Assembly (NCBI GenBank): GCA_016929895.1
Contig: JAFGHW010000001.1
Coordinates: forward strand, 135 to 64,134
DNA: 64,000 nucleotides
Source of the DNA: Candidatus Woesearchaeota archaeon
GTDB taxonomy: Archaea; Nanobdellota; Nanobdellia; Woesearchaeales; ARS49
Reading direction: 5' to 3'
Shown here one piece after another: positions 1 through 64,000 of this stretch. The notes under the pieces were generated by a model that worked only from the letters and a program-made list of their open reading frames with translations, searched no databases and had not been told where the DNA came from. A program made the position numbers and the translations under genes. Each line of letters opens with the position of its first letter. The first letter of the stretch is position 1.

Positions 1-309
1 ATTGCAGCACCAGTAACCTATCTCAGCAGTTCTGTCAACGCAATTATTAGAACCAAAACGATTAACCATTTCACTATAAATCGCTTCATATTCATATCCC
101 TTAGGAATTTTACCTTCGCCTATTAATCTTTCACATAACATTACTGGCTGAGAATAAGTCATTCCACTGCTCTGAACAAATTTTTGTCCTCCTGATTTAA
201 AAGCAACATTGCCTGTGGTGCTTGTATCATACAAAAAATAAATACCGCCTAAAGAAACAACTGCAATAAGAAGAAGAACAACAAATGGCTGGTTTTTTAC
301 GTCCATAAA
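1..309 (-). CDS. Partial gene (start codon at 309, C-terminus runs off the window edge). Small secreted/membrane protein with an N-terminal hydrophobic segment (MDVKNQPFVVLLLIAVVSLGGIYFLY...).
   Basis: Reverse-complement reading from ATG at 309 gives an open frame to position 1 with a signal-anchor-like N-terminus. No stop within the window. Confidence 0.35.
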
Positions 310-571
310 ATCACCTCAAAATAAATATTTTAACTAATTGAAGTTAAACAACTATATAAACATTTCTTTAAAGCAAAGACCAGCGGCGCGCAATCTCTGC
401 AGCCAATTTTATTCTATCAATGCTGGAATGTTCAAGAATATTGCTTCTAATACTGTATCTCAGCCTAATTTTCATTTCAGGCTTCATAATTCATCACCCC
501 ACATGAGCATAATAGAATAACTAGTATATAAATTTTTTGACAGCTTCAAAAAAAAGAAAAAAGAAGGCGAA

Positions 572-722
572 TCACGCCTTTCCAATTATTCTAAAAACTT
601 TTGTACCACACTTAGGGCAAGTGCCTTTCGCTGCTTTCATCTTATTTTTCATAACAACGACCTTAGGATCTTTTATCTTAACCTGCTTTTTACACTTCAT
701 GCATCTTCCTTCATAATCTGCC
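572..722 (-). CDS. Small zinc-ribbon protein, DUF5679-like (~50 aa, two CxxC pairs; MADYEGRCMKCKKQVKIKDPKVVVMKNKMKAAKGTCPKCGTKVFRIIGKA).
   Basis: Manual translation of the minus strand. Below the ORF-track size cutoff. CxxC...CxxC spacing matches a family of small archaeal zinc-ribbon proteins. Confidence 0.45.
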
Positions 723-790
723 ATAATTATTCACCCCAAAGATTATTTTATACTTAATAATAGTATCTAGTATATAAAACTTTCTCAGAA

Positions 791-1366
791 TCACGTATCT
801 ACGAATAACCTGTGCTTTTCTTTGCCGCTAACTTCATTTAAAATACGCTTAATAACAGCCTTTTCAGGGTTAGGCAAGAGCTTAATACGACTCTTTAAAT
901 CTTTAAAGCTCTCAAAAGGCTTATCTTTTCGTTTTTCCAGTATCTCCCACATATGTTTCTTGCCAAGACCAGGAATAAGTTCTAACTGATGCATACGAGT
1001 AGTTAATGGCTGTGCCTTGTTAAAAAACTCAATAAAGGTTTTTTCGTTTTTTAAAACAATATCCTTAATAACATAGTCTAACTCATTTTTAGCAGTGGCA
1101 GTCAGCTTGTCTAATACTAACTTGCCCATAATATGATGAATCTTGTCTCTTTTACCCTCGCCAATATAAATCTCTTCATAAGGCTGCAAAAAAATATCCT
1201 TCTTAGGAACTAATTCCAAAAGAACAAACCTTGATTTGCCTATTGCCTGAACTATAGGACTTTTTTTATGAGACGGCCGCTTATCAAAAGGATAGCCATT
1301 GGGCAAGAAATCTAGAACAACCGCGTACTCTTCTTTCATCTGTTGTTTTTCTCTTGCTATTTCCAT
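791..1366 (-). CDS. DUF655/COG1491-family predicted nucleic-acid-binding protein (OB-fold + helix-hairpin-helix).
   Basis: ORF-track protein with LELIPGLGKK HhH-like motif. Conserved archaeal neighbourhood with rpoF and rpl21e. Confidence 0.55.
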   Translation of the reverse strand: MEIAREKQQMKEEYAVVLDFLPNGYPFDKRPSHKKSPIVQAIGKSRFVLLELVPKKDIFLQPYEEIYIGEGKRDKIHHIMGKLVLDKLTATAKNELDYVIKDIVLKNEKTFIEFFNKAQPLTTRMHQLELIPGLGKKHMWEILEKRKDKPFESFKDLKSRIKLLPNPEKAVIKRILNEVSGKEKHRLFVDT

Positions 1367-1475
1367 CGCTATTAAACCAGTTATTCATATTTTACAAACC
1401 CAACTATCTAAATTAGTCTAAAACAGATTTAGTATATAAACTTTATGCTTAATTAACTATAAAACAAAAAAAAAC

Positions 1476-1832
1476 TTATTTTTTAGAACCAGAAACAACC
1501 TCTTTGATGGCCTGGGCAATTTTTTTTGTATCATCTTTTTTCAAATTTAATGTATACCCCTGCAAAATTACATTCACATCTTCTTCAGAAGCAGGAAGAA
1601 CATCTATTAATTTCTGAATATGAACTTCTTTTAATCGAATGATTTTAAGTTTTTCTAATTCAGTTTTAAGCTCATTAGCCTGCGTTAAACTCAATTTAAC
1701 AACAGGATTCAAATAATCAACTGTCTTCTGCGCCCTGAAATTCAATTCTTGGTCGCGCTTTTGAACCTTTTTAAGCTCTTCTTTAACCTCAACTAAATTC
1801 ATAGGTATTTCATTAATTATTTTGCTTTTCAT
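1476..1832 (-). CDS. rpoF: DNA-directed RNA polymerase subunit F (Rpo4/RpoF).
   Basis: ~118 aa helical protein immediately downstream of L21e, in the conserved archaeal L21e-RpoF-DUF655 arrangement. Sequence resembles Rpb4/RpoF. Confidence 0.6.
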   Translation of the reverse strand: MKSKIINEIPMNLVEVKEELKKVQKRDQELNFRAQKTVDYLNPVVKLSLTQANELKTELEKLKIIRLKEVHIQKLIDVLPASEEDVNVILQGYTLNLKKDDTKKIAQAIKEVVSGSKK

Positions 1833-2122
1833 TTTGATGCTTTAAGATGCACAGGATGCACAATAACCTCCTTTGGCTTATTTTGGTCCTTAATCTGGAC
1901 TAAATAACAATCACCGCGCTTAGATTTGATTATTCCTTTATGACCATAAAATCTCAAATGGCAAATTCCCTTTTGATATGCCGGCTCTGGCTTAATAACC
2001 ACCTTATCTCCTTTCTTGTATGTAGAAAGAAAAGAAGTCAAGCTAATCTTGCCTTTTTTTCTAAAGTGCTTTGACATCAGCTTTCTGGTTTTTCTTCGCG
2101 TAGTCCCTTTTCTACTGCCCAT
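1829..2122 (-). CDS. rpl21e: 50S ribosomal protein L21e.
   Basis: Basic N-terminus. KGDKVVI...HLRFYGHKGII...VHPVHLK matches the L21e family signature. Confidence 0.8.
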   Translation of the reverse strand: MGSRKGTTRRKTRKLMSKHFRKKGKISLTSFLSTYKKGDKVVIKPEPAYQKGICHLRFYGHKGIIKSKRGDCYLVQIKDQNKPKEVIVHPVHLKASK

Positions 2123-2286
2123 AATAATTTTAGAGTTAATGCCTATTTAAAAAGGTTATGTTTTTATAAAACAACAAGACAAAAAATTTTATATAGAGCT
2201 ATAACTCTATTTTAGACAAGCAAAACATTTATATATATGCCATCCAATACTATTCCCAAGTAAGGATAAAACAGGAGGTTACGAGA

Positions 2287-2676
2287 ATGAAAAATTTCTT
2301 CTCTTCACTAAAGGCTAAAATTACAGGACCCGGCTATGAAGAAATGGATTCTGGCGAACCAGAATATGTAGAGCTTGATCATGATAACACAGAATCAAAA
2401 ACAAAAGTAGTAGTGCGACCTTTTCAACTTGATGATTTTGAAGATATCAAACCAATACTAGATTCTTTACGAGAAGGATATACAATTGCCCTAGTGAATA
2501 TCAGACCCTTGAAAGACAGAGACCTGATAGAATTAAAACGAGCAATAAATAAATTGAAAAAAACAACAGATGCAATAGAAGGAGAAATCGCAGGATTTGG
2601 AGAGGACTACATTATCGTAACACCAGCATTTGCAACGATACACAAAACAAAACAGTCAAATATAATGAAAGAATAA
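2287..2676 (+). CDS. sepF: Cell division protein SepF homologue (DUF552).
   Basis: VVVRPFQLDDFEDIKPILDSLREGYTIALVNI...IEGEIAGFGEDYIIVTP matches the SepF core. AGGAGG SD 10 nt upstream. Confidence 0.7.
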   Translation: MKNFFSSLKAKITGPGYEEMDSGEPEYVELDHDNTESKTKVVVRPFQLDDFEDIKPILDSLREGYTIALVNIRPLKDRDLIELKRAINKLKKTTDAIEGEIAGFGEDYIIVTPAFATIHKTKQSNIMKE

Positions 2677-2698
2677 TTCTTATTTTTTCCGCAGGAAA

Positions 2699-2935
2699 AT
2701 GAGCGAAGATAAAAGAGCACAATCTGTTGTTCAACTTGTAATAGAAGATGAAGAAATTCCCTTACTAGACAACCCTGGAAATTGGAATATATTTTTTAAT
2801 CCGTTAAAACCCAATGAAGAAAATTATTTTAAATGGATTCCACATTATGAGGTTGCAACACAAATAAGAAAAATACTCTTGAGAGAAGGAAAATCATATC
2901 AAAAAATATTAGAAAAAATATACCTTAATTCATAA
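2699..2935 (+). CDS. Hypothetical protein (78 aa).
   Basis: ORF co-directional with flanking genes. No recognisable motifs. Confidence 0.3.
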   Translation: MSEDKRAQSVVQLVIEDEEIPLLDNPGNWNIFFNPLKPNEENYFKWIPHYEVATQIRKILLREGKSYQKILEKIYLNS

Positions 2936-2976
2936 AAACAAAAAGATTTAAAAACTAATTCTTCATAATTAATATT

Positions 2977-3525
2977 ATGTCGAAGAAAAAGAAAGAACAA
3001 GCAAATACTTTGGGCGGACAATTATGTCCAATGTGCAGAAAAAAAACACTTACATTGTCCGAAGCAAAAATAGAAGCACCATATTTTGGAAACATATTTG
3101 TATTTTCTATGAACTGCTCCAACTGCAAATACCGCAAAGCAGACCTGGAAGCAGAAGAAAAAAAAGAACCATGCAAATATACTTTTGAAGTAAAAGATAA
3201 AAAAGACTTGAATGTCCGCGTAATCAAAAGCGCAGAAGCATCAGTAAAAATACCACATATAGGAAAAATGGAGCCCGGGCCTGCGTCTGAAGGATTTATC
3301 ACAAATATAGAAGGTTTGATAAAAAAATTCAAAGAACAAATTGAGCAACTCCGGGACACAGAAGAAGATCCTTCTGAAAAGAAAAAAGCAAAAAATCTTC
3401 TCAAAAAAATACAAAAGGTACTATGGGGCTCTGAAAAATTGAAAATAATAATAGAAGACCCGACAGGAAATTCTGCAATTATTTCCAACAAAGCCGTGAA
3501 AAGCAAACTAAAAGGAGGCGCCTAA
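2977..3525 (+). CDS. ZPR1-type zinc-finger protein (COG1779 C4 zinc finger).
   Basis: CPMC...CSNC Cys pairs with the ZPR1 zinc finger + beta-helix arrangement. Preferred over the mirror ORF 2955..3506(-), which is low-complexity. Confidence 0.65.
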   Translation: MSKKKKEQANTLGGQLCPMCRKKTLTLSEAKIEAPYFGNIFVFSMNCSNCKYRKADLEAEEKKEPCKYTFEVKDKKDLNVRVIKSAEASVKIPHIGKMEPGPASEGFITNIEGLIKKFKEQIEQLRDTEEDPSEKKKAKNLLKKIQKVLWGSEKLKIIIEDPTGNSAIISNKAVKSKLKGGA

Positions 3526-3527
3526 CA

Positions 3528-3701
3528 ATGAAAAATTTTTCCCGCAAACCAAAAATAAAAATTGATTTTAAGCTTGCAGATGATTTCTTAAATTTAAAAA
3601 CTTTAGACACAAACATTATCATCAAAAAAATAGAAGATAATATCAAACTGCGCGAAATGAAAATAGAAAAACGCATCGAAAAAGAAATTTTCAAAAAATA
3701 A
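3528..3701 (+). CDS. Possible small Lys-rich protein (57 aa).
   Basis: ATG 2 nt after the ZPR1 stop, preceded by AGGAGG. Below the ORF-track cutoff. Composition-only support. Confidence 0.2.
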   Translation: MKNFSRKPKIKIDFKLADDFLNLKTLDTNIIIKKIEDNIKLREMKIEKRIEKEIFKK

Positions 3702-3775
3702 TTCTTTTATAACCACATTCCATAATCTTTAAATAGTTCTGCCGCCTATTTTTAAATACTAAAAAAGGTGGGCAA

Positions 3776-4405
3776 ATGAAAGTAGATACCAAAAAATTAA
3801 GAGATATACAACGCAAAATTGCCAAGGAAATAAGAACTTCAGATGAAATAAAAAAAGAAGATGTGCATAAAATTGCGGGATTTGAAACCGCATTTGCCGG
3901 CGATAAAATAATCTGCGCAGCTGTTGTTCTTGACGCTAAAACATTTGAAGTTATTGAAAAAAAGCATACTATTTCCAAAATTCCAATGCAATACATCCCC
4001 GGATTTTTAGCATTCCGCGAAGGGCCGGCGATAATGCAAACATATTATTCATTAGAATTTGAACCAGAAGTATTAATGATACCTGGACATGGTGTTGCGC
4101 ATCCATTGAAATGCGGGCTTGCTTCATACATAGGGGTCGAGTTAGAAAAAGCAACAATAGGCGTTTGTAAAAAAATATTAGTCGGCGAAGTAAAAAAAGG
4201 AAAATTAATAATTCTAAATGAAACCCGCGGAGAAGAAGTTACAACCCGCGAGCACGCAAAACCGCTCTATGTTTCGGCAGGGCATATGATTTCATTAAAA
4301 AATTCTGTGGACTTAGTTAAAAAAAGCATTATTCCTCCCCATAAACTGCCCGAACCGCTGCATGAAGCGCGGAAATATGCCAAGAAAATTATTAATGAAC
4401 TGTAA
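3776..4405 (+). CDS. nfi: Endonuclease V (deoxyinosine 3' endonuclease).
   Basis: IAGFETAF...YIPGFLAFREGP...PGHGVAHP...GLASYIGV...TIGVCKK align with conserved Nfi motifs. Confidence 0.85.
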   Translation: MKVDTKKLRDIQRKIAKEIRTSDEIKKEDVHKIAGFETAFAGDKIICAAVVLDAKTFEVIEKKHTISKIPMQYIPGFLAFREGPAIMQTYYSLEFEPEVLMIPGHGVAHPLKCGLASYIGVELEKATIGVCKKILVGEVKKGKLIILNETRGEEVTTREHAKPLYVSAGHMISLKNSVDLVKKSIIPPHKLPEPLHEARKYAKKIINEL

Positions 4406-5066
4406 TCCTTAGTTGCTTAAGCTTTCTATGCAAAGTCTCAAATCTCAAACCAATCTTTTTAGCTGTTTTAGAAATATTATTATTATTTTCTTTTAATGCT
4501 TTCTTTAAATATGCTTTTTCAAACTCTTTTTCTGCTGCAGACAAGGTTAAAGGAGACTTTGGCAATTCCCTCGCAATATTTTTTGAAATCGACGGAGCAT
4601 GCTTATAAAACTCCTTAAGTTTAGTTGGATTCAAAGCAGACTTATATGTTTCAACAGTTTCCTCGACAATATTCTGAACAGCCTCGTGTTTGGTGTATTC
4701 TTCTTTTTTAAATTCTTTTCTAAATTGATCAATCTTAATCTTTAATTCTATAACCAAACGATGAACAGACCGCCTGTCCAAACCAGAAATTTTCGCAACA
4801 TCAGAAATATTTCCTGAATGAGATTTCAACAATCTATGCAAATACATTTTTTTAAAATTCTTTTTTGCTTTTTTAAAAGAAATTTTAGTATCGATTTCAA
4901 ATTCAATTAAAGGAGAATGTTTTATTTTATCAGAAATATCTTCTTCTATCTCGGTTATAGTTACACCTAAAAAATCATGCATCGCCTTTTCAAGAATAGG
5001 CTTGACACGCTTTTTAACAATTAATTCTAGCTCCTGTTTAGTTGTCATTATCGAGAATAAAATCAA
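4392..5066 (-). CDS. DNA-binding protein with two Fis/NtrC-type helix-turn-helix motifs (putative transcription regulator). An alternative start at Met7 (5048) is possible.
   Basis: GNISDVAKISGLDRRSVHRLV and NISKTAKKIGLRFETLHRKLKQL resemble HTH_8 motifs. Confidence 0.4.
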   Translation of the reverse strand: MILFSIMTTKQELELIVKKRVKPILEKAMHDFLGVTITEIEEDISDKIKHSPLIEFEIDTKISFKKAKKNFKKMYLHRLLKSHSGNISDVAKISGLDRRSVHRLVIELKIKIDQFRKEFKKEEYTKHEAVQNIVEETVETYKSALNPTKLKEFYKHAPSISKNIARELPKSPLTLSAAEKEFEKAYLKKALKENNNNISKTAKKIGLRFETLHRKLKQLRITVH

Positions 5067-5110
5067 TTAAGTATATAAAGATTATGATAAAAATGTCGCA
5101 CATGAAAGAA

Positions 5111-5203
5111 CGGGTCCAGAGGGCTTCGATCCCCCGACCACTCGGTTTCCTCCAAAACAAATTGCTAAGAGCCGAGTGCTCTACCAGACTGAGCTATGGA
5201 CCC
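5111..5203 (-). tRNA. tRNA-Lys (anticodon CTT) with a ~19-nt intron at the canonical 37/38 position.
   Basis: Minus-strand fold reads acceptor GGGTCCA/TGGACCC, D-arm GCTC..GAGC, anticodon stem CTCGG/CCGAG, loop CTCTTA(A). The intron lies between the loop and the 3' stem half. T-stem is GGGGG/CCCTC. Confidence 0.75.
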
Positions 5204-5295
5204 ATAGTATTCAAAACTATTATTTCTAATTTAAACCTTTTGGTCAAAACAAAAAAAGAAATGTTTATATACTAAAAAAAGAAATAACAAACCAA

Positions 5296-5538
5296 ATGAC
5301 CAAGAAAAAAATATTAACACAAAACGAAAAAGAGGACATACCAAAAAACATAGTGGTTCTTGTTCTAATGATAGCAATAATAGTATCAGTAACAGGAACA
5401 TGGATGGTTATGGACTCTATACATGGACTAGAAACCGGTGCATCAGTATCAAATAACATCGGTCCGGCAAAAACAATAGCACTAAATATAGAATATGATA
5501 ACACAACACAAGAGGCAGAAAATGGAAATATCAAATAA
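5296..5538 (+). CDS. Small membrane protein (N-terminal TM helix ...VVLVLMIAIIVSVTGTW).
   Basis: ORF track. Paralogous to the adjacent gene. Confidence 0.35.
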   Translation: MTKKKILTQNEKEDIPKNIVVLVLMIAIIVSVTGTWMVMDSIHGLETGASVSNNIGPAKTIALNIEYDNTTQEAENGNIK

Positions 5539-5731
5539 AACACTTCTAGTTCTTGTTCTAATTGCGATAATAGTATCATTAACAGGAACTTGGCTAAGCC
5601 TAAGCAAACTGCAAACAATAACAGGAAAAGTGACTTTGTCACAACAAGAGCAAACACAATTCCACAAAGAAGCAGGCGCACAAACAGACTGCGAAAAATG
5701 CTTGACTCTTTGCAAACAAAGCACATCATAA
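5522..5731 (+). CDS. Small membrane protein, paralogue of 5296..5538 (LLVLVLIAIIVSLTGTW). The start is taken at the internal Met of track ORF 5495..5731.
   Basis: Shared TM-helix sequence with the upstream neighbour. SD-like GAGGCA before the ATG. Confidence 0.35.
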   Translation: MEISNKTLLVLVLIAIIVSLTGTWLSLSKLQTITGKVTLSQQEQTQFHKEAGAQTDCEKCLTLCKQSTS

Positions 5732-5844
5732 AATGACTCTCTACTAAAACCACAACCTTTATAAATGACTTTTTATTTGAATTCTACGGAGAGAGAAGGA
5801 GAGGAGAAAAAAAAGAACTGTCTTCTCACCTAATAAAAGGTGCT

Positions 5845-6198
5845 ATGAAAACAAAACAATTATTACCAAGTCAACGAGAAAAGAAAAGATACTTGGCATT
5901 TGAGATTATCTCAAAAAACAGCATCAAGCAAGTATCAACTATATTTAGCACGATATTAGATGCAGTATTATCCTTTTCAGGACAAAAAGGAGCTGCACAA
6001 GCAGGAATAATAATTATAGAAAATAAATACAACAAAGAAAAACAAAGAGGCCTAATACGAGTAAACAACAAAATGACCGATGTTCTAAAAGCAGCACTGA
6101 TGCTGATAAAAGAAATAAGCGGAGAGCCGGTAGTAATAAAATCAATTGCTACAAGCGGCATCCTAAAAAAAGCTGAAAAGCATATCAAAGGAGCGTGA
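5845..6198 (+). CDS. rnp2: RNase P protein component 2 (Pop5/Rpp14 homologue).
   Basis: N-terminal LPSQREKKRYLAFEII matches the archaeal Pop5 signature. Sits immediately upstream of psmA, as in the exosome superoperon. Confidence 0.7.
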   Translation: MKTKQLLPSQREKKRYLAFEIISKNSIKQVSTIFSTILDAVLSFSGQKGAAQAGIIIIENKYNKEKQRGLIRVNNKMTDVLKAALMLIKEISGEPVVIKSIATSGILKKAEKHIKGA

Positions 6199-6202
6199 TA
6201 AA

Positions 6203-6934
6203 ATGCAACCAATGCCACATCAATTAATGGGATATGACCGTGCGATAACCATGTTTTCCCCAGACGGAAGATTATTACAAGTAGAATACGCTAAAAAAAC
6301 AGTAAAACAAGGAAGCACTGCAATGGGAATTTCATGCAAAGACGGCGTACTAATCATCGCTGACAAAAGGATAGTCGACAAACTAATCATACCAGAAAGC
6401 GTTGAAAAAATATTCAAAATAGACGAACATATGGGTGCAACTGCATCAGGAATATTATCAGACGCAAGAGTCCTAATAGAAAGAGCGCAATTAAGCGCAC
6501 AACAACATACAGTAACATACGGAACAGCGATAGATACAATAAGCATTGTAAAGGATATATGCTCTCTAAAACAAATATGCACGCAATCAGGCGGGCTAAG
6601 ACCATTTGGAGTGAGCATAATACTCGCAGGGATAGACACAGACGGCCCAAAAATATATGAAACCGACCCGACGGGAATATACTTTAGATACAAAGCAACA
6701 GTAATAGGAGAAGGAGAAACAGAAATAGAAGAAATATTTGAAAAAGAATACAAAGAAACAATGACAATAAATGACGCCCTGAAAATGGCAGTGAAAGCCT
6801 TGAACCAGGTTCTTGAAAAAAACTTTCATGTAGACAGAATAGACGCAGCATACATTAAAACAGAAGACAAAAAATTAACTTCCATCAAACCAGAGATAAT
6901 CGAAAAAGTGTTTAAGGAGATAAAAAAGAAATGA
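6203..6934 (+). CDS. psmA: Proteasome subunit alpha.
   Basis: YDRAITMFSPDGRLLQVEYA N-terminal signature and overall 20S alpha-subunit similarity. Confidence 0.9.
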   Translation: MQPMPHQLMGYDRAITMFSPDGRLLQVEYAKKTVKQGSTAMGISCKDGVLIIADKRIVDKLIIPESVEKIFKIDEHMGATASGILSDARVLIERAQLSAQQHTVTYGTAIDTISIVKDICSLKQICTQSGGLRPFGVSIILAGIDTDGPKIYETDPTGIYFRYKATVIGEGETEIEEIFEKEYKETMTINDALKMAVKALNQVLEKNFHVDRIDAAYIKTEDKKLTSIKPEIIEKVFKEIKKK

Positions 6935-7623
6935 CTGAAGTAATGAATCTTGCAAAATGGAAAAAAGGATCAGACAATTTTGAAATAGTTATAAATCCTG
7001 ACAAAGCAATGAACTTTAAAAAAGGAATTGGAGACATACGCGACGTCCTTGTTTACCCAAAAATATTTTCAGATGCAAAAAAAGGCATGACTGCTCCTGA
7101 AAGCAGACTAAAAACAATATTCGGCACAGAAGATGCAAATGAAGTTGCCAAAAAAATTATTAAAGAAGGAGAAGTTCAAGTAACAGCCGAATACAGAAAT
7201 GCGCAAGTCCGGCAAAAAAAACAAAGAATTATCGACATAATTCATCGAAACGGAGTAGACCCAAGAACAAATGCACCGCACCCATTAACAAGAATTGAGG
7301 CTGCCTTAGACGAAGCAAAAATAAAAATTGACGAGTACAAGCCTGCAGAAGAACAAGTTCAGGCAATACTCAAAAAAATCCTTCCAATAATACCAATAAA
7401 ATTCGTAAAAAAAGAAATACAAATAACAATATCTGCAGAATATGCCGGCAAAAGTTATCAAACAGTAAAACAAACTGGAAAAGTCCTAAAAGAATCCTGG
7501 AATAATGACGGCTCGTGGACCGGGCTGGTTGAAATACCTGGGGGCATGGAGCAAGAACTATATGATAAACTAAACAGCATAACGCACGGAACAATACAAG
7601 CAGAAGTAAAACAAGTAAAATAA
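6931..7623 (+). CDS. sdo1: Ribosome maturation protein SBDS/Sdo1.
   Basis: FEIVINPDKA...DPRTNAPHP...SWTGLVEIPGG match SBDS family motifs. Conserved position between psmA and rrp4. Confidence 0.8.
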   Translation: MTEVMNLAKWKKGSDNFEIVINPDKAMNFKKGIGDIRDVLVYPKIFSDAKKGMTAPESRLKTIFGTEDANEVAKKIIKEGEVQVTAEYRNAQVRQKKQRIIDIIHRNGVDPRTNAPHPLTRIEAALDEAKIKIDEYKPAEEQVQAILKKILPIIPIKFVKKEIQITISAEYAGKSYQTVKQTGKVLKESWNNDGSWTGLVEIPGGMEQELYDKLNSITHGTIQAEVKQVK

Positions 7624-7638
7624 TAGGAGGCTATAATC

Positions 7639-8358
7639 ATGGCAGAAACGCTCAAAATAAAAAACAAAGAAATCGTGGTTCCTGGAGAAACACTTGCTGA
7701 AGGAATGGGATTTCTACCAAGCAGAGGAACATACAGAGATGAAAAAACAATCAAGGCCCAAAAAATGGGCATGATAAGTATAGACGGAAAAGTAATCAAA
7801 CTAATTCCATTAACCGGAGCATATGTTCCAAAAGTCGGCGACAAAATTATAGCCAAAATAATAGACATAATGATGTCAGGATGGAGAGTAGACACAAGAA
7901 GTGCATACTCCGCAGTCTTGGGACTAAAAGATGCAACTTCTGATTATATCGCAAAAGGAGCAGACCTGACACAATATTTTGGTTTGGGCGATTATATATT
8001 AACACAAATAACAAATGTAACATCACAAAGACTAATAGATGTAACAATGAGAGGACCCGGCCTAAGAAAACTCAGGGGCGGAAGAATAATAACAATTAAT
8101 TCTCACAAAGTGCCAAGAGTAATCGGAAAAGAAGGAAGCATGGTAACAATGATAAAACAAGCAACAGAATGCAATATATTAGTAGGCCAAAATGGACGAA
8201 TATGGATAAATGGAGAACCAGACAAAGAAGTGCTTGCAGAAGAAACCATAAAAAAAATCGAAGAAGAAGCACATACAGAAGGCCTAACAGACAATATAAA
8301 AAAATTTCTAGAAAAAAAAACAGGGAAAAAAATCGCAGTAAAAGGTGAAACACAATGA
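7639..8358 (+). CDS. rrp4: Exosome complex component Rrp4 (S1 + KH domains).
   Basis: VVPGE..LPSRGTY...GDKIIAKI (S1) and RVIGKEGSMVTMIKQATECNILVGQNGRIWI (KH). Confidence 0.85.
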   Translation: MAETLKIKNKEIVVPGETLAEGMGFLPSRGTYRDEKTIKAQKMGMISIDGKVIKLIPLTGAYVPKVGDKIIAKIIDIMMSGWRVDTRSAYSAVLGLKDATSDYIAKGADLTQYFGLGDYILTQITNVTSQRLIDVTMRGPGLRKLRGGRIITINSHKVPRVIGKEGSMVTMIKQATECNILVGQNGRIWINGEPDKEVLAEETIKKIEEEAHTEGLTDNIKKFLEKKTGKKIAVKGETQ

Positions 8359-9053
8359 AAAGAAATGACGGAAGAAAAAACGACCAACTAAGACCAATCA
8401 CAGCAAAAGTAGGAGTCATCAAAAATGCAGACGGAAGCGCAATGTTCAAGCTAGGCGGAACAACAGCATACTCAGCAGTATACGGACCAAGAGACTTATA
8501 CCCAAGATTTAAGCAGGATCCTGAAAAAGGACTATTACGATGCGATTACAATATGATGCCATTCTCAGGCCATGGCGAAAGAGTAAGGCCTGGAGGAGGA
8601 AGACGGTCAAAAGAAATCTCAATGGTAACACAAAATGCATTATTGCCGGTAATAAACCTAAAAGGCTATCCAAATGCAGTTGTTGATGTTTTCATTGAAT
8701 TAACAGAAACAGACGCAGGAACCAGATGCGCGGGAATAACCGCAGCATCAATGGCGCTAGCTGATGCAGGAATAGAAATGAAAGACTTAGTAATTTCATT
8801 ATCAGTAGGCATGCTGGACGGACAATTGCTTGCAGACATAAATGGAAAAGAAGACTGCGAACTAGGAGCAACAGACATACCAATTGCGTACATACCATCG
8901 ATGGATAAGATATCCTTATTGCAAATAGACGGAGAAATCAGCAGAGAAGAATTAAAAAAAGCATTGGAATTAGGCAAGAAGAAATGCCTTGAAATCTATG
9001 AAATCCAGAAAAAAGCATTAAAACAGAAATATGCAGCAAAGGTGAAAAAATGA
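8355..9053 (+). CDS. rrp41: Exosome complex exonuclease Rrp41 (RNase PH domain).
   Basis: RNDGRKNDQLRPI...ADGSA...GPR...DAGTRCAGITAASMALADAGI match RNase PH/Rrp41. Confidence 0.85.
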   Translation: MKRNDGRKNDQLRPITAKVGVIKNADGSAMFKLGGTTAYSAVYGPRDLYPRFKQDPEKGLLRCDYNMMPFSGHGERVRPGGGRRSKEISMVTQNALLPVINLKGYPNAVVDVFIELTETDAGTRCAGITAASMALADAGIEMKDLVISLSVGMLDGQLLADINGKEDCELGATDIPIAYIPSMDKISLLQIDGEISREELKKALELGKKKCLEIYEIQKKALKQKYAAKVKK

Positions 9054-9826
9054 TATCAGACCAGAAAGAACACATACTACAGGCCCTAAAAAAAGGAATA
9101 AGATACGACGGACGCAAATTACTAGATTACAGAGATGTAAAAGTAGAAACAGGATTTGTACACGGAGCAGAAGGAAGTGCAAAAGTAACAATAGGAGACA
9201 CAGAAATAATAGCCGGAGTAAAAATAGCAATAGAAAAACCATACCCCGACACTCCAGACAAAGGAAACCTAATGGTAAATGCAGAATTAAGGCCGATGTC
9301 TAATCCTGAATTTGAATCCGGCCCTCCTGGAGAAAAAGCAATAGAGCTGGCAAGAGTAGTAGACAGAGGAATAAGAGAAAGCAAAGCAATAGACCAAGAA
9401 AAACTCTGCATAGAAAAAGGAGAAAAAGTCTGGTCAGTAATGATTGACATAGTTCCATTAAACGCTTCTGGAAACTTACTAGACGCCGGCGCATTAGCAT
9501 CATTAGCCGCGTTAAAAAATACAGTATTCCCGAAATTAACAGAAGACGGAGCCATTAATTACGACGAAAAAACAAAAGACAAACTGCCTCTGCAAAAAGA
9601 ACCAATAGAAATAACAGTTCTTAAAATCGGCGATTATTTTATAGTCGACCCATTGCCAGAAGAAGAAGAATTGCTTGACGCACGATTAACTGCAGCAATA
9701 ACAGCAGACAATAAAATATGCGCTGTACAAAAAGGAGGAAGCGAACCTTTAAGTATCGAGGAAATTGACACAATGGTAGGCATAGCTCAAGACAAGGCAA
9801 AAGAGCTAAGAAAACTCATAAGGTGA
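9050..9826 (+). CDS. rrp42: Exosome complex component Rrp42.
   Basis: RYDGRKLLDYRDVKVETG...GSAKVTIGDTEIIAGVK... with the inactive RNase PH-like fold. Follows Rrp41 with a 4-nt overlap. Confidence 0.85.
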   Translation: MISDQKEHILQALKKGIRYDGRKLLDYRDVKVETGFVHGAEGSAKVTIGDTEIIAGVKIAIEKPYPDTPDKGNLMVNAELRPMSNPEFESGPPGEKAIELARVVDRGIRESKAIDQEKLCIEKGEKVWSVMIDIVPLNASGNLLDAGALASLAALKNTVFPKLTEDGAINYDEKTKDKLPLQKEPIEITVLKIGDYFIVDPLPEEEELLDARLTAAITADNKICAVQKGGSEPLSIEEIDTMVGIAQDKAKELRKLIR

Positions 9827-9831
9827 TTATA

Positions 9832-10062
9832 ATGACAGAAAATAAAAAATACACCAAATATGAAATTGCAAGAATGCTTGGCGCAAGAGCACTTCAAATA
9901 GCATCAGGCGCGCCGTTCATGATAAGATTAAGCGAAAAACAAATAGAAGAAATGGCATTTAACCCAATTTCAATAGCCAAACTTGAAATAGAAAAAAACG
10001 CCCTTCCACTAACAATAAAACGACCGCTGCCAAGAGAAGTGCAAAGAAAAACATCAGCATGA
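9832..10062 (+). CDS. rpoK: RNA polymerase subunit K (Rpo6, omega-like). The track ORF starts at GTG 9823; an ATG at 9832 with AAGGTGA SD spaced 6 nt is the more likely start.
   Basis: TKYEIARMLGARALQIASGAP is the Rpb6/RpoK signature. Confidence 0.7.
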   Translation: MTENKKYTKYEIARMLGARALQIASGAPFMIRLSEKQIEEMAFNPISIAKLEIEKNALPLTIKRPLPREVQRKTSA

Positions 10063-10349
10063 ACAACAAGATTACACAGGAAAAGCTGTCAAAGTACTTT
10101 GATGTCACATCGCGCGCAATAGCAAAGGTAAAGATTAATTCTGAGCAAAAGTTTGACTGGAAATCCAAAGCAGAGGACTTTTTAGACATGGCCAACCGCT
10201 ATTTTTCAGATGCAAAACATTTTTCTGAAAGAGGAGATATTGTAACAGCATTTGCTGCATTGAATTACGCCCATGGCTGGCTGGATGCAGGAGCACGATT
10301 AGGCCTTTTTGATGTGGATGGTGATAGTGAGCTATTTACTGTAGATTGA
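10059..10349 (+). CDS. Conserved small archaeal protein of unknown function (possibly DUF357-like).
   Basis: 96-aa ORF overlapping the rpoK stop, co-oriented in the superoperon. Family assignment is from memory only. Confidence 0.35.
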   Translation: MNNKITQEKLSKYFDVTSRAIAKVKINSEQKFDWKSKAEDFLDMANRYFSDAKHFSERGDIVTAFAALNYAHGWLDAGARLGLFDVDGDSELFTVD

Positions 10350-10435
10350 AACAAATATTCTTTAATAAAAAAATAGAAACAACTAAAAAACCCTTGGTTT
10401 TTAGAGCTTCGAAAAATAAGAATATTTTTTCGAAA

Positions 10436-10445
10436 CATTTATAAG
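10436..10445 (+). promoter_or_regulatory. TATA-box-like element (ATTTATAAGC) ~70 nt upstream of the pdaD ATG. Followed by a GC-rich hairpin (GGGCG-TTTAC-CGCCC) in the leader.
   Basis: Position and sequence only. An AT-rich genome makes TATA calls weak. Confidence 0.25.
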
Positions 10446-10513
10446 CAAACCTTTTCAAATAGCCAGTATCAAATATACCAGAAGGAGTGGGCGTTTACCG
10501 CCCGGCGGTGAGA

Positions 10514-11140
10514 ATGAGTTATGGACGTGAAAACCAAAAACCAAAAACAATATTGGTCGGGAACAGAATCCCAAAAAGATTTTTCATAACAAAAGGCAAA
10601 GGCGAGAGTGATCTTGCCGTACACGCTGGTTCTTATCACTTAGCCCTAAAACAAGCAGAAATAGAACGCTGCAATGTAATGACTTATTCTTCAATACTGC
10701 CAAAAATCGCAACAGAAATAGAAAAAACACCTGGCGTAATAAACAGCTTAACACACGGCGCAGAACTAAACACAATAATGGCATGTTCAACAGCTGAAAA
10801 AGGCAAAAGAGCAACAGCAGGGATAATATTCGGATGGCTTTATGACAAAAAAACAGGGGAAAAATACGGCGGACTGGTATGCGAATACAACGGCGATTTA
10901 CCTGAAGAAGAGGCAAAAGAACTATTACATGCAAATCTTAACGAACTTTATACAAACGGATATTCAGAAGAATTTGAACTAAGACAAGGAAAACTAGTAA
11001 CAAAAAGCTTTGTTCCAGAAAAAAGATACGGAACAATACTAGTTGCTCTATGCTTCATAGATTATGAAATGCCGATAATAGAAGAAAAAGAAAACATTCT
11101 TGAAGAAGCAGCTATGCTGGAAGTCATAAGCAGCCAATAA
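10514..11140 (+). CDS. pdaD: Pyruvoyl-dependent arginine decarboxylase (PdaD). The ATG at 10514 is preferred over the GTG at 10487.
   Basis: IPKRFFITKGKGESDLAVHAGSYHLAL (GES self-cleavage region) and overall PdaD similarity. Confidence 0.8.
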   Translation: MSYGRENQKPKTILVGNRIPKRFFITKGKGESDLAVHAGSYHLALKQAEIERCNVMTYSSILPKIATEIEKTPGVINSLTHGAELNTIMACSTAEKGKRATAGIIFGWLYDKKTGEKYGGLVCEYNGDLPEEEAKELLHANLNELYTNGYSEEFELRQGKLVTKSFVPEKRYGTILVALCFIDYEMPIIEEKENILEEAAMLEVISSQ

Positions 11141-12004
11141 TCACTGTTTCTTACTCAAAACCTCATGAAAAGCATCAAAAATAGGATGGTCTGTGCTGAA
11201 ACTGAAAAAACCTGCGCCTATTTCTCCTGCGACTTGCTTTAGTTTAGCCCTGTGGACTGCGATTTTTTCAAGATATTTTTTCCTGCCAAAAGGAGAAATA
11301 AAAGTCCTCAAAATGCCCCTATTTTCAGCGTCAATCAGCTTAAAATCCCCCTCAACATCCTTTAAATCCTTTTCAACAACATCCAAAACCTGAATCAAAA
11401 TAATATCATGCCCCCTAAATCTCAACAATCCATGACGGACCTGCTCAGGGTCGTATAAAAAATCAGAAACAACAACAATTAAAGAACGAGAATTAACAAG
11501 TTTCTTGTACGCAGAAAGAGCTAATTCAAAATTAGTCTTTCCCTGGGGCTTTTTGGTATTAAGATAATCAAGAATAGACATTAACTGATTTTTTCCTTTT
11601 CTAGGCCTAAACAATTCAAGCTTATCTGCAAAAGTAGACAAAACAAACTTTTCATTATTCTTCAAAGCCATATAAGCAAAACCCAAACCAAACATAGAAG
11701 CATAATCTGCCTTTGAAATCCTCTTAGTGCCAAAATCCATGCTTGCACTGAAATCAACAATCACATGAACAACAAGATTTCTTTCTTCCTCAAATCTCTT
11801 AACAAACAATTTATCAGTCCTGGCAAAAGCTCTCCAATCAACACGGCGAAAATCATCACCAACAGCATACTGAGCATGGTCCTTAAAAACAAGACCCTGA
11901 CCTGCATAAACCGCTTTTCTCTCACCAACATAATTAGAAGTCATGCGCTTGTTAATAATCAAGCTAAGACGGTCCAGATGATGCAAAAATGTAGTATCAA
12001 TCAT
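11141..12004 (-). CDS. DUF58 domain protein (MoxR-associated, VWA-like).
   Basis: VGDDFRRVDWRAFARTDKLFVKRFEEERNLVVHVIVDFSASM matches the DUF58 core. Downstream of the MoxR ATPase. Confidence 0.8.
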   Translation of the reverse strand: MIDTTFLHHLDRLSLIINKRMTSNYVGERKAVYAGQGLVFKDHAQYAVGDDFRRVDWRAFARTDKLFVKRFEEERNLVVHVIVDFSASMDFGTKRISKADYASMFGLGFAYMALKNNEKFVLSTFADKLELFRPRKGKNQLMSILDYLNTKKPQGKTNFELALSAYKKLVNSRSLIVVVSDFLYDPEQVRHGLLRFRGHDIILIQVLDVVEKDLKDVEGDFKLIDAENRGILRTFISPFGRKKYLEKIAVHRAKLKQVAGEIGAGFFSFSTDHPIFDAFHEVLSKKQ

Positions 12005-12140
12005 TTTTATTTATCAATACACCAGCACTTGGGTACTGGCGTGAAGCCTCTTTTGCTTCTCAACCTCGCTACGCTCGGGTCGCTTTGTGTACTTTAATCG
12101 ATTCGCCGGCAAGACACACACACACAAGTGCCCTTTGCGC

Positions 12141-13094
12141 TCATTTTATTAACGTCTTAATAACATCATCAACATCCATATTCTGCCTTTCAGCTTCAAA
12201 ACTCAATATAAGCCTGTGCCTTAAAACAGGATAAGCCATTGCATTAACATCCTGTTTTGAAACAAACTTGCGGCCTTCTAACAACGCCCTTGCTTTTGCA
12301 GCCAAAACCAAGCCAATACTCGCTCTGGGAGACGCTCCATACTCAATCAAATTCTTTTTATTCCTTGTAGAAGTCACCAGATTAACAGCATACTTCTTGA
12401 TATCAGAAGAAATCGGGACCTGCCTAACAATCTGCTGCAAAAACAATAATGAATTTTTGTTAAGAACAGATTTAAGCTTGATAGGCTTTTGCTCAACTGC
12501 ATACCGATTTACAATCTCTAATTCTTCTTCTGGATTAGGATACTCTGTTTTTATTTTCAGCAAAAAACGGTCTGTCTGAGCTTCTGGCAAAGGATATGTT
12601 CCTTCCTGCTCAATAGGATTCTGAGTAGCTAAAACAAAAAAAGGCTGTTCTAGTTCAAAAGTAGAATTGCCAACAGTAACCTGCTTCTCCTGCATTGCCT
12701 CTAACAAAGCAGACTGAGTCTTAGGAGTAGCCCTGTTAATCTCGTCAGCTAAAATAATATTTGCAAAAATAGGGCCTGGCTGAAACTTAAAATTCCTTTT
12801 GCCGCTAGAACTATCCTCAATAATATAAGTTCCGGTAATATCAGAAGGCATAAGGTCAGGAGTATTCTGAATCCTGGAAAACTTCAAATCCATTAACTGC
12901 GCCACAGTACGCACAGCCAAAGTCTTTGCCAAACCAGGATAACCCTCTAGCAATGCGTGAGAATTAGTAAGCAAAGAAACAAGAATCTGCTTTACAACCT
13001 CCTGCTGGCCAACAATGACTTTTCCAATCTCATGCGTGATATGATCAAATGTTTTTTTTGTTTCTTCTAATTTCATTTTAATACCTCCTAACAA
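12141..13094 (-). CDS. MoxR-family AAA+ ATPase. The likely start is Met7 (13076).
   Basis: Walker A LLEGYPGLAKT, Walker B ILADEINRATP, VLATQNP sensor and MoxR C-terminal region. Confidence 0.85.
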   Translation of the reverse strand: MLGGIKMKLEETKKTFDHITHEIGKVIVGQQEVVKQILVSLLTNSHALLEGYPGLAKTLAVRTVAQLMDLKFSRIQNTPDLMPSDITGTYIIEDSSSGKRNFKFQPGPIFANIILADEINRATPKTQSALLEAMQEKQVTVGNSTFELEQPFFVLATQNPIEQEGTYPLPEAQTDRFLLKIKTEYPNPEEELEIVNRYAVEQKPIKLKSVLNKNSLLFLQQIVRQVPISSDIKKYAVNLVTSTRNKKNLIEYGASPRASIGLVLAAKARALLEGRKFVSKQDVNAMAYPVLRHRLILSFEAERQNMDVDDVIKTLIK

Positions 13095-13104
13095 TCTTAC
13101 TATA

Positions 13105-14079
13105 TTATGTTTTGGTTATATCCTTAAAATAATTTTTAACAATAGTCTGATAATCCTTTGGAATCGAGTCTTCAAAACTAGCATCTGTCTGGGCAGATAT
13201 TTCCTTAGGAAGAGAAGAACGGAAAGTTCTCTTTCTTGGGTCTTCAATCTTGGAAATATCCACGTCGCTCAAAACAGGATTAATCTGCAATTTAAGCTCT
13301 TCATTGCCCAAAATCGCCACAGACTTATTCCCATAAATATCTTCAGACAAATTTTCTTCATACGCCAGCAATTCCTCATTAATATCGTACTTTCCCTTAA
13401 ACACTCTTAAATCACCAACTTCATCAATCACTTTATTAAAATTAATAAATTGAACATCATAAGCAGAAACACCTGTAACCAAAAAAGCCAAAATAGCCAA
13501 AGTCAACAACTCTCTTGTAAGACGGCTAAAACTAAAAAAATAAGACGTACGAATCAAATGCATTCCTGCAAGAACATCCTTGTTCAATTCCTGAATAACC
13601 GGATTATCCCTGGAAAGATTATCTGCAACAGTGCTTATTTTTTCTTTTAATTCAGGAACCTTTTCTTCAATATAAGAAAACCTTGCTGCCTTTTTTATAC
13701 GATTTCTAACATGAATAACCGAATAAAGCAAAGCAGGAATAACAGACAAATACCAAGCAACAGAAATTAATTTAAAAATCAACAAACAAAGCATAAAAAC
13801 AATCAAACAGTCAAGCCAGCAAACAGAAAAAGTAATCTCAAAAACTGCTTTTTTTAATTCATTCAAAGCATTAGCGATAGGCCGGCCCCTGGAAGAAACA
13901 ATTTTTTCAGCCCTAACAAACTTGCTAAAATCAGGAGCAACAAAAGGAAATTTCTTTTTTGACTGTTTTTCTCTATCAACTGATTTATTTGACAATTTTT
14001 CATTTCTCATATGCTTTTCACTCTTATGCTTATCAGAATGCCTTGCTTGTTTACCTGCTTTTTTCCTAGCCATAATCAA
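13105..14079 (-). CDS. Membrane protein (Lys-rich N-terminus, two TM segments), part of the MoxR/VWA operon.
   Basis: ORF track. Hydrophobic segments CWLDCLIVFMLCLLIFKLISVAWYL and LLTLAILAFLVTGV. Confidence 0.4.
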   Translation of the reverse strand: MIMARKKAGKQARHSDKHKSEKHMRNEKLSNKSVDREKQSKKKFPFVAPDFSKFVRAEKIVSSRGRPIANALNELKKAVFEITFSVCWLDCLIVFMLCLLIFKLISVAWYLSVIPALLYSVIHVRNRIKKAARFSYIEEKVPELKEKISTVADNLSRDNPVIQELNKDVLAGMHLIRTSYFFSFSRLTRELLTLAILAFLVTGVSAYDVQFINFNKVIDEVGDLRVFKGKYDINEELLAYEENLSEDIYGNKSVAILGNEELKLQINPVLSDVDISKIEDPRKRTFRSSLPKEISAQTDASFEDSIPKDYQTIVKNYFKDITKT

Positions 14080-14624
14080 CAGTTATCAATTTCCTCCTGG
14101 CCGTCATATGATTCAAGACAACTTATTTTAGCATTCAACTCATCAATTGTTTCAGACAAATCATCTTTTTGCGATTTTAAAACCTCTTTTTCTTCTTTAA
14201 GATCATCAACCTCAACCTGCAAAGAAGAAGACAAAGCCTTTTCTGCTTCTAAAGAATTCTTAGTGCTGGTAAGCTCAGACTCTGTTTCCACAAGCTCTGA
14301 TTCCAAAGCATTTTTTTGTGTAGTTAACTGCTCATTCTGACCTTCAAGCGATTCCTTTTCCGCACTAACCTCCTGATACTGCTCACCAAGCTGTTCTTCC
14401 CGGGCAGTCTTAATACTTAACTCAGAAGAAACCTCGTGAAGAGACGCCTTCTGCCTGTCCAATTCTTCAGAAATCTTATTCAACTGCTCTAATTTCAAAC
14501 CATATGCTTCGTTAATCTTATCAAAATTATTCTGAAAATAAACAGTCGCGCCAACCAAGGCAGTAGAACTGATAATTATTAAAAATAATAATAAAATATT
14601 TGCGTTTCTGGTAATATAACTCAT
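14076..14624 (-). CDS. Membrane-anchored coiled-coil protein.
   Basis: N-terminal TM helix followed by heptad-rich E/K/L sequence. In the MoxR/VWA operon. Confidence 0.4.
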   Translation of the reverse strand: MSYITRNANILLLFLIIISSTALVGATVYFQNNFDKINEAYGLKLEQLNKISEELDRQKASLHEVSSELSIKTAREEQLGEQYQEVSAEKESLEGQNEQLTTQKNALESELVETESELTSTKNSLEAEKALSSSLQVEVDDLKEEKEVLKSQKDDLSETIDELNAKISCLESYDGQEEIDNC

Positions 14625-14633
14625 TTCGACCTC

Positions 14634-17006
14634 CTATTCTTGTTTGACAATCCTCCTTATAAATATTTCTATCAAAAATAAAACAACAACAGCCATAACA
14701 AAAGGCCATCTAAAATTCTCCTTGGTAATAATTTCGCGTCTTGAACGAGTAATAGTATGATCAACCATGCCGTCAATATCATTCCTGTCAAAAACCTTTC
14801 CACCGGTATTAAACACAACACCTTCTAATTCATCACTAAAACCAAGAGTTTCATACTCAGAAGGATTATTAACAGCAAACGTAGCACCCAACACTTCATG
14901 AAATCCAACTTCCGTAGGAGTAATAGAAGAAGAATACATATTGTCATCAATCTTATAAAAAGAATAACCCTCTGCCTTTGGAGGAGAAGCAGAACGAACA
15001 ATCAACTCAGTAGTTTCAAAAACCCTTGTATCCCTAACATCAACAAATTCTTTTGATTTTCTATCAGGGTCACCAATAACCCAATTAAACATCCTGGAAA
15101 CAACCTTGGAATTAGCAGAACCAAGCATGTCACCATTCCAATTACGTCCATCATCAGTGCTCAAAGCAGCAATCCTTCCAAGACCAAGACGCCACACAGT
15201 AAGAACAGGCTCTCCTGTAGTAGTTGTAAGAAGAAGACGGGCAGATGTCTTTGGAACAACATTGTTAAAACCATGAATCGCTGCCTCAGGATAATAATCT
15301 GCAGTAATAAAATGATTAGGATTAAGAACAATAAGAGCCATAGTATCGCCAATCTCCTGCTCTTCAACATCACCAAACAATAATTTTAACCTAGAACTAT
15401 CTGTAGCCCTAAAATAAATACCATTAGAAATAGCAGCAATATCCTGCATGACCAATTCATTAGTAGTAGGACCAACACCAACAGTATAAATCTTAATACC
15501 CTGATTATGCGCTAATCTGGCAGCATCTCTTGACGCGCCTTCTCCCTGAGTCTTACCATCACTAATAAGAATAATATTCTTGCTTCCCTGCAGCCTCTCA
15601 AGCAAAGCAATAGCCTTCATCAAACCAGCAGTAATAAACGTGCCACCGCCATCAGCCAGCCTAGCAACACGGTCTTCTAACCCTTGTTTTTCATAAACAT
15701 AAGACGGCTCTGAAACAAGATATGCCTCTGTATTAAAAGCAACAAAACCCAAACGGTCATGCAGGCTCAAATCATTCAAAACACCCAAAGCCAAAGCCTT
15801 TTCAACATCTACTGTCTTGTCATCGCCAAAAGCAGCACTAGTACTGCCAGAAATATCAATAACAAGAATAATATTTATTTCCCCTTCTTTCTTGCCAGGC
15901 GCGCCGACAAAAACAGGCAAAATCGATTCAAAAACAGAATTTCTATAATCGCCCTTGTCAAAAGAAGCCTCGCCGCCAATAACCACCATACCATTTCCTT
16001 CTGCGATAAAATCAGTAATAACATCAGAAGCAGGGCCTGTTTTTTCAGCAGGAATATTATTAACAGCAAGAGCATAATAATCACTAAGTGACGAAGGAAG
16101 AGTAGAACCTGACTGAACAACATACATCTGGCCTAACAAAGTCTGCATAGGAGAAGGATTCTCTGTCCAATAAAAAATCTTAGGCTTAGGAACAACCTTA
16201 ACAGTCTTGGAAAAAACATTATTCTGCTCAAAATAATCATTTGTTAATAATCTTGCAACAATCTTATGATAGCCGTAATTCAATGTGTCAACAAACTGCT
16301 TGTTTTCATCAAGAGAAATTTTTTGACCGTCCAATGTAACTTCTAATTCATAACCAGGATTGCCAACCTCTGAAACAAAAACAGTAAAAGTATTAGGAAC
16401 ACCCTCCTGGGTTTTAGCAGGACCCAAAACAATAACACCTGCATCATCATGAATAGTATTCAAACGAACAGAATTAACAGTAGAATTAAGCTGGGCTGCA
16501 AACAAGCCAACATCACCCAAGCTAGAACCAACATTAGCATTGCCGTCTGAAATCAAAATAACACTATCCCTGGGCTTTAGATTGGCAAGAATAGCATCAC
16601 CCACATCAGAATGCTCTGCAGAACCAAAACTATAAACCTCAACAGGCAATTTTTTCTCCAGCTTTTGCGCTAATTCATAACCAATACTTTCATACAACTG
16701 CATTGAAGAAGAATTATCAATCAAAATCTTAATATAAGGGTCTCCTTCAATAGTTTTTTGGGCGTCATAAAAAGGAGAAGCAATTGCGATAAGAATTAAC
16801 AAAGCCATAATTGACCTGGTAATCCACATAATCCACTGAAGCTTTTTCTTTTTCTTAACAACATCTGCATCCTGCTTCATTTTAACAAAATCCCTTCTTA
16901 AAACAAAATACAAGATAACAACAATAGGAATCACTAACAATAGAATATACGGGTTTTCCAAATAGGCATAAGCAAGATTTTCAATTGCTTTAATACCAAA
17001 ACTCAT
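14634..17006 (-). CDS. Large membrane protein with two von Willebrand factor A domains (Bat-like).
   Basis: Two MIDAS-type motifs (ILIDNSSSMQ; ILVIDISGSTS ... GGGTFITAG ... ISDG), an N-terminal TM and a C-terminal TM helix. Confidence 0.7.
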   Translation of the reverse strand: MSFGIKAIENLAYAYLENPYILLLVIPIVVILYFVLRRDFVKMKQDADVVKKKKKLQWIMWITRSIMALLILIAIASPFYDAQKTIEGDPYIKILIDNSSSMQLYESIGYELAQKLEKKLPVEVYSFGSAEHSDVGDAILANLKPRDSVILISDGNANVGSSLGDVGLFAAQLNSTVNSVRLNTIHDDAGVIVLGPAKTQEGVPNTFTVFVSEVGNPGYELEVTLDGQKISLDENKQFVDTLNYGYHKIVARLLTNDYFEQNNVFSKTVKVVPKPKIFYWTENPSPMQTLLGQMYVVQSGSTLPSSLSDYYALAVNNIPAEKTGPASDVITDFIAEGNGMVVIGGEASFDKGDYRNSVFESILPVFVGAPGKKEGEINIILVIDISGSTSAAFGDDKTVDVEKALALGVLNDLSLHDRLGFVAFNTEAYLVSEPSYVYEKQGLEDRVARLADGGGTFITAGLMKAIALLERLQGSKNIILISDGKTQGEGASRDAARLAHNQGIKIYTVGVGPTTNELVMQDIAAISNGIYFRATDSSRLKLLFGDVEEQEIGDTMALIVLNPNHFITADYYPEAAIHGFNNVVPKTSARLLLTTTTGEPVLTVWRLGLGRIAALSTDDGRNWNGDMLGSANSKVVSRMFNWVIGDPDRKSKEFVDVRDTRVFETTELIVRSASPPKAEGYSFYKIDDNMYSSSITPTEVGFHEVLGATFAVNNPSEYETLGFSDELEGVVFNTGGKVFDRNDIDGMVDHTITRSRREIITKENFRWPFVMAVVVLFLIEIFIRRIVKQE

Positions 17007-18802
17007 ATGTCACCTCTAATTTTAATGTAAACCAATTCCAAAATCAACAAAATTGCGCCAATAACAATCAATGCAAACTCAAAATCATACCTTCTATTTT
17101 CCTTAACCGGCCTAAGCTCGTAATCAATAGATTTTGCGCCAAAACTTATCTTCCTGTTAAGATCAGATTCTAAACTATCCAATAAATTAACAGCAAGCTT
17201 TCTGTCTTCCAGCTCATAAATACCTGCTTCTTCCAGCAAATGAGCAGATTTTTTAATGCTTTTTCTGGACGGCAAAATTATTTTTTGCTTAGAATCCAAA
17301 ATCAACGTATCCTTTGTTTTATAATTCAAATTACTCAATTCCTGCTTGTCTGTCAAGTATTTAATCAATTCAGTCCAAAAAATAGGATAACTGGGCGAAA
17401 ACTTAAAATCAGAAGCAGACTCTAAAAAACCAAAATAAACAATCTTGCCTGCCCCTCTTTCTTCAAGAGCAATCAACGAAGAATTATCAGCACTCACTAA
17501 AGAAACCCCTCTTAAACCCGACACTTTAAAAAAAGAATCAACAGTAGAACCAAAATCAATATTCTTGGTAAAACGATTAACCTGGTCAATTACCAAGTAT
17601 GCTTTTCCCTGTTTTTCGCCTAATTTTAACGGAAGAAGCTCGCCATAATTAATACTGCCTGACTCTTCCTGAGCAACAATAACTGCTGAAGCTCCTTTTT
17701 CAACCTTGCTCAAAACATCCTCAAAAGTTCCAGTAAGAATCTTATTCTGCGCAATATTATGAAAAACATAAACATCATGCTCACCAGTCTTAACAACAGG
17801 CGGACTTGTTATATCCACAGTAACTAACCCAGAAGCATCTAAAGCATTTTTCAAAAAAATAGACTCATTATTTGTTGCCAACAAAACCTTTGTGGTTGCT
17901 TCCTCAGGAGCAGAAACATACAATGTATTATCAACTTCAAAATCATCATTATTAGTAATAACCAATTTAGTCATTCCCTTAGGAATTGTAAAAGAATAAG
18001 GCTCGACAGAATTTCCAGGAATGATTAATTGCTTATTTTCATTATTTACTTTCAAATTAATTGTTTTTTCATCAGTATTAAAATTTTTAATAAATGCTGT
18101 GGCCTGATTATCATCCAAAGACAAATCCACAAAACCGATATTAGATATTTCTTTTTCAGCAACATCAATAAAATCAACAACAATACCCTTAGAAGCCACA
18201 ACATTCTTAGCAACTTCAGGATCCTGGCCGCCAGTATTTTGAAAATCACTAATCACAACAACTCTTCCTTCTGTCAAAGCCTCTCCAGCCAAAATAATTG
18301 CATCGCCCAATCTTGACGGCGTATCCAATGGCTTTAATTTACTTAAAAAATCCCTTGCATCACTGCTAGAAGCTTCTTTCAAAGCAATCAAAGGAATACC
18401 CTTAGCCAAAATCACAGTGTTTTTTGAGCCCAAAGATACTCTTGCTTTTTTAATGGCTTTATCAAATCGGGTTGTTAATCCTTCTTTAGCCTGCATGCTT
18501 GCAGAAACATCAATAACTAAAACAGTATTCTTAGCAGTAATATCATGCGGATAAACAGAATACGGCTTTGCCACAGACAATAAAAGAGCCAAAAGCAACA
18601 ACAACTGGATAATAAACAACCAATCCCTGATAAAATTCCTTAAAAACGACAATAATTTATTCCTGCCATAATGCTTTGAAAAAAACATCAACGAAGGAAT
18701 CTTCAAAGTCTTAGGCCTGGGCCTAATAAGATAAAGCAAAATAAAAGGAATCAATGCTCCTAAAGCTATCAAACCTGCTTTTTCTGCAAAACCAATATGC
18801 AT
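17003..18802 (-). CDS. BatA-like VWA domain protein (aerotolerance-type N-terminal membrane domain).
   Basis: N-terminal LILLYLIRPRPKTLKIPSLMFF BatA-like motif, VLVIDVSASMQ MIDAS and a C-terminal TM helix. Confidence 0.7.
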   Translation of the reverse strand: MHIGFAEKAGLIALGALIPFILLYLIRPRPKTLKIPSLMFFSKHYGRNKLLSFLRNFIRDWLFIIQLLLLLALLLSVAKPYSVYPHDITAKNTVLVIDVSASMQAKEGLTTRFDKAIKKARVSLGSKNTVILAKGIPLIALKEASSSDARDFLSKLKPLDTPSRLGDAIILAGEALTEGRVVVISDFQNTGGQDPEVAKNVVASKGIVVDFIDVAEKEISNIGFVDLSLDDNQATAFIKNFNTDEKTINLKVNNENKQLIIPGNSVEPYSFTIPKGMTKLVITNNDDFEVDNTLYVSAPEEATTKVLLATNNESIFLKNALDASGLVTVDITSPPVVKTGEHDVYVFHNIAQNKILTGTFEDVLSKVEKGASAVIVAQEESGSINYGELLPLKLGEKQGKAYLVIDQVNRFTKNIDFGSTVDSFFKVSGLRGVSLVSADNSSLIALEERGAGKIVYFGFLESASDFKFSPSYPIFWTELIKYLTDKQELSNLNYKTKDTLILDSKQKIILPSRKSIKKSAHLLEEAGIYELEDRKLAVNLLDSLESDLNRKISFGAKSIDYELRPVKENRRYDFEFALIVIGAILLILELVYIKIRGDI

Positions 18803-18860
18803 ATAATATAGTCAAAAATGCTTGTTTAAATACTTTTCTTTTTTTATAAGGAGAAAAAAA

Positions 18861-19859
18861 TTATCCAGTTTTCTTAACCTCAAACTTGGGGTAAACGCCC
18901 GGCTCCATAAAAACCTTGGTTGTTTTAACAGCCAAACCCTTATCAGCTAAGATTATTTCTTCACTAGATAATTTTGCCTTGCCAAAAGCAACTAATTCAT
19001 CTTTCAACGTCATAATCACAACAATATCATCTTTTTTAATATCATCATGAAGCCTGCATACACCTGGAATTTTCAAATCAGCACCATGACAAACAGTATC
19101 AACAGCCAAATCATTAATCCAAACCTTAGAAATATGATTAATCGCAAACTCAATAGGATAAATTATTTTTCTTAATGGCAATTCCTTATTTTCATTTTTA
19201 AAATACCAAAAAGCATCTTTTAAATCCTGCAAATAAACCATATCTTTATCACTAAAAGGGCCTGCTTTTGTTCTGATTAATTGAGCCATATGTGCCCCTG
19301 TATTTAATTTCCTGCCAATATCATGGCAAAGCTTTCTAATATAAGTTCCTGCCTGACAGCCAACCCTGAATAAAATATCCTGCTCTTCAATTTCCATAAC
19401 TTCTAAATAATAAATAGTTCTCTTTCTTAATATTCTTCTAACCGCAGACTTAATTGGAGGAAGTTGCTCGATTTTTCCAATAAATTCTTTTAAAACTTTT
19501 TTTAATAATTTTTCATCAACCTTTTTATGCAAATGCATTATCGCAACATATTCTTTTCCTGCTGGCAAAAGAACTTGAGTAACTCTTGTTGCTCTGTCTA
19601 ATGCAATTGGCAAAACACCAGTAACACCAGGATCCAAAGTACCAGAATGACCTGCTTTTTTTAAATTCAAAATCTTTTTAACATGGTCAGCAACAATATG
19701 AGAAGTCGGACCAGAAGGCTTATTAATATTTACAACACCGTATTCTATTAATTTATTAACAGGTCTTTTATACGGATCTAAACCATAATCAGGATTAGTT
19801 TTGCAAGGTCTTTTAGTTAAAATTTCTCTTTCAATTATTTCAAAAGGAAGTTTAGGCAT
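18861..19859 (-). CDS. cbf5: H/ACA RNP pseudouridine synthase Cbf5 (TruB + PUA).
   Basis: GHSGTLDPGVTGVLPIAL catalytic motif and a C-terminal PUA-like region. Confidence 0.9.
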   Translation of the reverse strand: MPKLPFEIIEREILTKRPCKTNPDYGLDPYKRPVNKLIEYGVVNINKPSGPTSHIVADHVKKILNLKKAGHSGTLDPGVTGVLPIALDRATRVTQVLLPAGKEYVAIMHLHKKVDEKLLKKVLKEFIGKIEQLPPIKSAVRRILRKRTIYYLEVMEIEEQDILFRVGCQAGTYIRKLCHDIGRKLNTGAHMAQLIRTKAGPFSDKDMVYLQDLKDAFWYFKNENKELPLRKIIYPIEFAINHISKVWINDLAVDTVCHGADLKIPGVCRLHDDIKKDDIVVIMTLKDELVAFGKAKLSSEEIILADKGLAVKTTKVFMEPGVYPKFEVKKTG

Positions 19860-20004
19860 ATGTTCTGTAAAATTTAAAAGGTATATAAAAGTATCTTATG
19901 GTTGGAAATAAGATGATTATAATAATATACAACAATCTGTGGTTAATAAGACTATACGAGTTACAGTAGCTTTATAAATAACCATAATTTATATTAGTGT
20001 TAAG

Positions 20005-20466
20005 ATGAAGAATTTACTATATCGCGCCGGGGCTACAGTATTGGCATTGACAGCGAGTTGTATTAGTCCGAATCCCGAGTATGAAGCATTGCATAGGGAT
20101 CTTAATGAACTTGAAGTGAAAGTTAATGCACGTCGCCGTTCGGTTGATGAATTGGAAAAAATGAGTTCTGAACTAACTAAAGAACGCAATCAAATATTAG
20201 AATTAAGTGCACTTGTTGAACAGAAACTGGAAGATCTTTCATTAATGGCTACAAAGAGAATTACAGGCCGTGGAAAACTACTGTCTTGTATTATTGATGA
20301 TATATCTAAAAAATTAGAAGACGATAAACTTACTCATGAACAAAGAGAAGAACTTAACAAAGACTATTTGAAATTTATGTCACTATACAAAGAAACCATG
20401 GATTATCTTATACAATTTATAGATTCGAAAAATGAATTAATAGATTCGCAAAATTCTAAAAAATAA
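20005..20466 (+). CDS. Hypothetical coiled-coil protein with a lipoprotein-like N-terminus (LALTASC). The 5' part is GC-richer than its surroundings.
   Basis: ORF track. No recognisable family. Confidence 0.35.
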   Translation: MKNLLYRAGATVLALTASCISPNPEYEALHRDLNELEVKVNARRRSVDELEKMSSELTKERNQILELSALVEQKLEDLSLMATKRITGRGKLLSCIIDDISKKLEDDKLTHEQREELNKDYLKFMSLYKETMDYLIQFIDSKNELIDSQNSKK

Positions 20467-20574
20467 ATTTAGATAAACAAGATTTACTTTAAATTCCCTC
20501 CTCTTCTAAAAACATCACAAATAAGTTCTTCCTAATATTTTTCTGAGCAATCTTTCTACTATTAATTTTTCAGC

Positions 20575-20684
20575 GCCGACGGCGGGATATTCGGCTCCCA
20601 CCTTGACGCTCGAACCCGCAAAACGCTAGTTAGCGTCAACGCAATCTTAAGTTGCGCGCGGCTACCAATTTCGCCACCTCGGCT
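20575..20684 (-). tRNA. Candidate tRNA-Leu (anticodon TAA) with a ~21-nt non-canonical intron in the T-loop.
   Basis: Minus-strand fold reads acceptor GCCGAGG, D-arm GCGA-AATTGGTAG-CCGC (Leu-type), anticodon stem CGCAA/TTGCG, loop CTTAAGA. Long variable arm ACGCT-AACT-AGCGT. T-stem GCGGG/CCCGC encloses TTCGA[21 nt]AT. One G:G mismatch in the acceptor stem. Confidence 0.5.
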
Positions 20685-20957
20685 TTGCTGAAAACCACAA
20701 AGTTTTTATACTTCATGAACATTATTTATTATGCTGGTTAGTGTTAATGTAATTTTAAACTGTGTGCGTTAATCAAATTTCGCCGCACTATTTTTCTTTT
20801 TTTTATAACATTTTACTTCTTAATAACACTTATTTAACAAAATTCAGAATTCTTCCGAATAGATCAGAAATAATACTGATTTAACCAAACAAAATTAAAA
20901 ATAAAAGAAAAAAAACAAAATAAATACGAAAAAATCGGAAAAAAAGAAATAAAAAAA

Positions 20958-23900
20958 TTATTTTACTGCCTTGTCAATATCTTCCTTAGACCATCCCTGC
21001 TGTCTTAAACTCTGCCTTATTCTTGGCTCTTTAAAACCCTTGCTTTTTGCGTCCTTAACATATTTTTTCAAAGGAGACAAAACATCAGGTTTTTTCAAAA
21101 ACTTAACATAATAAACCAAAAAGCCCAAAGCAATAGCAGTAGCCAACAAAATAATAATTACAGGAACAAGCCATGCAGGCTTTTCAACACGGCAAGGAGC
21201 ACAAGGGCCTCCGCAATCAATACCTTCTTCGCCTTGGTTTTGAATACCATCAAAACAACTAGCAACAGGCTTGGCAGGAGGAACATATTCTGGAGTACAT
21301 GATTGTGTTTCAGCAGGTTTTTGCAAGATTAAATGACACTCAGGATAATCATTCAAAAAGCAAGTCCTTGTCTGAATACCATTAGCACTGCACGCACTCC
21401 ACGCATTACAAATCCAGTCATCCATGCACTCAGTAACTTCCTGCTCTGCAACTGTCTGCTTATACCAGCTACTTCCGCCGCCACCGCCTCCAGTAGCACC
21501 AGGAGTTCCAGGAGCAGCAGGAGGATAAGAAGGTTCAGGACAAGCACCGCAAGAACCACCACAATCAACACCAGTTTCATCATAGTTCTGAACATTATCA
21601 AAACAATGAGGGAAACTAACAGTAATCACATTAGCGCTATAAACAATATCAACTCTAGGGCCATGCAAGTTAAATACATCTCCCCTGTTTAACACGTCTA
21701 AAGCAACCATAACACCAGTAGCAGAATCGCCAGCAACAACCAACCTGTAAGGATTATGTTGCACTAAAATCAAAGCCCTGCCTGTTGTCAATGCATTACA
21801 TTCTGCGGTTCCAAGAACATTTTCAACCCAGCTGTTATCATTACAAGTTCCTATTAATACTGTATTCAAATTATTAAAATTATTCAAAGAAAGACCTGCA
21901 GGAGGTATTGAATCAGGTATTGAAATCCTATAAGAAGTTATTACAGTTGGCGGGTCCTCACAAACATTTGTGCTAGGATTGCAATAACCAGAAGTACAAT
22001 CCGAATCATCACTGCAAGAATGACCATTAGCCCACGGAGGCGTTGTGTCACATAAATTAGTGTCAGGATTACAATAACCAGAAATACAATCTGAATTATC
22101 AGAACAAGCATAACCAATAGGCCAAGGAGGACCAGTAGCATTACCAACACAGACACAGCCAATACAGTTCTGATTAACAGTGCATTGGTAATCAAACTCG
22201 CATTGCTCACCAACATCAATATTGCCGTCACCACAATACGGTCCTGAAGGCACAGGAACACCACCAAGAGCTATTGCGTCTATTAAAAAATTATAATCTG
22301 CTCCCTCATTATTATAACCTTCACAAGATGCATCAGTTGAAATCATATGGTCAAAACGACCTTCAGTAATATGATCAGGAGCATTCCAGCAAGCATATAA
22401 TTTCTTTGTTCCAGACACTACATCTACAGGGGCATAACCTAATACGCTATACTGATAAGTTTCATCAGGGCAAGAAGTTCCTGAAAAAACAAAATGATCA
22501 ACATAAGTATGACCATCATATCGCTCCTGCCTATAACACTGAGCAACAGGAACAGTATCTGGCTGCTGTTCTTTATACAAATGACCCAACAATCCATCAA
22601 CACTATTTCCTCCGCAATTTGATTCAAAAGATACATAATGGTTTACAACATGGGGGCCGCCAGACCAATGCTGAACCCAGTAACATCTATAGATTGGATT
22701 TGTTTCATACTGCTGGTCCATGCAAACAAAAGTATCTGCATCACAATAACCTGAAACACAAGCAGAATTATCAGTGCAAGAATGGCCATTAAGCCAAGGA
22801 GGAGCAGTGCAAACATTACCTATACAATCAAGACCCTGCACACAATCAGCAGCAATTAAACAAGATTCGCCTTCCTGATTAGGAGCAATAACTGGCTCTA
22901 AAAAATTAAATGAAATGCCTTCATTATCATAACCTTCACAAGCAAAATCAATAGAAACCATATGGTCAAAACGACCATCACTAATATGGTCTGGACGATT
23001 ATGACAGCTATGTACGCCAACAGTATTTGATGCCTCGATTAAAGGGGCATAGCCTAATAAAGAATGAGTGTTCGTACCATCAGGACAACCATTAGAAACA
23101 ACAAAATGGTCAACATAAGTATGATGATCATGTCTTGTATTTCTTATACACTGATACAATGGAACAGTATTTGCCTGCTGATCAGTATACAAATCACCAA
23201 TAAAACCATCAACATGATTGCCCTCGCAATTAGCATTTTCAGACAAATAATGATTAATAACATGAGGGCCGCCAGACCAATGCTGAGACCACCAGCAACG
23301 GTAAACATGATTTCTCTTAGGCAATGGAGAATCAGCACAAAGGCCGCTGCTTTGGTCGCAATAATTAGAACCACAATCTGAATTCAAAGTGCAGGAATGC
23401 CCATTAGGCCAAGGAGCTGAAACACAAACATTATTAAAACAGTCAAGACCGCTTTCACAATCAGAAACAACATTACAAGCTTCTCCTTCTTTAGATTTCG
23501 CGCCCTCTGGCTTTAAAAAATTAAAAATCACATACTCATTATCATAACCTTCACAAAGAACATCTGATGAAACCATATGATCAAAACGACCATCACCTAC
23601 ACTGTCTGGACGATTCCAACACCTATATACTTCTTTTGATTCAGGCACAGCAGTTTCAGGAGCATAACCCAACAAGTTATACTCGTATGATATCTCAGGG
23701 CAAGAAGTTCCTGAAAAAATAAAATGATCAACATAAGTATGACTATCATGCCTTGTCTGCCTATAACATTGAGCAACAGGAACAGTATTCGGCCTTTGTT
23801 CTATATACAAATCACCAACAACACCATCAACAGTATCTCCGCCGCAATCGGGGTCTTCTGATAAGTAATGATTAATAACTGTAGGGCCGCCAGACCAATG

Positions 23901-25388
23901 CTGGTTCCAATAACAACGATAAATAGTTTTTCTTATAGTAGGAGCTGGAGCAGTGCAAATACCTGCAGAACAAGTGGCACAATCAACAATTTCTTCGTTT
24001 ATACCAGAACTAATCCTTTTATTATCACAAAAATATTCATGCAGTTTTCCATTGCTATCACAATAATCTGTTTTAGATTCCTGAGCAATATTACTTGTAG
24101 TAGTTCCCTGAACTAAATGCTCTCTTCCATTATCTGTTTCCTCGCAAAAAGGAAACATATACCATTTGCCTTCAAGAACACTTTCGCTAGGGCAAGCATC
24201 GGCACTTATTTGAAAATGCTCATCCTGCTGTGAATTCAACAAAACAGGTGCGCTGCCAAGCTCAGTTTTACACCTTAATAAAGGAACAGTCCCTGCCTGT
24301 TCATTATGGTAAACATATCCCAAGTCAGCCCTCCATTCAGTTGCAGGGTCGCATTCATTGGCTGCAATTAAATGGTCATCACCAGCAGGCCAATAACAAT
24401 AAACAAGCTTAACAGTATCATCATGCCTATCCTTGAACACATTGCCGAGAACAAACTCCATATTACCTTCAGGACAAGAAGGGCTCGTATGAACATAATA
24501 ATCATTAGCACCATTTGCTTTAGTTCTTTTGCAAACATATAAAGTGGCTTTTTCTTCTGTAACAGGGGCAGCACTAACCTGTTTTATAAAATTAAAAATT
24601 ATATTTTCATTATTATAGCCTTCACAACCTGCAGAAGAAGAATCCATATGGTCCCATCTTCCGTCTCTAACACTATCCGGAGCATTCCAGCACCTGTAAA
24701 TCTTCTTAGTATCAACAGTTTCTGCTGCCGGAGCATAACCTAAAAGTCCATCCAAACTAGTTCCATCAGGGCAATTGCCTGCAACAGTAAAATGGTCAAA
24801 ATAAGTATGACTATCATATCTTGCATTTCTTATACACTGATTAATAACAACTGTATCAGGCTGTTGAGTCTTATACAAATAACCAACCAAACCGTCTGCA
24901 TTATTGCCATCACAATTAGAATTTTTAGACAGATAATGATTAATAACATGAGGGCCGCCAGACCAGTGCTGAGTCCACCAACAACGATAAACAGGGTCTA
25001 CTTCTGAATCAAGAACAACATTTCCAGTAACAAAATTTGCGAAAAAAGAACCAGTAGGAGTGCTAATAACAGTATCACTCATATCATTGCAATCATAACC
25101 TGCGCCATTAACAATCTCGCACATTTTGGTTTGAAGAAGATCATAAAGAATCGTTATATCATAGCTTGAGTCAACAACAATAGCATCTTCAAAAGAAAGA
25201 ATATAATCAACATCATCATCAACTAAAAACTGCTCAGGAAAATCAGACAATTCAGGAATAGATGGAGGTGTGTACGTATGAATTGCTTTACCATAAAATC
25301 TGCTAAACATGCCTGGCTGGTCAGTGCAACCTGCAAGAATGAATAAAGAAATAATCAGAACTGTAAGCAATATATAGTTACTCTTCAT
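20958..25388 (-). CDS. Giant (1476 aa) secreted type I membrane protein: signal peptide, four ~200-aa Cys/Trp-rich repeats (YRCWW.QHWSGGP.VINHYLS...), EGF-like Cys knots (GHSC..NSDC.SGYC) and one Myxococcus-type CGDG..EQC motif. C-terminal TM helix plus a short basic cytoplasmic tail.
   Basis: Single uninterrupted ORF. Repeats visible at protein and DNA level. N-terminal MKSNYILLTVLIISLFILAGC and C-terminal PVIIILLATAIALGFLVYYVKFLKK. Confidence 0.7.
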   Translation of the reverse strand: MKSNYILLTVLIISLFILAGCTDQPGMFSRFYGKAIHTYTPPSIPELSDFPEQFLVDDDVDYILSFEDAIVVDSSYDITILYDLLQTKMCEIVNGAGYDCNDMSDTVISTPTGSFFANFVTGNVVLDSEVDPVYRCWWTQHWSGGPHVINHYLSKNSNCDGNNADGLVGYLYKTQQPDTVVINQCIRNARYDSHTYFDHFTVAGNCPDGTSLDGLLGYAPAAETVDTKKIYRCWNAPDSVRDGRWDHMDSSSAGCEGYNNENIIFNFIKQVSAAPVTEEKATLYVCKRTKANGANDYYVHTSPSCPEGNMEFVLGNVFKDRHDDTVKLVYCYWPAGDDHLIAANECDPATEWRADLGYVYHNEQAGTVPLLRCKTELGSAPVLLNSQQDEHFQISADACPSESVLEGKWYMFPFCEETDNGREHLVQGTTTSNIAQESKTDYCDSNGKLHEYFCDNKRISSGINEEIVDCATCSAGICTAPAPTIRKTIYRCYWNQHWSGGPTVINHYLSEDPDCGGDTVDGVVGDLYIEQRPNTVPVAQCYRQTRHDSHTYVDHFIFSGTSCPEISYEYNLLGYAPETAVPESKEVYRCWNRPDSVGDGRFDHMVSSDVLCEGYDNEYVIFNFLKPEGAKSKEGEACNVVSDCESGLDCFNNVCVSAPWPNGHSCTLNSDCGSNYCDQSSGLCADSPLPKRNHVYRCWWSQHWSGGPHVINHYLSENANCEGNHVDGFIGDLYTDQQANTVPLYQCIRNTRHDHHTYVDHFVVSNGCPDGTNTHSLLGYAPLIEASNTVGVHSCHNRPDHISDGRFDHMVSIDFACEGYDNEGISFNFLEPVIAPNQEGESCLIAADCVQGLDCIGNVCTAPPWLNGHSCTDNSACVSGYCDADTFVCMDQQYETNPIYRCYWVQHWSGGPHVVNHYVSFESNCGGNSVDGLLGHLYKEQQPDTVPVAQCYRQERYDGHTYVDHFVFSGTSCPDETYQYSVLGYAPVDVVSGTKKLYACWNAPDHITEGRFDHMISTDASCEGYNNEGADYNFLIDAIALGGVPVPSGPYCGDGNIDVGEQCEFDYQCTVNQNCIGCVCVGNATGPPWPIGYACSDNSDCISGYCNPDTNLCDTTPPWANGHSCSDDSDCTSGYCNPSTNVCEDPPTVITSYRISIPDSIPPAGLSLNNFNNLNTVLIGTCNDNSWVENVLGTAECNALTTGRALILVQHNPYRLVVAGDSATGVMVALDVLNRGDVFNLHGPRVDIVYSANVITVSFPHCFDNVQNYDETGVDCGGSCGACPEPSYPPAAPGTPGATGGGGGGSSWYKQTVAEQEVTECMDDWICNAWSACSANGIQTRTCFLNDYPECHLILQKPAETQSCTPEYVPPAKPVASCFDGIQNQGEEGIDCGGPCAPCRVEKPAWLVPVIIILLATAIALGFLVYYVKFLKKPDVLSPLKKYVKDAKSKGFKEPRIRQSLRQQGWSKEDIDKAVK
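22300..25050 (-). repeat. Internal tandem coding repeats (4 units, ~600 nt each) within the giant surface-protein gene.
   Basis: Recurrent near-identical peptide blocks (HWSGGP, YRCWN.PDS..DGR.DHM, NF[IL]). Mirrored by repeated spurious opposite-strand ORFs beginning MINNMRAARP at ~23.1, 23.9 and 24.8 kb. Confidence 0.5.
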
Positions 25389-25509
25389 CTACTCAACCTC
25401 CTTTTACACTATAACTATAAGTATAAATTAATGATAAATTAGAATAAACTATATATAAATGTTTCTATCAAATCAATAGAATCATACTCAATATTTCTTA
25501 GAAAATAGC

Positions 25510-25974
25510 TTAGGTTTTCTTCGGTTCTTTTTTCTCTACTGGTTTTGCCTTGGGTTTCTCTTGCATTACCTTTGGTTCAGATTCTTCTGCTTTAGGCGTT
25601 TCTATGATTTTCTTTTGCTCAATCTTGGGCGCAGACTTTTCTTTGGTTTTCTTTTCTTCCTTTGTTTTGGCTGGTTTCTTTTTACCCTTAACTTCTTTTT
25701 TCTTTTCTTCAGGAGCGCCAACCAATTCAGCAGTTACAATACCCTTGTCATCCTTTTTAACATTAATTCTAATCCTGCATGGGGGATTTTTCATTCCATG
25801 CTTCCACAACTCCTTATTAAGATACTTCCCAATCTTAACATTTTTTTCATCAGCCTTCATATGCTTAATCAAGAAAGCTTTGACTGCATTAACTGCCTTT
25901 TTAGCTCGCCTGTATCGCGGAGCTTTTTGCCATTCCTTTCTTAACGGAATTGTGTAAGTTCGTTCAATTGCCAT
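25510..25974 (-). CDS. rpl31e: 50S ribosomal protein L31e with a ~70-aa Lys/Glu-rich C-terminal extension.
   Basis: RTYTIPLRKEW..APRYRRAKKAVNAVKAFLIKHMK...ELWKHGMKNPPCRIRINV matches L31e. The tail is KKEVKGKKKPAKTKEEKK... Confidence 0.8.
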   Translation of the reverse strand: MAIERTYTIPLRKEWQKAPRYRRAKKAVNAVKAFLIKHMKADEKNVKIGKYLNKELWKHGMKNPPCRIRINVKKDDKGIVTAELVGAPEEKKKEVKGKKKPAKTKEEKKTKEKSAPKIEQKKIIETPKAEESEPKVMQEKPKAKPVEKKEPKKT

Positions 25975-26365
25975 CTTCTGCCTTTAGAACCTCATTCATT
26001 CCTGAATAAATCATAGATTCAATACTTTCAAACTTGTCAATAGTATCGATTATTGAATCATCTTTTGCATACTTAGAATCAAGCCAACAACTTAACAACT
26101 TTGCCTTTGCATTAAGAACTCTATCTCCTGTTTTTGCAGAATATCTAACTACATCACCTGCAATACAAAAAGCAATATCACCCACGGAAAACATTTTTCC
26201 TGAAATAATTTCCCCGCCTAAATCACTCATTCTATCTACAACAAAATCCTGCAAAAACGCATTTCTGCTAACAGGCGCTTTTGAATCTCTTGAAAAAAAA
26301 TATTCAAAATCAGTATCTTGTTCACGTTCTTCCATTATCCCGCCTATATCCGCCAAACAATACAT
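25964..26365 (-). CDS. Hypothetical protein (133 aa) inserted between L39e and L31e.
   Basis: Co-oriented ORF with tight coupling: start 26365 vs L39e stop 26368; its end overlaps the L31e start. No family recognised. Confidence 0.4.
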   Translation of the reverse strand: MYCLADIGGIMEEREQDTDFEYFFSRDSKAPVSRNAFLQDFVVDRMSDLGGEIISGKMFSVGDIAFCIAGDVVRYSAKTGDRVLNAKAKLLSCWLDSKYAKDDSIIDTIDKFESIESMIYSGMNEVLKAEDGN

Positions 26366-26367
26366 GT

Positions 26368-26541
26368 TTACACCTTTAACTTAGTTCTTCTCCATGAACG
26401 CTTAACCTTGGTATGCCTTCCAGGATGAACACGTCTTCCTTTGCCGTATTTCTTAGGAACAGTCCAAAAAGGAGCCCAACGAGTACGGCGAGCTCTTTTA
26501 ATCAAACGCTTTTTCCTTGCCAAATGCTTGTATCTCGCCAT
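26368..26541 (-). CDS. rpl39e: 50S ribosomal protein L39e (57 aa), missed by the ORF track.
   Basis: Manual translation: MARYKHLARKKRLIKRARRTRWAPFWTVPKKYGKGRRVHPGRHTKVKRSWRRTKLKV. Matches the L39e consensus (..RR.P.W...K......HP.RR.WRRTKLK). Confidence 0.7.
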   Translation of the reverse strand: MARYKHLARKKRLIKRARRTRWAPFWTVPKKYGKGRRVHPGRHTKVKRSWRRTKLKV

Positions 26542-26542
26542 T

Positions 26543-27211
26543 TTATTTGCCAGATTCCTCTTGAGTTTTATTTTCAGATTGTTTTTCCAAACTTTCTTTT
26601 TTCTCTTCTTTAACTTCTTTTGATTCAGGTTCCTTTTCGGGCATTATTTTTTTAACTTCATTTTTAACAACTTTTTTCTTAACAGCCTTCTTTTTTCTCT
26701 TCTTAACTTTTCTTTTCTTTTTCTTTTTAACAACATTAGTAAATCTCAATTCTTCCTCAGGCCTCTTAGGAATAACAATATTTGATTCTTTCATAATAGA
26801 AATAGCAACCTTATTCAGCAATTTATCGCCGTCAGGAGTAACAATTCTTCCTTTATGAACGCCTTTTTCGTCTTTTTTAACAAAACCTGCTTTTTCCAAC
26901 TGCTGCAAAACCTTTCTAATAATAGAACCAGAACCTTTATAGAAATGCTCAGGCCTGTAACCCCTATTTTTTCTGCCGCCGTATTTTATCCTTAACTTTT
27001 GAGTGCCAATAGGACCTTTAATCTTAATTGCCCTTAAAACTGCTGCTGCACGAACATACCACCAATCCTTTTGAACAGGAGGCCTTTCCTTATGCATTCC
27101 TGTCTTGCAAAACAAACTCCACTCAGGAGACTTGATAGAGTCAACAGTTTTCAGTTCTTCAGCTAACTTCAAAATAAATTCATTTATAGGCACATCAAAT
27201 ATATTTCCCAT
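26543..27211 (-). CDS. rps19e: 30S ribosomal protein S19e with a Lys-rich C-terminal extension.
   Basis: SPEWSLFCKTGMHKERPP..DWWYVRAAAVLR...GP.G...L...YGGRKNRGYRPEHFYKGSGSIIRKVLQQLEKAG is the S19e signature. The tail is KKKKKRKVKKRKKK... Confidence 0.85.
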   Translation of the reverse strand: MGNIFDVPINEFILKLAEELKTVDSIKSPEWSLFCKTGMHKERPPVQKDWWYVRAAAVLRAIKIKGPIGTQKLRIKYGGRKNRGYRPEHFYKGSGSIIRKVLQQLEKAGFVKKDEKGVHKGRIVTPDGDKLLNKVAISIMKESNIVIPKRPEEELRFTNVVKKKKKRKVKKRKKKAVKKKVVKNEVKKIMPEKEPESKEVKEEKKESLEKQSENKTQEESGK

Positions 27212-27343
27212 AATTATAACCTCGCGGTTTACAATGAAAGTCTTTTCGATCTTTCAGATGAGTATTAGAATTCATTGATTGTTTATAAAGGTTATGGAAA
27301 TGTATGCATTTGTGTAACCTCAAAAATCTTTGATTTTTGATGG

Positions 27344-27943
27344 TTATGGTTTGTATTTTCTAAAACCCTTAAAACCAGTAACATAAGAACATTCAACTTT
27401 TGCTTTTTGAAACTTTTTGGTTCTTGAATTCCAGTAATAGGCGGATGTTAAAAAATTAAAATTATTAATAGAACCAAACAAATCTCCTTTTTTGGTCTGT
27501 TTTGGAGCAAACCATTTATTTTTGAATAATGATGTTATTATATAAATATAATTTCTATTTTTTTCCATGCTTTTCAAATCATAATCACTATATCTTGCAT
27601 TATAAATAAGATTATTCAAAACTTCATCCAATGTCTTTGGTCGTTTATCGTAATCATATCCTTTTTTTAGTATATGCGAATGAAAATCACCTATATATTT
27701 TGCGTCGGCTAAACGAGATACTAGATTCATAACTCTTTCATCTCGTTTTTCATTGGGCGACACTTCCTTGCTCCTTCGTTGAGCTGTCAAGGAAGGCAAA
27801 ATAAATTCAGGGATAAATCTCTCATTTCCAGAAGTTCTAGAAGTCTTGTCACCAAATAAAAGACCATAATATTCTTCTGGGTAAGATTCGATGGCTGGAA
27901 TTAATAAATGAATAAATTGATAATACTTAATAATTAGCTTCAT
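27344..27943 (-). CDS. JAB/MPN-like protein with a degenerate JAMM motif (E...GLLFG ... FHSH; the downstream Ser/Asp are not canonical).
   Basis: Pattern resemblance only (EEYYGLLFG, IGDFHSHILKKGYDYD). Overlaps the upstream nuclease gene by 4 nt. Confidence 0.3.
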   Translation of the reverse strand: MKLIIKYYQFIHLLIPAIESYPEEYYGLLFGDKTSRTSGNERFIPEFILPSLTAQRRSKEVSPNEKRDERVMNLVSRLADAKYIGDFHSHILKKGYDYDKRPKTLDEVLNNLIYNARYSDYDLKSMEKNRNYIYIITSLFKNKWFAPKQTKKGDLFGSINNFNFLTSAYYWNSRTKKFQKAKVECSYVTGFKGFRKYKP

Positions 27944-28941
27944 TCTTTTCTATCCTCCCAATATACTTCAATTTTTTGTTCTAATTCCTCTGGAGAAAGA
28001 ATTAAATTTTGGTTTCTTGCATCTTCATATTCTTTTACAACACCTTCTAAACAAAAATCATAATAGTCACAAAAAGTACAGCCATAATTAACATTTCGTT
28101 CAAAAATACCTTTCTCAATAACTTCGGTTGCTTTACAAAGAGAATTTTCCAATAAATCATAATCCTTTTGGATTTTTCTAACAGGAACAAGAGGATTTGC
28201 ATTAATATCTTTAGCAAGAGTTCTTACATGCAGAAGATATCTGCCAACAATTTCATATTGTGGAAACAATTCTGCTAAAGCCAAATCATAAATAGTAAAT
28301 TGATGGCCTGGATGGCGCAAAACCATTAAATCGTCAGGAGTTGCCTTTCTTTTATCTGTCTTATAATCAAAAAAAACAATTCCGTTGTTGTGCCTGTCAG
28401 TCCTATCAATATTCCCTCTGATTGAATAACCGCGAAACTTAATCCTGAAATTCAATTCAACTTTTGGAAATAAATTCAAACTATTCAAAAATTTCTTTTT
28501 TTTCTTTGCTTTAGCACTTAATAATTTTGCTCCTCTTAAAGCAGAAATTCTTTGCTCTTCGAGTCTTTGTCTTCTATGAATATCCCTCTTATAAAAACTA
28601 GTTAAAATTCTTGTTCCAAGACCTTTGTAATACCCAAAAATATGATTTCTTGCTTTTTCATCTGCGACTTTTACTATTCCTATTCTTTTATTATTATTTT
28701 CTCTTATTTCATACCAATATCTCTTCCAATAATTAATAAAAGATTCTTCTGACTTGAAATTATTGTTATAAAACAATTCGAGCATTCTATGAATCGCGAT
28801 ACCAAATGCAAATTTGAAATTAGTCGGAATTTCTATATCTTTTCTAAGATAACAAAATTCATAATACTTATGGCATTTAGCAATTGCACTTAGTTTAGTT
28901 GCACTGAAAACTAATTTATTAGATTTTCTTGTCTTGGGCAC
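27940..28941 (-). CDS. Cas4-like PD-(D/E)xK nuclease with a 4-Cys Fe-S cluster motif (RecB-family nuclease domain).
   Basis: N-terminal Cys (AKCHKYYEF), RecB motifs GNIDRTD and VFFDYKTDK, and C-terminal CTFCDYYDFC. No CRISPR array or other cas genes nearby. Confidence 0.65.
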   Translation of the reverse strand: MPKTRKSNKLVFSATKLSAIAKCHKYYEFCYLRKDIEIPTNFKFAFGIAIHRMLELFYNNNFKSEESFINYWKRYWYEIRENNNKRIGIVKVADEKARNHIFGYYKGLGTRILTSFYKRDIHRRQRLEEQRISALRGAKLLSAKAKKKKKFLNSLNLFPKVELNFRIKFRGYSIRGNIDRTDRHNNGIVFFDYKTDKRKATPDDLMVLRHPGHQFTIYDLALAELFPQYEIVGRYLLHVRTLAKDINANPLVPVRKIQKDYDLLENSLCKATEVIEKGIFERNVNYGCTFCDYYDFCLEGVVKEYEDARNQNLILSPEELEQKIEVYWEDRKE

Positions 28942-29048
28942 TAATCATCACTCCCACGCCACTATTAATAAAACATCATTTATAAATATTCTGACTAAAA
29001 TGAATATTTTCGACATATTTAAATACAAAACCGTTCTATCTAATACTC

Positions 29049-30761
29049 ATGGATCCCAAACAAGAGAAGACAAGGCACAGTGCAGCACACATACTTGCAT
29101 ATGCCATACAAGAACTTTATCCTGATGCAAAGAATACAATAGGGCCTCCTGTGGAAGAAGGATTTTATTATGACTTTGAGAATTTAAACATTACTCCTGC
29201 TGATTTTCCAAAAATAGAATCAAAGATGAAAGAAATAATCAAAGCAAACTATTCTTTTAAGAAAAAAACAGCAACACTTCCTGAAATAAAAAAAATATTC
29301 AAAGAAAACAAATATAAAATAGAAATGGCAGAGGAATTCAAAAAACAAAAAGAAAAACTAACAATTTATTCCTGCGGAAAATTCAGCGACTTATGCAGAG
29401 GACCGCATGTCAAATCAACAGGACAAATAAAAGCAATAAAACTAACAAAAATAGCAGGAGCCTACTGGAGAGGAGATGTTAAGAACAAACAATTAACAAG
29501 ATTATACGGCATTGCATTTGAAACAGAAAAAGAAATGAAAACTCATTTACAATTATTAGAAGAAGCATCCAAAAGAGACCACAGAAAAATAGGAAAAAAT
29601 CTGGAACTATTTTCTTTTCACGAAGAAGCGCCAGGAATGCCTTTCTGGCATGCAAAAGGAACAATCATATGGAATGAATTATTAAAATATTGGAGAGAAG
29701 AACACAAAAAAGACGGATATGAAGAAATAAGAACACCAGTAATCCTGAACAAAAAATTATGGCTGCTGTCAGGACACTGGGAGCATTACAAAGAAAACAT
29801 GTATTTTACAAAAGTAGACGAGCAAGACTATGCATTAAAACCAATGAACTGCCCAGGAGGAATACTTGTCTACAAAAACCGCGTAAGAAGCTATAAAGAA
29901 CTTCCTCTGCGAATGGCAGAGATAGGACTTGTCCACAGACATGAGCTAAGCGGAGTGCTAGCTGGACTATTAAGAGTAAGAGCATTTAACCAAGATGACG
30001 CGCACATTTACTGCATTCAAGAAACACTAAAACAAGAACTAAAAAAAGTGATACAGCTGTCTGACAGAATATACAAAAAATTCGGGTTCCAATACAATGT
30101 TGAATTAAGCACAAAACCAGAAAAAGCAATGGGCGACCCAAAATTATGGGAAAAAGCAGAAAAAGAATTAGCCGCCGCACTGGATGAATTAAAAATGAAA
30201 TACAAAATAAACCCTGGCGACGGAGCATTTTACGGACCAAAAATAGATTTTCACCTAAAAGATGCGCTGGGAAGAACATGGCAGTGCGGAACATTACAAT
30301 TAGACTTTCAAATGCCAATTAAGTTTAATTTGAAATACATGGGAGAAGATGGAACACAAAACCATCAGCCAATAACCCTGCACAGAACAATTTATGGAAG
30401 CATAGAAAGATTCATAGGAATACTATTAGAGCACACAGGAGGAAAACTGCCTCTATGGATATCACCAATACAAGTAAGAATATTAACAGTAGCAGACAGA
30501 TTTAATGAATACGCAGAAAAAATAATAAAACAAATGGATGAACAGGGTATAAGAGCAGAACTAGATGGCCGCACAGAAAGCATTGGCAAAAAAGTCCGAG
30601 AAGCACAACTGCAAAAAATAAATTATATTTTAGTAGTTGGAGAAAGAGAACTAAGCGAAGGAACAGTAACAATCAGAACAGTAGACAACAAAATCCAAGG
30701 CGCAAAAAAAATAGACACATTCATAAAACAAGTTGTTAAGGAGATTACAGAACGCAAATAA
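29049..30761 (+). CDS. thrS: Threonine--tRNA ligase (class II), lacking an N-terminal TGS domain.
   Basis: HSAAHILA (N2/editing-domain motif), RDHRKIGKNLELF, class II motifs and a C-terminal anticodon-binding domain. Confidence 0.85.
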   Translation: MDPKQEKTRHSAAHILAYAIQELYPDAKNTIGPPVEEGFYYDFENLNITPADFPKIESKMKEIIKANYSFKKKTATLPEIKKIFKENKYKIEMAEEFKKQKEKLTIYSCGKFSDLCRGPHVKSTGQIKAIKLTKIAGAYWRGDVKNKQLTRLYGIAFETEKEMKTHLQLLEEASKRDHRKIGKNLELFSFHEEAPGMPFWHAKGTIIWNELLKYWREEHKKDGYEEIRTPVILNKKLWLLSGHWEHYKENMYFTKVDEQDYALKPMNCPGGILVYKNRVRSYKELPLRMAEIGLVHRHELSGVLAGLLRVRAFNQDDAHIYCIQETLKQELKKVIQLSDRIYKKFGFQYNVELSTKPEKAMGDPKLWEKAEKELAAALDELKMKYKINPGDGAFYGPKIDFHLKDALGRTWQCGTLQLDFQMPIKFNLKYMGEDGTQNHQPITLHRTIYGSIERFIGILLEHTGGKLPLWISPIQVRILTVADRFNEYAEKIIKQMDEQGIRAELDGRTESIGKKVREAQLQKINYILVVGERELSEGTVTIRTVDNKIQGAKKIDTFIKQVVKEITERK

Positions 30762-30835
30762 TTCTCTTAAATATATTTTAAACAATAATAATACTTATTA
30801 ATAATGCTGCAACTACCTAAAAACAGGGTGAATAG

Positions 30836-31312
30836 ATGAAAAAAATATGGTTGATAGGACTATTACTGCTTGCATTCTCATTAGGATGGGCGATAAATGA
30901 TACAGAAATAAGTCCTGAAACAGAAATGCCCTTAGGAACAAACACAGGAATCTCTCCAAATGACTGGATAAAGCAGGATGATATACATGTTTACCGCTCG
31001 CACATAGAAATAGACCTTAAAAATGCTGTGTGGGCAAATTTTACAGACACAAACTCAATGACCCCTGTTCTTGGCTCAAAAAGCAATGCAATACAAGTAA
31101 AACCACAAAATGAAGAAGATATTCATATAGGAGATGTTATTTCATTTAGAAATAAAGTAAACAAAAGAAGAATAATTCACAGAGTTATAGGCATAGGAAA
31201 TGACCCTGAAGGAAGATATTTTTTAACCAAAGGAGACAATAACAAAGAAGAAGACAATATCAAAGTTCGCTTTAACGACATAGAAAGAGTTCTTGTAGCA
31301 GTAGTTTATTAG
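30836..31312 (+). CDS. Signal peptidase I (archaeal/ER S26B type).
   Basis: N-terminal TM, NSMTPVL (Ser box), GDVISF, IHRVI, TKGDNN boxes. Confidence 0.65.
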   Translation: MKKIWLIGLLLLAFSLGWAINDTEISPETEMPLGTNTGISPNDWIKQDDIHVYRSHIEIDLKNAVWANFTDTNSMTPVLGSKSNAIQVKPQNEEDIHIGDVISFRNKVNKRRIIHRVIGIGNDPEGRYFLTKGDNNKEEDNIKVRFNDIERVLVAVVY

Positions 31313-31371
31313 TTACCAATTGGTGATGACAAAACGAAAGGTTTATAAAGGACCTTGATTTTATTCTCGGC

Positions 31372-31806
31372 ATGGATTCACAACAAGAATATTTAATAAA
31401 CAGAGTATATGACACAACAGTAAGAAAACTTGACTTGCTTGATTATAGACATGACTGTGGTATAACTGATTTTTATAAAAGAACATCAGTTCTTGCGCTC
31501 AAAAAAGACAGTCTAAACGGAAAAGCATTAGCACAATGCACTTCGCGAGAAATATGCCGCGCGCTAATAGATGAAAACAAGGAGACAGAAGATTATCTTA
31601 AAGAAAACAAACATTTAGATGGCATAACTGCAACAGACCCAAAACTAAGAGAGATAATCAATTCTCTTGAAAACCTAAAAAAACTAGATGAACTAAAAAA
31701 ACACCAAGTATTGCCTGCTGCAAGAAAAGTAATAGATGCAATAAAACATAACTGGCCATACAATAAAAGACTTGTACGTGCAGTGCAAAAACAATTTAAT
31801 TTCTAA
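31372..31806 (+). CDS. Hypothetical protein (144 aa).
   Basis: ORF track. No motif recognised. Confidence 0.3.
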   Translation: MDSQQEYLINRVYDTTVRKLDLLDYRHDCGITDFYKRTSVLALKKDSLNGKALAQCTSREICRALIDENKETEDYLKENKHLDGITATDPKLREIINSLENLKKLDELKKHQVLPAARKVIDAIKHNWPYNKRLVRAVQKQFNF

Positions 31807-31833
31807 GAAACCTTTAAAAACCAAACGAATATT

Positions 31834-32190
31834 TTGATTTCTATGGAATACAAACAAGTAATACTAGTAAGAAAAGATTTAAAACTATCAAAAGGAAAAA
31901 TGAGCGCACAGGTTGCGCATGCATCTTCTGAAGCAGTTCTAAAATCACACAAAGACGATATAACCAAATGGAGAAACCGAGGAATGAAAAAAGCAGTTCT
32001 ACAAGTTTCCAGCAAAGAAGAATTATTCAAATACAAACAACAGGCAGAAGACGCAGGATTAATCGTTTCTTTAATAACAGACGCAGGAAGAACAGAACTA
32101 GAACCAGGAACAATAACCTGCCTGGGAATCGGACCAGATAAAGAAGAAAAAATAGACAAGATTACAGGAGAATTAAAACTATTATCATGA
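31834..32190 (+). CDS. pth2: Peptidyl-tRNA hydrolase, archaeal type (Pth2). An alternative start is at 31843.
   Basis: KQVILVRKDLKLSKGKMSAQVAHAS and the C-terminal GLI..L.TDAG.TE..PGT.T.LGIGP motifs. Confidence 0.8.
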   Translation: MISMEYKQVILVRKDLKLSKGKMSAQVAHASSEAVLKSHKDDITKWRNRGMKKAVLQVSSKEELFKYKQQAEDAGLIVSLITDAGRTELEPGTITCLGIGPDKEEKIDKITGELKLLS

Positions 32191-32519
32191 GTCTAATACC
32201 AATAATATGGCTTCTTGGATTAATAACAGCATTAGTATTGGGTGTTTGTGTTAATAAACTATTAAAAAAAATATTTAAAAAAGAATGGCTTACATGGGTA
32301 TTAACAATACCTGCTGCATTTATACTTGGATTGATTTATTCTGGCATTGGAAAAATATTCTTTTTTGTAACAATGCCCGGACCAACATCATTAGGAGGGG
32401 CGCTAGCAAAAGGAATAGGACTAGCGATAGCATATTTGCTTTTTATAATCTCTGGAATGCTGAGTTTCTTAATCGCAAGCACAGTAACATCGATTGTCAG
32501 ATTGATAAGAAAAAAATAA
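32187..32519 (+). CDS. Small integral membrane protein (3 TM).
   Basis: ORF track. Hydrophobic throughout. Confidence 0.35.
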   Translation: MSLIPIIWLLGLITALVLGVCVNKLLKKIFKKEWLTWVLTIPAAFILGLIYSGIGKIFFFVTMPGPTSLGGALAKGIGLAIAYLLFIISGMLSFLIASTVTSIVRLIRKK

Positions 32520-32521
32520 TT

Positions 32522-33706
32522 CTAAACCCAGCCAAAATACATAGCAACAAACATTCCAATACCTAATAACAAGATTATTATTCCTGCAATCAAATGAAGA
32601 ATCTTTAACTGCTTTTTTCTCCACTTCTCTGCCTTATGCGTTGTTGTCAAGCCAAAATAAATCGCTCCTGTAATCAGCAGCATAGGAAGAATAAAAATAA
32701 GATTATAAATCAGCAAAAGAAGCAAAGCATAATTCTTTGTAGCAGTCTTTGCAAGCAAACCAAGAATAACAATATACGGGCCAGAAGTGCAAGGCAAAAG
32801 AAACAAACTAACAATAAAACCAATCAAAAAAGCACCAGGAACAGAAGTAACGCCGCCAATAATGCATTTAAGCCTTGGACGCCAAGACACAGGAACTTCC
32901 ATAACAAACCATTTTCCATAAGCAAAAAAATCTTTCAAATTAAACAAACCAACCAAAATTGCAAGAACAGCAACAATTGTATAAAAGTAATGAGTAAATT
33001 TTGCTGCCTGAATAGCAGAATACAAACCCAAACCCATTAAAAAATACGAAATATAAATCGAAAAAGTAAAAGCCAACCCAGCATAAAGAGCGCGCTTTCT
33101 ATTATCTGCTGCCAGAATAGTAGTCAATAAAATAATCAATACAGCAAAAGCACAGGGATTAATAGCATCAACAGCAGCAGCAGAAATAACTGCTCCCAAA
33201 GTCAAGCTCTGCTTTAATTTTGTTTTACCCGGGTCTTCAAGAGGAGAACTCTCAGCAACAATAGAAGTAGTTTCAGGAGTTTTAACATGCTCCATTGGGT
33301 CGTTACATCCGTCTAAAGAACATCTTTCAATCTCTTTTTCTAAAGAAGCTCCAATAGAATCACTAAAACCAACAAAAACCTTATCATCAATAAAAACAGT
33401 AGGCACGCCAGAAATCTCCTCACCAAATGAAGCCGCCATATCCTGAAATAATTCACGATTAGCATCATCAAAATAAATTTCCTTTTTAATAATCTTAATA
33501 TTGCTATATTTTAATTCGATATCATCAAGAAAAGAAATTAACTTAGCACAATGAGGACATCCTTTTCCATAAAAGTCATAAAGAATCACTTCTTTAGACC
33601 CTATACCAATAACAGTTCCAGTGGATGTAAAATTATTAATAGAAAAAACAAGCGCAATAATCAATACAAAAAATAAAAAAAAAGCTGCAATGCCTATTTT
33701 TTTCAT
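32522..33706 (-). CDS. Thioredoxin-domain / CcdA (DsbD-like) fusion disulfide reductase membrane protein.
   Basis: CPHC thioredoxin active site in the periplasmic-like domain. The CcdA TM domain has the conserved Cys pairs INPCAF and LLPCTSGP. Confidence 0.7.
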   Translation of the reverse strand: MKKIGIAAFFLFFVLIIALVFSINNFTSTGTVIGIGSKEVILYDFYGKGCPHCAKLISFLDDIELKYSNIKIIKKEIYFDDANRELFQDMAASFGEEISGVPTVFIDDKVFVGFSDSIGASLEKEIERCSLDGCNDPMEHVKTPETTSIVAESSPLEDPGKTKLKQSLTLGAVISAAAVDAINPCAFAVLIILLTTILAADNRKRALYAGLAFTFSIYISYFLMGLGLYSAIQAAKFTHYFYTIVAVLAILVGLFNLKDFFAYGKWFVMEVPVSWRPRLKCIIGGVTSVPGAFLIGFIVSLFLLPCTSGPYIVILGLLAKTATKNYALLLLLIYNLIFILPMLLITGAIYFGLTTTHKAEKWRKKQLKILHLIAGIIILLLGIGMFVAMYFGWV

Positions 33707-33740
33707 GGTTATCTGGTATTTGCAAACATATATTTTAATT

Positions 33741-34262
33741 TTATGCTCTTGTCATTAATGTTCCACATTTAGGACATTTTCTTTGCACACAAGGAATTCC
33801 AATCTTATGAGGAACCCTATTACCGCATTTAGGACATTTGCATTCACCAGAAGGACCTGCGGCAAATCCGCCCATTCTTCCGCGGCCTGCGCCAGGACCT
33901 ATTCCCCTTCTCAAACCTCTGCCAGCGCCCATTCCACGGCCCATGCCCGGGCCCATGCCTCTTCTTGGAGCAACCATCTTATAAACACCTCCTTCAATTC
34001 TTATAGACTTACCGTTAACAAGAGCATCAGCCAGTTTTTTTCTTGCAGACAATAAAATTCTGTGCAAAGTTGGCTGAGAAATATTCATTTTCTTGGCAGC
34101 ATTTTTCTGCTCAGTCTCTTCTAAATCACAAAGCCTAATTGCTTCAAATTCATCCACAGTAAGAATAACTTCCTGCAGTTCAACCAAACGAACTCCTGAA
34201 GGCTTAAAAAAAGTAACCTCAGGATTAAATCTAACTCTTCTAAATAATCTAGGCCTGGGCAT
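33741..34262 (-). CDS. DUF134 (UPF0251) sigma-70-region-4-like HTH protein, fused to a Gly/Arg-rich linker and a C-terminal double CxxC zinc ribbon.
   Basis: MPRPRLFRRVRFNPEVTFFKP...DEFEAIRLCDLE...MNISQPTLHRIL matches the DUF134 signature. CKCPKCG...CPKCG at the C-terminus. Confidence 0.6.
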   Translation of the reverse strand: MPRPRLFRRVRFNPEVTFFKPSGVRLVELQEVILTVDEFEAIRLCDLEETEQKNAAKKMNISQPTLHRILLSARKKLADALVNGKSIRIEGGVYKMVAPRRGMGPGMGRGMGAGRGLRRGIGPGAGRGRMGGFAAGPSGECKCPKCGNRVPHKIGIPCVQRKCPKCGTLMTRA

Positions 34263-34569
34263 TTATTACCTCTTTAACAGTCTTGCCAGTTAAACTCTTA
34301 TGCTTTATTTTCTTATCCCTGATAAAATCTTCCATCTTTGGACCCATTTTGCCGCTAATAATTAATTTGACACCTTCATTATGAAGCATTTGCGCAACAC
34401 CAATGCCTGCGCCGCCGCCGCCAAACTGAAATGGATTTTTAATAGTCTTAATCAATTTCTTGTTTTCAAAAATCAAATAATACTCTGCCCTTCCGCTAAT
34501 AGGACTAACTTCTGAATCAATGGTTTTGCCACTTGAAGCAACAGCTATTTTCATTTTTACACCTCGCAT
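34249..34569 (-). CDS. Dinitrogenase FeMo-cofactor-binding (NifX/NifB C-terminal-like) domain protein.
   Basis: MKIAVASSG...SPISGRAEYYLIF...GGGAGIGVAQMLHNEGVKLIISGKMGP matches the PF02579-type fold signature. Confidence 0.6.
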   Translation of the reverse strand: MRGVKMKIAVASSGKTIDSEVSPISGRAEYYLIFENKKLIKTIKNPFQFGGGGAGIGVAQMLHNEGVKLIISGKMGPKMEDFIRDKKIKHKSLTGKTVKEVINAQA

Positions 34570-35057
34570 AATTTTTCAACAATAATTCCCTGAAATATTG
34601 AAACAAAAATCATTACAATAGTCAAAACAATTGTGTATGTCAAACCAAAATAAAAAATAATCAATGGAATCAAAGCAGGTTTTATAGCGCGATTGTAAAG
34701 AAATGCTGCAATCAAACCATTTCGCATGCCCTGCTTTTGCAATTCATTAAGCAAAGGATACCACATATAAATAGGCCCAGTAGAAATAATTCCGCCAATA
34801 ATGGCTGCAAACCATCCCTTAATACCTGATTGTTTTCCTAAATATTTTGAGACTGCCTTTGGATTAATAAAATAATTTACTAATACCAATAAAACAAAAA
34901 CCAAAATAAAAACCCACCAAATTTTCTTAAATATTCCAAGAAAAAAATCAAGACTGGGAATTATAAACTCAAACCTAAAAAAAGCAGTTATTAGGTATAA
35001 AAGAATAACAATTACCAAAAAATACCAGCCAATTCTGCTAACTTCGCTCTTTGCCAT
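34557..35057 (-). CDS. Integral membrane protein, putative permease half (pairs with 35058..35486).
   Basis: 4-5 TM segments. Similar glycine-rich TM motif (AAIIGGIISTGP) to the neighbour (GSAIGSFLAGNP). Confidence 0.4.
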   Translation of the reverse strand: MAKSEVSRIGWYFLVIVILLYLITAFFRFEFIIPSLDFFLGIFKKIWWVFILVFVLLVLVNYFINPKAVSKYLGKQSGIKGWFAAIIGGIISTGPIYMWYPLLNELQKQGMRNGLIAAFLYNRAIKPALIPLIIFYFGLTYTIVLTIVMIFVSIFQGIIVEKLCEV

Positions 35058-35486
35058 CTAAATAACACCTAAAATCAAAACAGTTAATATTGCAACAACA
35101 ACTGCAAATAAAAAAGCAGTAATATTTCTTATGATTGCAAACTTTTTTCCCAGTAAAATCGATTCGGCGGGCAATTGAACAACACCAACACTTACCCATG
35201 AAACCAAAAAAGCAGTTACTGCTGTAAGACTAATTCCCTGAGAAAGCAATTCTCCGCCAAGAATATAGCTGGTTACAGGATTTCCTGCAAGAAAACTGCC
35301 AATAGCACTGCCTATAAAAGAATCCAAAACAATATTTTTGCTAAACAAAAAAACAAAAGCAGATTTTGGAATAACAGAATGGAACAAACTCACTAAAAGA
35401 ATCACGCCAAGCAAAATAGGCAAGCTCCTCCACATAGCTTTAGCTGACTGCTTCACAGCCTGCTTTAAACCTGACTGTTGATTCAT
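35058..35486 (-). CDS. Integral membrane protein, putative permease half.
   Basis: ORF track. 4 TM segments. Abuts the neighbouring membrane gene with a 1-nt gap. Confidence 0.4.
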   Translation of the reverse strand: MNQQSGLKQAVKQSAKAMWRSLPILLGVILLVSLFHSVIPKSAFVFLFSKNIVLDSFIGSAIGSFLAGNPVTSYILGGELLSQGISLTAVTAFLVSWVSVGVVQLPAESILLGKKFAIIRNITAFLFAVVVAILTVLILGVI

Positions 35487-35860
35487 TATTTCAACTCTTT
35501 TAGTCTTTTCTTAATTTCATCAAGTTCTTTATTTAAGAGTTTCTGTTCTTGTTCTATTGTTTTGGCTTCCTGCTCAAGGGCAAATTTTGCTTCTTCTTTT
35601 GTTCTAGGTTCAGAATAATCTGACTCAGCATAGCCAGATTCATCATATACTGGAGCAAAAGCCATTCTTCTGCCAAAACCTCTGCCAAATCCACGACCAA
35701 AACCTCTGCCTCTGCCAAAACCACGGCCACCTCTAGGCATTCCTCTGCCAAAGCCAGGGCTATTAAAACCTGCGCAAAAACCAAGTCCTCTTCCAGTCAT
35801 AGGTCCAAAACCATCAGGACCAGTTTCATCTCCATAAGGCATTTTATTTTCCTCCCTCAA
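35486..35860 (-). CDS. DUF5320-like protein (Gly/Arg/Phe-rich repeats + C-terminal coiled coil).
   Basis: GRGLGFCAGFNSPGFGRGMPRGGRGFGRGRGFGRGFGRGFGR followed by coiled-coil KEEAKFALEQEAKTIEQEQKLLNKELDEIKKRLKEL. Confidence 0.55.
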   Translation of the reverse strand: MREENKMPYGDETGPDGFGPMTGRGLGFCAGFNSPGFGRGMPRGGRGFGRGRGFGRGFGRGFGRRMAFAPVYDESGYAESDYSEPRTKEEAKFALEQEAKTIEQEQKLLNKELDEIKKRLKELK

Positions 35861-36016
35861 ACCGGCTTAAGTCGATTTGAATACTAATTCATAACTAATA
35901 ATGAATATATATTCATTAGACTATATAAAGGTTTTGGTTTTTTCTCGGCCCAAAGCTATTTTTTCTGTTTTTCACTACCGCAACGTTTATAAAGGACTGT
36001 CAAATACAAAAGGACT

Positions 36017-36430
36017 ATGGTTACCTTTAAACTCGTAATAGGAACAAAAGGCGGCAAATGCCTGCAGAAAGAAGTGCCAGAACCAGATTCTAAAGGCTTC
36101 CTGGGCAAAAAAATAGGCGAAGCAATCAAAGGAGAACTTATAGGGCTGACAGGCTATGAATTCCTAATAACAGGAGGAAGCGACTATGCAGGATTTCCAA
36201 TGAGAAAAGACATCACCGGACCTGGAAGAAAACGCATACTCGCTATTCAAGGAATCGGATTAAAATCCAAAAGAAAAGGACAAAGACAAAGAAAAACAGT
36301 CTGCGGAAACACAATTCACAATAATATTTCACAAATAAATCTAAAAGTAACAAAAGAGGGGCCAGCACCCTTAGAAATACCAAAAAAAGAAAGCGAAAAG
36401 CCAAAAGAAAAAAAAGAAGAAGCAAAATAA
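36017..36430 (+). CDS. rps6e: 30S ribosomal protein S6e.
   Basis: KLVIGTKGGKCLQKEV...KKIGE.I.GELIGLTGYEFLITGGSDYAGFPMRKD is the S6e signature. Confidence 0.85.
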   Translation: MVTFKLVIGTKGGKCLQKEVPEPDSKGFLGKKIGEAIKGELIGLTGYEFLITGGSDYAGFPMRKDITGPGRKRILAIQGIGLKSKRKGQRQRKTVCGNTIHNNISQINLKVTKEGPAPLEIPKKESEKPKEKKEEAK

Positions 36431-36482
36431 AATAATAAAATTTAAATAATCAGCAAATAAGCCATACTAAAAGGGGTGGAAA

Positions 36483-37082
36483 ATGGCAAATATAGACCTC
36501 ATACAAAGGTTCATTAAAATCTACAGTTCTGCACAAGTAGCAATAGACTCAAATAACAAAGATACTGCAGAACAAAAATACCAAGAACTTCTTGACCTAT
36601 ATAATATAATAAAAAACTCTGACTTAGACTATAACCATAAAAAAATAGCATACACCCAAATACAAAAAGTATACAATGGAATAAAAGGAATAGACACAAG
36701 AACAAGCATAAACAGATATGTCTTTGCAATAGCAGTATTTGTAATACTAATAAGCTTTGCAGTCTTTGCAAAACCATCATTCTTCGGGCTAACAGTTCTG
36801 GAAGAAGGACTGTATGGAAACCAAGCACCATATTGGAACTCAGAACAAAAAAACTTCGAATTCCAAGACCAACTAACACTAAACCTAAATGAATACTTTG
36901 CAGACCCAGAAGGAGATGAACTGACATTCCTCACAAAACACCAAAAAGGACTAAAAATCGCATTATCTGGAAACCAAATAACTGTACAAAACGACGGAGC
37001 CCGAGGAGAAATCCCATTAGAACTAATAGCATCAGATGGAAAAAGAATGACCAAAGAAACAGTAATACTTACTTCTAAATAA
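36483..37082 (+). CDS. Single-pass membrane protein (helical N-domain, TM, extracytoplasmic C-domain).
   Basis: ORF track, preferred over the low-complexity mirror ORFs 36514..36927(-) and 36629..37114(-). Confidence 0.4.
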   Translation: MANIDLIQRFIKIYSSAQVAIDSNNKDTAEQKYQELLDLYNIIKNSDLDYNHKKIAYTQIQKVYNGIKGIDTRTSINRYVFAIAVFVILISFAVFAKPSFFGLTVLEEGLYGNQAPYWNSEQKNFEFQDQLTLNLNEYFADPEGDELTFLTKHQKGLKIALSGNQITVQNDGARGEIPLELIASDGKRMTKETVILTSK

Positions 37083-37147
37083 ATTATGCACATGTACAAA
37101 ATATTTATATACAACAGAACAAAATAGACTTTAAAAGGGGAAAATAA

Positions 37148-38572
37148 ATGAAGAAAATAATAGTGCTAATTATAATTCTACTAATCACGGCTCCATTAAG
37201 CAATGCAGAAATTTTCAGACTGGCAAATGTAAAAACATCTCCTTCTAAAATAGATAGAAGAACAGCAACAATAACAGAAGTGCCAGTTCAAATACAAACA
37301 GTATTTCTGCAAACAAATCCCAGAGAAGAAGCAAAAATAATATCAGCAAAAGCAAAATGTGAATCAGAAGACTTAATTGACTATTTCATAATAAAAGAAA
37401 CAACAAGAACACCAATAATTATCACAAAACTAATGCCTGCTACTGAAAAAAATTCAACAGAAATAAACTGCACAATACAATTAAAAATACTGCAAAACAA
37501 TAATACAATAGAAGAAGAAAAACAAATACAACAAACAATCCAATTATACTCAAATCCACTGGGCGAAATAAATGAAAACATACAAAACAAAATAAACCAA
37601 ATAAATGAAGACATACATGATTTTGAAAAACAAATAGCACATCTGGAAAGAACAAACCGAGTTCTGGGACAAATCGCGTCATATTCAGAAACAGCAGCAA
37701 AAGGAGACGCAATAATAACACAAGTACTCGGAGTAATATGGCCAATAGCAGTAGCACTTGAAGAAATCCCCACGCCGTACACAAAAGCAGCAGGAAGACT
37801 CTTATGGAATATAGCCGGAAAAGGACTTCATTCAGGCCACACATTTGTTTTATGGGCGATATGGAATCCCGGGTACAGCATAACAGGAGCCAGCACAATA
37901 CTAAGCACATTCACAAAAACATTGACAATAATGCAATCATGCCAGCTTTGCGATTATTCAGAAACACATACTGCCCTGATAGAACAAGCAGCAGGGGAAA
38001 AAATATTCACATTAGACGACAAACATGGAGAACCAACAACAATAGAGCAATTCACGATATATGAATGGGAGCCATATAAAAGCATACACGTAGCACAAGC
38101 ATGCCTTTGCCTGCCAGCAATTTCATACAATCTGGAAAAAGAAAAACAAATCAAATGCATTTACAAAAACTGCATAGAACAAAACGCAGAATACGGATTC
38201 CCTTTAACAGAATGCGAAAAAACACTAAAACAACAACAATGCCTGTATGTTGACGGAGCAGCCTGGAAAATATCAGGAGGAAATGCAGCGGCGCAAATAT
38301 TCTCTGAAATAACCAACACAATAATGAAACAACTGCCCGTAATATTTGCAGGAGAAATATGGCAAAACCTTTGCGATTATGAAACAGGAGTGTTTTCACA
38401 AGAAGCATATCCTGAAACATTTGGCCAGCCAAATATTCTCTCTGATATGGCCGTGCCATTATGCGCAGCAACAGCAGGAATGCAAATGCTTCAAGAAACA
38501 GGATTTTTCAAAGGAAACAAATACAAATGGGACCAGTACACAGGAAAACTAAAAGGAGATGATTATTGTTGA
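37148..38572 (+). CDS. Secreted protein A of the surface-protein cluster: signal peptide, coiled coil, hydrophobic helices and the shared Cys-rich module (ACLCLPAISYNLEKEKQIKCIYKNC...).
   Basis: Signal peptide MKKIIVLIIILLITAPLSNA. C-terminal module shared with the 1104-aa and 1865-aa proteins. Confidence 0.5.
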   Translation: MKKIIVLIIILLITAPLSNAEIFRLANVKTSPSKIDRRTATITEVPVQIQTVFLQTNPREEAKIISAKAKCESEDLIDYFIIKETTRTPIIITKLMPATEKNSTEINCTIQLKILQNNNTIEEEKQIQQTIQLYSNPLGEINENIQNKINQINEDIHDFEKQIAHLERTNRVLGQIASYSETAAKGDAIITQVLGVIWPIAVALEEIPTPYTKAAGRLLWNIAGKGLHSGHTFVLWAIWNPGYSITGASTILSTFTKTLTIMQSCQLCDYSETHTALIEQAAGEKIFTLDDKHGEPTTIEQFTIYEWEPYKSIHVAQACLCLPAISYNLEKEKQIKCIYKNCIEQNAEYGFPLTECEKTLKQQQCLYVDGAAWKISGGNAAAQIFSEITNTIMKQLPVIFAGEIWQNLCDYETGVFSQEAYPETFGQPNILSDMAVPLCAATAGMQMLQETGFFKGNKYKWDQYTGKLKGDDYC

Positions 38573-39030
38573 ATAAAAAAATAATATTTTTAATTATAGT
38601 GATTTTATTAGCCGCGCTTGTTTACGGCGGAGTTAGAACACCAACAACACCGTGGTATGAAGTAGAAGAATGGGAAATAGAAGTCTGCTCAAAATTCGCC
38701 GGAAACACTGCTCCTGAAAATGCAGAAACAGAAACTGGATTTGCCGCGTACGGAACAACAAGCATGACAATACAAGCATACAAAACAAATCTGGGCGATG
38801 AAAACTTCTATGAAGTATATTATTACATCGAACCATATGAAGAAACACAACAATATATTTTACAATTAGTTAATGAAAACCAAAAACTGAATTATGAAAT
38901 AGCATCAGGCACAATAGGAATAAATGCAGGAGTTGCAGATTATTACACAAATTATTCAACACAAAACTTTAATGAAGTGCGATTAGTGCACAAATACGGA
39001 GCATTCAAGGTTCCGATAATAGAAAGATGA
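38566..39030 (+). CDS. Membrane-anchored small protein B (N-terminal TM, Tyr/Glu-rich ectodomain).
   Basis: ORF overlapping neighbours by 7 nt and 4 nt (translational coupling). Confidence 0.4.
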   Translation: MLNKKIIFLIIVILLAALVYGGVRTPTTPWYEVEEWEIEVCSKFAGNTAPENAETETGFAAYGTTSMTIQAYKTNLGDENFYEVYYYIEPYEETQQYILQLVNENQKLNYEIASGTIGINAGVADYYTNYSTQNFNEVRLVHKYGAFKVPIIER

Positions 39031-41483
39031 AAACAAATAAAGCCAATGCCGCGCCACGTTATGGAAGCAAAGCACAAGTAACACTATTTATTATCCTTGG
39101 AATAATTATTTTACTTGCATTAGGATTAGGAATATACTTTGCAACAAAAGTAATTATCAAGCCAAAAATGCCGGCGACAGAAACCGCGATACAAGAATAT
39201 GTCCAGGAATGCATAAAACAAACAGCAATAATCGCGCTAAAAAAAATAGGGGACAATGGAGGATATATTTCATTTGAAAACAAATACAGAGAATTTAATT
39301 TACAAACAGAACCAGCAGAAGGAGACGGGCTGCCAATCTCTGAAATAGAACTGTACTCAATACCCTGCTGGTGGTATATGAAAACACCAAACCAATGCAA
39401 CAACTGCTATTTAACATCAGACAATATGCCATTACTTCCAGAAATAGAAGAACAAATCAATGAGTATGTTGCTAACAATTTAAACATATGCATTAAAGGA
39501 TTTGCGCCGTTCACTAACCAATACACAATCAAAACAAAACAAGAACCAATAATAGAAACACAAATCACAAAAGACTCAATAAGAATAACTTCTGAATACC
39601 CTATAGAAATCTCAAAAGCAGGGCAAACAACAAAAATAAAAGACTTTGAAACAGAAATAAATGTAAAATTCAAGGACATATATGATTTGGCCACTGAAAT
39701 AATAAACCTGGAAAAAGAAAAATCAGTAATTGAAGAAAGAATAATGCACATGCTGAGCGCGCATATGGGCGCGTCTTATGACAAACTGCCGCCAATATCA
39801 GAAATAACACACGACTATTATCTAATCACATGGGCGAAAGAAATAGTAAAAATAAAAATACAACAAACACTAAACAGTTACATGCCATTGCTTAGATTTT
39901 ACGGAACAAAAAACTCCAAAGAAATAAACTCAAAAAACAAATACACAAAAGGATTTTACAATGCAATGCAAATAAATGACCTCAACAAAAAATACAACTT
40001 ATTTTTAGACATATCCTATAATGACTGGCCGATTTATTTTTCAATAAACCCAGAACCATTAACAGGAACATATCACAAACAAAACTTCCCATATGACATA
40101 CTCCCGCCAATACAAACAAATACATATGAATTTTATTACGACCTGTCTATCCCGCTTTTATTCCAAATAAGAGACTCAAACGCATTTGGAGGAGAAGGAT
40201 ATACTTTGAATTTTGCAGTAGAAACAAACATAAGAGACAATAAAAACCCAAACAACTGGAATATCGGACAAGGAACATTAGGACCATGGGATTCAAGCAA
40301 AACAAAACAAGAAACACTAATAATCAACAGAACATCAGGCAAATGCACTGAAACAGCAGGAAAATACCAATGCAGTATTGACAACAAAAAATACGAAACA
40401 ATAACACAATGCACAGAAATGTGCTACACAGAAAAAAGAATAAGCCAAACAAAAAAAATATTTAAAACAGAGTTCTGCTCTGCTGAACAAAAACTAAGCG
40501 GAAAAATAAAAATAATCGTAAAATCAGGGCAAGAAAAAATAGAAACCGCAGGAATAAGCTACCGCTGCGGAAATTATAAAACCTGTTCTATAGGAATTAC
40601 CGACGAGAACGGAGAAGCAGAATTCCAACTGCCAATCTGCTATGGCGGAGCATTATCAGTACACAAACCAGGATATAAAACTGAAAAAGTTTCATTAAAC
40701 ACAGAAATAAACAAAGCAGAAATAATCAATTTTGACTTGAAAAAAGAAAAAGAATTCACAGTCAGCTTTAAAAAAATGCCTATAACTTCAACAGAAACAA
40801 AAAATGGAATAGAAGCAAGCTGCTGCGACAAAAAACAAAACCCTATTTCAACACAAAAAGCAACATTGAGCATAGAAAAAGTCAAAGAAAATCCTATTGA
40901 CACCTCGTTTGTACAAGCAATTGTTATTGACCAAGATTCAAAAATAAAATTAGTCCCGGGAAAATACAAAGTAACAATGCAATACCTTGACGAAATAGGA
41001 ATAGTAATCCCAGCAGAATGCAAATCAGTCTGCATAGAAGAAAAACAAAACAACGCAATCAAAGCATGCAGCACCGCATGCAAGGAAAACACAGAAATAA
41101 GCAAAACCAGCTGCAAAATAATATTCCCATTAAAACCAGAATGGTGCGAAGACCTGGACTTTGCAAAACAACAATGCGAAGAACACTGCGCAAAAACAGA
41201 ATGCAAAAAATGGATGAAACTGCCTGAAGAAGACATGAACATCAGGCCGGCTTTATTAGGCGGAGCAATGATTGATTCTGAAAACGGATACTGGATTGTT
41301 ACAGAAGCAGACATAAACTCAGGACTCACCAATATCAATTTTTACGTTCTAGAAGTACCAACGCCAACATGCCTTGATACAACAGGATGTGCATACCCGC
41401 CATGCATAGGATTAGACGAAATAGGAAAAATAAAAGAATATTCTGACTTATTCAGACAAGAATTAGAACCAGTATTTAGCTAA
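39027..41483 (+). CDS. Large (818 aa) surface protein P1 with a class III (type IV pilin-like) signal-peptide-like N-terminus and a carboxypeptidase-regulatory-like beta-sandwich motif. Paralogue of P2 and P3.
   Basis: N-terminal ...RYGSKA|QVTLFIILGIIILLALGLGIYF. Conserved blocks GDNGGYI, PCWWYM, GGEGYTLNFA, and TDENGEAEFQLPICYGGALSVHKPGYK. Confidence 0.55.
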   Translation: MKTNKANAAPRYGSKAQVTLFIILGIIILLALGLGIYFATKVIIKPKMPATETAIQEYVQECIKQTAIIALKKIGDNGGYISFENKYREFNLQTEPAEGDGLPISEIELYSIPCWWYMKTPNQCNNCYLTSDNMPLLPEIEEQINEYVANNLNICIKGFAPFTNQYTIKTKQEPIIETQITKDSIRITSEYPIEISKAGQTTKIKDFETEINVKFKDIYDLATEIINLEKEKSVIEERIMHMLSAHMGASYDKLPPISEITHDYYLITWAKEIVKIKIQQTLNSYMPLLRFYGTKNSKEINSKNKYTKGFYNAMQINDLNKKYNLFLDISYNDWPIYFSINPEPLTGTYHKQNFPYDILPPIQTNTYEFYYDLSIPLLFQIRDSNAFGGEGYTLNFAVETNIRDNKNPNNWNIGQGTLGPWDSSKTKQETLIINRTSGKCTETAGKYQCSIDNKKYETITQCTEMCYTEKRISQTKKIFKTEFCSAEQKLSGKIKIIVKSGQEKIETAGISYRCGNYKTCSIGITDENGEAEFQLPICYGGALSVHKPGYKTEKVSLNTEINKAEIINFDLKKEKEFTVSFKKMPITSTETKNGIEASCCDKKQNPISTQKATLSIEKVKENPIDTSFVQAIVIDQDSKIKLVPGKYKVTMQYLDEIGIVIPAECKSVCIEEKQNNAIKACSTACKENTEISKTSCKIIFPLKPEWCEDLDFAKQQCEEHCAKTECKKWMKLPEEDMNIRPALLGGAMIDSENGYWIVTEADINSGLTNINFYVLEVPTPTCLDTTGCAYPPCIGLDEIGKIKEYSDLFRQELEPVFS

Positions 41484-42145
41484 GAAATTTCCTGAATATC
41501 TGAAATAATAAAACAATTATTCCTAACATTTGCAGAAACAATATTCTCGCAATATTCTTTGTTTGACTGGCCAAAAAAGAAAAAACAATTGTCCCTGATA
41601 TCTGAATTTACTATTTGATTGCAGGCATTTGCATTATCAGAATTCTTTGCAACCAGAGAAATACATTCATCACTATTTTCCAAAAGACTGCACTGTTCTA
41701 ATGCAGATTGCGGATTAGAATTACTAAGCTCGCGAATCTCTTCCAAGGTTTTGGACGGGATAGCTTCTGTTTTTTTAACAAATTCTTTTTCAACAATTTT
41801 TTCCTCTATTTCTTCTTCAACATACGGCTCAGAAGGAGCAGCAGGCCTTTCGGACGGAACAGCAATCCATTTCTGCGCTTGTGTTTGTTTTTCAACAGGA
41901 ACCTTTACTAATTCTTCTGCAGGACGAATAAAAGAAATAAAAACCAAACCAACAATAACAAGAATTATTGCAATAATCAATAAAATCGAAAAAGAAATCA
42001 AAAAAGAACGCCTCTTAGCCCTGACGTCTTCCAAAGCCTGCTCAATCTGATAAGAAGAAAAACCCCTTTTCATAAGCTCAAGCTTTAATTCAGGCAAAGG
42101 CATGCCAGAATGCTTTTTAACATAATCCAACAAAGCTCTATCCAT
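41480..42145 (-). CDS. Single-pass membrane protein with a Cys-rich C-terminal domain (opposite strand, inside the cluster).
   Basis: ORF track. TM helix FLISFSILLIIAIILVIVGLVFISFI. Repeated C...N..C spacing at the C-terminus. Confidence 0.4.
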   Translation of the reverse strand: MDRALLDYVKKHSGMPLPELKLELMKRGFSSYQIEQALEDVRAKRRSFLISFSILLIIAIILVIVGLVFISFIRPAEELVKVPVEKQTQAQKWIAVPSERPAAPSEPYVEEEIEEKIVEKEFVKKTEAIPSKTLEEIRELSNSNPQSALEQCSLLENSDECISLVAKNSDNANACNQIVNSDIRDNCFFFFGQSNKEYCENIVSANVRNNCFIISDIQEIS

Positions 42146-42176
42146 ACAAGAATGATTAATCAGTTGTTATAAATAT

Positions 42177-42593
42177 TTATTGGTCAATCTTGGACAAATC
42201 CTGATTAAGAATGATTGGATTCATCCCAATCAATTCATCACTCAGACTATTATTTTCAGGAATAGGATTCATCAAGAAAACCGGCTTTCCTAACTCAAAT
42301 GCTTTAAATATCTCAAGAAAAGTTGCTCCGCCAATATAATTCTGTTGCCCGCGCTTTTCAAAATTCATAACAAGAATTGCATCATTTGCCATTACTTTTT
42401 CAATCTGTTTTCTTAAATAATAACTCTTAACCCTAATATGCTCTTCTCTTCCTTTTGCTTTAACTTTTTCTTCCAGCATAGGATCATCAAAACTATTAGG
42501 TAGAGTAATAGAATGACCTTTTTTTTCTAATTCTTCCTTAATAGGAGGAATCAAATGATACAAATGCTTGCTGGCACAAATAAAGATTTTCAT
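42177..42593 (-). CDS. Nucleoside 2-deoxyribosyltransferase-like protein (PF05014-like Rossmann fold).
   Basis: MKIFICAS...DAILVMNFEKRGQQNYIGGATFLEIFKAFELGKPVFLMNPIP resembles the deoxyribosyltransferase family pattern. Confidence 0.4.
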   Translation of the reverse strand: MKIFICASKHLYHLIPPIKEELEKKGHSITLPNSFDDPMLEEKVKAKGREEHIRVKSYYLRKQIEKVMANDAILVMNFEKRGQQNYIGGATFLEIFKAFELGKPVFLMNPIPENNSLSDELIGMNPIILNQDLSKIDQ

Positions 42594-42697
42594 AACTCCA
42601 CTAAAAAGTGTACAAAATATAAATCTTACTATTCACTCATAAAAAACAGTTAAATTTAAATACCCTAATTCTAAAATACCCAATATATAGTGATATG

Positions 42698-42797
42698 TCA
42701 AGAACCACCATTCGAATACAGGTGGTATGATAATTTGACTTTGCATCGAGTGGTTCTTGATGCTCAGGATTTCATCAATCTGGCGGTTCTTGAGCAC
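42698..42797 (+). promoter_or_regulatory. Array of three copies of a TGG[T/C]GGTTCTTGA motif (one inverted) plus a 6-bp hairpin, in the divergent intergenic region upstream of P2.
   Basis: tcaagaaccacca (42698-42710, inverted), tggttcttga (42751-42760), tggcggttcttga (42781-42793). TATA-like taaatataaa and AAGGAGGT SD precede the ATG at 42865. Confidence 0.3.
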
Positions 42798-42864
42798 AAC
42801 ATATTCCACTTAAATATAAACTAACAGATTGGTGGAATCCTGTTGTTAGAAAAAGGAGGTATTA

Positions 42865-45045
42865 ATGTATAATAAAAGAGGACAAGTAACTATATTCATA
42901 GTTATAGGACTCATACTTCTACTAGCAGTAGGCATAACAATCTACTTATATTCTGTTCAGGAACCAAGAGTAATTGAACAGGCAGAACTTCCAAGAGTGC
43001 AGCAAGTGCCAATAGAAGCAGAACCAATAAGACAATATGTGCGGGCATGCATAGAAGAAACAGCAAAAGAATCATTAATAAAACTAGGAGAACACGGAGG
43101 ATACATAGACACAACAGGATTTGCATACAATCCAATAGAACCGACAGAAGGCACTGCAGTTCAGTTCTCAAAAAATTCTGAATTAATAATACCATACTGG
43201 CGGCATATGGACTCGCCTAACACCTGTTTCTCAAACTGCCAATTTGACAGCAAAAGACCAACAATACAACAAATCAAAAAACAACTAGAAACCTATATGA
43301 ACCAAAACATAGAAAACTGCCTGGGAAATTTTGAAGCATTCCCAGAATACATATTCTCAAAAACAAAACCGCCACAAACAACAGTAACAATAGGACAAAA
43401 AAACATAGTATTCTACGTAGAATATCCGTTACATGCAACAAAAGGAACAACAACATTTGAAATACCTGACTATGCAACAAATATTGATTTGAATCTAAAA
43501 GAAATATACGATGTATCAACAAAACTAGTAGAACTAGAAAGCCAATACGGATACCTGGAAAAATACACAGGCCAATTAATCTCAGTATTCTCCAGATTAG
43601 ATGAAGATGCACTGCCGCCAATAGCAGAACTAGACATTGGACTAGGAGCAGGAACAATATGGACAGAACCACAAATCAAAGAAAAACTAACAGGAATGTT
43701 AACAAGCTATATCCCATTGCTACAAGTACCAGGAACACTAAACTACAAAGACAGAAACGCACCACAAGGAACAACAGACCCAGAACTATACAGAACCCTT
43801 TACAACAGAAACACAGCAGTATTATTAGACGAAGAAATAAAAGAATTACACCCAGAACTAAAAATCAATTTCAACTATCTTGACTGGTGGGATCCATACA
43901 TAGACGTATGCCCTGGCCAAGTCTGCCAAGCAGAAACAGCAACAAGCTCAATGCCAATGCTGGGAATGGTAATAGGAATACAAAGATACAATTTTGCATA
44001 TGACCTAAGCTTTCCAATACTAATCGAACTAACAAATCCATACTCGTTTAAAGGAGAAGGATACACATTCAAATTCTTCATAGAACACAACATGAGAGCA
44101 AACCAGCCAATGAAAACAAACTATCAAAGAACTCAAATGCTTGACATATCTGAAAACACAATGCTATGCAAAAAAGAACACTGGACTTCAGAAGAATTCA
44201 CGATAAAAGTAAATGACGGAAAAACAAAACAACCAGTAGATGAAGCACAAATCGCCTTTAACTGCGGAACAGAAAGCTGCAACATAGGAACAACAACCAA
44301 CGGAGAAATAAAAACAAAACTCCCGCAATGCATAGGAGGAATGATTCTTGTAGAAAAAAATGAATACCATCCTGCCAATGCTCTTGCAGACACGTCAAAA
44401 AAAGAAGAACAAACAATCACAATAACTCTTGAACCATACAGGCTGATAGACATAAACACAATGAAATGGCTAGTCAAGAAAACAGGACAAAATGCATGGA
44501 GCCTAGATGAAACAGGAAAAGCACACCCAGAAAAAGACGAAGAAACACTGATAATGCTTGAAAGACAAACCTCTGACTTAGAAGAAGCATTCAGAACTTC
44601 AGCACAAATATGCGGAGGACTAACAAAAGCAAAAATTCCATGCGGAGACCCTCCACGAGACAATTCAAAAAACATCAGAATGCTGCCGGGAAAATACAAA
44701 GTAAAAATATTCAATTTCAGATACCCACAACCAGCAGTAATAATACCAAAAGACCTGAGAACATTTGACGCCGGCCCATTTGCAGACCCAAAAAAAGTAT
44801 ACATACCTTCAGAAGACATAGTTTTTGACCAAAAACAACCACTGCCAACAGGAATAGCAGAATTTGAATGGGAACTAACAAAAGATGCACTAGACTCAAC
44901 AAATGAAATAACATTCAATTACTTATACTTTGCACTTGACAAAATACCAAAAAGCAACAGAAAAATCGAAGACTTAGAACAAATAGGAAAAATGCAATCA
45001 TACTCAACACTCTACAGAAAATATCTGGAGCCAGAACTTATATGA
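42865..45045 (+). CDS. Large (726 aa) surface protein P2 with a class III signal-peptide-like N-terminus (MYNKRG|QVTIFIVIGLILLLAVG). Paralogue of P1 and P3.
   Basis: Shared blocks GEHGGYID, PYWRHM, FKGEGYTFKFF, and FNCGTESCNIGTTTNGEIKTKLPQCIGGMILVEK. Confidence 0.55.
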   Translation: MYNKRGQVTIFIVIGLILLLAVGITIYLYSVQEPRVIEQAELPRVQQVPIEAEPIRQYVRACIEETAKESLIKLGEHGGYIDTTGFAYNPIEPTEGTAVQFSKNSELIIPYWRHMDSPNTCFSNCQFDSKRPTIQQIKKQLETYMNQNIENCLGNFEAFPEYIFSKTKPPQTTVTIGQKNIVFYVEYPLHATKGTTTFEIPDYATNIDLNLKEIYDVSTKLVELESQYGYLEKYTGQLISVFSRLDEDALPPIAELDIGLGAGTIWTEPQIKEKLTGMLTSYIPLLQVPGTLNYKDRNAPQGTTDPELYRTLYNRNTAVLLDEEIKELHPELKINFNYLDWWDPYIDVCPGQVCQAETATSSMPMLGMVIGIQRYNFAYDLSFPILIELTNPYSFKGEGYTFKFFIEHNMRANQPMKTNYQRTQMLDISENTMLCKKEHWTSEEFTIKVNDGKTKQPVDEAQIAFNCGTESCNIGTTTNGEIKTKLPQCIGGMILVEKNEYHPANALADTSKKEEQTITITLEPYRLIDINTMKWLVKKTGQNAWSLDETGKAHPEKDEETLIMLERQTSDLEEAFRTSAQICGGLTKAKIPCGDPPRDNSKNIRMLPGKYKVKIFNFRYPQPAVIIPKDLRTFDAGPFADPKKVYIPSEDIVFDQKQPLPTGIAEFEWELTKDALDSTNEITFNYLYFALDKIPKSNRKIEDLEQIGKMQSYSTLYRKYLEPELI

Positions 45046-48000
45046 AACCAAAAATAATTGCAGGAATACTAGCAATGCTCGTAATAATGCTAACACCAGC
45101 ATATGCAGCACAAATGGACATAACAAAATACTCAGGAACAGACGAAATAAACGGGTATGCAAGAAGTTCTGACCAAATAACAATAGAAGCAACAGCAGAA
45201 ATGTACGGAAGCCCGTCAATGGAAGTTGCAGCCAGAAGATTAAAAATATATCACTCAGGAATAAGCGAAAGATTCCAAACCTGCTCAACAATAGGAAAAA
45301 CAGCATACAAATGCACATACACAACAACAGGACCATACTCAGGACAAAAACAATTCAAAATAGAACTGCTTGATGCAGACGGAAATGTAATAGAAGCAAC
45401 AGAAAAAACAATAATCATTGACAATCTCGCGCCGATAATAACTGACTTCAGCATAACACCATTACGCGGAACAAACAAAAAAGTAACAATTAATTACAAA
45501 GCAGAAGATTACGCCACAACAACAAGCGACACTTCAACATGCTCTGGAATAAAAGAAATTGGATTCTACATCAACAACATAAAAGTTGCAGCAGAAGCAG
45601 GGCAAAAAGAACAATGCCAAAAAGAAAACGCGATAGACTATACAAGACAAGTTTCAGATTATGAAAAAATAAATTTATGCGCCAGAGCAACAGACATGAT
45701 AAACCAACAAAGCGACCCAGTATGCAAAGAATATGAAATAGACAACCAGCCGCCGCAAATCATATCATTACAACTAAAAGATGCAGACGGATTTGACATA
45801 ACCGGAATGAGAAGCGGAACAAGCCTTACAGGAAGCATAGAAGCAGTAGTCAAAGGAAATAATGATGATGTAGATGCAGTAACAGCAGACCTGTCTTATC
45901 TAAATCCATCACTAACAGGAGAAAAAATGCCTGACGAAAGATACGGAAATAATTACGTATGGAAAGACATATCAATAACCAATCCATCAAACTGCAAAGT
46001 AACAATAAGAGCAATAGATGATTTAGGCAATGAAATAATAGAAACAAAAACATGCACAGTACCAGTAGATGACACAGGACCAGAAGCAGTAAAAATAGAA
46101 ACAAACAAAACAGATGAAGACGGAACATTATTAATCGGAAAAAAAGGAACAATAACACTTGAAATACGAGAAGCAGGAGCAGGATTATTCAAAAAACACG
46201 TTTACCTTGACTTGGCATCCCTTGGAAGAAAATATTCATCACAACAAAGAGCAGACACATGCGAAATAAAAACAGGAGATGTATGGGAATGCACATGGGA
46301 AATAGAACCAATAGTGCCAGACAAAGATTATACTATTCGTTTAAGCCCTGCAACACGAGATGACTTGGACAATTCAATAAGCAGTTCAATAGAAACAACA
46401 ATCCGAATTGACAAACAACCGCCAACAATAGAAGACTTTGCATTTTCAGTAAAACATGCATTTGCAGAATACGGAGAAAAAACAGTAAAAGGAGACACAA
46501 TGGAATTCAAAATCAAAACCTACGGAACATTCTATGCATATGCAAACTTCACAGGCATTGGAGGAAACTATGCACCAGGAACATGCGGAGGAGAAAATAT
46601 CAGAACATGCGAATTCAGCCAATTAATTACTCGTTCAGGACCAGACAATGCAACAATAGAATTTGAACTCTTTGACAGAGCAGGAAATAAACAAACATAT
46701 TCCCATGATTTAATAATTTACGGCTTATCAGATGACACATCACCAGAATACTGGAACTCAACAGTTTCATGTTCTCCAAAATTAATCGACCGCAGCACAA
46801 CAGAACAAAAAGAACAAATGATTTACTGCCATATCAATCTTGATTCTACTAATGATGATGCAGAACCTGTTTTTACTTCTATTGATAAATCATTATCAGA
46901 ATGCCGGGGACAACTCGCAGGAATATCAGAAATACAAATGATGAACAATGGATATGGAAGCAAAGACCCATACATGGTAATCACACTAGAACTTGCAGAA
47001 TTTGCAATAAACAACATGAGCTTTAGCTGTCCAATCCATATTGCATCAAAAGTGGGGGACTATTTTTCAAAAGCAGATGAAAGAGAAATAATTGATGTAG
47101 AACTGGAATTTTATGACCTGCCAATAGGAGAGGTATATGAAAACATTGAAAAAGACATTCATCATGAAATGCGAAAAGCAATGACAACAATGAGCTGGAT
47201 AGATGATGTAGAAAAAATCACAGAAATAGCAAGAAAAATCTGCGGGTACAAATCAACAATAACAAGCCTATTAAGTGCATTAGATGGAGTATTCGCATTA
47301 TTCCCACTGTTATATTCCGCATTATACGCATCAGGACAAAAAGGAACAGTAGATGACTTAGAAGCATACAGGGCATCAATGTGCAATGATGCAAGAGGAC
47401 CAGCAGAACAGTTTATATTTGGTCTTGGAGAAAAAGAAGCAAAAGAAAAAAATGCAGAGCCAGAAGCAGCAAAAACAATAGTAGAAAGAATAGCAGGAAC
47501 AGAATCAAGCGAAGCAAAAGCTGTGCAAGATTTTTGGGAATTCATAGACATGTTTTGTGATTTTCTAAACTGCAGACTAACATGGGATGATGCAAAATAT
47601 GCAACACACAAAAAAGGAGTAGAAGCAGGCTGGAAAGAATCAAAACTAGGAACAGGCGAAGAACTATTTCTAATAGGCGGAGGAGGAGGCGGATGGGGCA
47701 AACAAGGCTCTATATGCACTGGTGCTCAAAACATGCTCGGAGCAAGCTGGTTTAGCGAATACCAAACAATGCAGGACAAAATGAGAGGGCCAGGAGAACA
47801 AAGACAACAATTAGTAGATGTAAAAGAAAGCCTGTTCTGGAGCACACTATGCTTTTGTGGGCCAGGAATAATTTATAATTTAAACAAAATCAGGCAAATT
47901 AATTGCAAATACGCACTATGCTTAGCTGAAGAAGTAAAAACACAAGGAATAGACCCTGCATGGTGCCGAGCTGAAAAAGCATACCTAACATGCACATATG

Positions 48001-48356
48001 TAATGGGAGAAATATTTGCGATATTCCCATTATTATCATTTTACGACAAAACAGTCAACATGGTAAAAGAATGGTTTGAAAACCCAATAACAATCCTAGG
48101 AGCAGTATCAGGATGCTTGTGCGGAGGATGCGCAGAATTAGGAATAAATCCATTCTGCGGAGAAGGAGAACTAAAAGATGATCCTTTAAGACAAGCAGCA
48201 GGATATGTAATATGCATTTTACCAAAAACAGCTGCAAAAATAATGGATGCAGTAGCAAGCATAAAATCAATGCCAACATCAAAAGATTATAAAATCGGAA
48301 CAAGCTATTGCGACAAAGCAAGAGAACTAGAACTAGACACAAAGTATGGCAAGTAA
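45042..48356 (+). CDS. Large (1104 aa) secreted protein G: signal peptide, Ig-like repeats, hydrophobic helices and the shared Cys-rich module (CFCGPGIIYNLNKIRQINCKYALC...).
   Basis: Signal peptide MKPKIIAGILAMLVIMLTPAYAA. C-terminal ~350 aa alignable with proteins A and K. A GGGGGGWG stretch. Confidence 0.55.
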   Translation: MKPKIIAGILAMLVIMLTPAYAAQMDITKYSGTDEINGYARSSDQITIEATAEMYGSPSMEVAARRLKIYHSGISERFQTCSTIGKTAYKCTYTTTGPYSGQKQFKIELLDADGNVIEATEKTIIIDNLAPIITDFSITPLRGTNKKVTINYKAEDYATTTSDTSTCSGIKEIGFYINNIKVAAEAGQKEQCQKENAIDYTRQVSDYEKINLCARATDMINQQSDPVCKEYEIDNQPPQIISLQLKDADGFDITGMRSGTSLTGSIEAVVKGNNDDVDAVTADLSYLNPSLTGEKMPDERYGNNYVWKDISITNPSNCKVTIRAIDDLGNEIIETKTCTVPVDDTGPEAVKIETNKTDEDGTLLIGKKGTITLEIREAGAGLFKKHVYLDLASLGRKYSSQQRADTCEIKTGDVWECTWEIEPIVPDKDYTIRLSPATRDDLDNSISSSIETTIRIDKQPPTIEDFAFSVKHAFAEYGEKTVKGDTMEFKIKTYGTFYAYANFTGIGGNYAPGTCGGENIRTCEFSQLITRSGPDNATIEFELFDRAGNKQTYSHDLIIYGLSDDTSPEYWNSTVSCSPKLIDRSTTEQKEQMIYCHINLDSTNDDAEPVFTSIDKSLSECRGQLAGISEIQMMNNGYGSKDPYMVITLELAEFAINNMSFSCPIHIASKVGDYFSKADEREIIDVELEFYDLPIGEVYENIEKDIHHEMRKAMTTMSWIDDVEKITEIARKICGYKSTITSLLSALDGVFALFPLLYSALYASGQKGTVDDLEAYRASMCNDARGPAEQFIFGLGEKEAKEKNAEPEAAKTIVERIAGTESSEAKAVQDFWEFIDMFCDFLNCRLTWDDAKYATHKKGVEAGWKESKLGTGEELFLIGGGGGGWGKQGSICTGAQNMLGASWFSEYQTMQDKMRGPGEQRQQLVDVKESLFWSTLCFCGPGIIYNLNKIRQINCKYALCLAEEVKTQGIDPAWCRAEKAYLTCTYVMGEIFAIFPLLSFYDKTVNMVKEWFENPITILGAVSGCLCGGCAELGINPFCGEGELKDDPLRQAAGYVICILPKTAAKIMDAVASIKSMPTSKDYKIGTSYCDKARELELDTKYGK

Positions 48357-48396
48357 AAAAATTTGGGGCAAATTTTTTTGTGTTCATAATAAAATT

Positions 48397-49446
48397 ATGA
48401 ACAATAAAAAATTAATTGGAATATTATTTGCAATGATTTTGTTAGTTAGCATTATTGTTAACGGAGACACAATAAATATCGGAGACAAAATATATCGTGA
48501 AGAAGAACCGCCAAAAGAAAAAATACCAGAACCACAAGAAGAAAAATATCCGATTTTAGACGTATTTGTAACAACAAAAAAACCAGCAACAAGCGCAGAA
48601 GAATTCTTAGAAGAAGATGAATACCCATTTCCAGAAGAAATAGTAACAAAAAAAAGACTGACAGCAGAAGAATATGAACAATTAGAAGCATGGAAAAAAA
48701 GAAAAGCACAAAGTACAGGAGAACCAAGACCATTAGTTGCAGCATCACAATTCCTAACATATTATGAAGAATACAAAGGATTTGCACGATTTGGCTCGTT
48801 ATTCTTTACAAGCGACGGATGGGAAAGACACAGAGAAAAAATAAACCAAATATTCTGCGACACAATACTCTTAGGAGGAACACAATGCTGGACCTCAAGA
48901 ATATGCGACACACAACTATACCCGCTAGTTCCAAGAAGCGTATTTGCAGGAAGAACACCGAGCGGAGAAAGAACAGCAACAGCAAGCATACAAGGAGAAA
49001 AATCATTAACAATACAAGGAGTAGACGATTTTGACAATCCAGTAACACTCCGCCTTTACAAAACAACATATGCAATAAACAACCCATACGAAGAACAAAC
49101 AATAGAATACAACATACAATACAGAACAGAAGATGGATTTAAAATAAACTGGTTTAATGATTCCCAAACAATTCCGCCAGGAACAAGCGCAAAAAGAACA
49201 GAAGCAAATCCACTAATAGACTATGGAAAAAATGATTACACAGAAGCATGCATAATATTCCACCCATCAATAATAGACTACAGAAACTATCTGGGCAGAA
49301 GAATAAGAGAATGGTGCACTCCAATAATAGAATACGTTGGAACAGCAACAAAACCATACCCCACAGCAACAAACACAACAGAAGAAACACCAACACCACA
49401 AGCACCAGAAGAACTTCCGCAAACATCTGGAAAAACAGGTTTTTAA
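48397..49446 (+). CDS. Secreted protein H (350 aa). The start is taken at the internal Met of track ORF 48346..49446.
   Basis: Signal peptide MNNKKLIGILFAMILLVSIIVNG. Acidic Pro/Glu-rich N-region. Thr/Pro-rich C-terminus. Confidence 0.4.
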   Translation: MNNKKLIGILFAMILLVSIIVNGDTINIGDKIYREEEPPKEKIPEPQEEKYPILDVFVTTKKPATSAEEFLEEDEYPFPEEIVTKKRLTAEEYEQLEAWKKRKAQSTGEPRPLVAASQFLTYYEEYKGFARFGSLFFTSDGWERHREKINQIFCDTILLGGTQCWTSRICDTQLYPLVPRSVFAGRTPSGERTATASIQGEKSLTIQGVDDFDNPVTLRLYKTTYAINNPYEEQTIEYNIQYRTEDGFKINWFNDSQTIPPGTSAKRTEANPLIDYGKNDYTEACIIFHPSIIDYRNYLGRRIREWCTPIIEYVGTATKPYPTATNTTEETPTPQAPEELPQTSGKTGF

Positions 49447-49447
49447 A

Positions 49448-50227
49448 ATGAAACAAATGAAAAAAGAAAAAAAATCAATCAAACAAATAATACAAAGAAC
49501 TTTTACAGAATTTTTAGCCAGCTTTAAAGACAAAAACATAATATGGGTATTTTCCTATGACATATGCTTTTTGCTAACCGCCGGAATACTGGCAAAAGCA
49601 GCATCAAAACTAATGTCAACACAATTAGCCAGATTAGGACTAACAAACGTGCAATCACTAACACCAGAAATAATAAGCCAACAACTTGGAGCAATAAAAA
49701 CACTTGCAATAACCTTTTTCATAATAATAATCATTTTTTATCTGCTGTTAATACTCGATTATGCATTATTCAGAGCATGGATATGGACCAAATTATTAAA
49801 CCAAAAACCAACAAAAGCATTTGTAAAACGATTTTTTATATTAAACCTGATTTGGGCAACCGGCTGGGTTACACTGTTTGGCATAGGAGCAACAATACTA
49901 ACCCCAGAATACTATGTTTACATGCTTGGGATAGGAACAATCCTGTACATACACCTAACAACAGTGCTGCATCACAGCTTTGCATGGAAACAAGAAATCA
50001 AAAGAGCAATAGGAAAAGCATTTACAACAGGAATAGGCCATACCGGCTTGTTTTTTATACCATATATTTATATAATAATTATTTATATAATCCTAACAAA
50101 AGCATTTACACTAATACCAGAACAAATACAGTATCCTGCAATATTTTTGATTATCATAATATTCATGGCCTGGTACAGAGTCTATATGAACCAGGTTATA
50201 AAAAACATAGAAAAAAGAGGTATATAA
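49448..50227 (+). CDS. Polytopic membrane protein I (~5 TM). The start is taken at 49448 (MKQMKKEKK), downstream of the track ORF start 49337.
   Basis: Hydrophobic segments throughout. ATG 2 nt after the preceding stop. Confidence 0.4.
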   Translation: MKQMKKEKKSIKQIIQRTFTEFLASFKDKNIIWVFSYDICFLLTAGILAKAASKLMSTQLARLGLTNVQSLTPEIISQQLGAIKTLAITFFIIIIIFYLLLILDYALFRAWIWTKLLNQKPTKAFVKRFFILNLIWATGWVTLFGIGATILTPEYYVYMLGIGTILYIHLTTVLHHSFAWKQEIKRAIGKAFTTGIGHTGLFFIPYIYIIIIYIILTKAFTLIPEQIQYPAIFLIIIIFMAWYRVYMNQVIKNIEKRGI

Positions 50228-52191
50228 TGGGGAAAAAAGCACAAGTTACGCTTTTCATAATATTGGGCGTAATACTCCTTCTAAGCATAGGACTGGTAGT
50301 TTACTTAACAACACAAAGAGTAGTAAAACCAGTAGAAGAAAAACTAATCATACCAGAAGGAACAGAACAAGTATACGAATACATATCAGAATGCGTTTAT
50401 CAAACAGCAAAAGAAGGAATAATCAAACTTGGACTGCAAGGAGGATATGTAAACATGCCTGCAGAAATAAAAAACACGCCTGCAAGCCGTATTTCCCTAG
50501 ACCCTTATGAAGCCTTTTACATACCGTACTGGTTTTATCAAAACCAAGACAGAACACCAACACTAGAACTTCTACAAATGGAAATTGATTCATACCTAAG
50601 ACAAAGACTGCAAGACTGCGTTGATTTTTCAAGCTTTACACCCCAGTACAATGTTAGAACAAGAGGGGAATTCATCCCAAAAACAACAATAACAAAAGAC
50701 AAAGTAATAGTAGAACTAATCTGGCCAATAGAAATAATCAAAACAGACAAAACAATCCAATTAAACAAAATAGTAAAGGAAATCGATGTCAAGCTAAAAG
50801 AAATCTATGACATAGCCACAACAACAATGGAATTTGAAAACAAAAAAGCGGCATTTGAAAACATAACACTAGGACTAATATCTGCAAATCCAGACATACC
50901 AACAAACGGAATGATACTAGACTGTACGCCAACAAGATGGTATTTACATGAAATAGAACAAGAAACAAAAAACATGCTTGCCTACAATATTCCATCAGTA
51001 AGAATAGAAAACACACCATACACTCCATTTGATGCATCAAGAAGAACATATTCAAACCTGGAAAAAGATTACGAAGACATACTCAAAGAATTAGAAAAAG
51101 ACAAACAACCAAAATTTCCGTCTGAAACACCAGATGATTCCTATGAATATTTCAAAATGCTGTTAGACATAGGAATCAAGCCAACAGAAATAAAAACAGG
51201 ATTTATCTACAGGCCAGAATGGGAACTAACAATAATACCGTACCCGCACCAAGGAAATGTGCTAAAATCAAACAAAATACAAGGAGCAAGAAAATACCTA
51301 AGCTACTTATGCCTAAACCAATGGCACTTTGTATATGACATAGAACATCCAGTTGTAATGATTTTAAAAGATGACACAGCATTCAAAGGGGAAGGATACA
51401 CATTCCAATTCGCATTCCCTGTGTTAATTGATGACAATGAAGCAAAAAGAGAAATACTAGACCGAAGACAATTCACAACAGACAAATACTATTATGAATT
51501 CTGCGAAGAAACAGGAGAAAAAACATACGACATAAGAGCAATAGGAATAACACCAGGAGCAATGTTTGCAACAGAACTAGAAGGAGCAAACATCACATAT
51601 ACCTGCTTTAACAGATACTGTGAACTAGGAAAAACAATAGGTGATGGTGGAATCTACCGCCTAAGAACCTCATTACCAACCGGCTGTGTAAACCCATTTA
51701 TTGCAGCATCAAAACAAGGATATTTACCTTCAACAAAACAAATGACAGAAGATACAATAGAAATTCCTCTGAAAAAATTGAAAAAAATGAATTACAAGAT
51801 AATCATACACAAGTACAATTCATTAACAGGACAATACGAACAAACCAGAACAGAACTAAAAGACACTGAAAACATTGCAATAGTCCTGGGAATACTTGAC
51901 TCAGACCATTACCAATACAAAACATACACTGAAGAAGACACAATAGACCTTGTAGACGGAACAGCAGACTATGAAATAGACATATTACTAACACGGGTTG
52001 ACTCTTTGGTAGGAGGATACAGCCAAGAAAAAGTAAAAATCGATTACAACGAACTTGCAGGAAAAAATACAATCGTATTCCACATATTTGAATACTCACC
52101 AGTCCCTCTAAATGATGAAGGAAGAGCAAAACTTGCAAATTATCTCTATGAAGGAGAATATGATGCTATTTTAAAACCAACATTTGAATAA
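50227..52191 (+). CDS. Large (654 aa) surface protein P3 with a class III signal-peptide-like N-terminus (MGKKA|QVTLFIILGVILLLSIG). Paralogue of P1 and P2. It is the in-frame C-terminal part of track ORF 49564..52191.
   Basis: Shared blocks GLQGGYVN, PYWFYQ, FKGEGYTFQFA. AGAGGT SD before the ATG at 50227. Confidence 0.55.
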   Translation: MGKKAQVTLFIILGVILLLSIGLVVYLTTQRVVKPVEEKLIIPEGTEQVYEYISECVYQTAKEGIIKLGLQGGYVNMPAEIKNTPASRISLDPYEAFYIPYWFYQNQDRTPTLELLQMEIDSYLRQRLQDCVDFSSFTPQYNVRTRGEFIPKTTITKDKVIVELIWPIEIIKTDKTIQLNKIVKEIDVKLKEIYDIATTTMEFENKKAAFENITLGLISANPDIPTNGMILDCTPTRWYLHEIEQETKNMLAYNIPSVRIENTPYTPFDASRRTYSNLEKDYEDILKELEKDKQPKFPSETPDDSYEYFKMLLDIGIKPTEIKTGFIYRPEWELTIIPYPHQGNVLKSNKIQGARKYLSYLCLNQWHFVYDIEHPVVMILKDDTAFKGEGYTFQFAFPVLIDDNEAKREILDRRQFTTDKYYYEFCEETGEKTYDIRAIGITPGAMFATELEGANITYTCFNRYCELGKTIGDGGIYRLRTSLPTGCVNPFIAASKQGYLPSTKQMTEDTIEIPLKKLKKMNYKIIIHKYNSLTGQYEQTRTELKDTENIAIVLGILDSDHYQYKTYTEEDTIDLVDGTADYEIDILLTRVDSLVGGYSQEKVKIDYNELAGKNTIVFHIFEYSPVPLNDEGRAKLANYLYEGEYDAILKPTFE

Positions 52192-52194
52192 AAA

Positions 52195-55100
52195 ATGAAA
52201 ACAAAAAAAACAATTGCAATAATGATGATGGTTTTAATAGTGATGATGCCAATTGTTTATTCAGAACCTTCTGAAACATTTGAATTATTTGCAACAGTGC
52301 CGACTGCAACAAAAGACAACACAGTAACAATAACAGGAACAACCAAAGCAAACATTGATGTAGTTGTAAGCGTAAACAAAGCGCGTGTTGCTGAAATAAT
52401 AAGCGATTCTAATGGAGAATTCTCAACATCACCAATTACTCTTGTTCAAGAAAACAATGACATAACCATAAAAGCAACAGATTCCCAAGGAAACATCAGA
52501 ACATTAACCTACAATATAAAACTAGACAACAGTCCTCCAAAAGTTACTTACATAAACATACCAACAGGAAGCCAAACAAGAACAATAACCATCACTGGAA
52601 CAACAAATGAACCAGTAACAATTGACTGGAAAACAAGCAATTTAACAATCTACAAATCAGTTCAAGCAAAGGATACTTTTAATTTTAATATTGACTTAGA
52701 AGACGGATTAAACAAACTCGAACTAATAGCAAAAGACTCGGCAGGAAATCAAGACAAGCAAGAATTTGAAATAATGCACGATGTAGTTGCACCAAGCTTT
52801 TTATTAACAAACCTTGACGGACTAGACAATTGCTATCTGGATTTCCCGGCAATAAAAGGAAAAAAAGTCGACATAACAGGACAATTAAATGAAAAAGCAA
52901 CAATATTTGTATATGTAAACCATGAATCAAACCCAAGCAAAGTAAGAACAACAGATGAAACAGGATATTTCAGAATAAAAGATGTTCTGCTTGAAGGAAC
53001 ACTAAAAATAAAAACAAGCCCAACACAAACAACAATAGAAACAGGAAACCAATACGAAAATCACATCCGACTTGTTGCAAAAGACCTTGCAGGAAATGAA
53101 GCCCAAATAGAAAAAACAATCACCTGCGAAACATGCGGAGGGGGCGCAGCAGGATATTCATTAAACACAGCATCAGCACTACAAGCAATGACACCGACAG
53201 AATTATTGCCAAGCCTTTTAATAACAGGCATAGAAACAATTACAATACCATTTAACCTAAGCTATGTCGGACTAAATGAAGCAGCAATACGGAGCATACA
53301 AGTAACACCAGTAATAATGGGGCCGGAATATGAAAAAGACTATGATAATGACAAAATAACTGCATCAGTCCTGCCTTTATACTCCAGAGACAAGCAAACA
53401 GCAACAGGAATCATACAAATAAAAATAAACAAATTCGACCCATTAGGAAGTTCTGAAAAAGATGCAACACACTACAGAAGAGAATACAATGTATCAAGGC
53501 ACAGATATGGAAAATGCGCATTCCAGCCAGAACTAGGAAAAGACTTAGATTACGGATGCATGAGATTCTTTCTAATGATGGAAGTACAATACCAAGAAAC
53601 AACTGAACAAACTTATCTAGACCCAAATGTCCAGCAAACAGGACTAAAAAGAGAAAACAAAATACAAAAAATCTGTTTTTCAAACATAGAAGTATCAATA
53701 GCCAAAGTAACAGAACAGTATATTCCTAAAAAAATGGTCAAAAAATGGATAAAAAACATAGACCATATCCTAAAAAAAGCAGAACCAGTAAAAGAATATC
53801 TTGACACTGCAACAGAATATGCAACTTACACATGCCTGGCAAGCGCAGGAACACTTGCACTTGCAAGACTGGCAGAACTAACAACGTGCCAAATATCAGA
53901 ATGGATTGCCTCTATTGGAGAAGCCAGCTGGCACTCAGAAATAGCAGAAGCAGGAATATGCGAACTAGTATATCATGAAGATTTTGATAAAAAGGGCAGT
54001 GAAAAAGGAATCAAAGGAAATGAAAGAGCAAGAAACTCATGCATAGCCTGCTCTGAAATGATAGGACTAAGAAAATGGATAGAATATGAAGTAATGCACC
54101 GTGCATGCGACAGAGTCGGGTGTCCTGCAGCCAAAACATTCAAATCATACATTCAAGACAAAGCAGGAAAAATAAACGACATAACACCATACATAAAAAC
54201 TCATTTTGACAAAGCAAAAGCACAAGGAAAAGAAACAGAAAGCAAAATGCAGACAATACTAACAGAACACGGCGCGCCAATGACACAACAAACAAATGTT
54301 GCCAACAAGAGAGTATTTGTAGGAAATGACTGCGGATTTACAACAACACCAAAATACATCAGCACAACATACAGCGACATTTCTGGAAAAGGAATAAAAA
54401 CATTATACGAATACACAAAAGCCCAAGGACCAAGAGAATACTGCACAAAATATTTGCGGGCAGCACAGCCAGAATGCTGCGGCATAAATTATGCGCGCGA
54501 ATGGAGCACAGCATGCGGAATAGGACAAGTAAGCGGAGAAAATGTTTTCTTACTAGACACATTTGACGAACTAAAAGAAAGCACATGCTATGCAGCAAGA
54601 CAAGCAGGAGACCCGTCAGCAGCAGGAACAGGAATAGACTGCAGCGGAGGAATGCTATGGAATGCAATGGCAGGATTTTGCGAGCCAAACACAGGGGCTG
54701 CAGTAGACGAAGTAATCCACACAGGAATGAATTACGAACCAAGAAAACAAGACTCAGAAGACAACAGAGTTTATGTATTTGTAACACCAGAAATAAATGC
54801 AAAAAAAGAAACAGAAGACTATAAAATATACCGCGGATATGCTGTCAATAAACTAAAATACGAAGCCAACAAAGAAGAACACAAAGACGCAAAAAGATTA
54901 ACACAATCATTATACAAAGTTTATGACAGTGAAAACCTTGCGCATATTTTCAAAAACGAAAAAACTAGTGACAAACAAAAACAAGCTGAACTGAAAACAG
55001 CACTATGCGAAAAAAATAAAAAACAAGATGTTGAAAAATGCGAGAATATAGAAAGAACATACAACAGAATAAAAGAAATAATCGGTTCAGAAGACAACAA

Positions 55101-57792
55101 AGAATACATTGTAAGAGCAGACACAGGACTATTACGCTCAATACAATGCATCTGCTTTCCAGCTGTAAAAGCATGGGTAGACCAATGGCTTAAAATCCTG
55201 ACAATGCTGCGCAACTGCCTGGCAACAGTAGAAATAGGAAAAGGAGATGCAGGAGTATGCGATGATTTCTTATCACAAGTAGTATGCGACAGAATATATG
55301 AATTACTAAAATGCTTTTCAAGCAAAATCGGATGGTCAGGAGCAGGAAAAAGAATAACAGGAGACTTTGGAATAGGAAGCATAATAGGAATACTAACCAA
55401 TACTGCATCAGAAATGAGCAAAACAATGGAATCAAGATATGGCGAAACAAGCATGTGGACAGCATTATTCAATGAACGCGACCTTGTACACGGAGTATGC
55501 ATGTGGGCATTCACAGGAAAATATGACCTGCAAATAGAACAAATAGTCCAGCACACAACAGAAGAAATCGCAATAGAAAGCCAGCCATTCATAGGAGAAT
55601 GCAAACGATACTTCAGAGGATATTCACCAACAACAGTGCCAACAGGACTAACAACATGGGCATATGAATGCGGAATGGCAATGGTAGCCGGAGCAAATAT
55701 AACCTACCAAATAAAACTACAATGCAGCAATGACTTCAGATGCTCTGAAAAAGACGGATTTAGAAACAATGAATGCGACTGCGTAGGAAAAGACCGGCCG
55801 CAAATACACATAGCAGAAAGAGGACCAATGAACAAAGGAGACATGTTCAACAAGAAATTCACCTGGCCAATACAAGCAGGACAATCAGGCTCAAAATACA
55901 GGTATGACACAGCAATACTATACTATGAATGGATAGACCCAAAAACAAATGAAAAAAGATCAAACCAAGCAACAAGATACATAGGACAAGCAGGAGCAGA
56001 ACCATTTGGATTCTGCGCATTTGACCCAGTCACAGTCGCATTTAGATGCCAGTTTGGAAAACAAGAAGGAAGCATAAAAATCAAAGACATAGACCCAGAC
56101 TACAAAGACAGCGAGCATCCAACAAAGAAAACAAAAGTATTCTTCATGGACCAGCCATTCACATTTGAAGCAAAAATCAAACAAAAAATGCCAGACGACC
56201 CGGCAGAACAACAGGAAGCAAAAAAATTCCTATACTACAAAATAATTAATCACGCAGGAAGCACTGTAAAAGAAATAAAACCAGAAGAAGACACTGCAGT
56301 CTGGGTATTTGAATCAAACGGAGACTACACAGAAGAAATAGAAATAGAACTTCCAGAAGATGACATAAAAAAATATCTAGACCAAACACCAGGAGAAATA
56401 GCAATGGCACAAATAGAAACAGACGGAACAACAAAAACAGCAGAACCAACAGATTACATATCATCATACACAGTATTCAAAAGAGAAAAAAAAGAAAAAG
56501 GCAAAGAAGAAATCAAAAGCATCTCAGCAATAATAGAAATGACCTCAGAAGAAATAGCAATATACAACACAAGAAGCAAAACAGCAAGCACGTTCTACAA
56601 AGGAGACATAATGCTAGCAAAACAACCAAATGAAGAAGGCGAATTACATGTTCCATCAGAAGTAAACCAATACCAAATAAAAGTGACAATAGAAAAACTT
56701 CCAGAACCAGGACAAACAGTACGCATATACGTTCCTGCACAAACCTCTTTAGTGCCGACTCCATTAAAAACCAAAGACCCGGCAGACTGGAGAGCAATAT
56801 TCACTTTATACGATGCAAACAAATACGGAGAAACAACAGACCAAGTAACAATAAGCCCTGACGGGCAAAAACAAATAAAAGAAGTCACTTTCAAAGTAGC
56901 AGGCATGACAGAAGAAGAAGGCGGAAAATTTGTAGCAGAAGAGAAAAAAGAAATATCCAAACCAACACCTAGTAAATACATGTTAATACAACCTCCATAT
57001 AAATTTTATTCAGAAGATAGTGGCAAGACATGGACAGTATATAAAACTCAGCCTGATTTAACAGTTGACGTAGTTGATAAAGATTTAGATATTCAAAAGG
57101 TTGAAACAAAATATGACGTAACAGAAAAAGAACTGCTAATACCCATGGTTAATGTTGAAATAATTTCTCCTCAAAAATCAATAATTGGACTGAGATTGCC
57201 TATTATTAATACAGGATTAAAAGTCACATTTGAAGCAGAGGCAACAGGAGGAACAGGAACCGGATACACATATGAATGGCTCATCTCAGGAAAAACATAT
57301 ACCGGCAATAAATTCAGTATTGATTATTCAACTAAAGACGACTTTAAAGAAGGACAAGGAGAACAAGCACACATTATTGCCACAGATAGCGCAGGAAATG
57401 GCAATACTGAAACTATAACATTTTATCCGCGAACTCGTAATTCGCATGTTATTTTATTAAATGATGGCACTAGTTTTTTAGAACAAGATAAACTAGATTT
57501 TGAATATATAGATAATGAATGGCAATTGCTTACTCAGAGTTGGAGAATGGAAGAAGCATACTCCGGCGGTATTGATCCGTGGTGGAACAAGATTTTTGAA
57601 GAAATGCGAAAAGTAAAAAATGATTATTCCCAAGGAGTGGAAGTCCTTGTCAAAGCAACTAATAAAGAATGGGGAACAAGACGAGGCATTGATCCATATT
57701 TAGTTGTTATGAGATCTAAATATCAAGAGTTAACTCATAAGTGTTGTGATATTGATGCAGAAGAAGTTAAACAGCAAGCCAGAGAAAATTAA
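52195..57792 (+). CDS. Giant (1865 aa) secreted protein K: signal peptide, tandem Ig-like domains, the shared Cys-rich module (CICFPAVKAWVDQWLKILTMLRNC...) and a long C-terminal beta-rich region.
   Basis: Signal peptide MKTKKTIAIMMMVLIVMMPIVYS. N-terminal Ig-like repeats (TVTITGTT...; TITITGTT...). Single uninterrupted ORF. Confidence 0.6.
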   Translation: MKTKKTIAIMMMVLIVMMPIVYSEPSETFELFATVPTATKDNTVTITGTTKANIDVVVSVNKARVAEIISDSNGEFSTSPITLVQENNDITIKATDSQGNIRTLTYNIKLDNSPPKVTYINIPTGSQTRTITITGTTNEPVTIDWKTSNLTIYKSVQAKDTFNFNIDLEDGLNKLELIAKDSAGNQDKQEFEIMHDVVAPSFLLTNLDGLDNCYLDFPAIKGKKVDITGQLNEKATIFVYVNHESNPSKVRTTDETGYFRIKDVLLEGTLKIKTSPTQTTIETGNQYENHIRLVAKDLAGNEAQIEKTITCETCGGGAAGYSLNTASALQAMTPTELLPSLLITGIETITIPFNLSYVGLNEAAIRSIQVTPVIMGPEYEKDYDNDKITASVLPLYSRDKQTATGIIQIKINKFDPLGSSEKDATHYRREYNVSRHRYGKCAFQPELGKDLDYGCMRFFLMMEVQYQETTEQTYLDPNVQQTGLKRENKIQKICFSNIEVSIAKVTEQYIPKKMVKKWIKNIDHILKKAEPVKEYLDTATEYATYTCLASAGTLALARLAELTTCQISEWIASIGEASWHSEIAEAGICELVYHEDFDKKGSEKGIKGNERARNSCIACSEMIGLRKWIEYEVMHRACDRVGCPAAKTFKSYIQDKAGKINDITPYIKTHFDKAKAQGKETESKMQTILTEHGAPMTQQTNVANKRVFVGNDCGFTTTPKYISTTYSDISGKGIKTLYEYTKAQGPREYCTKYLRAAQPECCGINYAREWSTACGIGQVSGENVFLLDTFDELKESTCYAARQAGDPSAAGTGIDCSGGMLWNAMAGFCEPNTGAAVDEVIHTGMNYEPRKQDSEDNRVYVFVTPEINAKKETEDYKIYRGYAVNKLKYEANKEEHKDAKRLTQSLYKVYDSENLAHIFKNEKTSDKQKQAELKTALCEKNKKQDVEKCENIERTYNRIKEIIGSEDNKEYIVRADTGLLRSIQCICFPAVKAWVDQWLKILTMLRNCLATVEIGKGDAGVCDDFLSQVVCDRIYELLKCFSSKIGWSGAGKRITGDFGIGSIIGILTNTASEMSKTMESRYGETSMWTALFNERDLVHGVCMWAFTGKYDLQIEQIVQHTTEEIAIESQPFIGECKRYFRGYSPTTVPTGLTTWAYECGMAMVAGANITYQIKLQCSNDFRCSEKDGFRNNECDCVGKDRPQIHIAERGPMNKGDMFNKKFTWPIQAGQSGSKYRYDTAILYYEWIDPKTNEKRSNQATRYIGQAGAEPFGFCAFDPVTVAFRCQFGKQEGSIKIKDIDPDYKDSEHPTKKTKVFFMDQPFTFEAKIKQKMPDDPAEQQEAKKFLYYKIINHAGSTVKEIKPEEDTAVWVFESNGDYTEEIEIELPEDDIKKYLDQTPGEIAMAQIETDGTTKTAEPTDYISSYTVFKREKKEKGKEEIKSISAIIEMTSEEIAIYNTRSKTASTFYKGDIMLAKQPNEEGELHVPSEVNQYQIKVTIEKLPEPGQTVRIYVPAQTSLVPTPLKTKDPADWRAIFTLYDANKYGETTDQVTISPDGQKQIKEVTFKVAGMTEEEGGKFVAEEKKEISKPTPSKYMLIQPPYKFYSEDSGKTWTVYKTQPDLTVDVVDKDLDIQKVETKYDVTEKELLIPMVNVEIISPQKSIIGLRLPIINTGLKVTFEAEATGGTGTGYTYEWLISGKTYTGNKFSIDYSTKDDFKEGQGEQAHIIATDSAGNGNTETITFYPRTRNSHVILLNDGTSFLEQDKLDFEYIDNEWQLLTQSWRMEEAYSGGIDPWWNKIFEEMRKVKNDYSQGVEVLVKATNKEWGTRRGIDPYLVVMRSKYQELTHKCCDIDAEEVKQQAREN

Positions 57793-57856
57793 AAAACCTT
57801 TATATATAATAAAAGCAAAAAATATTAAAAAAGGTGATAAATTGCAAAAAATAATG

Positions 57857-58444
57857 GGATTTTTTTTCTTTATATCATTCTTAGGATTTGGACTGATGCT
57901 TGGAGGACTATACATAATATCAACAGGAGAATTTGTTCTTCAGCCAATAGAAGAATTCGGTCTGTTTGAAACATCGCAAATGTTCAGCACAGGACAAGCA
58001 TTTGAACAACCAACACTGACAGTACAACCACAACTTCAGGAAGGAGAAATGCCAAAAGACTCATTAATACCTGCAGACATACAATTATACGTCAATAGAA
58101 TACCAGTAGCAGCCAATTTTCAATCAGCATTCATACCCATATATCACGATGACATGAAAACCTTTTCAGGAAAATTCGGGCCATATGATTTTGACCCAAG
58201 ACAATTCATAGGAGCAAAGCTATGCTCTTTTCCAAAAACATTCCCAGACATGCTAAACTGCGAAACAGTAGCATTAAACTATGCAAACGGCTATGTTCAT
58301 TTTGCAAGAGGATACATGCATGACGAATACATAGGAAGACAAGCACTAAAAAATTACGGCGCAGTATATTTTATAGTAAGCCCGACATACGGCAACATAG
58401 CCCAAAGCCCAACTGCAATCATAAAGGTGGTAGAACATGACTGA
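57857..58444 (+). CDS. Membrane-anchored protein L (N-terminal TM MGFFFFISFLGFGLMLGGLYII). An alternative TTG start at 57842 follows an AGGTGA SD.
   Basis: Internal start of track ORF 57746..58444, chosen to avoid a 47-nt overlap with K. Confidence 0.35.
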   Translation, partial: GFFFFISFLGFGLMLGGLYIISTGEFVLQPIEEFGLFETSQMFSTGQAFEQPTLTVQPQLQEGEMPKDSLIPADIQLYVNRIPVAANFQSAFIPIYHDDMKTFSGKFGPYDFDPRQFIGAKLCSFPKTFPDMLNCETVALNYANGYVHFARGYMHDEYIGRQALKNYGAVYFIVSPTYGNIAQSPTAIIKVVEHD

Positions 58445-59162
58445 ACAAACAAAAACAGTATTCTTTGCAATCATTGCATTAACAGGAATGATGGCATTAT
58501 TCTTCACAATAGGAAACAACCTAGAAACAACAGGACAATCAATAGGCCATACACAAGCAGTAAATTATGAAGCACAAACAAAAGTTACAGCATCAGGAAG
58601 CTTTGGAGGACTAGGAAATGGAAGAGCATCACTAAGTTTTTCTACCTCTGCAGGACCTGCAACAGGAACATTCTCAGGAGAATATGAATCCGGACCAATA
58701 CAAGCAATATACAACGGACAATTATCAGGAACATTTGCAGGAGGAGACGGAGGAACAGTTTCAGGAACAATGAGCGGAAGAGGACAAATGCTGTCAGGAA
58801 ACCTACAACAAGGATGGCAGCCAATAAGCGGAACATTCAAAGGAATAATATCATTTTCAAAAGGAACAGTAACAGGAAACTGGAATGGCGGACAATCAGG
58901 AGGACAATTTAATCTACGCTTTACACCAATACAAGGAATACAAAAAGCAACAACACCATCAACAGTCACACAATACGGAGTAACAACAACACAAGTAGAA
59001 GCACCATTAGGATACTGCAAATGCAGAACAAGCAGACCATACATAGTAGGAGTAGGAGGAGACCCATACGGAACATCAGAAGGACTAGACTTCAAAGGAT
59101 TCATGACATACCAAGCATGCCAGAACACCTGCCCTGGAAGATATGTATGGAGAGAGAGGTAG
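58437..59162 (+). CDS. Membrane-anchored Gly/Thr/Ser-rich repeat protein M with a Cys-containing C-terminus.
   Basis: N-terminal TM. Repeated GTFxG / SGxxxG blocks. C-terminal CKCRTSRPY...CQNTCPGRY. Confidence 0.4.
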   Translation: MTEQTKTVFFAIIALTGMMALFFTIGNNLETTGQSIGHTQAVNYEAQTKVTASGSFGGLGNGRASLSFSTSAGPATGTFSGEYESGPIQAIYNGQLSGTFAGGDGGTVSGTMSGRGQMLSGNLQQGWQPISGTFKGIISFSKGTVTGNWNGGQSGGQFNLRFTPIQGIQKATTPSTVTQYGVTTTQVEAPLGYCKCRTSRPYIVGVGGDPYGTSEGLDFKGFMTYQACQNTCPGRYVWRER

Positions 59163-59203
59163 AATTATTGTAAATATAAATTAAAAAATAATAAAGAAAG
59201 TAT

Positions 59204-59593
59204 TTATTTATATTGATCAAACAATAACTTGCCTAACATTGCTTCATTTTCTTTTTCAATAGATGCAATCTCATCAAGTTCTTCTACAGGAATTCCTGTA
59301 TCTTCTATTAATCTTTGTTTTTGTTCTGGAGTTAAACGACTTAGCCTTGAGTCCAGTGTGCCTCCAGTATATTTTGAGATAGGAACTTTTTTTATCCTAA
59401 TTTCCCCGTCAGGTTCTGTTCTATACTCAAATTCAAGAAAATCACCCCCATAATCAATTTGTAATTGTAATGTTGTTATTTCTCTAAATCTAACATTCTT
59501 TTTTGGTTTAACTGCGGGTTCTATATATATTGTTCTACCATGCCTTACTTCAGGCAATTGTAATTCATATGAACTAACTTTTTCTTTCACCAA
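59204..59593 (-). CDS. Hypothetical protein (129 aa).
   Basis: ORF track. Convergent with the surface cluster. Confidence 0.35.
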   Translation of the reverse strand: MVKEKVSSYELQLPEVRHGRTIYIEPAVKPKKNVRFREITTLQLQIDYGGDFLEFEYRTEPDGEIRIKKVPISKYTGGTLDSRLSRLTPEQKQRLIEDTGIPVEELDEIASIEKENEAMLGKLLFDQYK

Positions 59594-60472
59594 CTATTCC
59601 AACCCCTGCTTAAGAATATCTAATAACTCATCTTGATTTTTATTTGGAGTTTGTACAGGACTAACTTCTTCTGGTTTGGATTCTGAACCAACAGGCAAAT
59701 CAATATTATCTTCTGTCTGAATATCCTCAAAAAAAGAATCAAGCTCACTATCAGTAGAAACAACATCAGAAACAGTTGGAGTATTATCAACAACACCAAC
59801 AAAACCCATCTTATAAACCACAAAAGCAAGAATAACAATAACCAAGATACCTGCGCCCCATTTCCACAAACCAAACCCCTTCTTAACAGATTCTTCTTTA
59901 ACAGAATCCTCCTTAAAACTGCTATCAACCATATCATTAACATCCTCTTCCTCAGGACCAGGGTGTTTTTCAGGCTCATCCTCTGGCTCATCCTCTGGCT
60001 CATCAGGCATTGGCTCTTCAAACTCATCTAATTCCTCTTTTCCCAGAGAGCTTTGCTCGATGGGCGCAGAAAAATCATCCTGATTTTTCTCGCGTGTATC
60101 TACCACGTCTTCATCCTGCACAGCCTCATCATCAATTATAGGAGGAATTTTATCAGCAGAAATATCTTCAGAAGCCATTTCTTCTGTATACGCATCATCA
60201 GAACTAGTATCAAGATTAGGCTCGTCATCATCATCAGATTCTTCAAAATCGTCATTTGGAGAATTAAAAGAACCAGAACCAACCTCAATATCTTCCTTTA
60301 TATCATCAAGAATATCCTTTTCAACACTATCAGCAGAAAGATCTTCACCAGTAGGAGTATCCAAAGGTTCTTCTTCAACTACCATTTCTTCTTTATCCTC
60401 AGATTCTTTATTTTTTTCCTCGCTTTCCAAGGATTTTCCAACGTCCAATGAATAACCAAATCTCTCAACCAT
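59594..60472 (-). CDS. Highly acidic (Asp/Glu-rich) single-pass membrane protein.
   Basis: Preferred over the mirror ORFs 59620..60027(-) and 60053..60451(+). TM helix GAGILVIVILAFVVY. Confidence 0.4.
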   Translation of the reverse strand: MVERFGYSLDVGKSLESEEKNKESEDKEEMVVEEEPLDTPTGEDLSADSVEKDILDDIKEDIEVGSGSFNSPNDDFEESDDDDEPNLDTSSDDAYTEEMASEDISADKIPPIIDDEAVQDEDVVDTREKNQDDFSAPIEQSSLGKEELDEFEEPMPDEPEDEPEDEPEKHPGPEEEDVNDMVDSSFKEDSVKEESVKKGFGLWKWGAGILVIVILAFVVYKMGFVGVVDNTPTVSDVVSTDSELDSFFEDIQTEDNIDLPVGSESKPEEVSPVQTPNKNQDELLDILKQGLE

Positions 60473-60552
60473 TTAACCCACCGTGACTATAATACTCCTA
60501 TTAATACCTAATTTAAATAGATTTATATACCGCGCACTATATATAGAAGAAT

Positions 60553-61539
60553 ATGAATTTTCAAGGACTTGCCAAAATAGAAAAGCCAGACTTTTACATA
60601 GATGTAGCTTTTCGCAAAGCAAACAAACGCGCCGGAAATGTTCGCAGCAAATTGCAAGGCAAAAAACTTAACAGAATGAAAAAATCCAAAATAATCGAAC
60701 TAGACAAAATAGCCACTGTAAAACAATCCTTAATCAATCAAATGGACAACATACTAACTTCTTACCCCCAAACAGCACATTTAAACCCGTTTTATTTAGA
60801 ACTAGTAAAATCCACCTTAGACTATTACATGCTTAAAAAATCATTAGGCGCACTGAACTGGGTTAAAAAACAAATAAACATATTATTTAGAAACTACAAC
60901 GAAAAAATTAAAAAAAGCAAAAACCTGGAATCCATAAACAAATACCGGAATGAATTCTACGGCAGAGCAGTATCTGTAATCAAACAAGTCAAGAAAAATC
61001 TGGAATACTTAGAGCATGCAAGAAAAATAATGAAAGAATACCCCTCAATAAAAACAGGAATGACCACAATAGTAATTGCCGGCCACCCAAATGTTGGAAA
61101 AAGCACTTTATTAAAAGCATTAACCGGCGCAAAACCCGCGATAGCAACCTATCCATTTACCACAAAAAAAATAATGCTTGGATACATAGAAAAAAAAATA
61201 CAATTCATTGACACGCCGGGATTATTAGACAGGCCTATTGAAAAGCGAAACAAAATCGAAAAACAAGCAATCTTAGCTTTAAAACATTTAGCTGAAAAAA
61301 TGATATTTATGCTAGACCCATCTGAAACATGCGGATACTTAATACAAGACCAAATTAAATTAATGAATGAGATGAAAAAGACATTAAAAATTAAAACAAT
61401 AGTAGTTCTTAATAAAATTGATTTGGCTTCAGCAGAACAAATGAAAAAAATTTCAAAACTAAAAGCACTGCCTATTTCTGCTGAAAAAAATAAAGGAATA
61501 GATGAACTGAAGAAAAAAATAATCGTTCTGGCTCAGTGA
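60553..61539 (+). CDS. Nog1-family GTPase (NOG1 N-terminal domain + Obg/DRG-type G domain).
   Basis: G1 GHPNVGKSTLL, G2 YPFTT, G3 DTPGLLD, G4 NKID. Long N-terminal helical NOG1-type domain. Confidence 0.8.
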   Translation: MNFQGLAKIEKPDFYIDVAFRKANKRAGNVRSKLQGKKLNRMKKSKIIELDKIATVKQSLINQMDNILTSYPQTAHLNPFYLELVKSTLDYYMLKKSLGALNWVKKQINILFRNYNEKIKKSKNLESINKYRNEFYGRAVSVIKQVKKNLEYLEHARKIMKEYPSIKTGMTTIVIAGHPNVGKSTLLKALTGAKPAIATYPFTTKKIMLGYIEKKIQFIDTPGLLDRPIEKRNKIEKQAILALKHLAEKMIFMLDPSETCGYLIQDQIKLMNEMKKTLKIKTIVVLNKIDLASAEQMKKISKLKALPISAEKNKGIDELKKKIIVLAQ

Positions 61540-61583
61540 TAACTAACCGAAGCTTTAAATACTGCCAAAAGCCAATTTCTAAG

Positions 61584-63041
61584 ATGAGCATATGTAGTTC
61601 ACTAAAGAATATTGCGACTAAAGCAGTTATTGGAGGGATAATAATAGGAAGTTTTCTATTTGGAGAAAAAGCAAATGCAGAAGATGCAAAACCGCAAAAA
61701 GAACCAACTCCAATAATGAAAACAAACCCATCAGAACAATTCAAAAAACCAGAAAGAAAGACAATACTAAATCTTGCCAAATCCCCATTAGACGATTTTA
61801 GCGCAAATTCAAAAATATGGTATTCTATCAATCAAGGATTTGGAAAAATAAGCGATGAACTCGCAGGAGAACTAAACCTTGACGACCACATATTAGGAAG
61901 AATAGGACAAGTAGCAGTTTTTGGTTATCTAAATTATGCAACAGAATATTATTCACACGAACTGGCGCACAATTATGAAACAAGAAAAAAATCATTATTT
62001 AGCGGAGTTGGAATAGATTTTTCAGACTGGAGCATGGGCGTTCCAAAATACAACAGCCCCGCGTATATAGTTCGGTTATACGATTTATTTGATATTTTTA
62101 CAACAGAAAAAGAAGAAAAAGAGTATTTAAGAACAATAACAAACGGACTAAACCAAGACGAACTAGACGCCGCGCTAGTTCACAGGGAAAGCGTCCTAAA
62201 GAAAAACCTCAGTTTTGATGAAGCAATATCTTACCTTATACCTAAAAATCTGGATTTATTCTATATAATACTATCAACAAAAGGAGGACTTAACTACCGA
62301 GCAAACTACAAACCGATAAATAAATTACAATCCAACTTTGAACCAAGCATAGAAAACCAAGGATTATGGAATGACATAGACATGTACCTGCATCATTTGC
62401 ACAGAAAAGGCTTATACAGGCAAAAAGCAGATGATCCTTACAATTATTTAGCATTTGGATGGAAAGAAGGCATGACATTCAAAGGAATTGAGCTAAGCAA
62501 AAAAGAATTATTTATTCAGGCATTGATTGCAGACGCACTTTCAGTAAAAACATATGACAGCACAAGGGCATTGTATAAGTACATTGCAAAAGGTGAACGA
62601 AACACAAAACCATTCACATTCAAACTGGGCAGAACAGAAATAACACCTCCTCAAATAACACATCTTTTAACAAAAGAAGGAAGTTTTTATGACACTAACG
62701 CATTTTTTAATATTGCAGGAAAAATCTTATTAGAAACCAATCTGGGTACAGATGTAGATTTTATAGGACATGGAAAAGCAAGGCATTTAAGAACAGGAGG
62801 CAAACTGCACATGACTGAAAAAGGAATAAACATAAGGCCTTTTTTATACATTAACTCAAGCAGAGGAAGAATATTCAAATACAAGGGAATTTCTTCAGGA
62901 TTAGAATTGGCACTAGGAATGCCTGATTCACTTGAAATTATAGTTGGTGCAGGATTCAATGAAAACGATTTGATAGAAAATGATGTGAAAGGAAAAGAAA
63001 ATGGAATCGATTTTACTGTTGGAGTAAACATTATTTATTAA
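61584..63041 (+). CDS. Secreted protein with an HExxH motif (putative zinc metallopeptidase). The start is taken at the internal Met (MSICSSLKN...) of track ORF 61536..63041.
   Basis: Signal-like AVIGGIIIGSFLFGEKANA. YYSHELAHNYE contains HELAH. Confidence 0.35.
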   Translation: MSICSSLKNIATKAVIGGIIIGSFLFGEKANAEDAKPQKEPTPIMKTNPSEQFKKPERKTILNLAKSPLDDFSANSKIWYSINQGFGKISDELAGELNLDDHILGRIGQVAVFGYLNYATEYYSHELAHNYETRKKSLFSGVGIDFSDWSMGVPKYNSPAYIVRLYDLFDIFTTEKEEKEYLRTITNGLNQDELDAALVHRESVLKKNLSFDEAISYLIPKNLDLFYIILSTKGGLNYRANYKPINKLQSNFEPSIENQGLWNDIDMYLHHLHRKGLYRQKADDPYNYLAFGWKEGMTFKGIELSKKELFIQALIADALSVKTYDSTRALYKYIAKGERNTKPFTFKLGRTEITPPQITHLLTKEGSFYDTNAFFNIAGKILLETNLGTDVDFIGHGKARHLRTGGKLHMTEKGINIRPFLYINSSRGRIFKYKGISSGLELALGMPDSLEIIVGAGFNENDLIENDVKGKENGIDFTVGVNIIY

Positions 63042-63569
63042 TCATCTTATAATCCTTGCCCTGGGACCAAAAACCCTCTTAGCCAAAGAACGCGTTGTTT
63101 CTCTTCTTGAATACCTTATTCCCAGCCAAATAAAAATAACACCTATCAAAATATAGGAAACAGTCAACGCCCAGACACGAGGCATTGAATGAGCAAGATA
63201 AGTATCCAAATAAGGCTCAATAAGATTAAATTGTTTTAGATATGTTCTAATAAAACCAAAAACAAACTCCTTGTTATAAACAGAAAAAACCAAAGCCAAA
63301 CTTCCTGGAACAAACGTGGCAAGACCTAAACTAAAAAAAGTTCTTCCGATAGAATTATTATAAATATAAAGAACAAAAGCACTAATTACAACCAAACCAA
63401 CAGCAAAAAAAATCATAGACTTTGCATAAACAACAGAAGTCCACAAATGCTCTGGAAAAAAAACAAAAAACAGCAAAGGAATCATAATTGAGAGACCGGC
63501 AATATAAACAAAATGAGCAATAAAACTAATTAACAAGCCGACTATTACAGACCTCTTTTTTTCTCTCAT
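63042..63569 (-). CDS. Integral membrane protein (5 TM), unknown function.
   Basis: ORF track. Hydrophobic profile. Confidence 0.4.
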   Translation of the reverse strand: MREKKRSVIVGLLISFIAHFVYIAGLSIMIPLLFFVFFPEHLWTSVVYAKSMIFFAVGLVVISAFVLYIYNNSIGRTFFSLGLATFVPGSLALVFSVYNKEFVFGFIRTYLKQFNLIEPYLDTYLAHSMPRVWALTVSYILIGVIFIWLGIRYSRRETTRSLAKRVFGPRARIIR

Positions 63570-63753
63570 TATTATGCAAAGAAATTTTGAAATTTATAAA
63601 CGTTTTGGAAGAAAAAAAATGGAAAACATAAATAAGCCATATAAATGTTATGCTTTCCAAACTGTAGTTGAGGAAAAATCTATGCAAATATAACAGTTTC
63701 CTCAGCTAAAAAATAGCGAAAGATATAAAAACACCAAATATAAAAAACAGCAT

Positions 63754-64000
63754 ATGCTCACACTAACAATATTATTATTTGTATTAAGCTGTGTAGTATT
63801 AGTAGTAAGCGGTTCTTTTTTAGTAAGAAGCCTTGTAATAATAACGAGATTTCTAAAAATCACTGAATACATGGGCGCATTTATAATAATGGCGTTCTCC
63901 ACATCATTACCAGAACTATTCATAGGAATAAGCTCTGCAATAGCAAAAAATTCTTCTCTAGCCTTTGGAACTGTTATTGGTTCTAACATAGCAGACATAA
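63754..64000 (+). CDS. Na+/Ca2+ exchanger (CaCA family) membrane protein, 5' part only (runs off the window).
   Basis: Manual translation MLTLTILLFVLSCVVLVVSGSFLVRSLVIITRFLKITEYMGAFIIMAFSTSLPELFIGISSAIAKNSSLAFGTVIGSNIADI contains the alpha-1 repeat signature (TSLPEL ... GTVIGSNI). Confidence 0.6.
   Translation, partial: MLTLTILLFVLSCVVLVVSGSFLVRSLVIITRFLKITEYMGAFIIMAFSTSLPELFIGISSAIAKNSSLAFGTVIGSNIADI

What the first reader, a model, noticed from the sequence alone, without database searches (positions are those of the whole stretch)
39027..41483. Three large paralogues (P1/P2/P3) with class III (type IV pilin-like) signal-peptide-like N-termini
The other two copies are at 42865..45045 and 50227..52191. 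The proteins start ...RYGSKA|QVTLFIILG, MYNKRG|QVTIFIVIG and MGKKA|QVTLFIILG. That is a short basic leader, then G/A at -1, Gln at +1 and a ~20-residue hydrophobic stretch. This fits the FlaFind-type [KR][GA]|[Q..] prepilin-peptidase cleavage pattern. All three share conserved blocks: G(D/E)xGGY[IV], P[CY]W[WRF][YH], FKGEGYTF.F and a TD.NGE...LP.C.GG..V.K.GY motif reminiscent of carboxypeptidase-regulatory-like beta-sandwich domains. At 650-820 aa they would be unusually large pilin-like proteins, analogous to tip-adhesin minor pilins. No assembly ATPase, platform protein or prepilin peptidase is visible in the window.
Basis: partly seen in the sequence, partly recalled or inferred. Interest (0 to 1): 0.7.

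Follow-up and report, generated by a model that had tools for sequence, protein, structure and literature searches.

The report
Pilin-signal surface proteins of Woesearchaeota
Three large related proteins in this tiny archaeon carry the short N-terminal signal normally found on pilus subunits, but they look like membrane-held parts of a conserved, undescribed cell-surface gene cluster, not ordinary pilus subunits.

Summary
P1 (39027-41483), P2 (42865-45045) and P3 (50227-52191) are real paralogues (BLASTP E 1e-58 to 7e-40). The window comes from a Candidatus Woesearchaeota MAG.

All three start with a short basic leader, [KR][GA], then Gln and about 20 hydrophobic residues. This N-terminus is kept in 205 of 214 family members. 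The sites KAQV, RGQV and KAQV match the validated EppA prepilin-peptidase sites of Methanococcus Epd pilins, except that +5 is Phe, not Glu.

The family is large (9,725 clusters at 50% identity). It was seen only in DPANN archaea and has no Pfam or NCBIfam model. AlphaFold gives:
- an N-terminal helix;
- a flexible linker;
- a confident 380-residue domain with no PDB counterpart;

"Pilin" in the strict sense is not supported. There is no pilin-type continuous helix and no significant pilin-fold match. No assembly ATPase or platform gene appeared in 64 kb plus 607 kb of related loci.

Instead the three genes hold fixed places in a conserved locus. It also encodes Sec-secreted Cys-rich giant proteins and small polytopic membrane proteins. 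In two lineages the giants carry a murein-hydrolase domain, one strong match and one weak.

Best reading: class-III-signal anchor or pseudopilin-like subunits of a DPANN surface and host-contact complex. Cleavage is untested.

The parts
39027..41483 (+). P1, 818 aa. It has a 16-residue leader (MKTNKANAAPRYGSKA), a predicted class III cleavage site before Gln17 (codon at 39075), a hydrophobic helix, a novel alpha/beta domain and Cys-rich beta-sandwich domains (27 Cys).
   Evidence: ORF and translation are. Paralogy E-values are, and hydropathy and Cys counts. P1-type orthologues of 800-905 aa hold the same locus position in L006, L007, L012-L014, L016, L032 and L034.
42865..45045 (+). P2, 726 aa. 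It has the leader MYNKRG, a predicted cleavage site before Gln7 (codon at 42883) and helix 5-31. A linker at about 32-49 leads to the novel domain (aa 40-420, 42982-44124). A transthyretin-like sandwich starts near aa 440 (about 44182-44440), followed by further sandwiches and C-terminal helices.
50227..52191 (+). P3, 654 aa. It has the leader MGKKA and a predicted cleavage site before Gln6 (codon at 50242). Its start overlaps the stop of the upstream membrane-protein gene by 1 nt.
   Evidence: P3-type orthologues of 625-689 aa sit in the same operon position in L001, L002, L004, L008, L014, L017-L020, L024, L029 and L034.
37148..38572 (+). C1, 474 aa. It has a Sec-type signal peptide and a Cys-rich C-terminal domain (13 Cys) shared with C2. 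It is the first gene of the P1 cassette.
   Evidence: BLASTP of C1 against C2 gives E 3.5e-5. C1 clusters with C2 and the 1003-1085 aa proteins of L001, L002 and L004. There is no Pfam hit.
38566..39030 (+). Small secreted or anchored protein 's', 154 aa (TTG start). It carries the motif WYEVEEWEIEVC and overlaps both C1 and P1.
   Evidence: Homologous small proteins with the motif W(Y/E)xVxDWE(L/I)xxC precede P1-type genes in L006 and L007.
45042..48356 (+). C2, 1104 aa. It has a Sec signal peptide, Ig-like N-terminal region and a Cys-rich C-terminal domain (33 Cys). Its start overlaps the P2 stop (ATGA).
   Evidence: Orthologues lie directly after P2-type genes in L001, L002, L004, L006 and L008.
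48346..49446 (+). X, 366 aa, a secreted protein with a conserved Cys-containing C-terminal part. It is 416-985 aa in other lineages.
   Evidence: It clusters with the L001 870-aa protein. Its position is conserved.
49448..50227 (+). M, 259 aa, a polytopic membrane protein that lies immediately upstream of P3.
   Evidence: Hydropathy is. The family clusters. An alignment of six members shows no invariant acidic or His residue, so it is not a peptidase. An M-type gene also precedes P1-type genes in L006, L007 and L010.
52195..57792 (+). Giant (C3), 1865 aa. It has a Sec signal peptide, N-terminal Ig-like domains (Glucodextran_B, Big_6, Big_13) and 40 Cys. It is the last gene of the operon.
   Evidence: Pfam hits are and homologues. 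The L004 orthologue ends in a Glucosaminidase domain (E 1.2e-16).
36483..37082 (+). Conserved upstream gene, 199 aa, with a central TM segment and a weak Ig-like C-terminal part.
   Evidence: It clusters with the L001 304-aa gene that directly precedes the P2-type gene there. A 299-aa gene holds the same position in L008.
41480..42145 (-). Divergent gene between the P1 cassette and the P2 operon, 221 aa. It has one TM segment and a Cys-containing repeat C-terminus.
   Evidence: It clusters with L002 8317-9489(-). Larger minus-strand genes with the same repeat sit after P1-type genes in L006 and L007.

Best explanation
P1, P2 and P3 are three ancient paralogues of a large, uncharacterised, DPANN-restricted family of extracytoplasmic proteins of about 700 aa.

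**Proposed processing and architecture**
- Each is made with an EppA-type class III signal peptide.
- Inferred: an A24-family prepilin peptidase, encoded elsewhere in the genome, removes the 5-16 residue basic leader between [GA] and the invariant Gln.
- The mature protein keeps its 20-25 residue hydrophobic N-terminal helix.
- A flexible linker of about 15-20 residues joins this helix to a novel 380-residue alpha/beta domain. A stack of transthyretin-like beta-sandwich domains follows.

**Proposed role**
- They do not polymerise as pilus subunits.
- Inferred: the helix stays in the membrane next to the co-encoded polytopic protein M, or forms a short heteromeric pseudopilus-like bundle of P1, P2 and P3.
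- Inferred: the ectodomains hold the co-encoded giant proteins on the cell surface. These giants are Sec-secreted, anchorless, Cys-rich and carry Ig-like domains.
- The whole locus of about 21 kb would then encode a multi-subunit surface and host-contact complex of Woesearchaeota. In some lineages the complex is armed with a murein hydrolase.

**Shown versus inferred**
- Shown: the signal-peptide anatomy, its family-wide conservation, the domain architecture, the lack of a PDB match for the N-domain, and the conserved locus.
- Inferred: cleavage, anchoring, and partnership with the giant proteins.
For: **Signal peptide**
- 205 of 214 family members carry the motif. The 9 exceptions are fragments or miscalled starts.
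- Across those 205: -2 is K/R in 92%, -1 is G/A/S in 93%, and +1 is Gln (required by the search pattern, but separately invariant in all 56 aligned members). Also +3 is T/S in 89% and +5 is F/Y in 91%.
- The median leader is 6 residues.
- The site tetrads KAQV, RGQV and KAQV match the EppA sites listed for Epd pilins of M. maripaludis: RAQI, KGQV, KGQV, KGQL and KGQI.
- EppA requires +1 Gln, and FlaK refuses it (PMC4371748; PMC3875500).
- An unrelated family of pilin-sized proteins (144-241 aa) in related genomes has the same [KR][GA]Q followed by a different hydrophobic segment. The tripeptide therefore behaves as a shared processing signal, not a family-specific quirk.

**Peptidase and machinery in the lineage**
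- A Peptidase_A24 gene lies about 10 kb from the same operon on contig L004.
- DPANN archaea carry Epd-type 'system 1' type IV filament loci with a dedicated peptidase (bioRxiv 10.64898/2026.04.22.720090).
- Woesearchaeota express archaellins (PMC11606122).

**Evidence for an anchor and not a pilin**
- The helix spans residues 5-31 and is followed by a low-pLDDT, variable linker.
- No significant pilin-fold match was found.
- An M-type polytopic membrane-protein gene directly precedes P3-type and P1-type genes.

**Evidence for a complex**
- The operon is tightly coupled, with start/stop overlaps.
- The gene order P2-C2-X-M-P3-Giant recurs in L001, L002, L004 and L008, and L006 (cut downstream) shows P2-C2-X-M.
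- The C1-s-(M')-P1 cassette lies just upstream in L006, and P1-type genes precede P2-type genes in L012-L014, L016, L032 and L034.
- The partners have Sec signal peptides and no obvious anchor.

**Extracellular exposure**
- Cys content is high: 8-27 in the P proteins and 13-40 in the partners.
- A DsbD-like/glutaredoxin gene lies nearby.
- N-glycosylation sequons are depleted: P1 has 1 against 7.0 expected and P2 has 0 against 4.5.

**Link to the host wall**
- The L004 giant has a Glucosaminidase domain (E 1.2e-16).
- The L005 partner has an SLT-like region with the ES...GIMQI motif (E 8e-4).
- Large lytic murein transglycosylases have been reported in Woesearchaeota (PMC9723730).
Against: - Cleavage is not demonstrated.
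- The +5 Glu of EppA substrates is replaced by Phe or Tyr.
- The rest of this MAG could not be searched, so an A24 peptidase in this genome is unverified.
- Archaeal pilin genes are often unlinked to their assembly genes. Absence of linkage therefore does not exclude incorporation into a filament.
- The P-to-giant interaction rests on operon structure only. No complex prediction was possible.
- A murein-hydrolase domain was seen in only two partners, one of them below the Pfam threshold. None is present in this window.
- A low-confidence linker in AlphaFold does not prove flexibility.
Confidence: 0.55

Rival explanations
1. P1-P3 are true minor or tip pilins. After cleavage, their hydrophobic helix is inserted into a type IV filament built by an Epd-type machinery encoded elsewhere. 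The filament then displays the large ectodomain as an adhesin, in the manner of modular pilins.
For: - The class III, EppA-type signal is the same as above.
- Small pilin-sized KGQ proteins that could form the filament body lie a few kb upstream of the locus in L001, L008 and L023.
- DPANN archaea have system 1 type IV filament loci.
- Modular pilins with grafted domains exist, for example S. sanguinis PilB (PMC8179133, listed).
Against: - There is no pilin module. The helix is followed by a variable linker and not by an alpha-1C helix packed on a sheet.
- Three ectodomains of 650-820 aa would be bulky for a filament.
- No ATPase or platform gene was found in 64 kb plus 607 kb.
- The steady pairing with a polytopic membrane protein and with secreted giants suggests a fixed membrane complex.
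Confidence: 0.2
2. The N-termini are uncleaved type II signal anchors (N-in, C-out), inserted by Sec/YidC. The conserved K-G-Q-x-T-x-F would then be a helix cap or a contact site for the M protein, and not a peptidase site.
For: - There is a single N-terminal TM segment with positive charges before it, which fits the positive-inside rule.
- The co-encoded membrane protein M could explain conservation at the membrane boundary.
- +5 is Phe, not the Glu typical of EppA substrates.
- No peptidase is in the window.
Against: - The conserved positions are exactly those recognised by prepilin peptidases: -2 basic, -1 small, +1 Gln. The leader before them varies freely in length (2-33 residues) and in sequence.
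- The same tripeptide heads an unrelated pilin-sized family in the same genomes.
- An A24 peptidase is present on a contig that carries the operon.
Confidence: 0.15
3. The locus encodes the organism's S-layer or envelope lattice. P proteins act as the membrane-bound stalk (SlaB-like) and the Cys-rich giants as the outer canopy (SlaA-like). There is no specific role in host contact.
For: - The locus is widespread and syntenic next to housekeeping genes (ThrRS, PTH2, S6e).
- The partners are large secreted proteins without anchors.
Against: - The SlaB hit comes from generic beta-sandwich domains, and SlaB is anchored at its C-terminus.
- An S-layer made from at least nine different gene products, three of them distinct anchors, would be unusual.
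- Another better S-layer candidate lies in the same window. It is 1476 aa, has 85 Cys, a C-terminal TM segment and a lipobox-like N-terminus (20958-25388, minus strand).
- Murein-hydrolase domains on some partners point outward to another cell.
Confidence: 0.1

Closest known systems
EppA-processed Epd pilins of Methanococcus maripaludis (DUF361 / class III signal, +1 Gln)
   Same: Both have a short basic leader ending in G/A, an invariant +1 Gln and the same site tetrads (KGQV, KGQI, RAQI against KAQV, RGQV). A hydrophobic helix follows directly.
   Different: Epd pilins are 67 to about 200 aa, have Glu at +5, and are encoded with or depend on EpdL/J/K assembly genes. P1-P3 are 654-818 aa, have Phe at +5, get no Pfam Class_IIIsignal/DUF361 hit, and are not linked to assembly genes.
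[quoted passage not shown]
   Same: Both are large globular extracellular proteins that use a pilin-type signal and keep the hydrophobic N-terminus as an anchor or oligomerisation element and not as a filament subunit (PMC3047682, listed). This is the nearest functional analogy for the best explanation.
   Different: The bindosome proteins have SBP folds and sit next to ABC transporters. Their display depends on the Bas ATPase and membrane system. P1-P3 have a novel domain plus transthyretin-like sandwiches, no transporter context, and an EppA-type instead of a PibD-type site.
Modular or minor pilins carrying grafted domains (S. sanguinis PilB/PilC; GspK; PilX)
   Different: Those proteins contain a complete pilin module (a continuous alpha-1 helix plus a sheet) onto which the extra domain is grafted. 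P1-P3 show a helix, then a linker, then an unrelated domain. The scores are not significant, and Foldseek is negative.
Carboxypeptidase regulatory-like / transthyretin-like beta-sandwich domains (PF13620 clan)
   Different: No Pfam HMM hit was found at E <= 0.1. The domain is a common spacer or stalk module and says little about function.

Membership tests
Archaeal class III (prepilin-type) signal peptide, EppA subtype | A short, positively charged leader directly before the hydrophobic segment, with the processing site within the first 30-35 residues or so | tested here: met
   The leaders are 16, 6 and 5 residues in P1, P2 and P3. The family median is 6, and the range is 2-33.
Archaeal class III (prepilin-type) signal peptide, EppA subtype | [KR] at -2 and G/A at -1 | tested here: met
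   Position -2 is K/R in 92% and -1 is G/A/S in 93% of 205 members. P1 has KA, P2 has RG and P3 has KA.
Archaeal class III (prepilin-type) signal peptide, EppA subtype | Gln at +1, which EppA requires and FlaK excludes | tested here: met
   Gln is invariant in the 56-sequence alignment and present in 205 of 214 proteins. The remainder are truncated. The criterion comes from PMC4371748 and PMC3875500.
Archaeal class III (prepilin-type) signal peptide, EppA subtype | Glu at +5, which is conserved in M. maripaludis EppA substrates and in bacterial type IV pilins | tested here: not met
   Position +5 is Phe or Tyr in 91% of members. [quoted passage not shown]
Archaeal class III (prepilin-type) signal peptide, EppA subtype | A hydrophobic H-domain of about 20 residues directly after the site | tested here: met
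   Kyte-Doolittle 19-residue means are 2.98-3.06 starting at +2. AF2 models a helix over residues 5-31.
Archaeal class III (prepilin-type) signal peptide, EppA subtype | Actual cleavage by an A24 prepilin peptidase encoded in the same genome | not testable with these tools
   - No peptidase is in the window.
- A Peptidase_A24 gene lies about 10 kb from the same operon in L004.
- An attempt to retrieve that protein failed.
Type IV pilin (structural subunit of a type IV filament) | A continuous alpha-1 helix of about 50 residues, whose C-terminal half packs on the sheet of the globular head | tested here: not met
   AF2 gives a helix over 5-31, then residues 32-49 with low confidence (32-36 below pLDDT 50) and variable sequence. 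A separate helix spans 50-76.
Type IV pilin (structural subunit of a type IV filament) | A head domain with the pilin fold | tested here: inconclusive
Type IV pilin (structural subunit of a type IV filament) | Genetic association with an assembly ATPase (PilB/FlaI/EpdL) and a platform protein | tested here: not met
   None was found in the window. The precomputed Pfam tables of ten related contexts show none. No secretion-ATPase Walker A motif occurs in 607 kb of loci. Pilin genes can be unlinked, so this lowers the claim but does not exclude it.
Carboxypeptidase regulatory-like / transthyretin-like domain | A seven-stranded beta-sandwich that superposes on known members | tested here: met
Carboxypeptidase regulatory-like / transthyretin-like domain | A match to the Pfam PF13620 profile | tested here: not met
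   P1-P3 have no hit to this family at E <= 0.1.
Sulfolobus-type bindosome substrate-binding proteins | An SBP fold and an adjacent ABC transporter | tested here: not met

The most novel reading that the evidence does not exclude
The conserved Woesearchaeota locus would encode a new kind of archaeal surface organelle, built as follows.
- Its gene order is C1-s-(M')-P1 | P2-C2-X-M-P3-Giant.
- Three distinct class-III-signal paralogues are cleaved by an EppA-type peptidase.
- They form a short heteromeric pseudopilus or anchor with a dedicated small polytopic membrane protein.
- This happens without a linked type IV assembly ATPase.
- The anchor displays giant disulfide-rich adhesin or lysin proteins used to attach to another cell and, in some lineages, to breach its wall.

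The P-family head domain would then be a fold not yet seen in solved structures.
Probability: 0.25. Interest if true: 0.8.

Novelty: new variant of a known kind. Interest (0 to 1): 0.55.

Why it matters
Woesearchaeota and other DPANN archaea make up a large share of archaeal diversity. They are thought to live attached to other cells, yet almost nothing is known about the molecules that mediate contact.

**What this finding offers**
- It defines a very large protein family without any annotation: 9,725 clusters at 50% identity and no Pfam or NCBIfam model.
- It gives a testable biochemical handle, an EppA-type prepilin-peptidase site with an invariant Gln.
- It provides a confidently modelled domain with no PDB counterpart.
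- It places the family in a syntenic multi-gene surface locus.

**What it would mean if processing is confirmed**
- The use of pilin-type signals for non-filament surface proteins is so far best known from the Sulfolobus bindosome. Confirmation would extend it to DPANN archaea.
- The partner proteins sometimes carry murein hydrolases. Confirmation would therefore nominate a concrete candidate apparatus for host attachment or predation.

Tried and rejected
**Annotation searches that found nothing**
- Pfam, NCBIfam and PHROGs scans of P1-P3 gave nothing meaningful. The only hit was a sub-threshold DMAP1_like match on P3.
- A profile search of PDB sequences with the family alignment gave only chance-level hits (E 0.0019 and 0.053).

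- Foldseek against afdb50 was not available.
- The search for related loci with the 56-sequence alignment failed because no stretch was conserved enough. A 12-sequence alignment worked.

**Hypotheses rejected**
- I considered M (49448-50227) as a dedicated peptidase or platform protein. Six aligned members share no invariant Asp, Glu or His, so it is not a peptidase.
- I looked for small pilin genes directly upstream of P2- and P3-type genes. The small ORFs there are RHH-like and AbrB-like regulators (by eye), not pilins.

**Searches for pilus machinery and the peptidase**
- I looked for a secretion-ATPase Walker A motif and an A24 'GxGD.K' motif in all fetched loci. None was found. Both tests are crude regular expressions.
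- I tried to retrieve the L004 Peptidase_A24 protein from its 45-residue N-terminal fragment, hoping to reach this MAG's peptidase.

**Search for more murein hydrolases**
- I searched all loci for further murein-hydrolase domains, using the L004 and L005 domains as queries. Only self-hits came back. Most Giant genes are cut at the locus ends.
- I also searched the window's C1, C2, C3, X and P proteins for an SLT 'ES...GLMQ' motif. None was found.


Full report
**Source and setting**

The window is archaeal and AT-rich, with GC of 0.32-0.39.
- It carries ribosomal proteins S6e, S19e and L31e, Cbf5, NOG1, the exosome and proteasome subunits, and ThrRS.
- P2 is 100% identical to NCBI protein JW851_00285 of a Candidatus Woesearchaeota MAG, on a 64.7-kb contig.

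**The observation**

All three ORFs are present as described.
- P1 is 39027-41483 (818 aa) and P2 is 42865-45045 (726 aa).
- P3 is 50227-52191 (654 aa). Its frame is open back to 49564, but that stretch overlaps the upstream membrane-protein gene. Orthologues start at the equivalent MxKK[GA]Q.

They are clear paralogues.
- BLASTP E-values are 1.7e-58, 1.1e-43 and 6.7e-40.
- In the three-way alignment, P2 and P3 are each about 31% identical to P1.
- The quoted blocks exist with small deviations. P3 has GLQGGYV, P1 has FGGEGYTLNF, and the TD.NGE block is weak in P3.
- Only these three ORFs in the window have the [KR][GA]Q-plus-hydrophobic N-terminus.

**The family**

A word-indexed search with P2 found 77 homologues.
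- All are 'hypothetical' and none has a Pfam domain.
- Where a source names the organism, it is Woesearchaeota, Aenigmarchaeota, Nanoarchaeota or simply 'archaeon'.

An exhaustive profile search gave 9,725 cluster representatives (50% identity) at E <= 1e-3, and 2,045 at E <= 1e-30.

A scan of GTDB species genomes returned 26 loci.
- All records with a credible label are Woesearchaeota or Nanoarchaeia MAGs.
- Several third-party assemblies are labelled 'uncultured Methanosarcinales' but carry the same locus, so the label is probably wrong.

Pfam, NCBIfam, PHROGs and a PDB sequence profile search gave nothing meaningful for P1-P3.

**The N-terminus**

In the 56-sequence alignment the Gln is invariant and the Phe four residues later is more than 90% conserved.

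Over 214 family proteins, 205 show the motif. The 9 exceptions are fragments or have starts called inside the hydrophobic segment.

| Position | Residue | Share of 205 |
|---|---|---|
| -2 | K/R | 92% |
| -1 | G/A/S | 93% |
| +3 | T/S | 89% |
| +5 | F/Y | 91% |

The leader has a median of 6 residues and is otherwise unconserved.

This is the anatomy of an archaeal class III signal peptide, and specifically the EppA subtype.
- The sites listed for M. maripaludis Epd pilins are RAQI, KGQV, KGQV, KGQL and KGQI (PMC4371748).
- EppA needs the +1 Gln, whereas FlaK does not cleave +1 Gln precursors (PMC4371748; PMC3875500).
- P1, P2 and P3 read KAQV, RGQV and KAQV.
- The one departure is +5, which is Phe here and Glu in EppA substrates.

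A second, unrelated family supports the reading that [KR][GA]Q is a shared processing signal and not a quirk of the P family.
- It consists of pilin-sized proteins of 144-241 aa.
- In related genomes they lie between ThrRS and PTH2-S6e, a few kb upstream of the locus.
- They have the same M-K-[KR]-[GA]-Q followed by a different hydrophobic segment.

**Peptidase and machinery**

The window has no prepilin peptidase, assembly ATPase or platform protein.
- On contig L004, which carries the same operon, a Peptidase_A24 gene lies about 10 kb downstream.
- The literature places Epd-type 'system 1' type IV filament loci, with their own peptidase, in DPANN archaea (bioRxiv 10.64898/2026.04.22.720090).
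- It also reports high archaellin expression in Woesearchaeota (PMC11606122).
- No ATPase or platform gene appears in the Pfam tables of ten related contexts.
- No secretion-ATPase Walker A motif appears in 607 kb of fetched loci.

**Structure**

AlphaFold2 on the family alignment gave a confident P2 model, with pLDDT 87.1. Its parts in order are:
- helix 5-31;
- a low-confidence, sequence-variable stretch at about 32-49;
- helix 50-76 opening an alpha/beta region that runs to about residue 415;
- beta-sandwich domains;
- short C-terminal helices.

- The SusC NTE domain scores 9.2, CnaB 8.6 and SlaB 8.3.

Residues 40-420 modelled alone reach pLDDT 94.1 and pTM 0.90.
- PilX (5.4) and GspK (4.6) appear among gp25/TssE, NTF2-like and dynein-light-chain folds of equal score.
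- Foldseek against the PDB finds nothing at E <= 1e-3.

The head domain therefore has no solved counterpart, and the pilin resemblance is not significant.

Invariant or near-invariant residues include C62 and C152, G75, G78-G79-Y80, W112, W266, Y379 and P384. The strand motif E407-x-N-x-R-x-N is also near-invariant.

**Genomic context**

Local clustering of ORFs from the window and related contigs defines five co-located families:
- P;
- C (C1 at 37148-38572 and C2 at 45042-48356);
- Giant (52195-57792);
- M, a polytopic membrane protein (49448-50227);
- X (48346-49446).

Starts and stops overlap or abut throughout.

The order P2-C2-X-M-P3-Giant recurs in L001, L002, L004 and L008. L006, which is cut downstream, shows P2-C2-X-M.
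- P2- and P3-type genes also recur at the same spacing in many of the 26 GTDB loci.
- A C1-s-(M')-P1 cassette sits just upstream in L006 and stands without a detected P2 in L007. P1-type genes precede P2-type genes in L012-L014, L016, L032 and L034.
- L014 and L034 show all three P types together.

P1, P2 and P3 are therefore ancient, position-specific paralogues and not recent duplicates.

The partners have the following features.
- C and Giant proteins have Sec-type signal peptides, many Cys (13, 33 and 40) and no clear anchor.
- The Giant has N-terminal Ig-like domains.
- M-type genes directly precede P3-type and P1-type genes. M has no invariant acidic or His residue, so it is not a peptidase.
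- A DsbD-like/glutaredoxin gene lies nearby at 32522-33706 on the minus strand.
- P1, P2 and the Giant are depleted in N-glycosylation sequons: 1 against 7.0 expected, 0 against 4.5, and 4 against 11.7. Together with the Cys content, this fits extracellular exposure.

**Hints to function**

- In L004 the Giant orthologue ends in a Glucosaminidase domain (E 1.2e-16, above the Pfam threshold).
- In L005 the 1215-aa protein after the P gene has an SLT-like region (E 8e-4, just below threshold) with the ES...GIMQI signature.
- 'Large lytic murein transglycosylases' have been reported in Woesearchaeota MAGs and read as signs of predation on bacteria (PMC9723730; PMC12352652).
- The present data place at least some such proteins inside this locus.
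- No such domain is detectable in this window.

**Conclusion**

The sequence evidence for a class III, EppA-type signal is strong, although cleavage is untested.

The evidence that these are pilins in the structural sense is weak to negative.

The best-supported model is that P1-P3 are processed and that their N-terminal helix stays in the membrane beside M. Alternatively, the three helices may form a short heteromeric pseudopilus-like bundle. Either way their ectodomains would hold the secreted C and Giant proteins in a surface and host-contact complex.
- The nearest functional analogy is the Sulfolobus bindosome.
- The nearest signal-peptide relatives are the Methanococcus Epd pilins.

Rivals are true minor or tip pilins of an unlinked filament (0.20), uncleaved signal anchors (0.15) and an S-layer-type lattice (0.10).

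The family and the locus appear undescribed in the literature I could search. I rate it a new variant of a known kind, of moderate to good interest.

Noticed in passing
L008:6176-7950; L023:6519-7795; L001:7513-7989: There are one to three tandem genes for pilin-sized proteins (144-241 aa). They carry MK[KR][GA]Q followed by IALVLLGIVAIIA..., have three conserved Cys and no Pfam hit. They lie between ThrRS and PTH2-S6e, just upstream of the P2 operon, and are candidate true pilins of Woesearchaeota. They are absent from the syntenic place in this window.
   Followed up: partly
L004:11850-16649 and L005:11961-15608: The large secreted proteins directly downstream of P-family genes carry a C-terminal Glucosaminidase domain (E 1.2e-16) or an SLT-like lytic transglycosylase region (E 8e-4, with an ES...GIMQI motif). 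This links the 'large murein hydrolases' reported in Woesearchaeota to this locus.
   Followed up: partly
window 20958-25388 (-): This 1476-aa protein has 85 Cys, a lipobox-like N-terminus (LFILAGC), a C-terminal TM segment and no Pfam hit. It shows extreme depletion of N-glycosylation sequons (1 against 12 expected). It is a possible S-layer or envelope protein.
   Followed up: no
window 39027-41483, 42865-45045, 52195-57792: N-X-S/T sequons are significantly under-represented in P1 (1 against 7.0), P2 (0 against 4.5) and the Giant (4 against 11.7). They are not depleted in C1, C2, X or M. The cause is unknown.
   Followed up: partly
window 11141-18802 (-): This is a MoxR AAA+ / DUF58 / DUF7502 / coiled-coil / VWA / BatA-VWA-DUF7407-DUF7408 gene cluster, like a Bat-type 'aerotolerance' operon, in an archaeal genome.
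   Followed up: no
window 5111-5203 (-): Rfam finds a tRNA here (52.6 bits) spanning 93 nt for a 71-position model, while ARAGORN reports no tRNA in the window. The gene probably contains an archaeal intron.
   Followed up: no
L002:9805-10011, L006:8816-8983, L002:19366-19524: Small genes directly upstream of P2-type and P3-type genes look, by eye, like ribbon-helix-helix (CopG-like) and AbrB/SpoVT-like regulators. They may control the locus. No equivalent ORF is seen in the 272-nt spacer before P2 in the window.
   Followed up: no
L012, L015, L020, L023, L025, L027, L028, L030-L032 (record titles): Third-party MAG assemblies titled 'uncultured Methanosarcinales archaeon' carry the Woesearchaeota-type P locus. 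The taxonomic labels are probably wrong.
   Followed up: no
window 32522-33706 (-): This is a fusion of a glutaredoxin-like domain with a DsbD-type membrane domain, which fits an extracytoplasmic thiol-disulfide system. It lies near many Cys-rich secreted proteins.
   Followed up: no

Follow-up and report, generated by a model that had tools for sequence, protein, structure and literature searches.

A Cys-rich module in proteins encoded beside giant pilin-like genes of Woesearchaeota-type DPANN archaea

PilY1, which is encoded in the fimU-pilVWXY1E operon, is a large Sec-secreted non-pilin protein that has no anchor of its own, is carried by bacterial minor pilins and is presumed to make surface contact. 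Archaeal S-layer stalks are typically anchored by the C-terminus, as in SlaB and in haloarchaeal and methanogen S-layer proteins. Of the known Cys-rich modules, the EGF-like domain is a beta-hairpin fold of about 35-40 residues with six Cys residues and disulfides 1-3, 2-4 and 5-6, and the saposin-like fold is a bundle of four to five helices of about 80 residues with three conserved disulfides. T3SS needle-tip proteins (IpaD/SipD) have a fold of their own, built of a central coiled coil and flanking domains. Type IV pilins are cleaved by a prepilin peptidase and assembled into a fibre by a PilB/PilC-type machine. To our knowledge little is understood of the means by which DPANN archaea attach to their hosts and exploit them, and we know of no characterised surface structures of Woesearchaeota. 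Other DPANN/archaeal secreted-protein clusters were described by Makarova et al. (PMC6393860, PMC5898192), and we found no link between these and the proteins reported here. No account of this family was found in the literature on DPANN/Woesearchaeota pili, S-layers and Cys-rich surface proteins.

The stretch of DNA analysed, 64,000 nucleotides in length and referred to as the window, encodes three proteins with a Cys-rich module (A, G and K, the 'M' proteins) and three pilin-like proteins (P1 to P3). Protein A is identical to JW851_00260 of Candidatus Woesearchaeota in NCBI. We propose, with a probability of about 0.55, that A, G and K are secreted, disulfide-stapled surface partners of the P proteins in Woesearchaeota-type DPANN archaea. 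The features of the locus are:

37148..38572, + strand: protein A, 474 aa, from its translation; minimal member of the family
38060..38374, + strand: module in A, aa 305-409, with C319, C321, C337, C342, C356 and C365
38060-38242, + strand: core signature in A, aa 305-365
38566..39030, + strand: small gene of 154 aa lying between A and P1, with an N-terminal hydrophobic helix
39027..41483, + strand: P1, giant pilin-like paralogue downstream of A, 818 aa, class III signal SKA/QVTLFIILG
42865..45045, + strand: P2, pilin-like paralogue that directly precedes G, whose start it overlaps, 726 aa, KRG/QVTIFIVIG
45042..48356, + strand: protein G, 1104 aa, from its translation
47808..48122, + strand: module in G, aa 923-1027, with C937, C939, C955, C960, C975 and C984
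48346..49446, + strand: gene between G and P3, 366 aa, whose N-terminus is a signal or transmembrane helix; no Pfam family
50227..52191, + strand: P3, pilin-like paralogue directly upstream of K, 654 aa, MGKKA/QVTLFIILG
52195..57792, + strand: protein K, 1865 aa, from its translation and Pfam
55105..55458, + strand: module in K, aa 971-1088, with C985, C987, C1008, C1022, C1031 and C1040, from deep-profile hhalign
57746-58444 and 58437-59162, + strand: pair of small genes downstream of K, each with a hydrophobic helix at the N-terminus

In translation, A, G and K each begin with what reads as a Sec signal peptide. That of A is followed by one beta-sandwich (aa 23-134) and an all-helical region (aa 140-474) with 11 Cys residues. 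G carries several Ig-like/beta domains (aa ~25-560) ahead of an A-like region (aa ~560-1104), and such an architecture of ~1000-1100 aa is the most frequent form across the family. The conserved helical domain of A and G comprises ~340 residues with 10 Cys residues and contains the module. In K, Ig-like domains (Glucodextran_B, Big_6, Big_13) precede a large Cys-rich centre holding the module, and more C-terminal domains follow. Ig-like N-termini had been suggested for G and K by an earlier, sequence-only reading of this DNA. Those of K exceed the Pfam thresholds, whereas those of G are indicated by sub-threshold Pfam matches and alignment to two homologues (P0019, P0020) only, and A also possesses a beta-sandwich. 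Beyond the N-terminus, no segment of K attained transmembrane grade by hydropathy, and those of A and G were at best borderline; judged from their sequences, all three proteins lack a membrane anchor of their own.

In a six-frame translation of the window, C-x-C-x-P occurs within open frames at three sites only, in A, G and K, and the peptides originally quoted from these proteins proved to be exact (A aa 318-346, G aa 937-965, K aa 985-1013). In a gapless register all three share the Cys spacing C-x-C-x20-C-x13/14-C-x8-C. The shared pattern reads [YW]-x-[WFV]-D-P-x2-[SG]-[IL]-x2-[AS]-x2-C-x-C-[LIV]-P-[GA]-[IV]-x3-L-x3-[KR]-x-[IV]-x4-[KR]-N-C, followed by x13/14-C-x8-C. G and K deviate from it at some non-Cys positions (e.g. 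the D-P pair), and a strict regular expression for the module fits 120 of 169 collected family members. The signature written previously, C-x-C-x-P-x-[IV]-x-[YW]-x3-K-x3-[IL]-x2-C, is mis-registered: K needs shifts, A and G themselves have [IL]-x-C as the final step, and the Cys residue at the end of the signature (C337 in A, C955 in G), located at +18, has no counterpart in the K family. The K module furthermore contains an extra ~13 aa past the hairpin. A MAFFT alignment of the raw module introduced a false 10-residue gap into A/G and was discarded in favour of the gapless register. Twelve Cys residues, an even number, are conserved without exception in both the A and the G family. Since all A/G Cys residues are invariant, they give no covariation signal for disulfide connectivity. 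The gene for a DsbD/CcdA-like protein carrying a thioredoxin-fold domain, 3.4 kb upstream, was counted in favour of disulfides.

A and G are clearly homologous. BLASTP aligned them at the motif with E=4e-6 and in a collinear upstream HSP with E=4e-4, and comparison of the two family profiles by hhalign yielded E=4.7e-20 at a probability of 99.3%. A takes part in this homology from end to end and G with its final ~540 residues, and not just the ~120 aa that had been assigned to the module. AlphaFold (AF2) models were of moderate confidence overall (pLDDT 76-78, pTM ~0.5; pLDDT 76 for A). Within the module domain of A, helices were modelled at aa 313-319, 322-349, 354-369 and 380-409, the third helix of the module terminating at C409, with pLDDT 88-96 over aa 326-365. 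Thus modelled, the module is predicted to be all-helical and not an EGF-type knot.

No known family or fold was found for the module in Pfam, NCBIfam or PDB, in agreement with the initial failure to assign a named domain. EGF-type Pfam models gave no match at E≤0.1, nor at E≤1 in a wider scan. The module proteins matched no S-layer domain (SLH, archaeal S-layer families) by sequence or fold, and the module did not match the saposin-like (SAPLIP) fold; an EGF-like or S-layer anchoring fold, either of which would have spoken against a new module, is not indicated. Judged by these searches the family is new. Word-index homologue searches retrieved few relatives (19, 1 and 4). An exhaustive profile search yielded 1,653 clusters at 50% identity with E≤1e-3, 738 of them with E≤1e-10. 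When GTDB species genomes were scanned with a hand-made degenerate DNA pattern, 79 of 79 matches were genuine module ORFs. The titles of these carriers name Woesearchaeota, Nanoarchaeota, Nanobdellota and Aenigmatarchaeota, plus 28 'uncultured Methanosarcinales' and two bacteria, the latter two groups being third-party (TPA) assemblies with possibly unreliable names. All carriers with reliable-looking names are DPANN of the Woesearchaeota/Nanoarchaeota type.

Adjacent to the module genes lie the P genes. P1, P2 and P3 are paralogous (31% identity) and form three cassettes with the module genes, A-P1, P2-G and P3-K. The ATG start of P3 at 50227 is preceded by a Shine-Dalgarno-like GAGGT sequence, and a longer P3 ORF beginning at 49564 was rejected as a spurious extension. 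Among 60 complete P N-termini, 59 read [KR][KR][GAS]-Q-[VIL]-[TS]-x-[FY]-I-I-I-G, and the same number, as well as P1-P3, fit the class III signal pattern [KR].{0,2}[GAS]Q[VILMAT][ST] plus a hydrophobic stretch. No P protein matched a Pfam pilin family. At 63 of 83 loci a P gene was present within the 8 kb inspected, next to the module gene, typically overlapping the start of the M gene or lying 1-2 kb downstream. K-type genes are directly preceded by P in the window and at loci L003 and L087. A P-M fusion ORF at L018 was dismissed as an artefact of an N-run. The order A-x-P1-...-P2-G is kept in L001 and L084, where A is just 36-60% identical; a gene at the A-P1 position there resembles the small gene of the window in position and size. 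The first small gene downstream of K (57746-58444) has a 37%-identical counterpart downstream of the K-type gene in L087. In distant relatives the cluster is flanked by ribosomal protein S6e and PTH2 upstream and the NOG1 GTPase downstream. This conserved chromosomal context, together with zero pattern matches in IMG/VR, led us to reject a viral or mobile origin. The near-obligatory pairing of module and P genes across DPANN genomes had been overlooked in the sequence-only reading.

Because module genes almost always lie beside genes for giant pilin-like proteins, they probably encode partner subunits of a cell-surface apparatus that has not been described before. According to our model, A, G and K are paralogous secreted surface proteins that share a predicted all-helical module of ~85-105 residues, in which the C-x-C-x-P turn caps a long helix that pairs with a second one. 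The five to six invariant Cys residues on these helices and others further on are most likely joined in disulfides, by which the bundle would be stapled on the outside of the cell. The helical domain is preceded by one beta-sandwich domain in A and by several in G, and K retains the module alone, within a different, larger Cys-rich core. Each M protein most likely binds its cognate P protein, so that three related P-M pairs may be displayed at the cell surface, with P either held in the membrane by its N-terminal helix or built into a pilus-like fibre, much as the non-pilin adhesin PilY1 is carried by minor pilins in bacteria. The variable Ig-like domains would face outward and may serve adhesion or contact, plausibly with a host cell. 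A far-reaching version, to which we give little credence, would make the P-M pairs subunits of a lineage-specific, pilus-derived host-contact organelle, in which the disulfide-stapled module docks the non-pilin 'heads' A, G and K on giant pilin-like stalks and the hydrophobic hairpin next to it engages the host membrane. A scan of the window ORFs found no pilus ATPase, prepilin peptidase or platform protein, and P could thus be a simple membrane-anchored protein.

The same finding could instead reflect a two-component S-layer and no pilus-associated or host-contact device, with P as membrane stalk and M as canopy in the manner of SlaB/SlaA and the module as lattice or stalk contact. In its favour are the large size of these secreted proteins and their wealth of Ig-like domains, the very wide spread of the family in the lineage, the absence of pilus machinery nearby and of any other evident S-layer protein within the window, and the housekeeping context of S6e, PTH2 and NOG1 conserved in distant relatives. 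Nevertheless, three P-M pairs with M proteins of 474, 1104 and 1865 aa exceed the needs of known one- or two-component S-layers, P carries a strictly conserved prepilin-type N-terminal signal instead of a C-terminal anchor, and no S-layer protein in PDB matches by sequence or fold. An S-layer appears unlikely on these grounds.

Still less probable is a role of the M proteins as membrane-active effectors, whose hairpin would insert into the host membrane, as tip or translocator proteins of secretion systems or viral fusion proteins do, and help to build a cytoplasmic bridge between the DPANN cell and its host, with the module as a metastable clamp. The sequence-only reading had suggested that the hydrophobic helices could interact with membranes. 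The hydrophobic segment of A sits within a long, confidently predicted helical hairpin (aa 140-237, pLDDT 82-90). Over the best stretch of 19 residues, hydropathy has a median of 1.71 among A/G-type proteins, 55% of which reach at least 1.6, but this is borderline and not conserved: K-type proteins have a median of 1.48, and K of the window scores 1.14; moreover, nothing tells a buried bundle helix from an insertion element. The distance from hydrophobic helix to motif amounts to 133 (A), 194 (G) and 438 (K) residues, so that the helix does not occupy the same relative position in the three proteins, as had been stated. No viral fusion protein in BFVD resembles the M proteins, and HAP2/Fsx1 gave only a weak fold match of beta-sandwich type.

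A last alternative concerns K, whose likeness could reflect convergence or chance among Cys-rich helical proteins, only A and G sharing a real domain. BLASTP was marginal for A vs K (E=0.038) and did not find the module site for G vs K; small family profiles gave E=4.8e-5 (68%) for A-K and E=0.005 (7%) for G-K. The K of the window scored just 2.1 bits with an A/G-only profile, which is not detectable, and the A4 full-length profile matched no K-type protein at E≤1e-3. Deep separate alignments of 97 A/G-type and 21 K-type proteins (P0021, P0023 and P0024 plus 17 further homologues of K among them) were, however, matched by hhalign over 91 columns with 94.8% probability and E=5.4e-8, falling to 77% with longer flanks. 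With the A/G-only profile, 13 of the 21 K-type proteins scored above all 441 shuffled or reversed decoys. In the gapless register ~20 of 40 consensus positions agree, including D-P at -11/-10, L-P-[GA]-[IV] and [KR]-N-C; the x20 spacing is identical in 120/120 sequences, and x13/x14 variants occur in both types. The fourth and fifth Cys residues of K are ambiguous in register, hhalign and the gapless alignment pairing different K cysteines with those of A. The detectable overlap of A/G with K is ~85-90 residues only, and a search for G-type vs K-type homology beyond the module found none (second-best segment E 0.66). The claim of a module common to all three thus stood for A and G in direct comparison, and for K at the family level only, through deep profiles. 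As the module segments are also reciprocal best non-self matches among 442 window fragments and A/G- and K-type genes share a P paralogue as partner, we consider convergence or chance very improbable.

Taken as surface partners of the P proteins, the M proteins form a family that is linked by gene order to giant prepilin-like proteins within a conserved chromosomal cluster. The sequence signature, the domain boundaries and the three cognate P-M pairs provide testable candidates for envelope or host-contact machinery, and the alignment supplied can serve as the seed of a new domain family. Even if the function were purely structural, e.g. in an S-layer, a substantial block of DPANN 'dark matter' would be annotated. 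If the host-contact organelle were true, the cluster would represent the long-sought attachment or bridge apparatus of an uncultured Woesearchaeales-type group.

Among the systems compared, DUF6710 (PF20457), for which we know of no function, shows a near-threshold likeness to two A-family homologues (P0008, 26.3 bits, E 6e-6; P0013, 24.5 bits; gathering cut-off 27). The matches cover residues 122-275, the long-helix region upstream of and outside the module, and Pfam gave no DUF6710 match for A itself. EGF-like and saposin-like modules likewise have six closely spaced Cys residues in ~50 residues of a secreted protein. The SlaA/SlaB S-layers of Sulfolobales (PMC10903991) also combine a large, Ig-rich secreted protein with a membrane-anchored long-helix partner encoded by an adjacent gene, but differ by the absence of homology or a fold match, whereas P has an N-terminal prepilin-like anchor and three distinct pairs occur per genome. 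Archaeal type IV pilins and class III proteins (EppA/PibD substrates) share with P the short basic leader, G/A/S, Q at +1 and a hydrophobic helix of ~20 residues; this likeness is that of P, which belongs to no Pfam pilin family, whereas the module proteins carry ordinary Sec signals. Unlike PilY1, the M proteins are helical and Cys-rich, show no sequence or fold relation to it and have no C-terminal beta-propeller, the hallmark of PilY1, which includes a calcium site: Pfam Neisseria_PilC (PilY1-type) gave no match, and in A and G the C-terminal part is helical. The P proteins, at 650-1100 aa, are far larger than bacterial minor pilins, the organism is an archaeon, and pilus machinery was not seen nearby. 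In genetic arrangement alone, the locus nevertheless resembles the minor-pilin/PilY1 (PilC) systems, with an anchorless secreted M protein encoded beside several paralogous prepilin-type partners.

The peptides quoted in the sequence-only reading were located at aa 318-346 of A, aa 937-965 of G and aa 985-1013 of K, three secreted proteins encoded in the window, and in a six-frame translation in-ORF C-x-C-x-P was restricted to these sites. A and G match each other in BLASTP at the motif (E=4e-6) and in a collinear segment upstream of it (E=4e-4). Comparison of the two family profiles by hhalign (E=4.7e-20, probability 99.3%) aligns the whole of A with the last ~540 residues of G, and 12 invariant Cys residues are common to both families. 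The proposed ~120-aa common module thus reflects a real similarity, but the A/G homology is far longer and spans all of A. A is therefore a minimal version of G and does not merely share a module of 120 residues with it.

The most informative result is the genomic context. Three paralogous giant proteins (P1, P2 and P3; 31% identity) are encoded next to the module genes.

Genes neighbouring A, G and K in the window
P1: 39027-41483, + strand, giant paralogue
P2: 42865-45045, + strand, giant paralogue
P3: true start at 50227, + strand, giant paralogue, ATG preceded by GAGGT
32522-33706, - strand: membrane DsbD/CcdA-like protein with a thioredoxin-fold domain, 394 aa, 3.4 kb upstream of A

The mechanical ORF 49564-52191 (+) was rejected as P3, its part from 49564 to 50226 being a 221-codon N/T/K-rich low-complexity extension. 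The genes form the cassettes A-small gene-P1, P2-G and P3-K, and the N-termini of P1-P3 (K-A/G, then Q-V-T-L/I-F-I-I/V-I/L-G) represent a class III (prepilin-type) signal. In 63 of 83 loci a P-family HMM detects a P gene adjoining that of the module protein; it usually overlaps the module-gene start or lies 1-2 kb downstream, and the prepilin-type motif is present in 59 of 60 complete P N-termini. The order S6e/PTH2 ... A-x-P1-...-P2-G is kept in genomes with A proteins of only 36-60% identity, and the K-type genes of two loci from other genomes, L003 and L087, have P immediately upstream. L087 also retains the two small genes found downstream in the window as well as the NOG1 GTPase. The small protein encoded directly downstream of K (57746-58444, +), which has an N-terminal hydrophobic helix, has a counterpart there (12027-12629; 37% identical, E 3e-23) that likewise follows the K-type gene, and a NOG1-type GTPase comes next in both loci. 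Small proteins downstream of K-type genes may likewise belong to the conserved part of the cluster. Directly upstream of A, a 199-aa protein (36483-37082, +) shows a central hydrophobic helix and then a 'DPEGDELTF' segment, cadherin-/Ig-like by eye; similar-sized genes (200 and 211 aa) stand ahead of A in L001 and L084. A 1657-aa ORF of L018 (3-4973), considered as a P + G-type fusion, reads through an N-run (masked/scaffold gap) and was discarded as an artefact.

A, G and K each lack an anchor and always have a prepilin-like protein as partner. Binding of each to its cognate P is therefore the best-supported model for their function, deduced from gene context, and A/G/K would be non-pilin partners of pilin-like surface proteins. 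If the pairs instead built a two-component S-layer, the housekeeping gene context and the absence of pilus genes nearby would be accounted for, but the three pairs are unequal and the P N-termini are of the prepilin type, so that we consider an S-layer unlikely.

Sec-type N-termini are present on A, G and K, and the invariant Cys set is even-numbered. The protein encoded at 32522-33706 matches PF02683 (DsbD/CcdA-like TM; E 3.7e-6, just below the cut-off) and PF00462 (glutaredoxin/thioredoxin-fold; E 6e-6) and is likely an extracytoplasmic thiol-disulfide oxidoreductase. The Sec N-termini, the even Cys count and this neighbour are signs of an extracellular disulfide-bonded module. A hydrophobic helix had also been placed at the same relative position in all three proteins. 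This did not hold: the best 19-residue windows (1.72 in A, 1.76 in G, 1.14 in K) are of borderline hydrophobicity and lie 133, 194 and 438 residues upstream of the motif, respectively, a spacing that is not conserved. Family medians are 1.71 for the A/G-type (55% at ≥1.6) and 1.48 for the K-type. In the AlphaFold2 model the hydrophobic segment of A sits within a confident helical hairpin. Membrane interaction of these helices is possible but unsupported, and a membrane-active or bridge-forming hairpin is improbable.

K on its own is the least securely linked of the three: BLASTP gave E=0.038 against A and no match against G. Small-profile hhalign yielded probabilities of 68% (A-K) and 7% (G-K) and chose the same site in both, and profile searches of the window (442 six-frame fragments) returned reciprocal best non-self matches. 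Deep alignments, built separately for the two types with sequences from an exhaustive profile search (97 A/G-type and 21 K-type), matched over 91 columns with a probability of 94.8% (E=5.4e-8). With an A/G-only profile, 13 of the 21 K-type proteins outranked all 441 shuffled/reversed decoys; the K protein of the window received only 2.1 bits. In a gapless register the A/G- and K-type consensus residues are the same at about half of 40 positions near C-x-C (Y/W, D-P, S/G, I/L, A/S, C-x-C-L-P-G/A-I/V, L, K/R, I/V, K/R-N-C). The C-x20-C spacing is constant (120/120 sequences), and the next Cys follows after x13 or x14 in both types, then x8. No significant G-K similarity was found beyond a stretch of ~85-90 residues. 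The signature written earlier is in the wrong register for K, and its terminal A/G Cys is absent from K; hhalign also disagrees with the gapless alignment over which K cysteines correspond to the fourth and fifth Cys in A. Altogether the alignment of the three segments survives statistical testing. The original observation is real, with extent and signature corrected, and we put the probability of a true three-way module at roughly 85-90%, lack of homology between K and A/G being very unlikely.

In the AlphaFold2 model of A (20-sequence alignment, pLDDT 76), the signal peptide is followed by a single beta-sandwich at aa 23-134; a long helical hairpin spans aa 140-237, and more helices continue to the C-terminus. 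In a domain model of aa 296-474 (38-sequence alignment, pLDDT 78) the module core reaches pLDDT 88-96.

Helices predicted in the domain model of A
313-319: short helix, ends at C319, C-x-C-x-P turn next
322-349: helix bearing C337 and C342
354-369: helix bearing C356 and C365
380-409: helix, ends at C409
435-450: helix bearing C439

With these Cys-bearing helices the module is predicted to be a helical hairpin or bundle decorated with Cys residues rather than a knot of the EGF type. The sequence-only reading could assign it to no named domain family, and no known family or fold, EGF-like and S-layer anchoring ones included, was found to match: Pfam, NCBIfam and PDB sequence profiles gave no match, and BFVD gave none at E≤0.001. 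DUF6710 (PF20457) scored 26.3 and 24.5 bits (cut-off 27) at residues 122-275 of two A-family homologues (P0008 and P0013), a region corresponding to the long helices upstream of the module, and may be distantly linked to the A-family.

A 113-position module profile, searched against 1.84 billion representatives (clusters at 50% identity), matched 1,653 clusters at E≤1e-3 and 738 at E≤1e-10.

Architectures of module proteins
A-like: ~470-530 aa
G-like: ~1000-1100 aa, commonest
K-like: 1250-2500 aa, ~13-residue insertion

Protein A has the same sequence as NCBI JW851_00260 of Candidatus Woesearchaeota, DPANN (100% identity); the window has a GC content of ~35% and archaeal housekeeping genes on its flanks. 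The A/G-type motif, written as a degenerate DNA pattern, matched 79 stretches among the GTDB species-representative genomes, each of them a genuine module ORF, and had no match in IMG/VR. Record titles of the matches name Woesearchaeota, Nanoarchaeota/Nanoarchaeia/Nanobdellota and one Aenigmatarchaeota. Other MAGs with the module carry the titles 'uncultured Methanosarcinales archaeon' (28) and Binatia or Myxococcales bacteria (two), labels that are possibly unreliable. All of these are third-party (TPA) assemblies, many 'binchicken', and the GC of their loci is indistinguishable from that of Woesearchaeota loci; the titles may therefore be placeholders. In publications on DPANN/Woesearchaeota pili, S-layers and Cys-rich surface proteins, no account of the family was found. 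The module is a new, unannotated domain family, DPANN-restricted where organism labels are trustworthy.

Elsewhere in the window, a 1476-aa protein (20958-25388, -) contains 85 cysteines, starts with a lipobox-like N-terminus (LFILAGC) and matched neither Pfam nor the module profile; this is a further Cys-rich surface protein that lacks annotation. The genes at 11141-18802 (-) encode DUF58, a MoxR AAA_3 ATPase, DUF7502, a coiled-coil protein, a VWA protein (790 aa) and a BatA/VWA/DUF7407/DUF7408 protein (599 aa) and form a Bat-like MoxR-vWA cluster, a type that Makarova et al. 2015 (PMC5898192) proposed to be a complex for secretion or membrane remodelling.

In the cognate pairing of module protein and P suggested by gene context, each complex would be displayed on the surface, with the N-terminal helix of P holding both partners in the membrane or in a fibre resembling a pilus. 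The conserved structural or docking core would be the helical domain, stapled by putative disulfides, and the variable Ig-like domains would face outward. A, G and K, having no propeller and no homology to PilY1, lie outside that family; their pairs with P are proposed to work like the minor-pilin/PilY1 tip complexes of bacteria.
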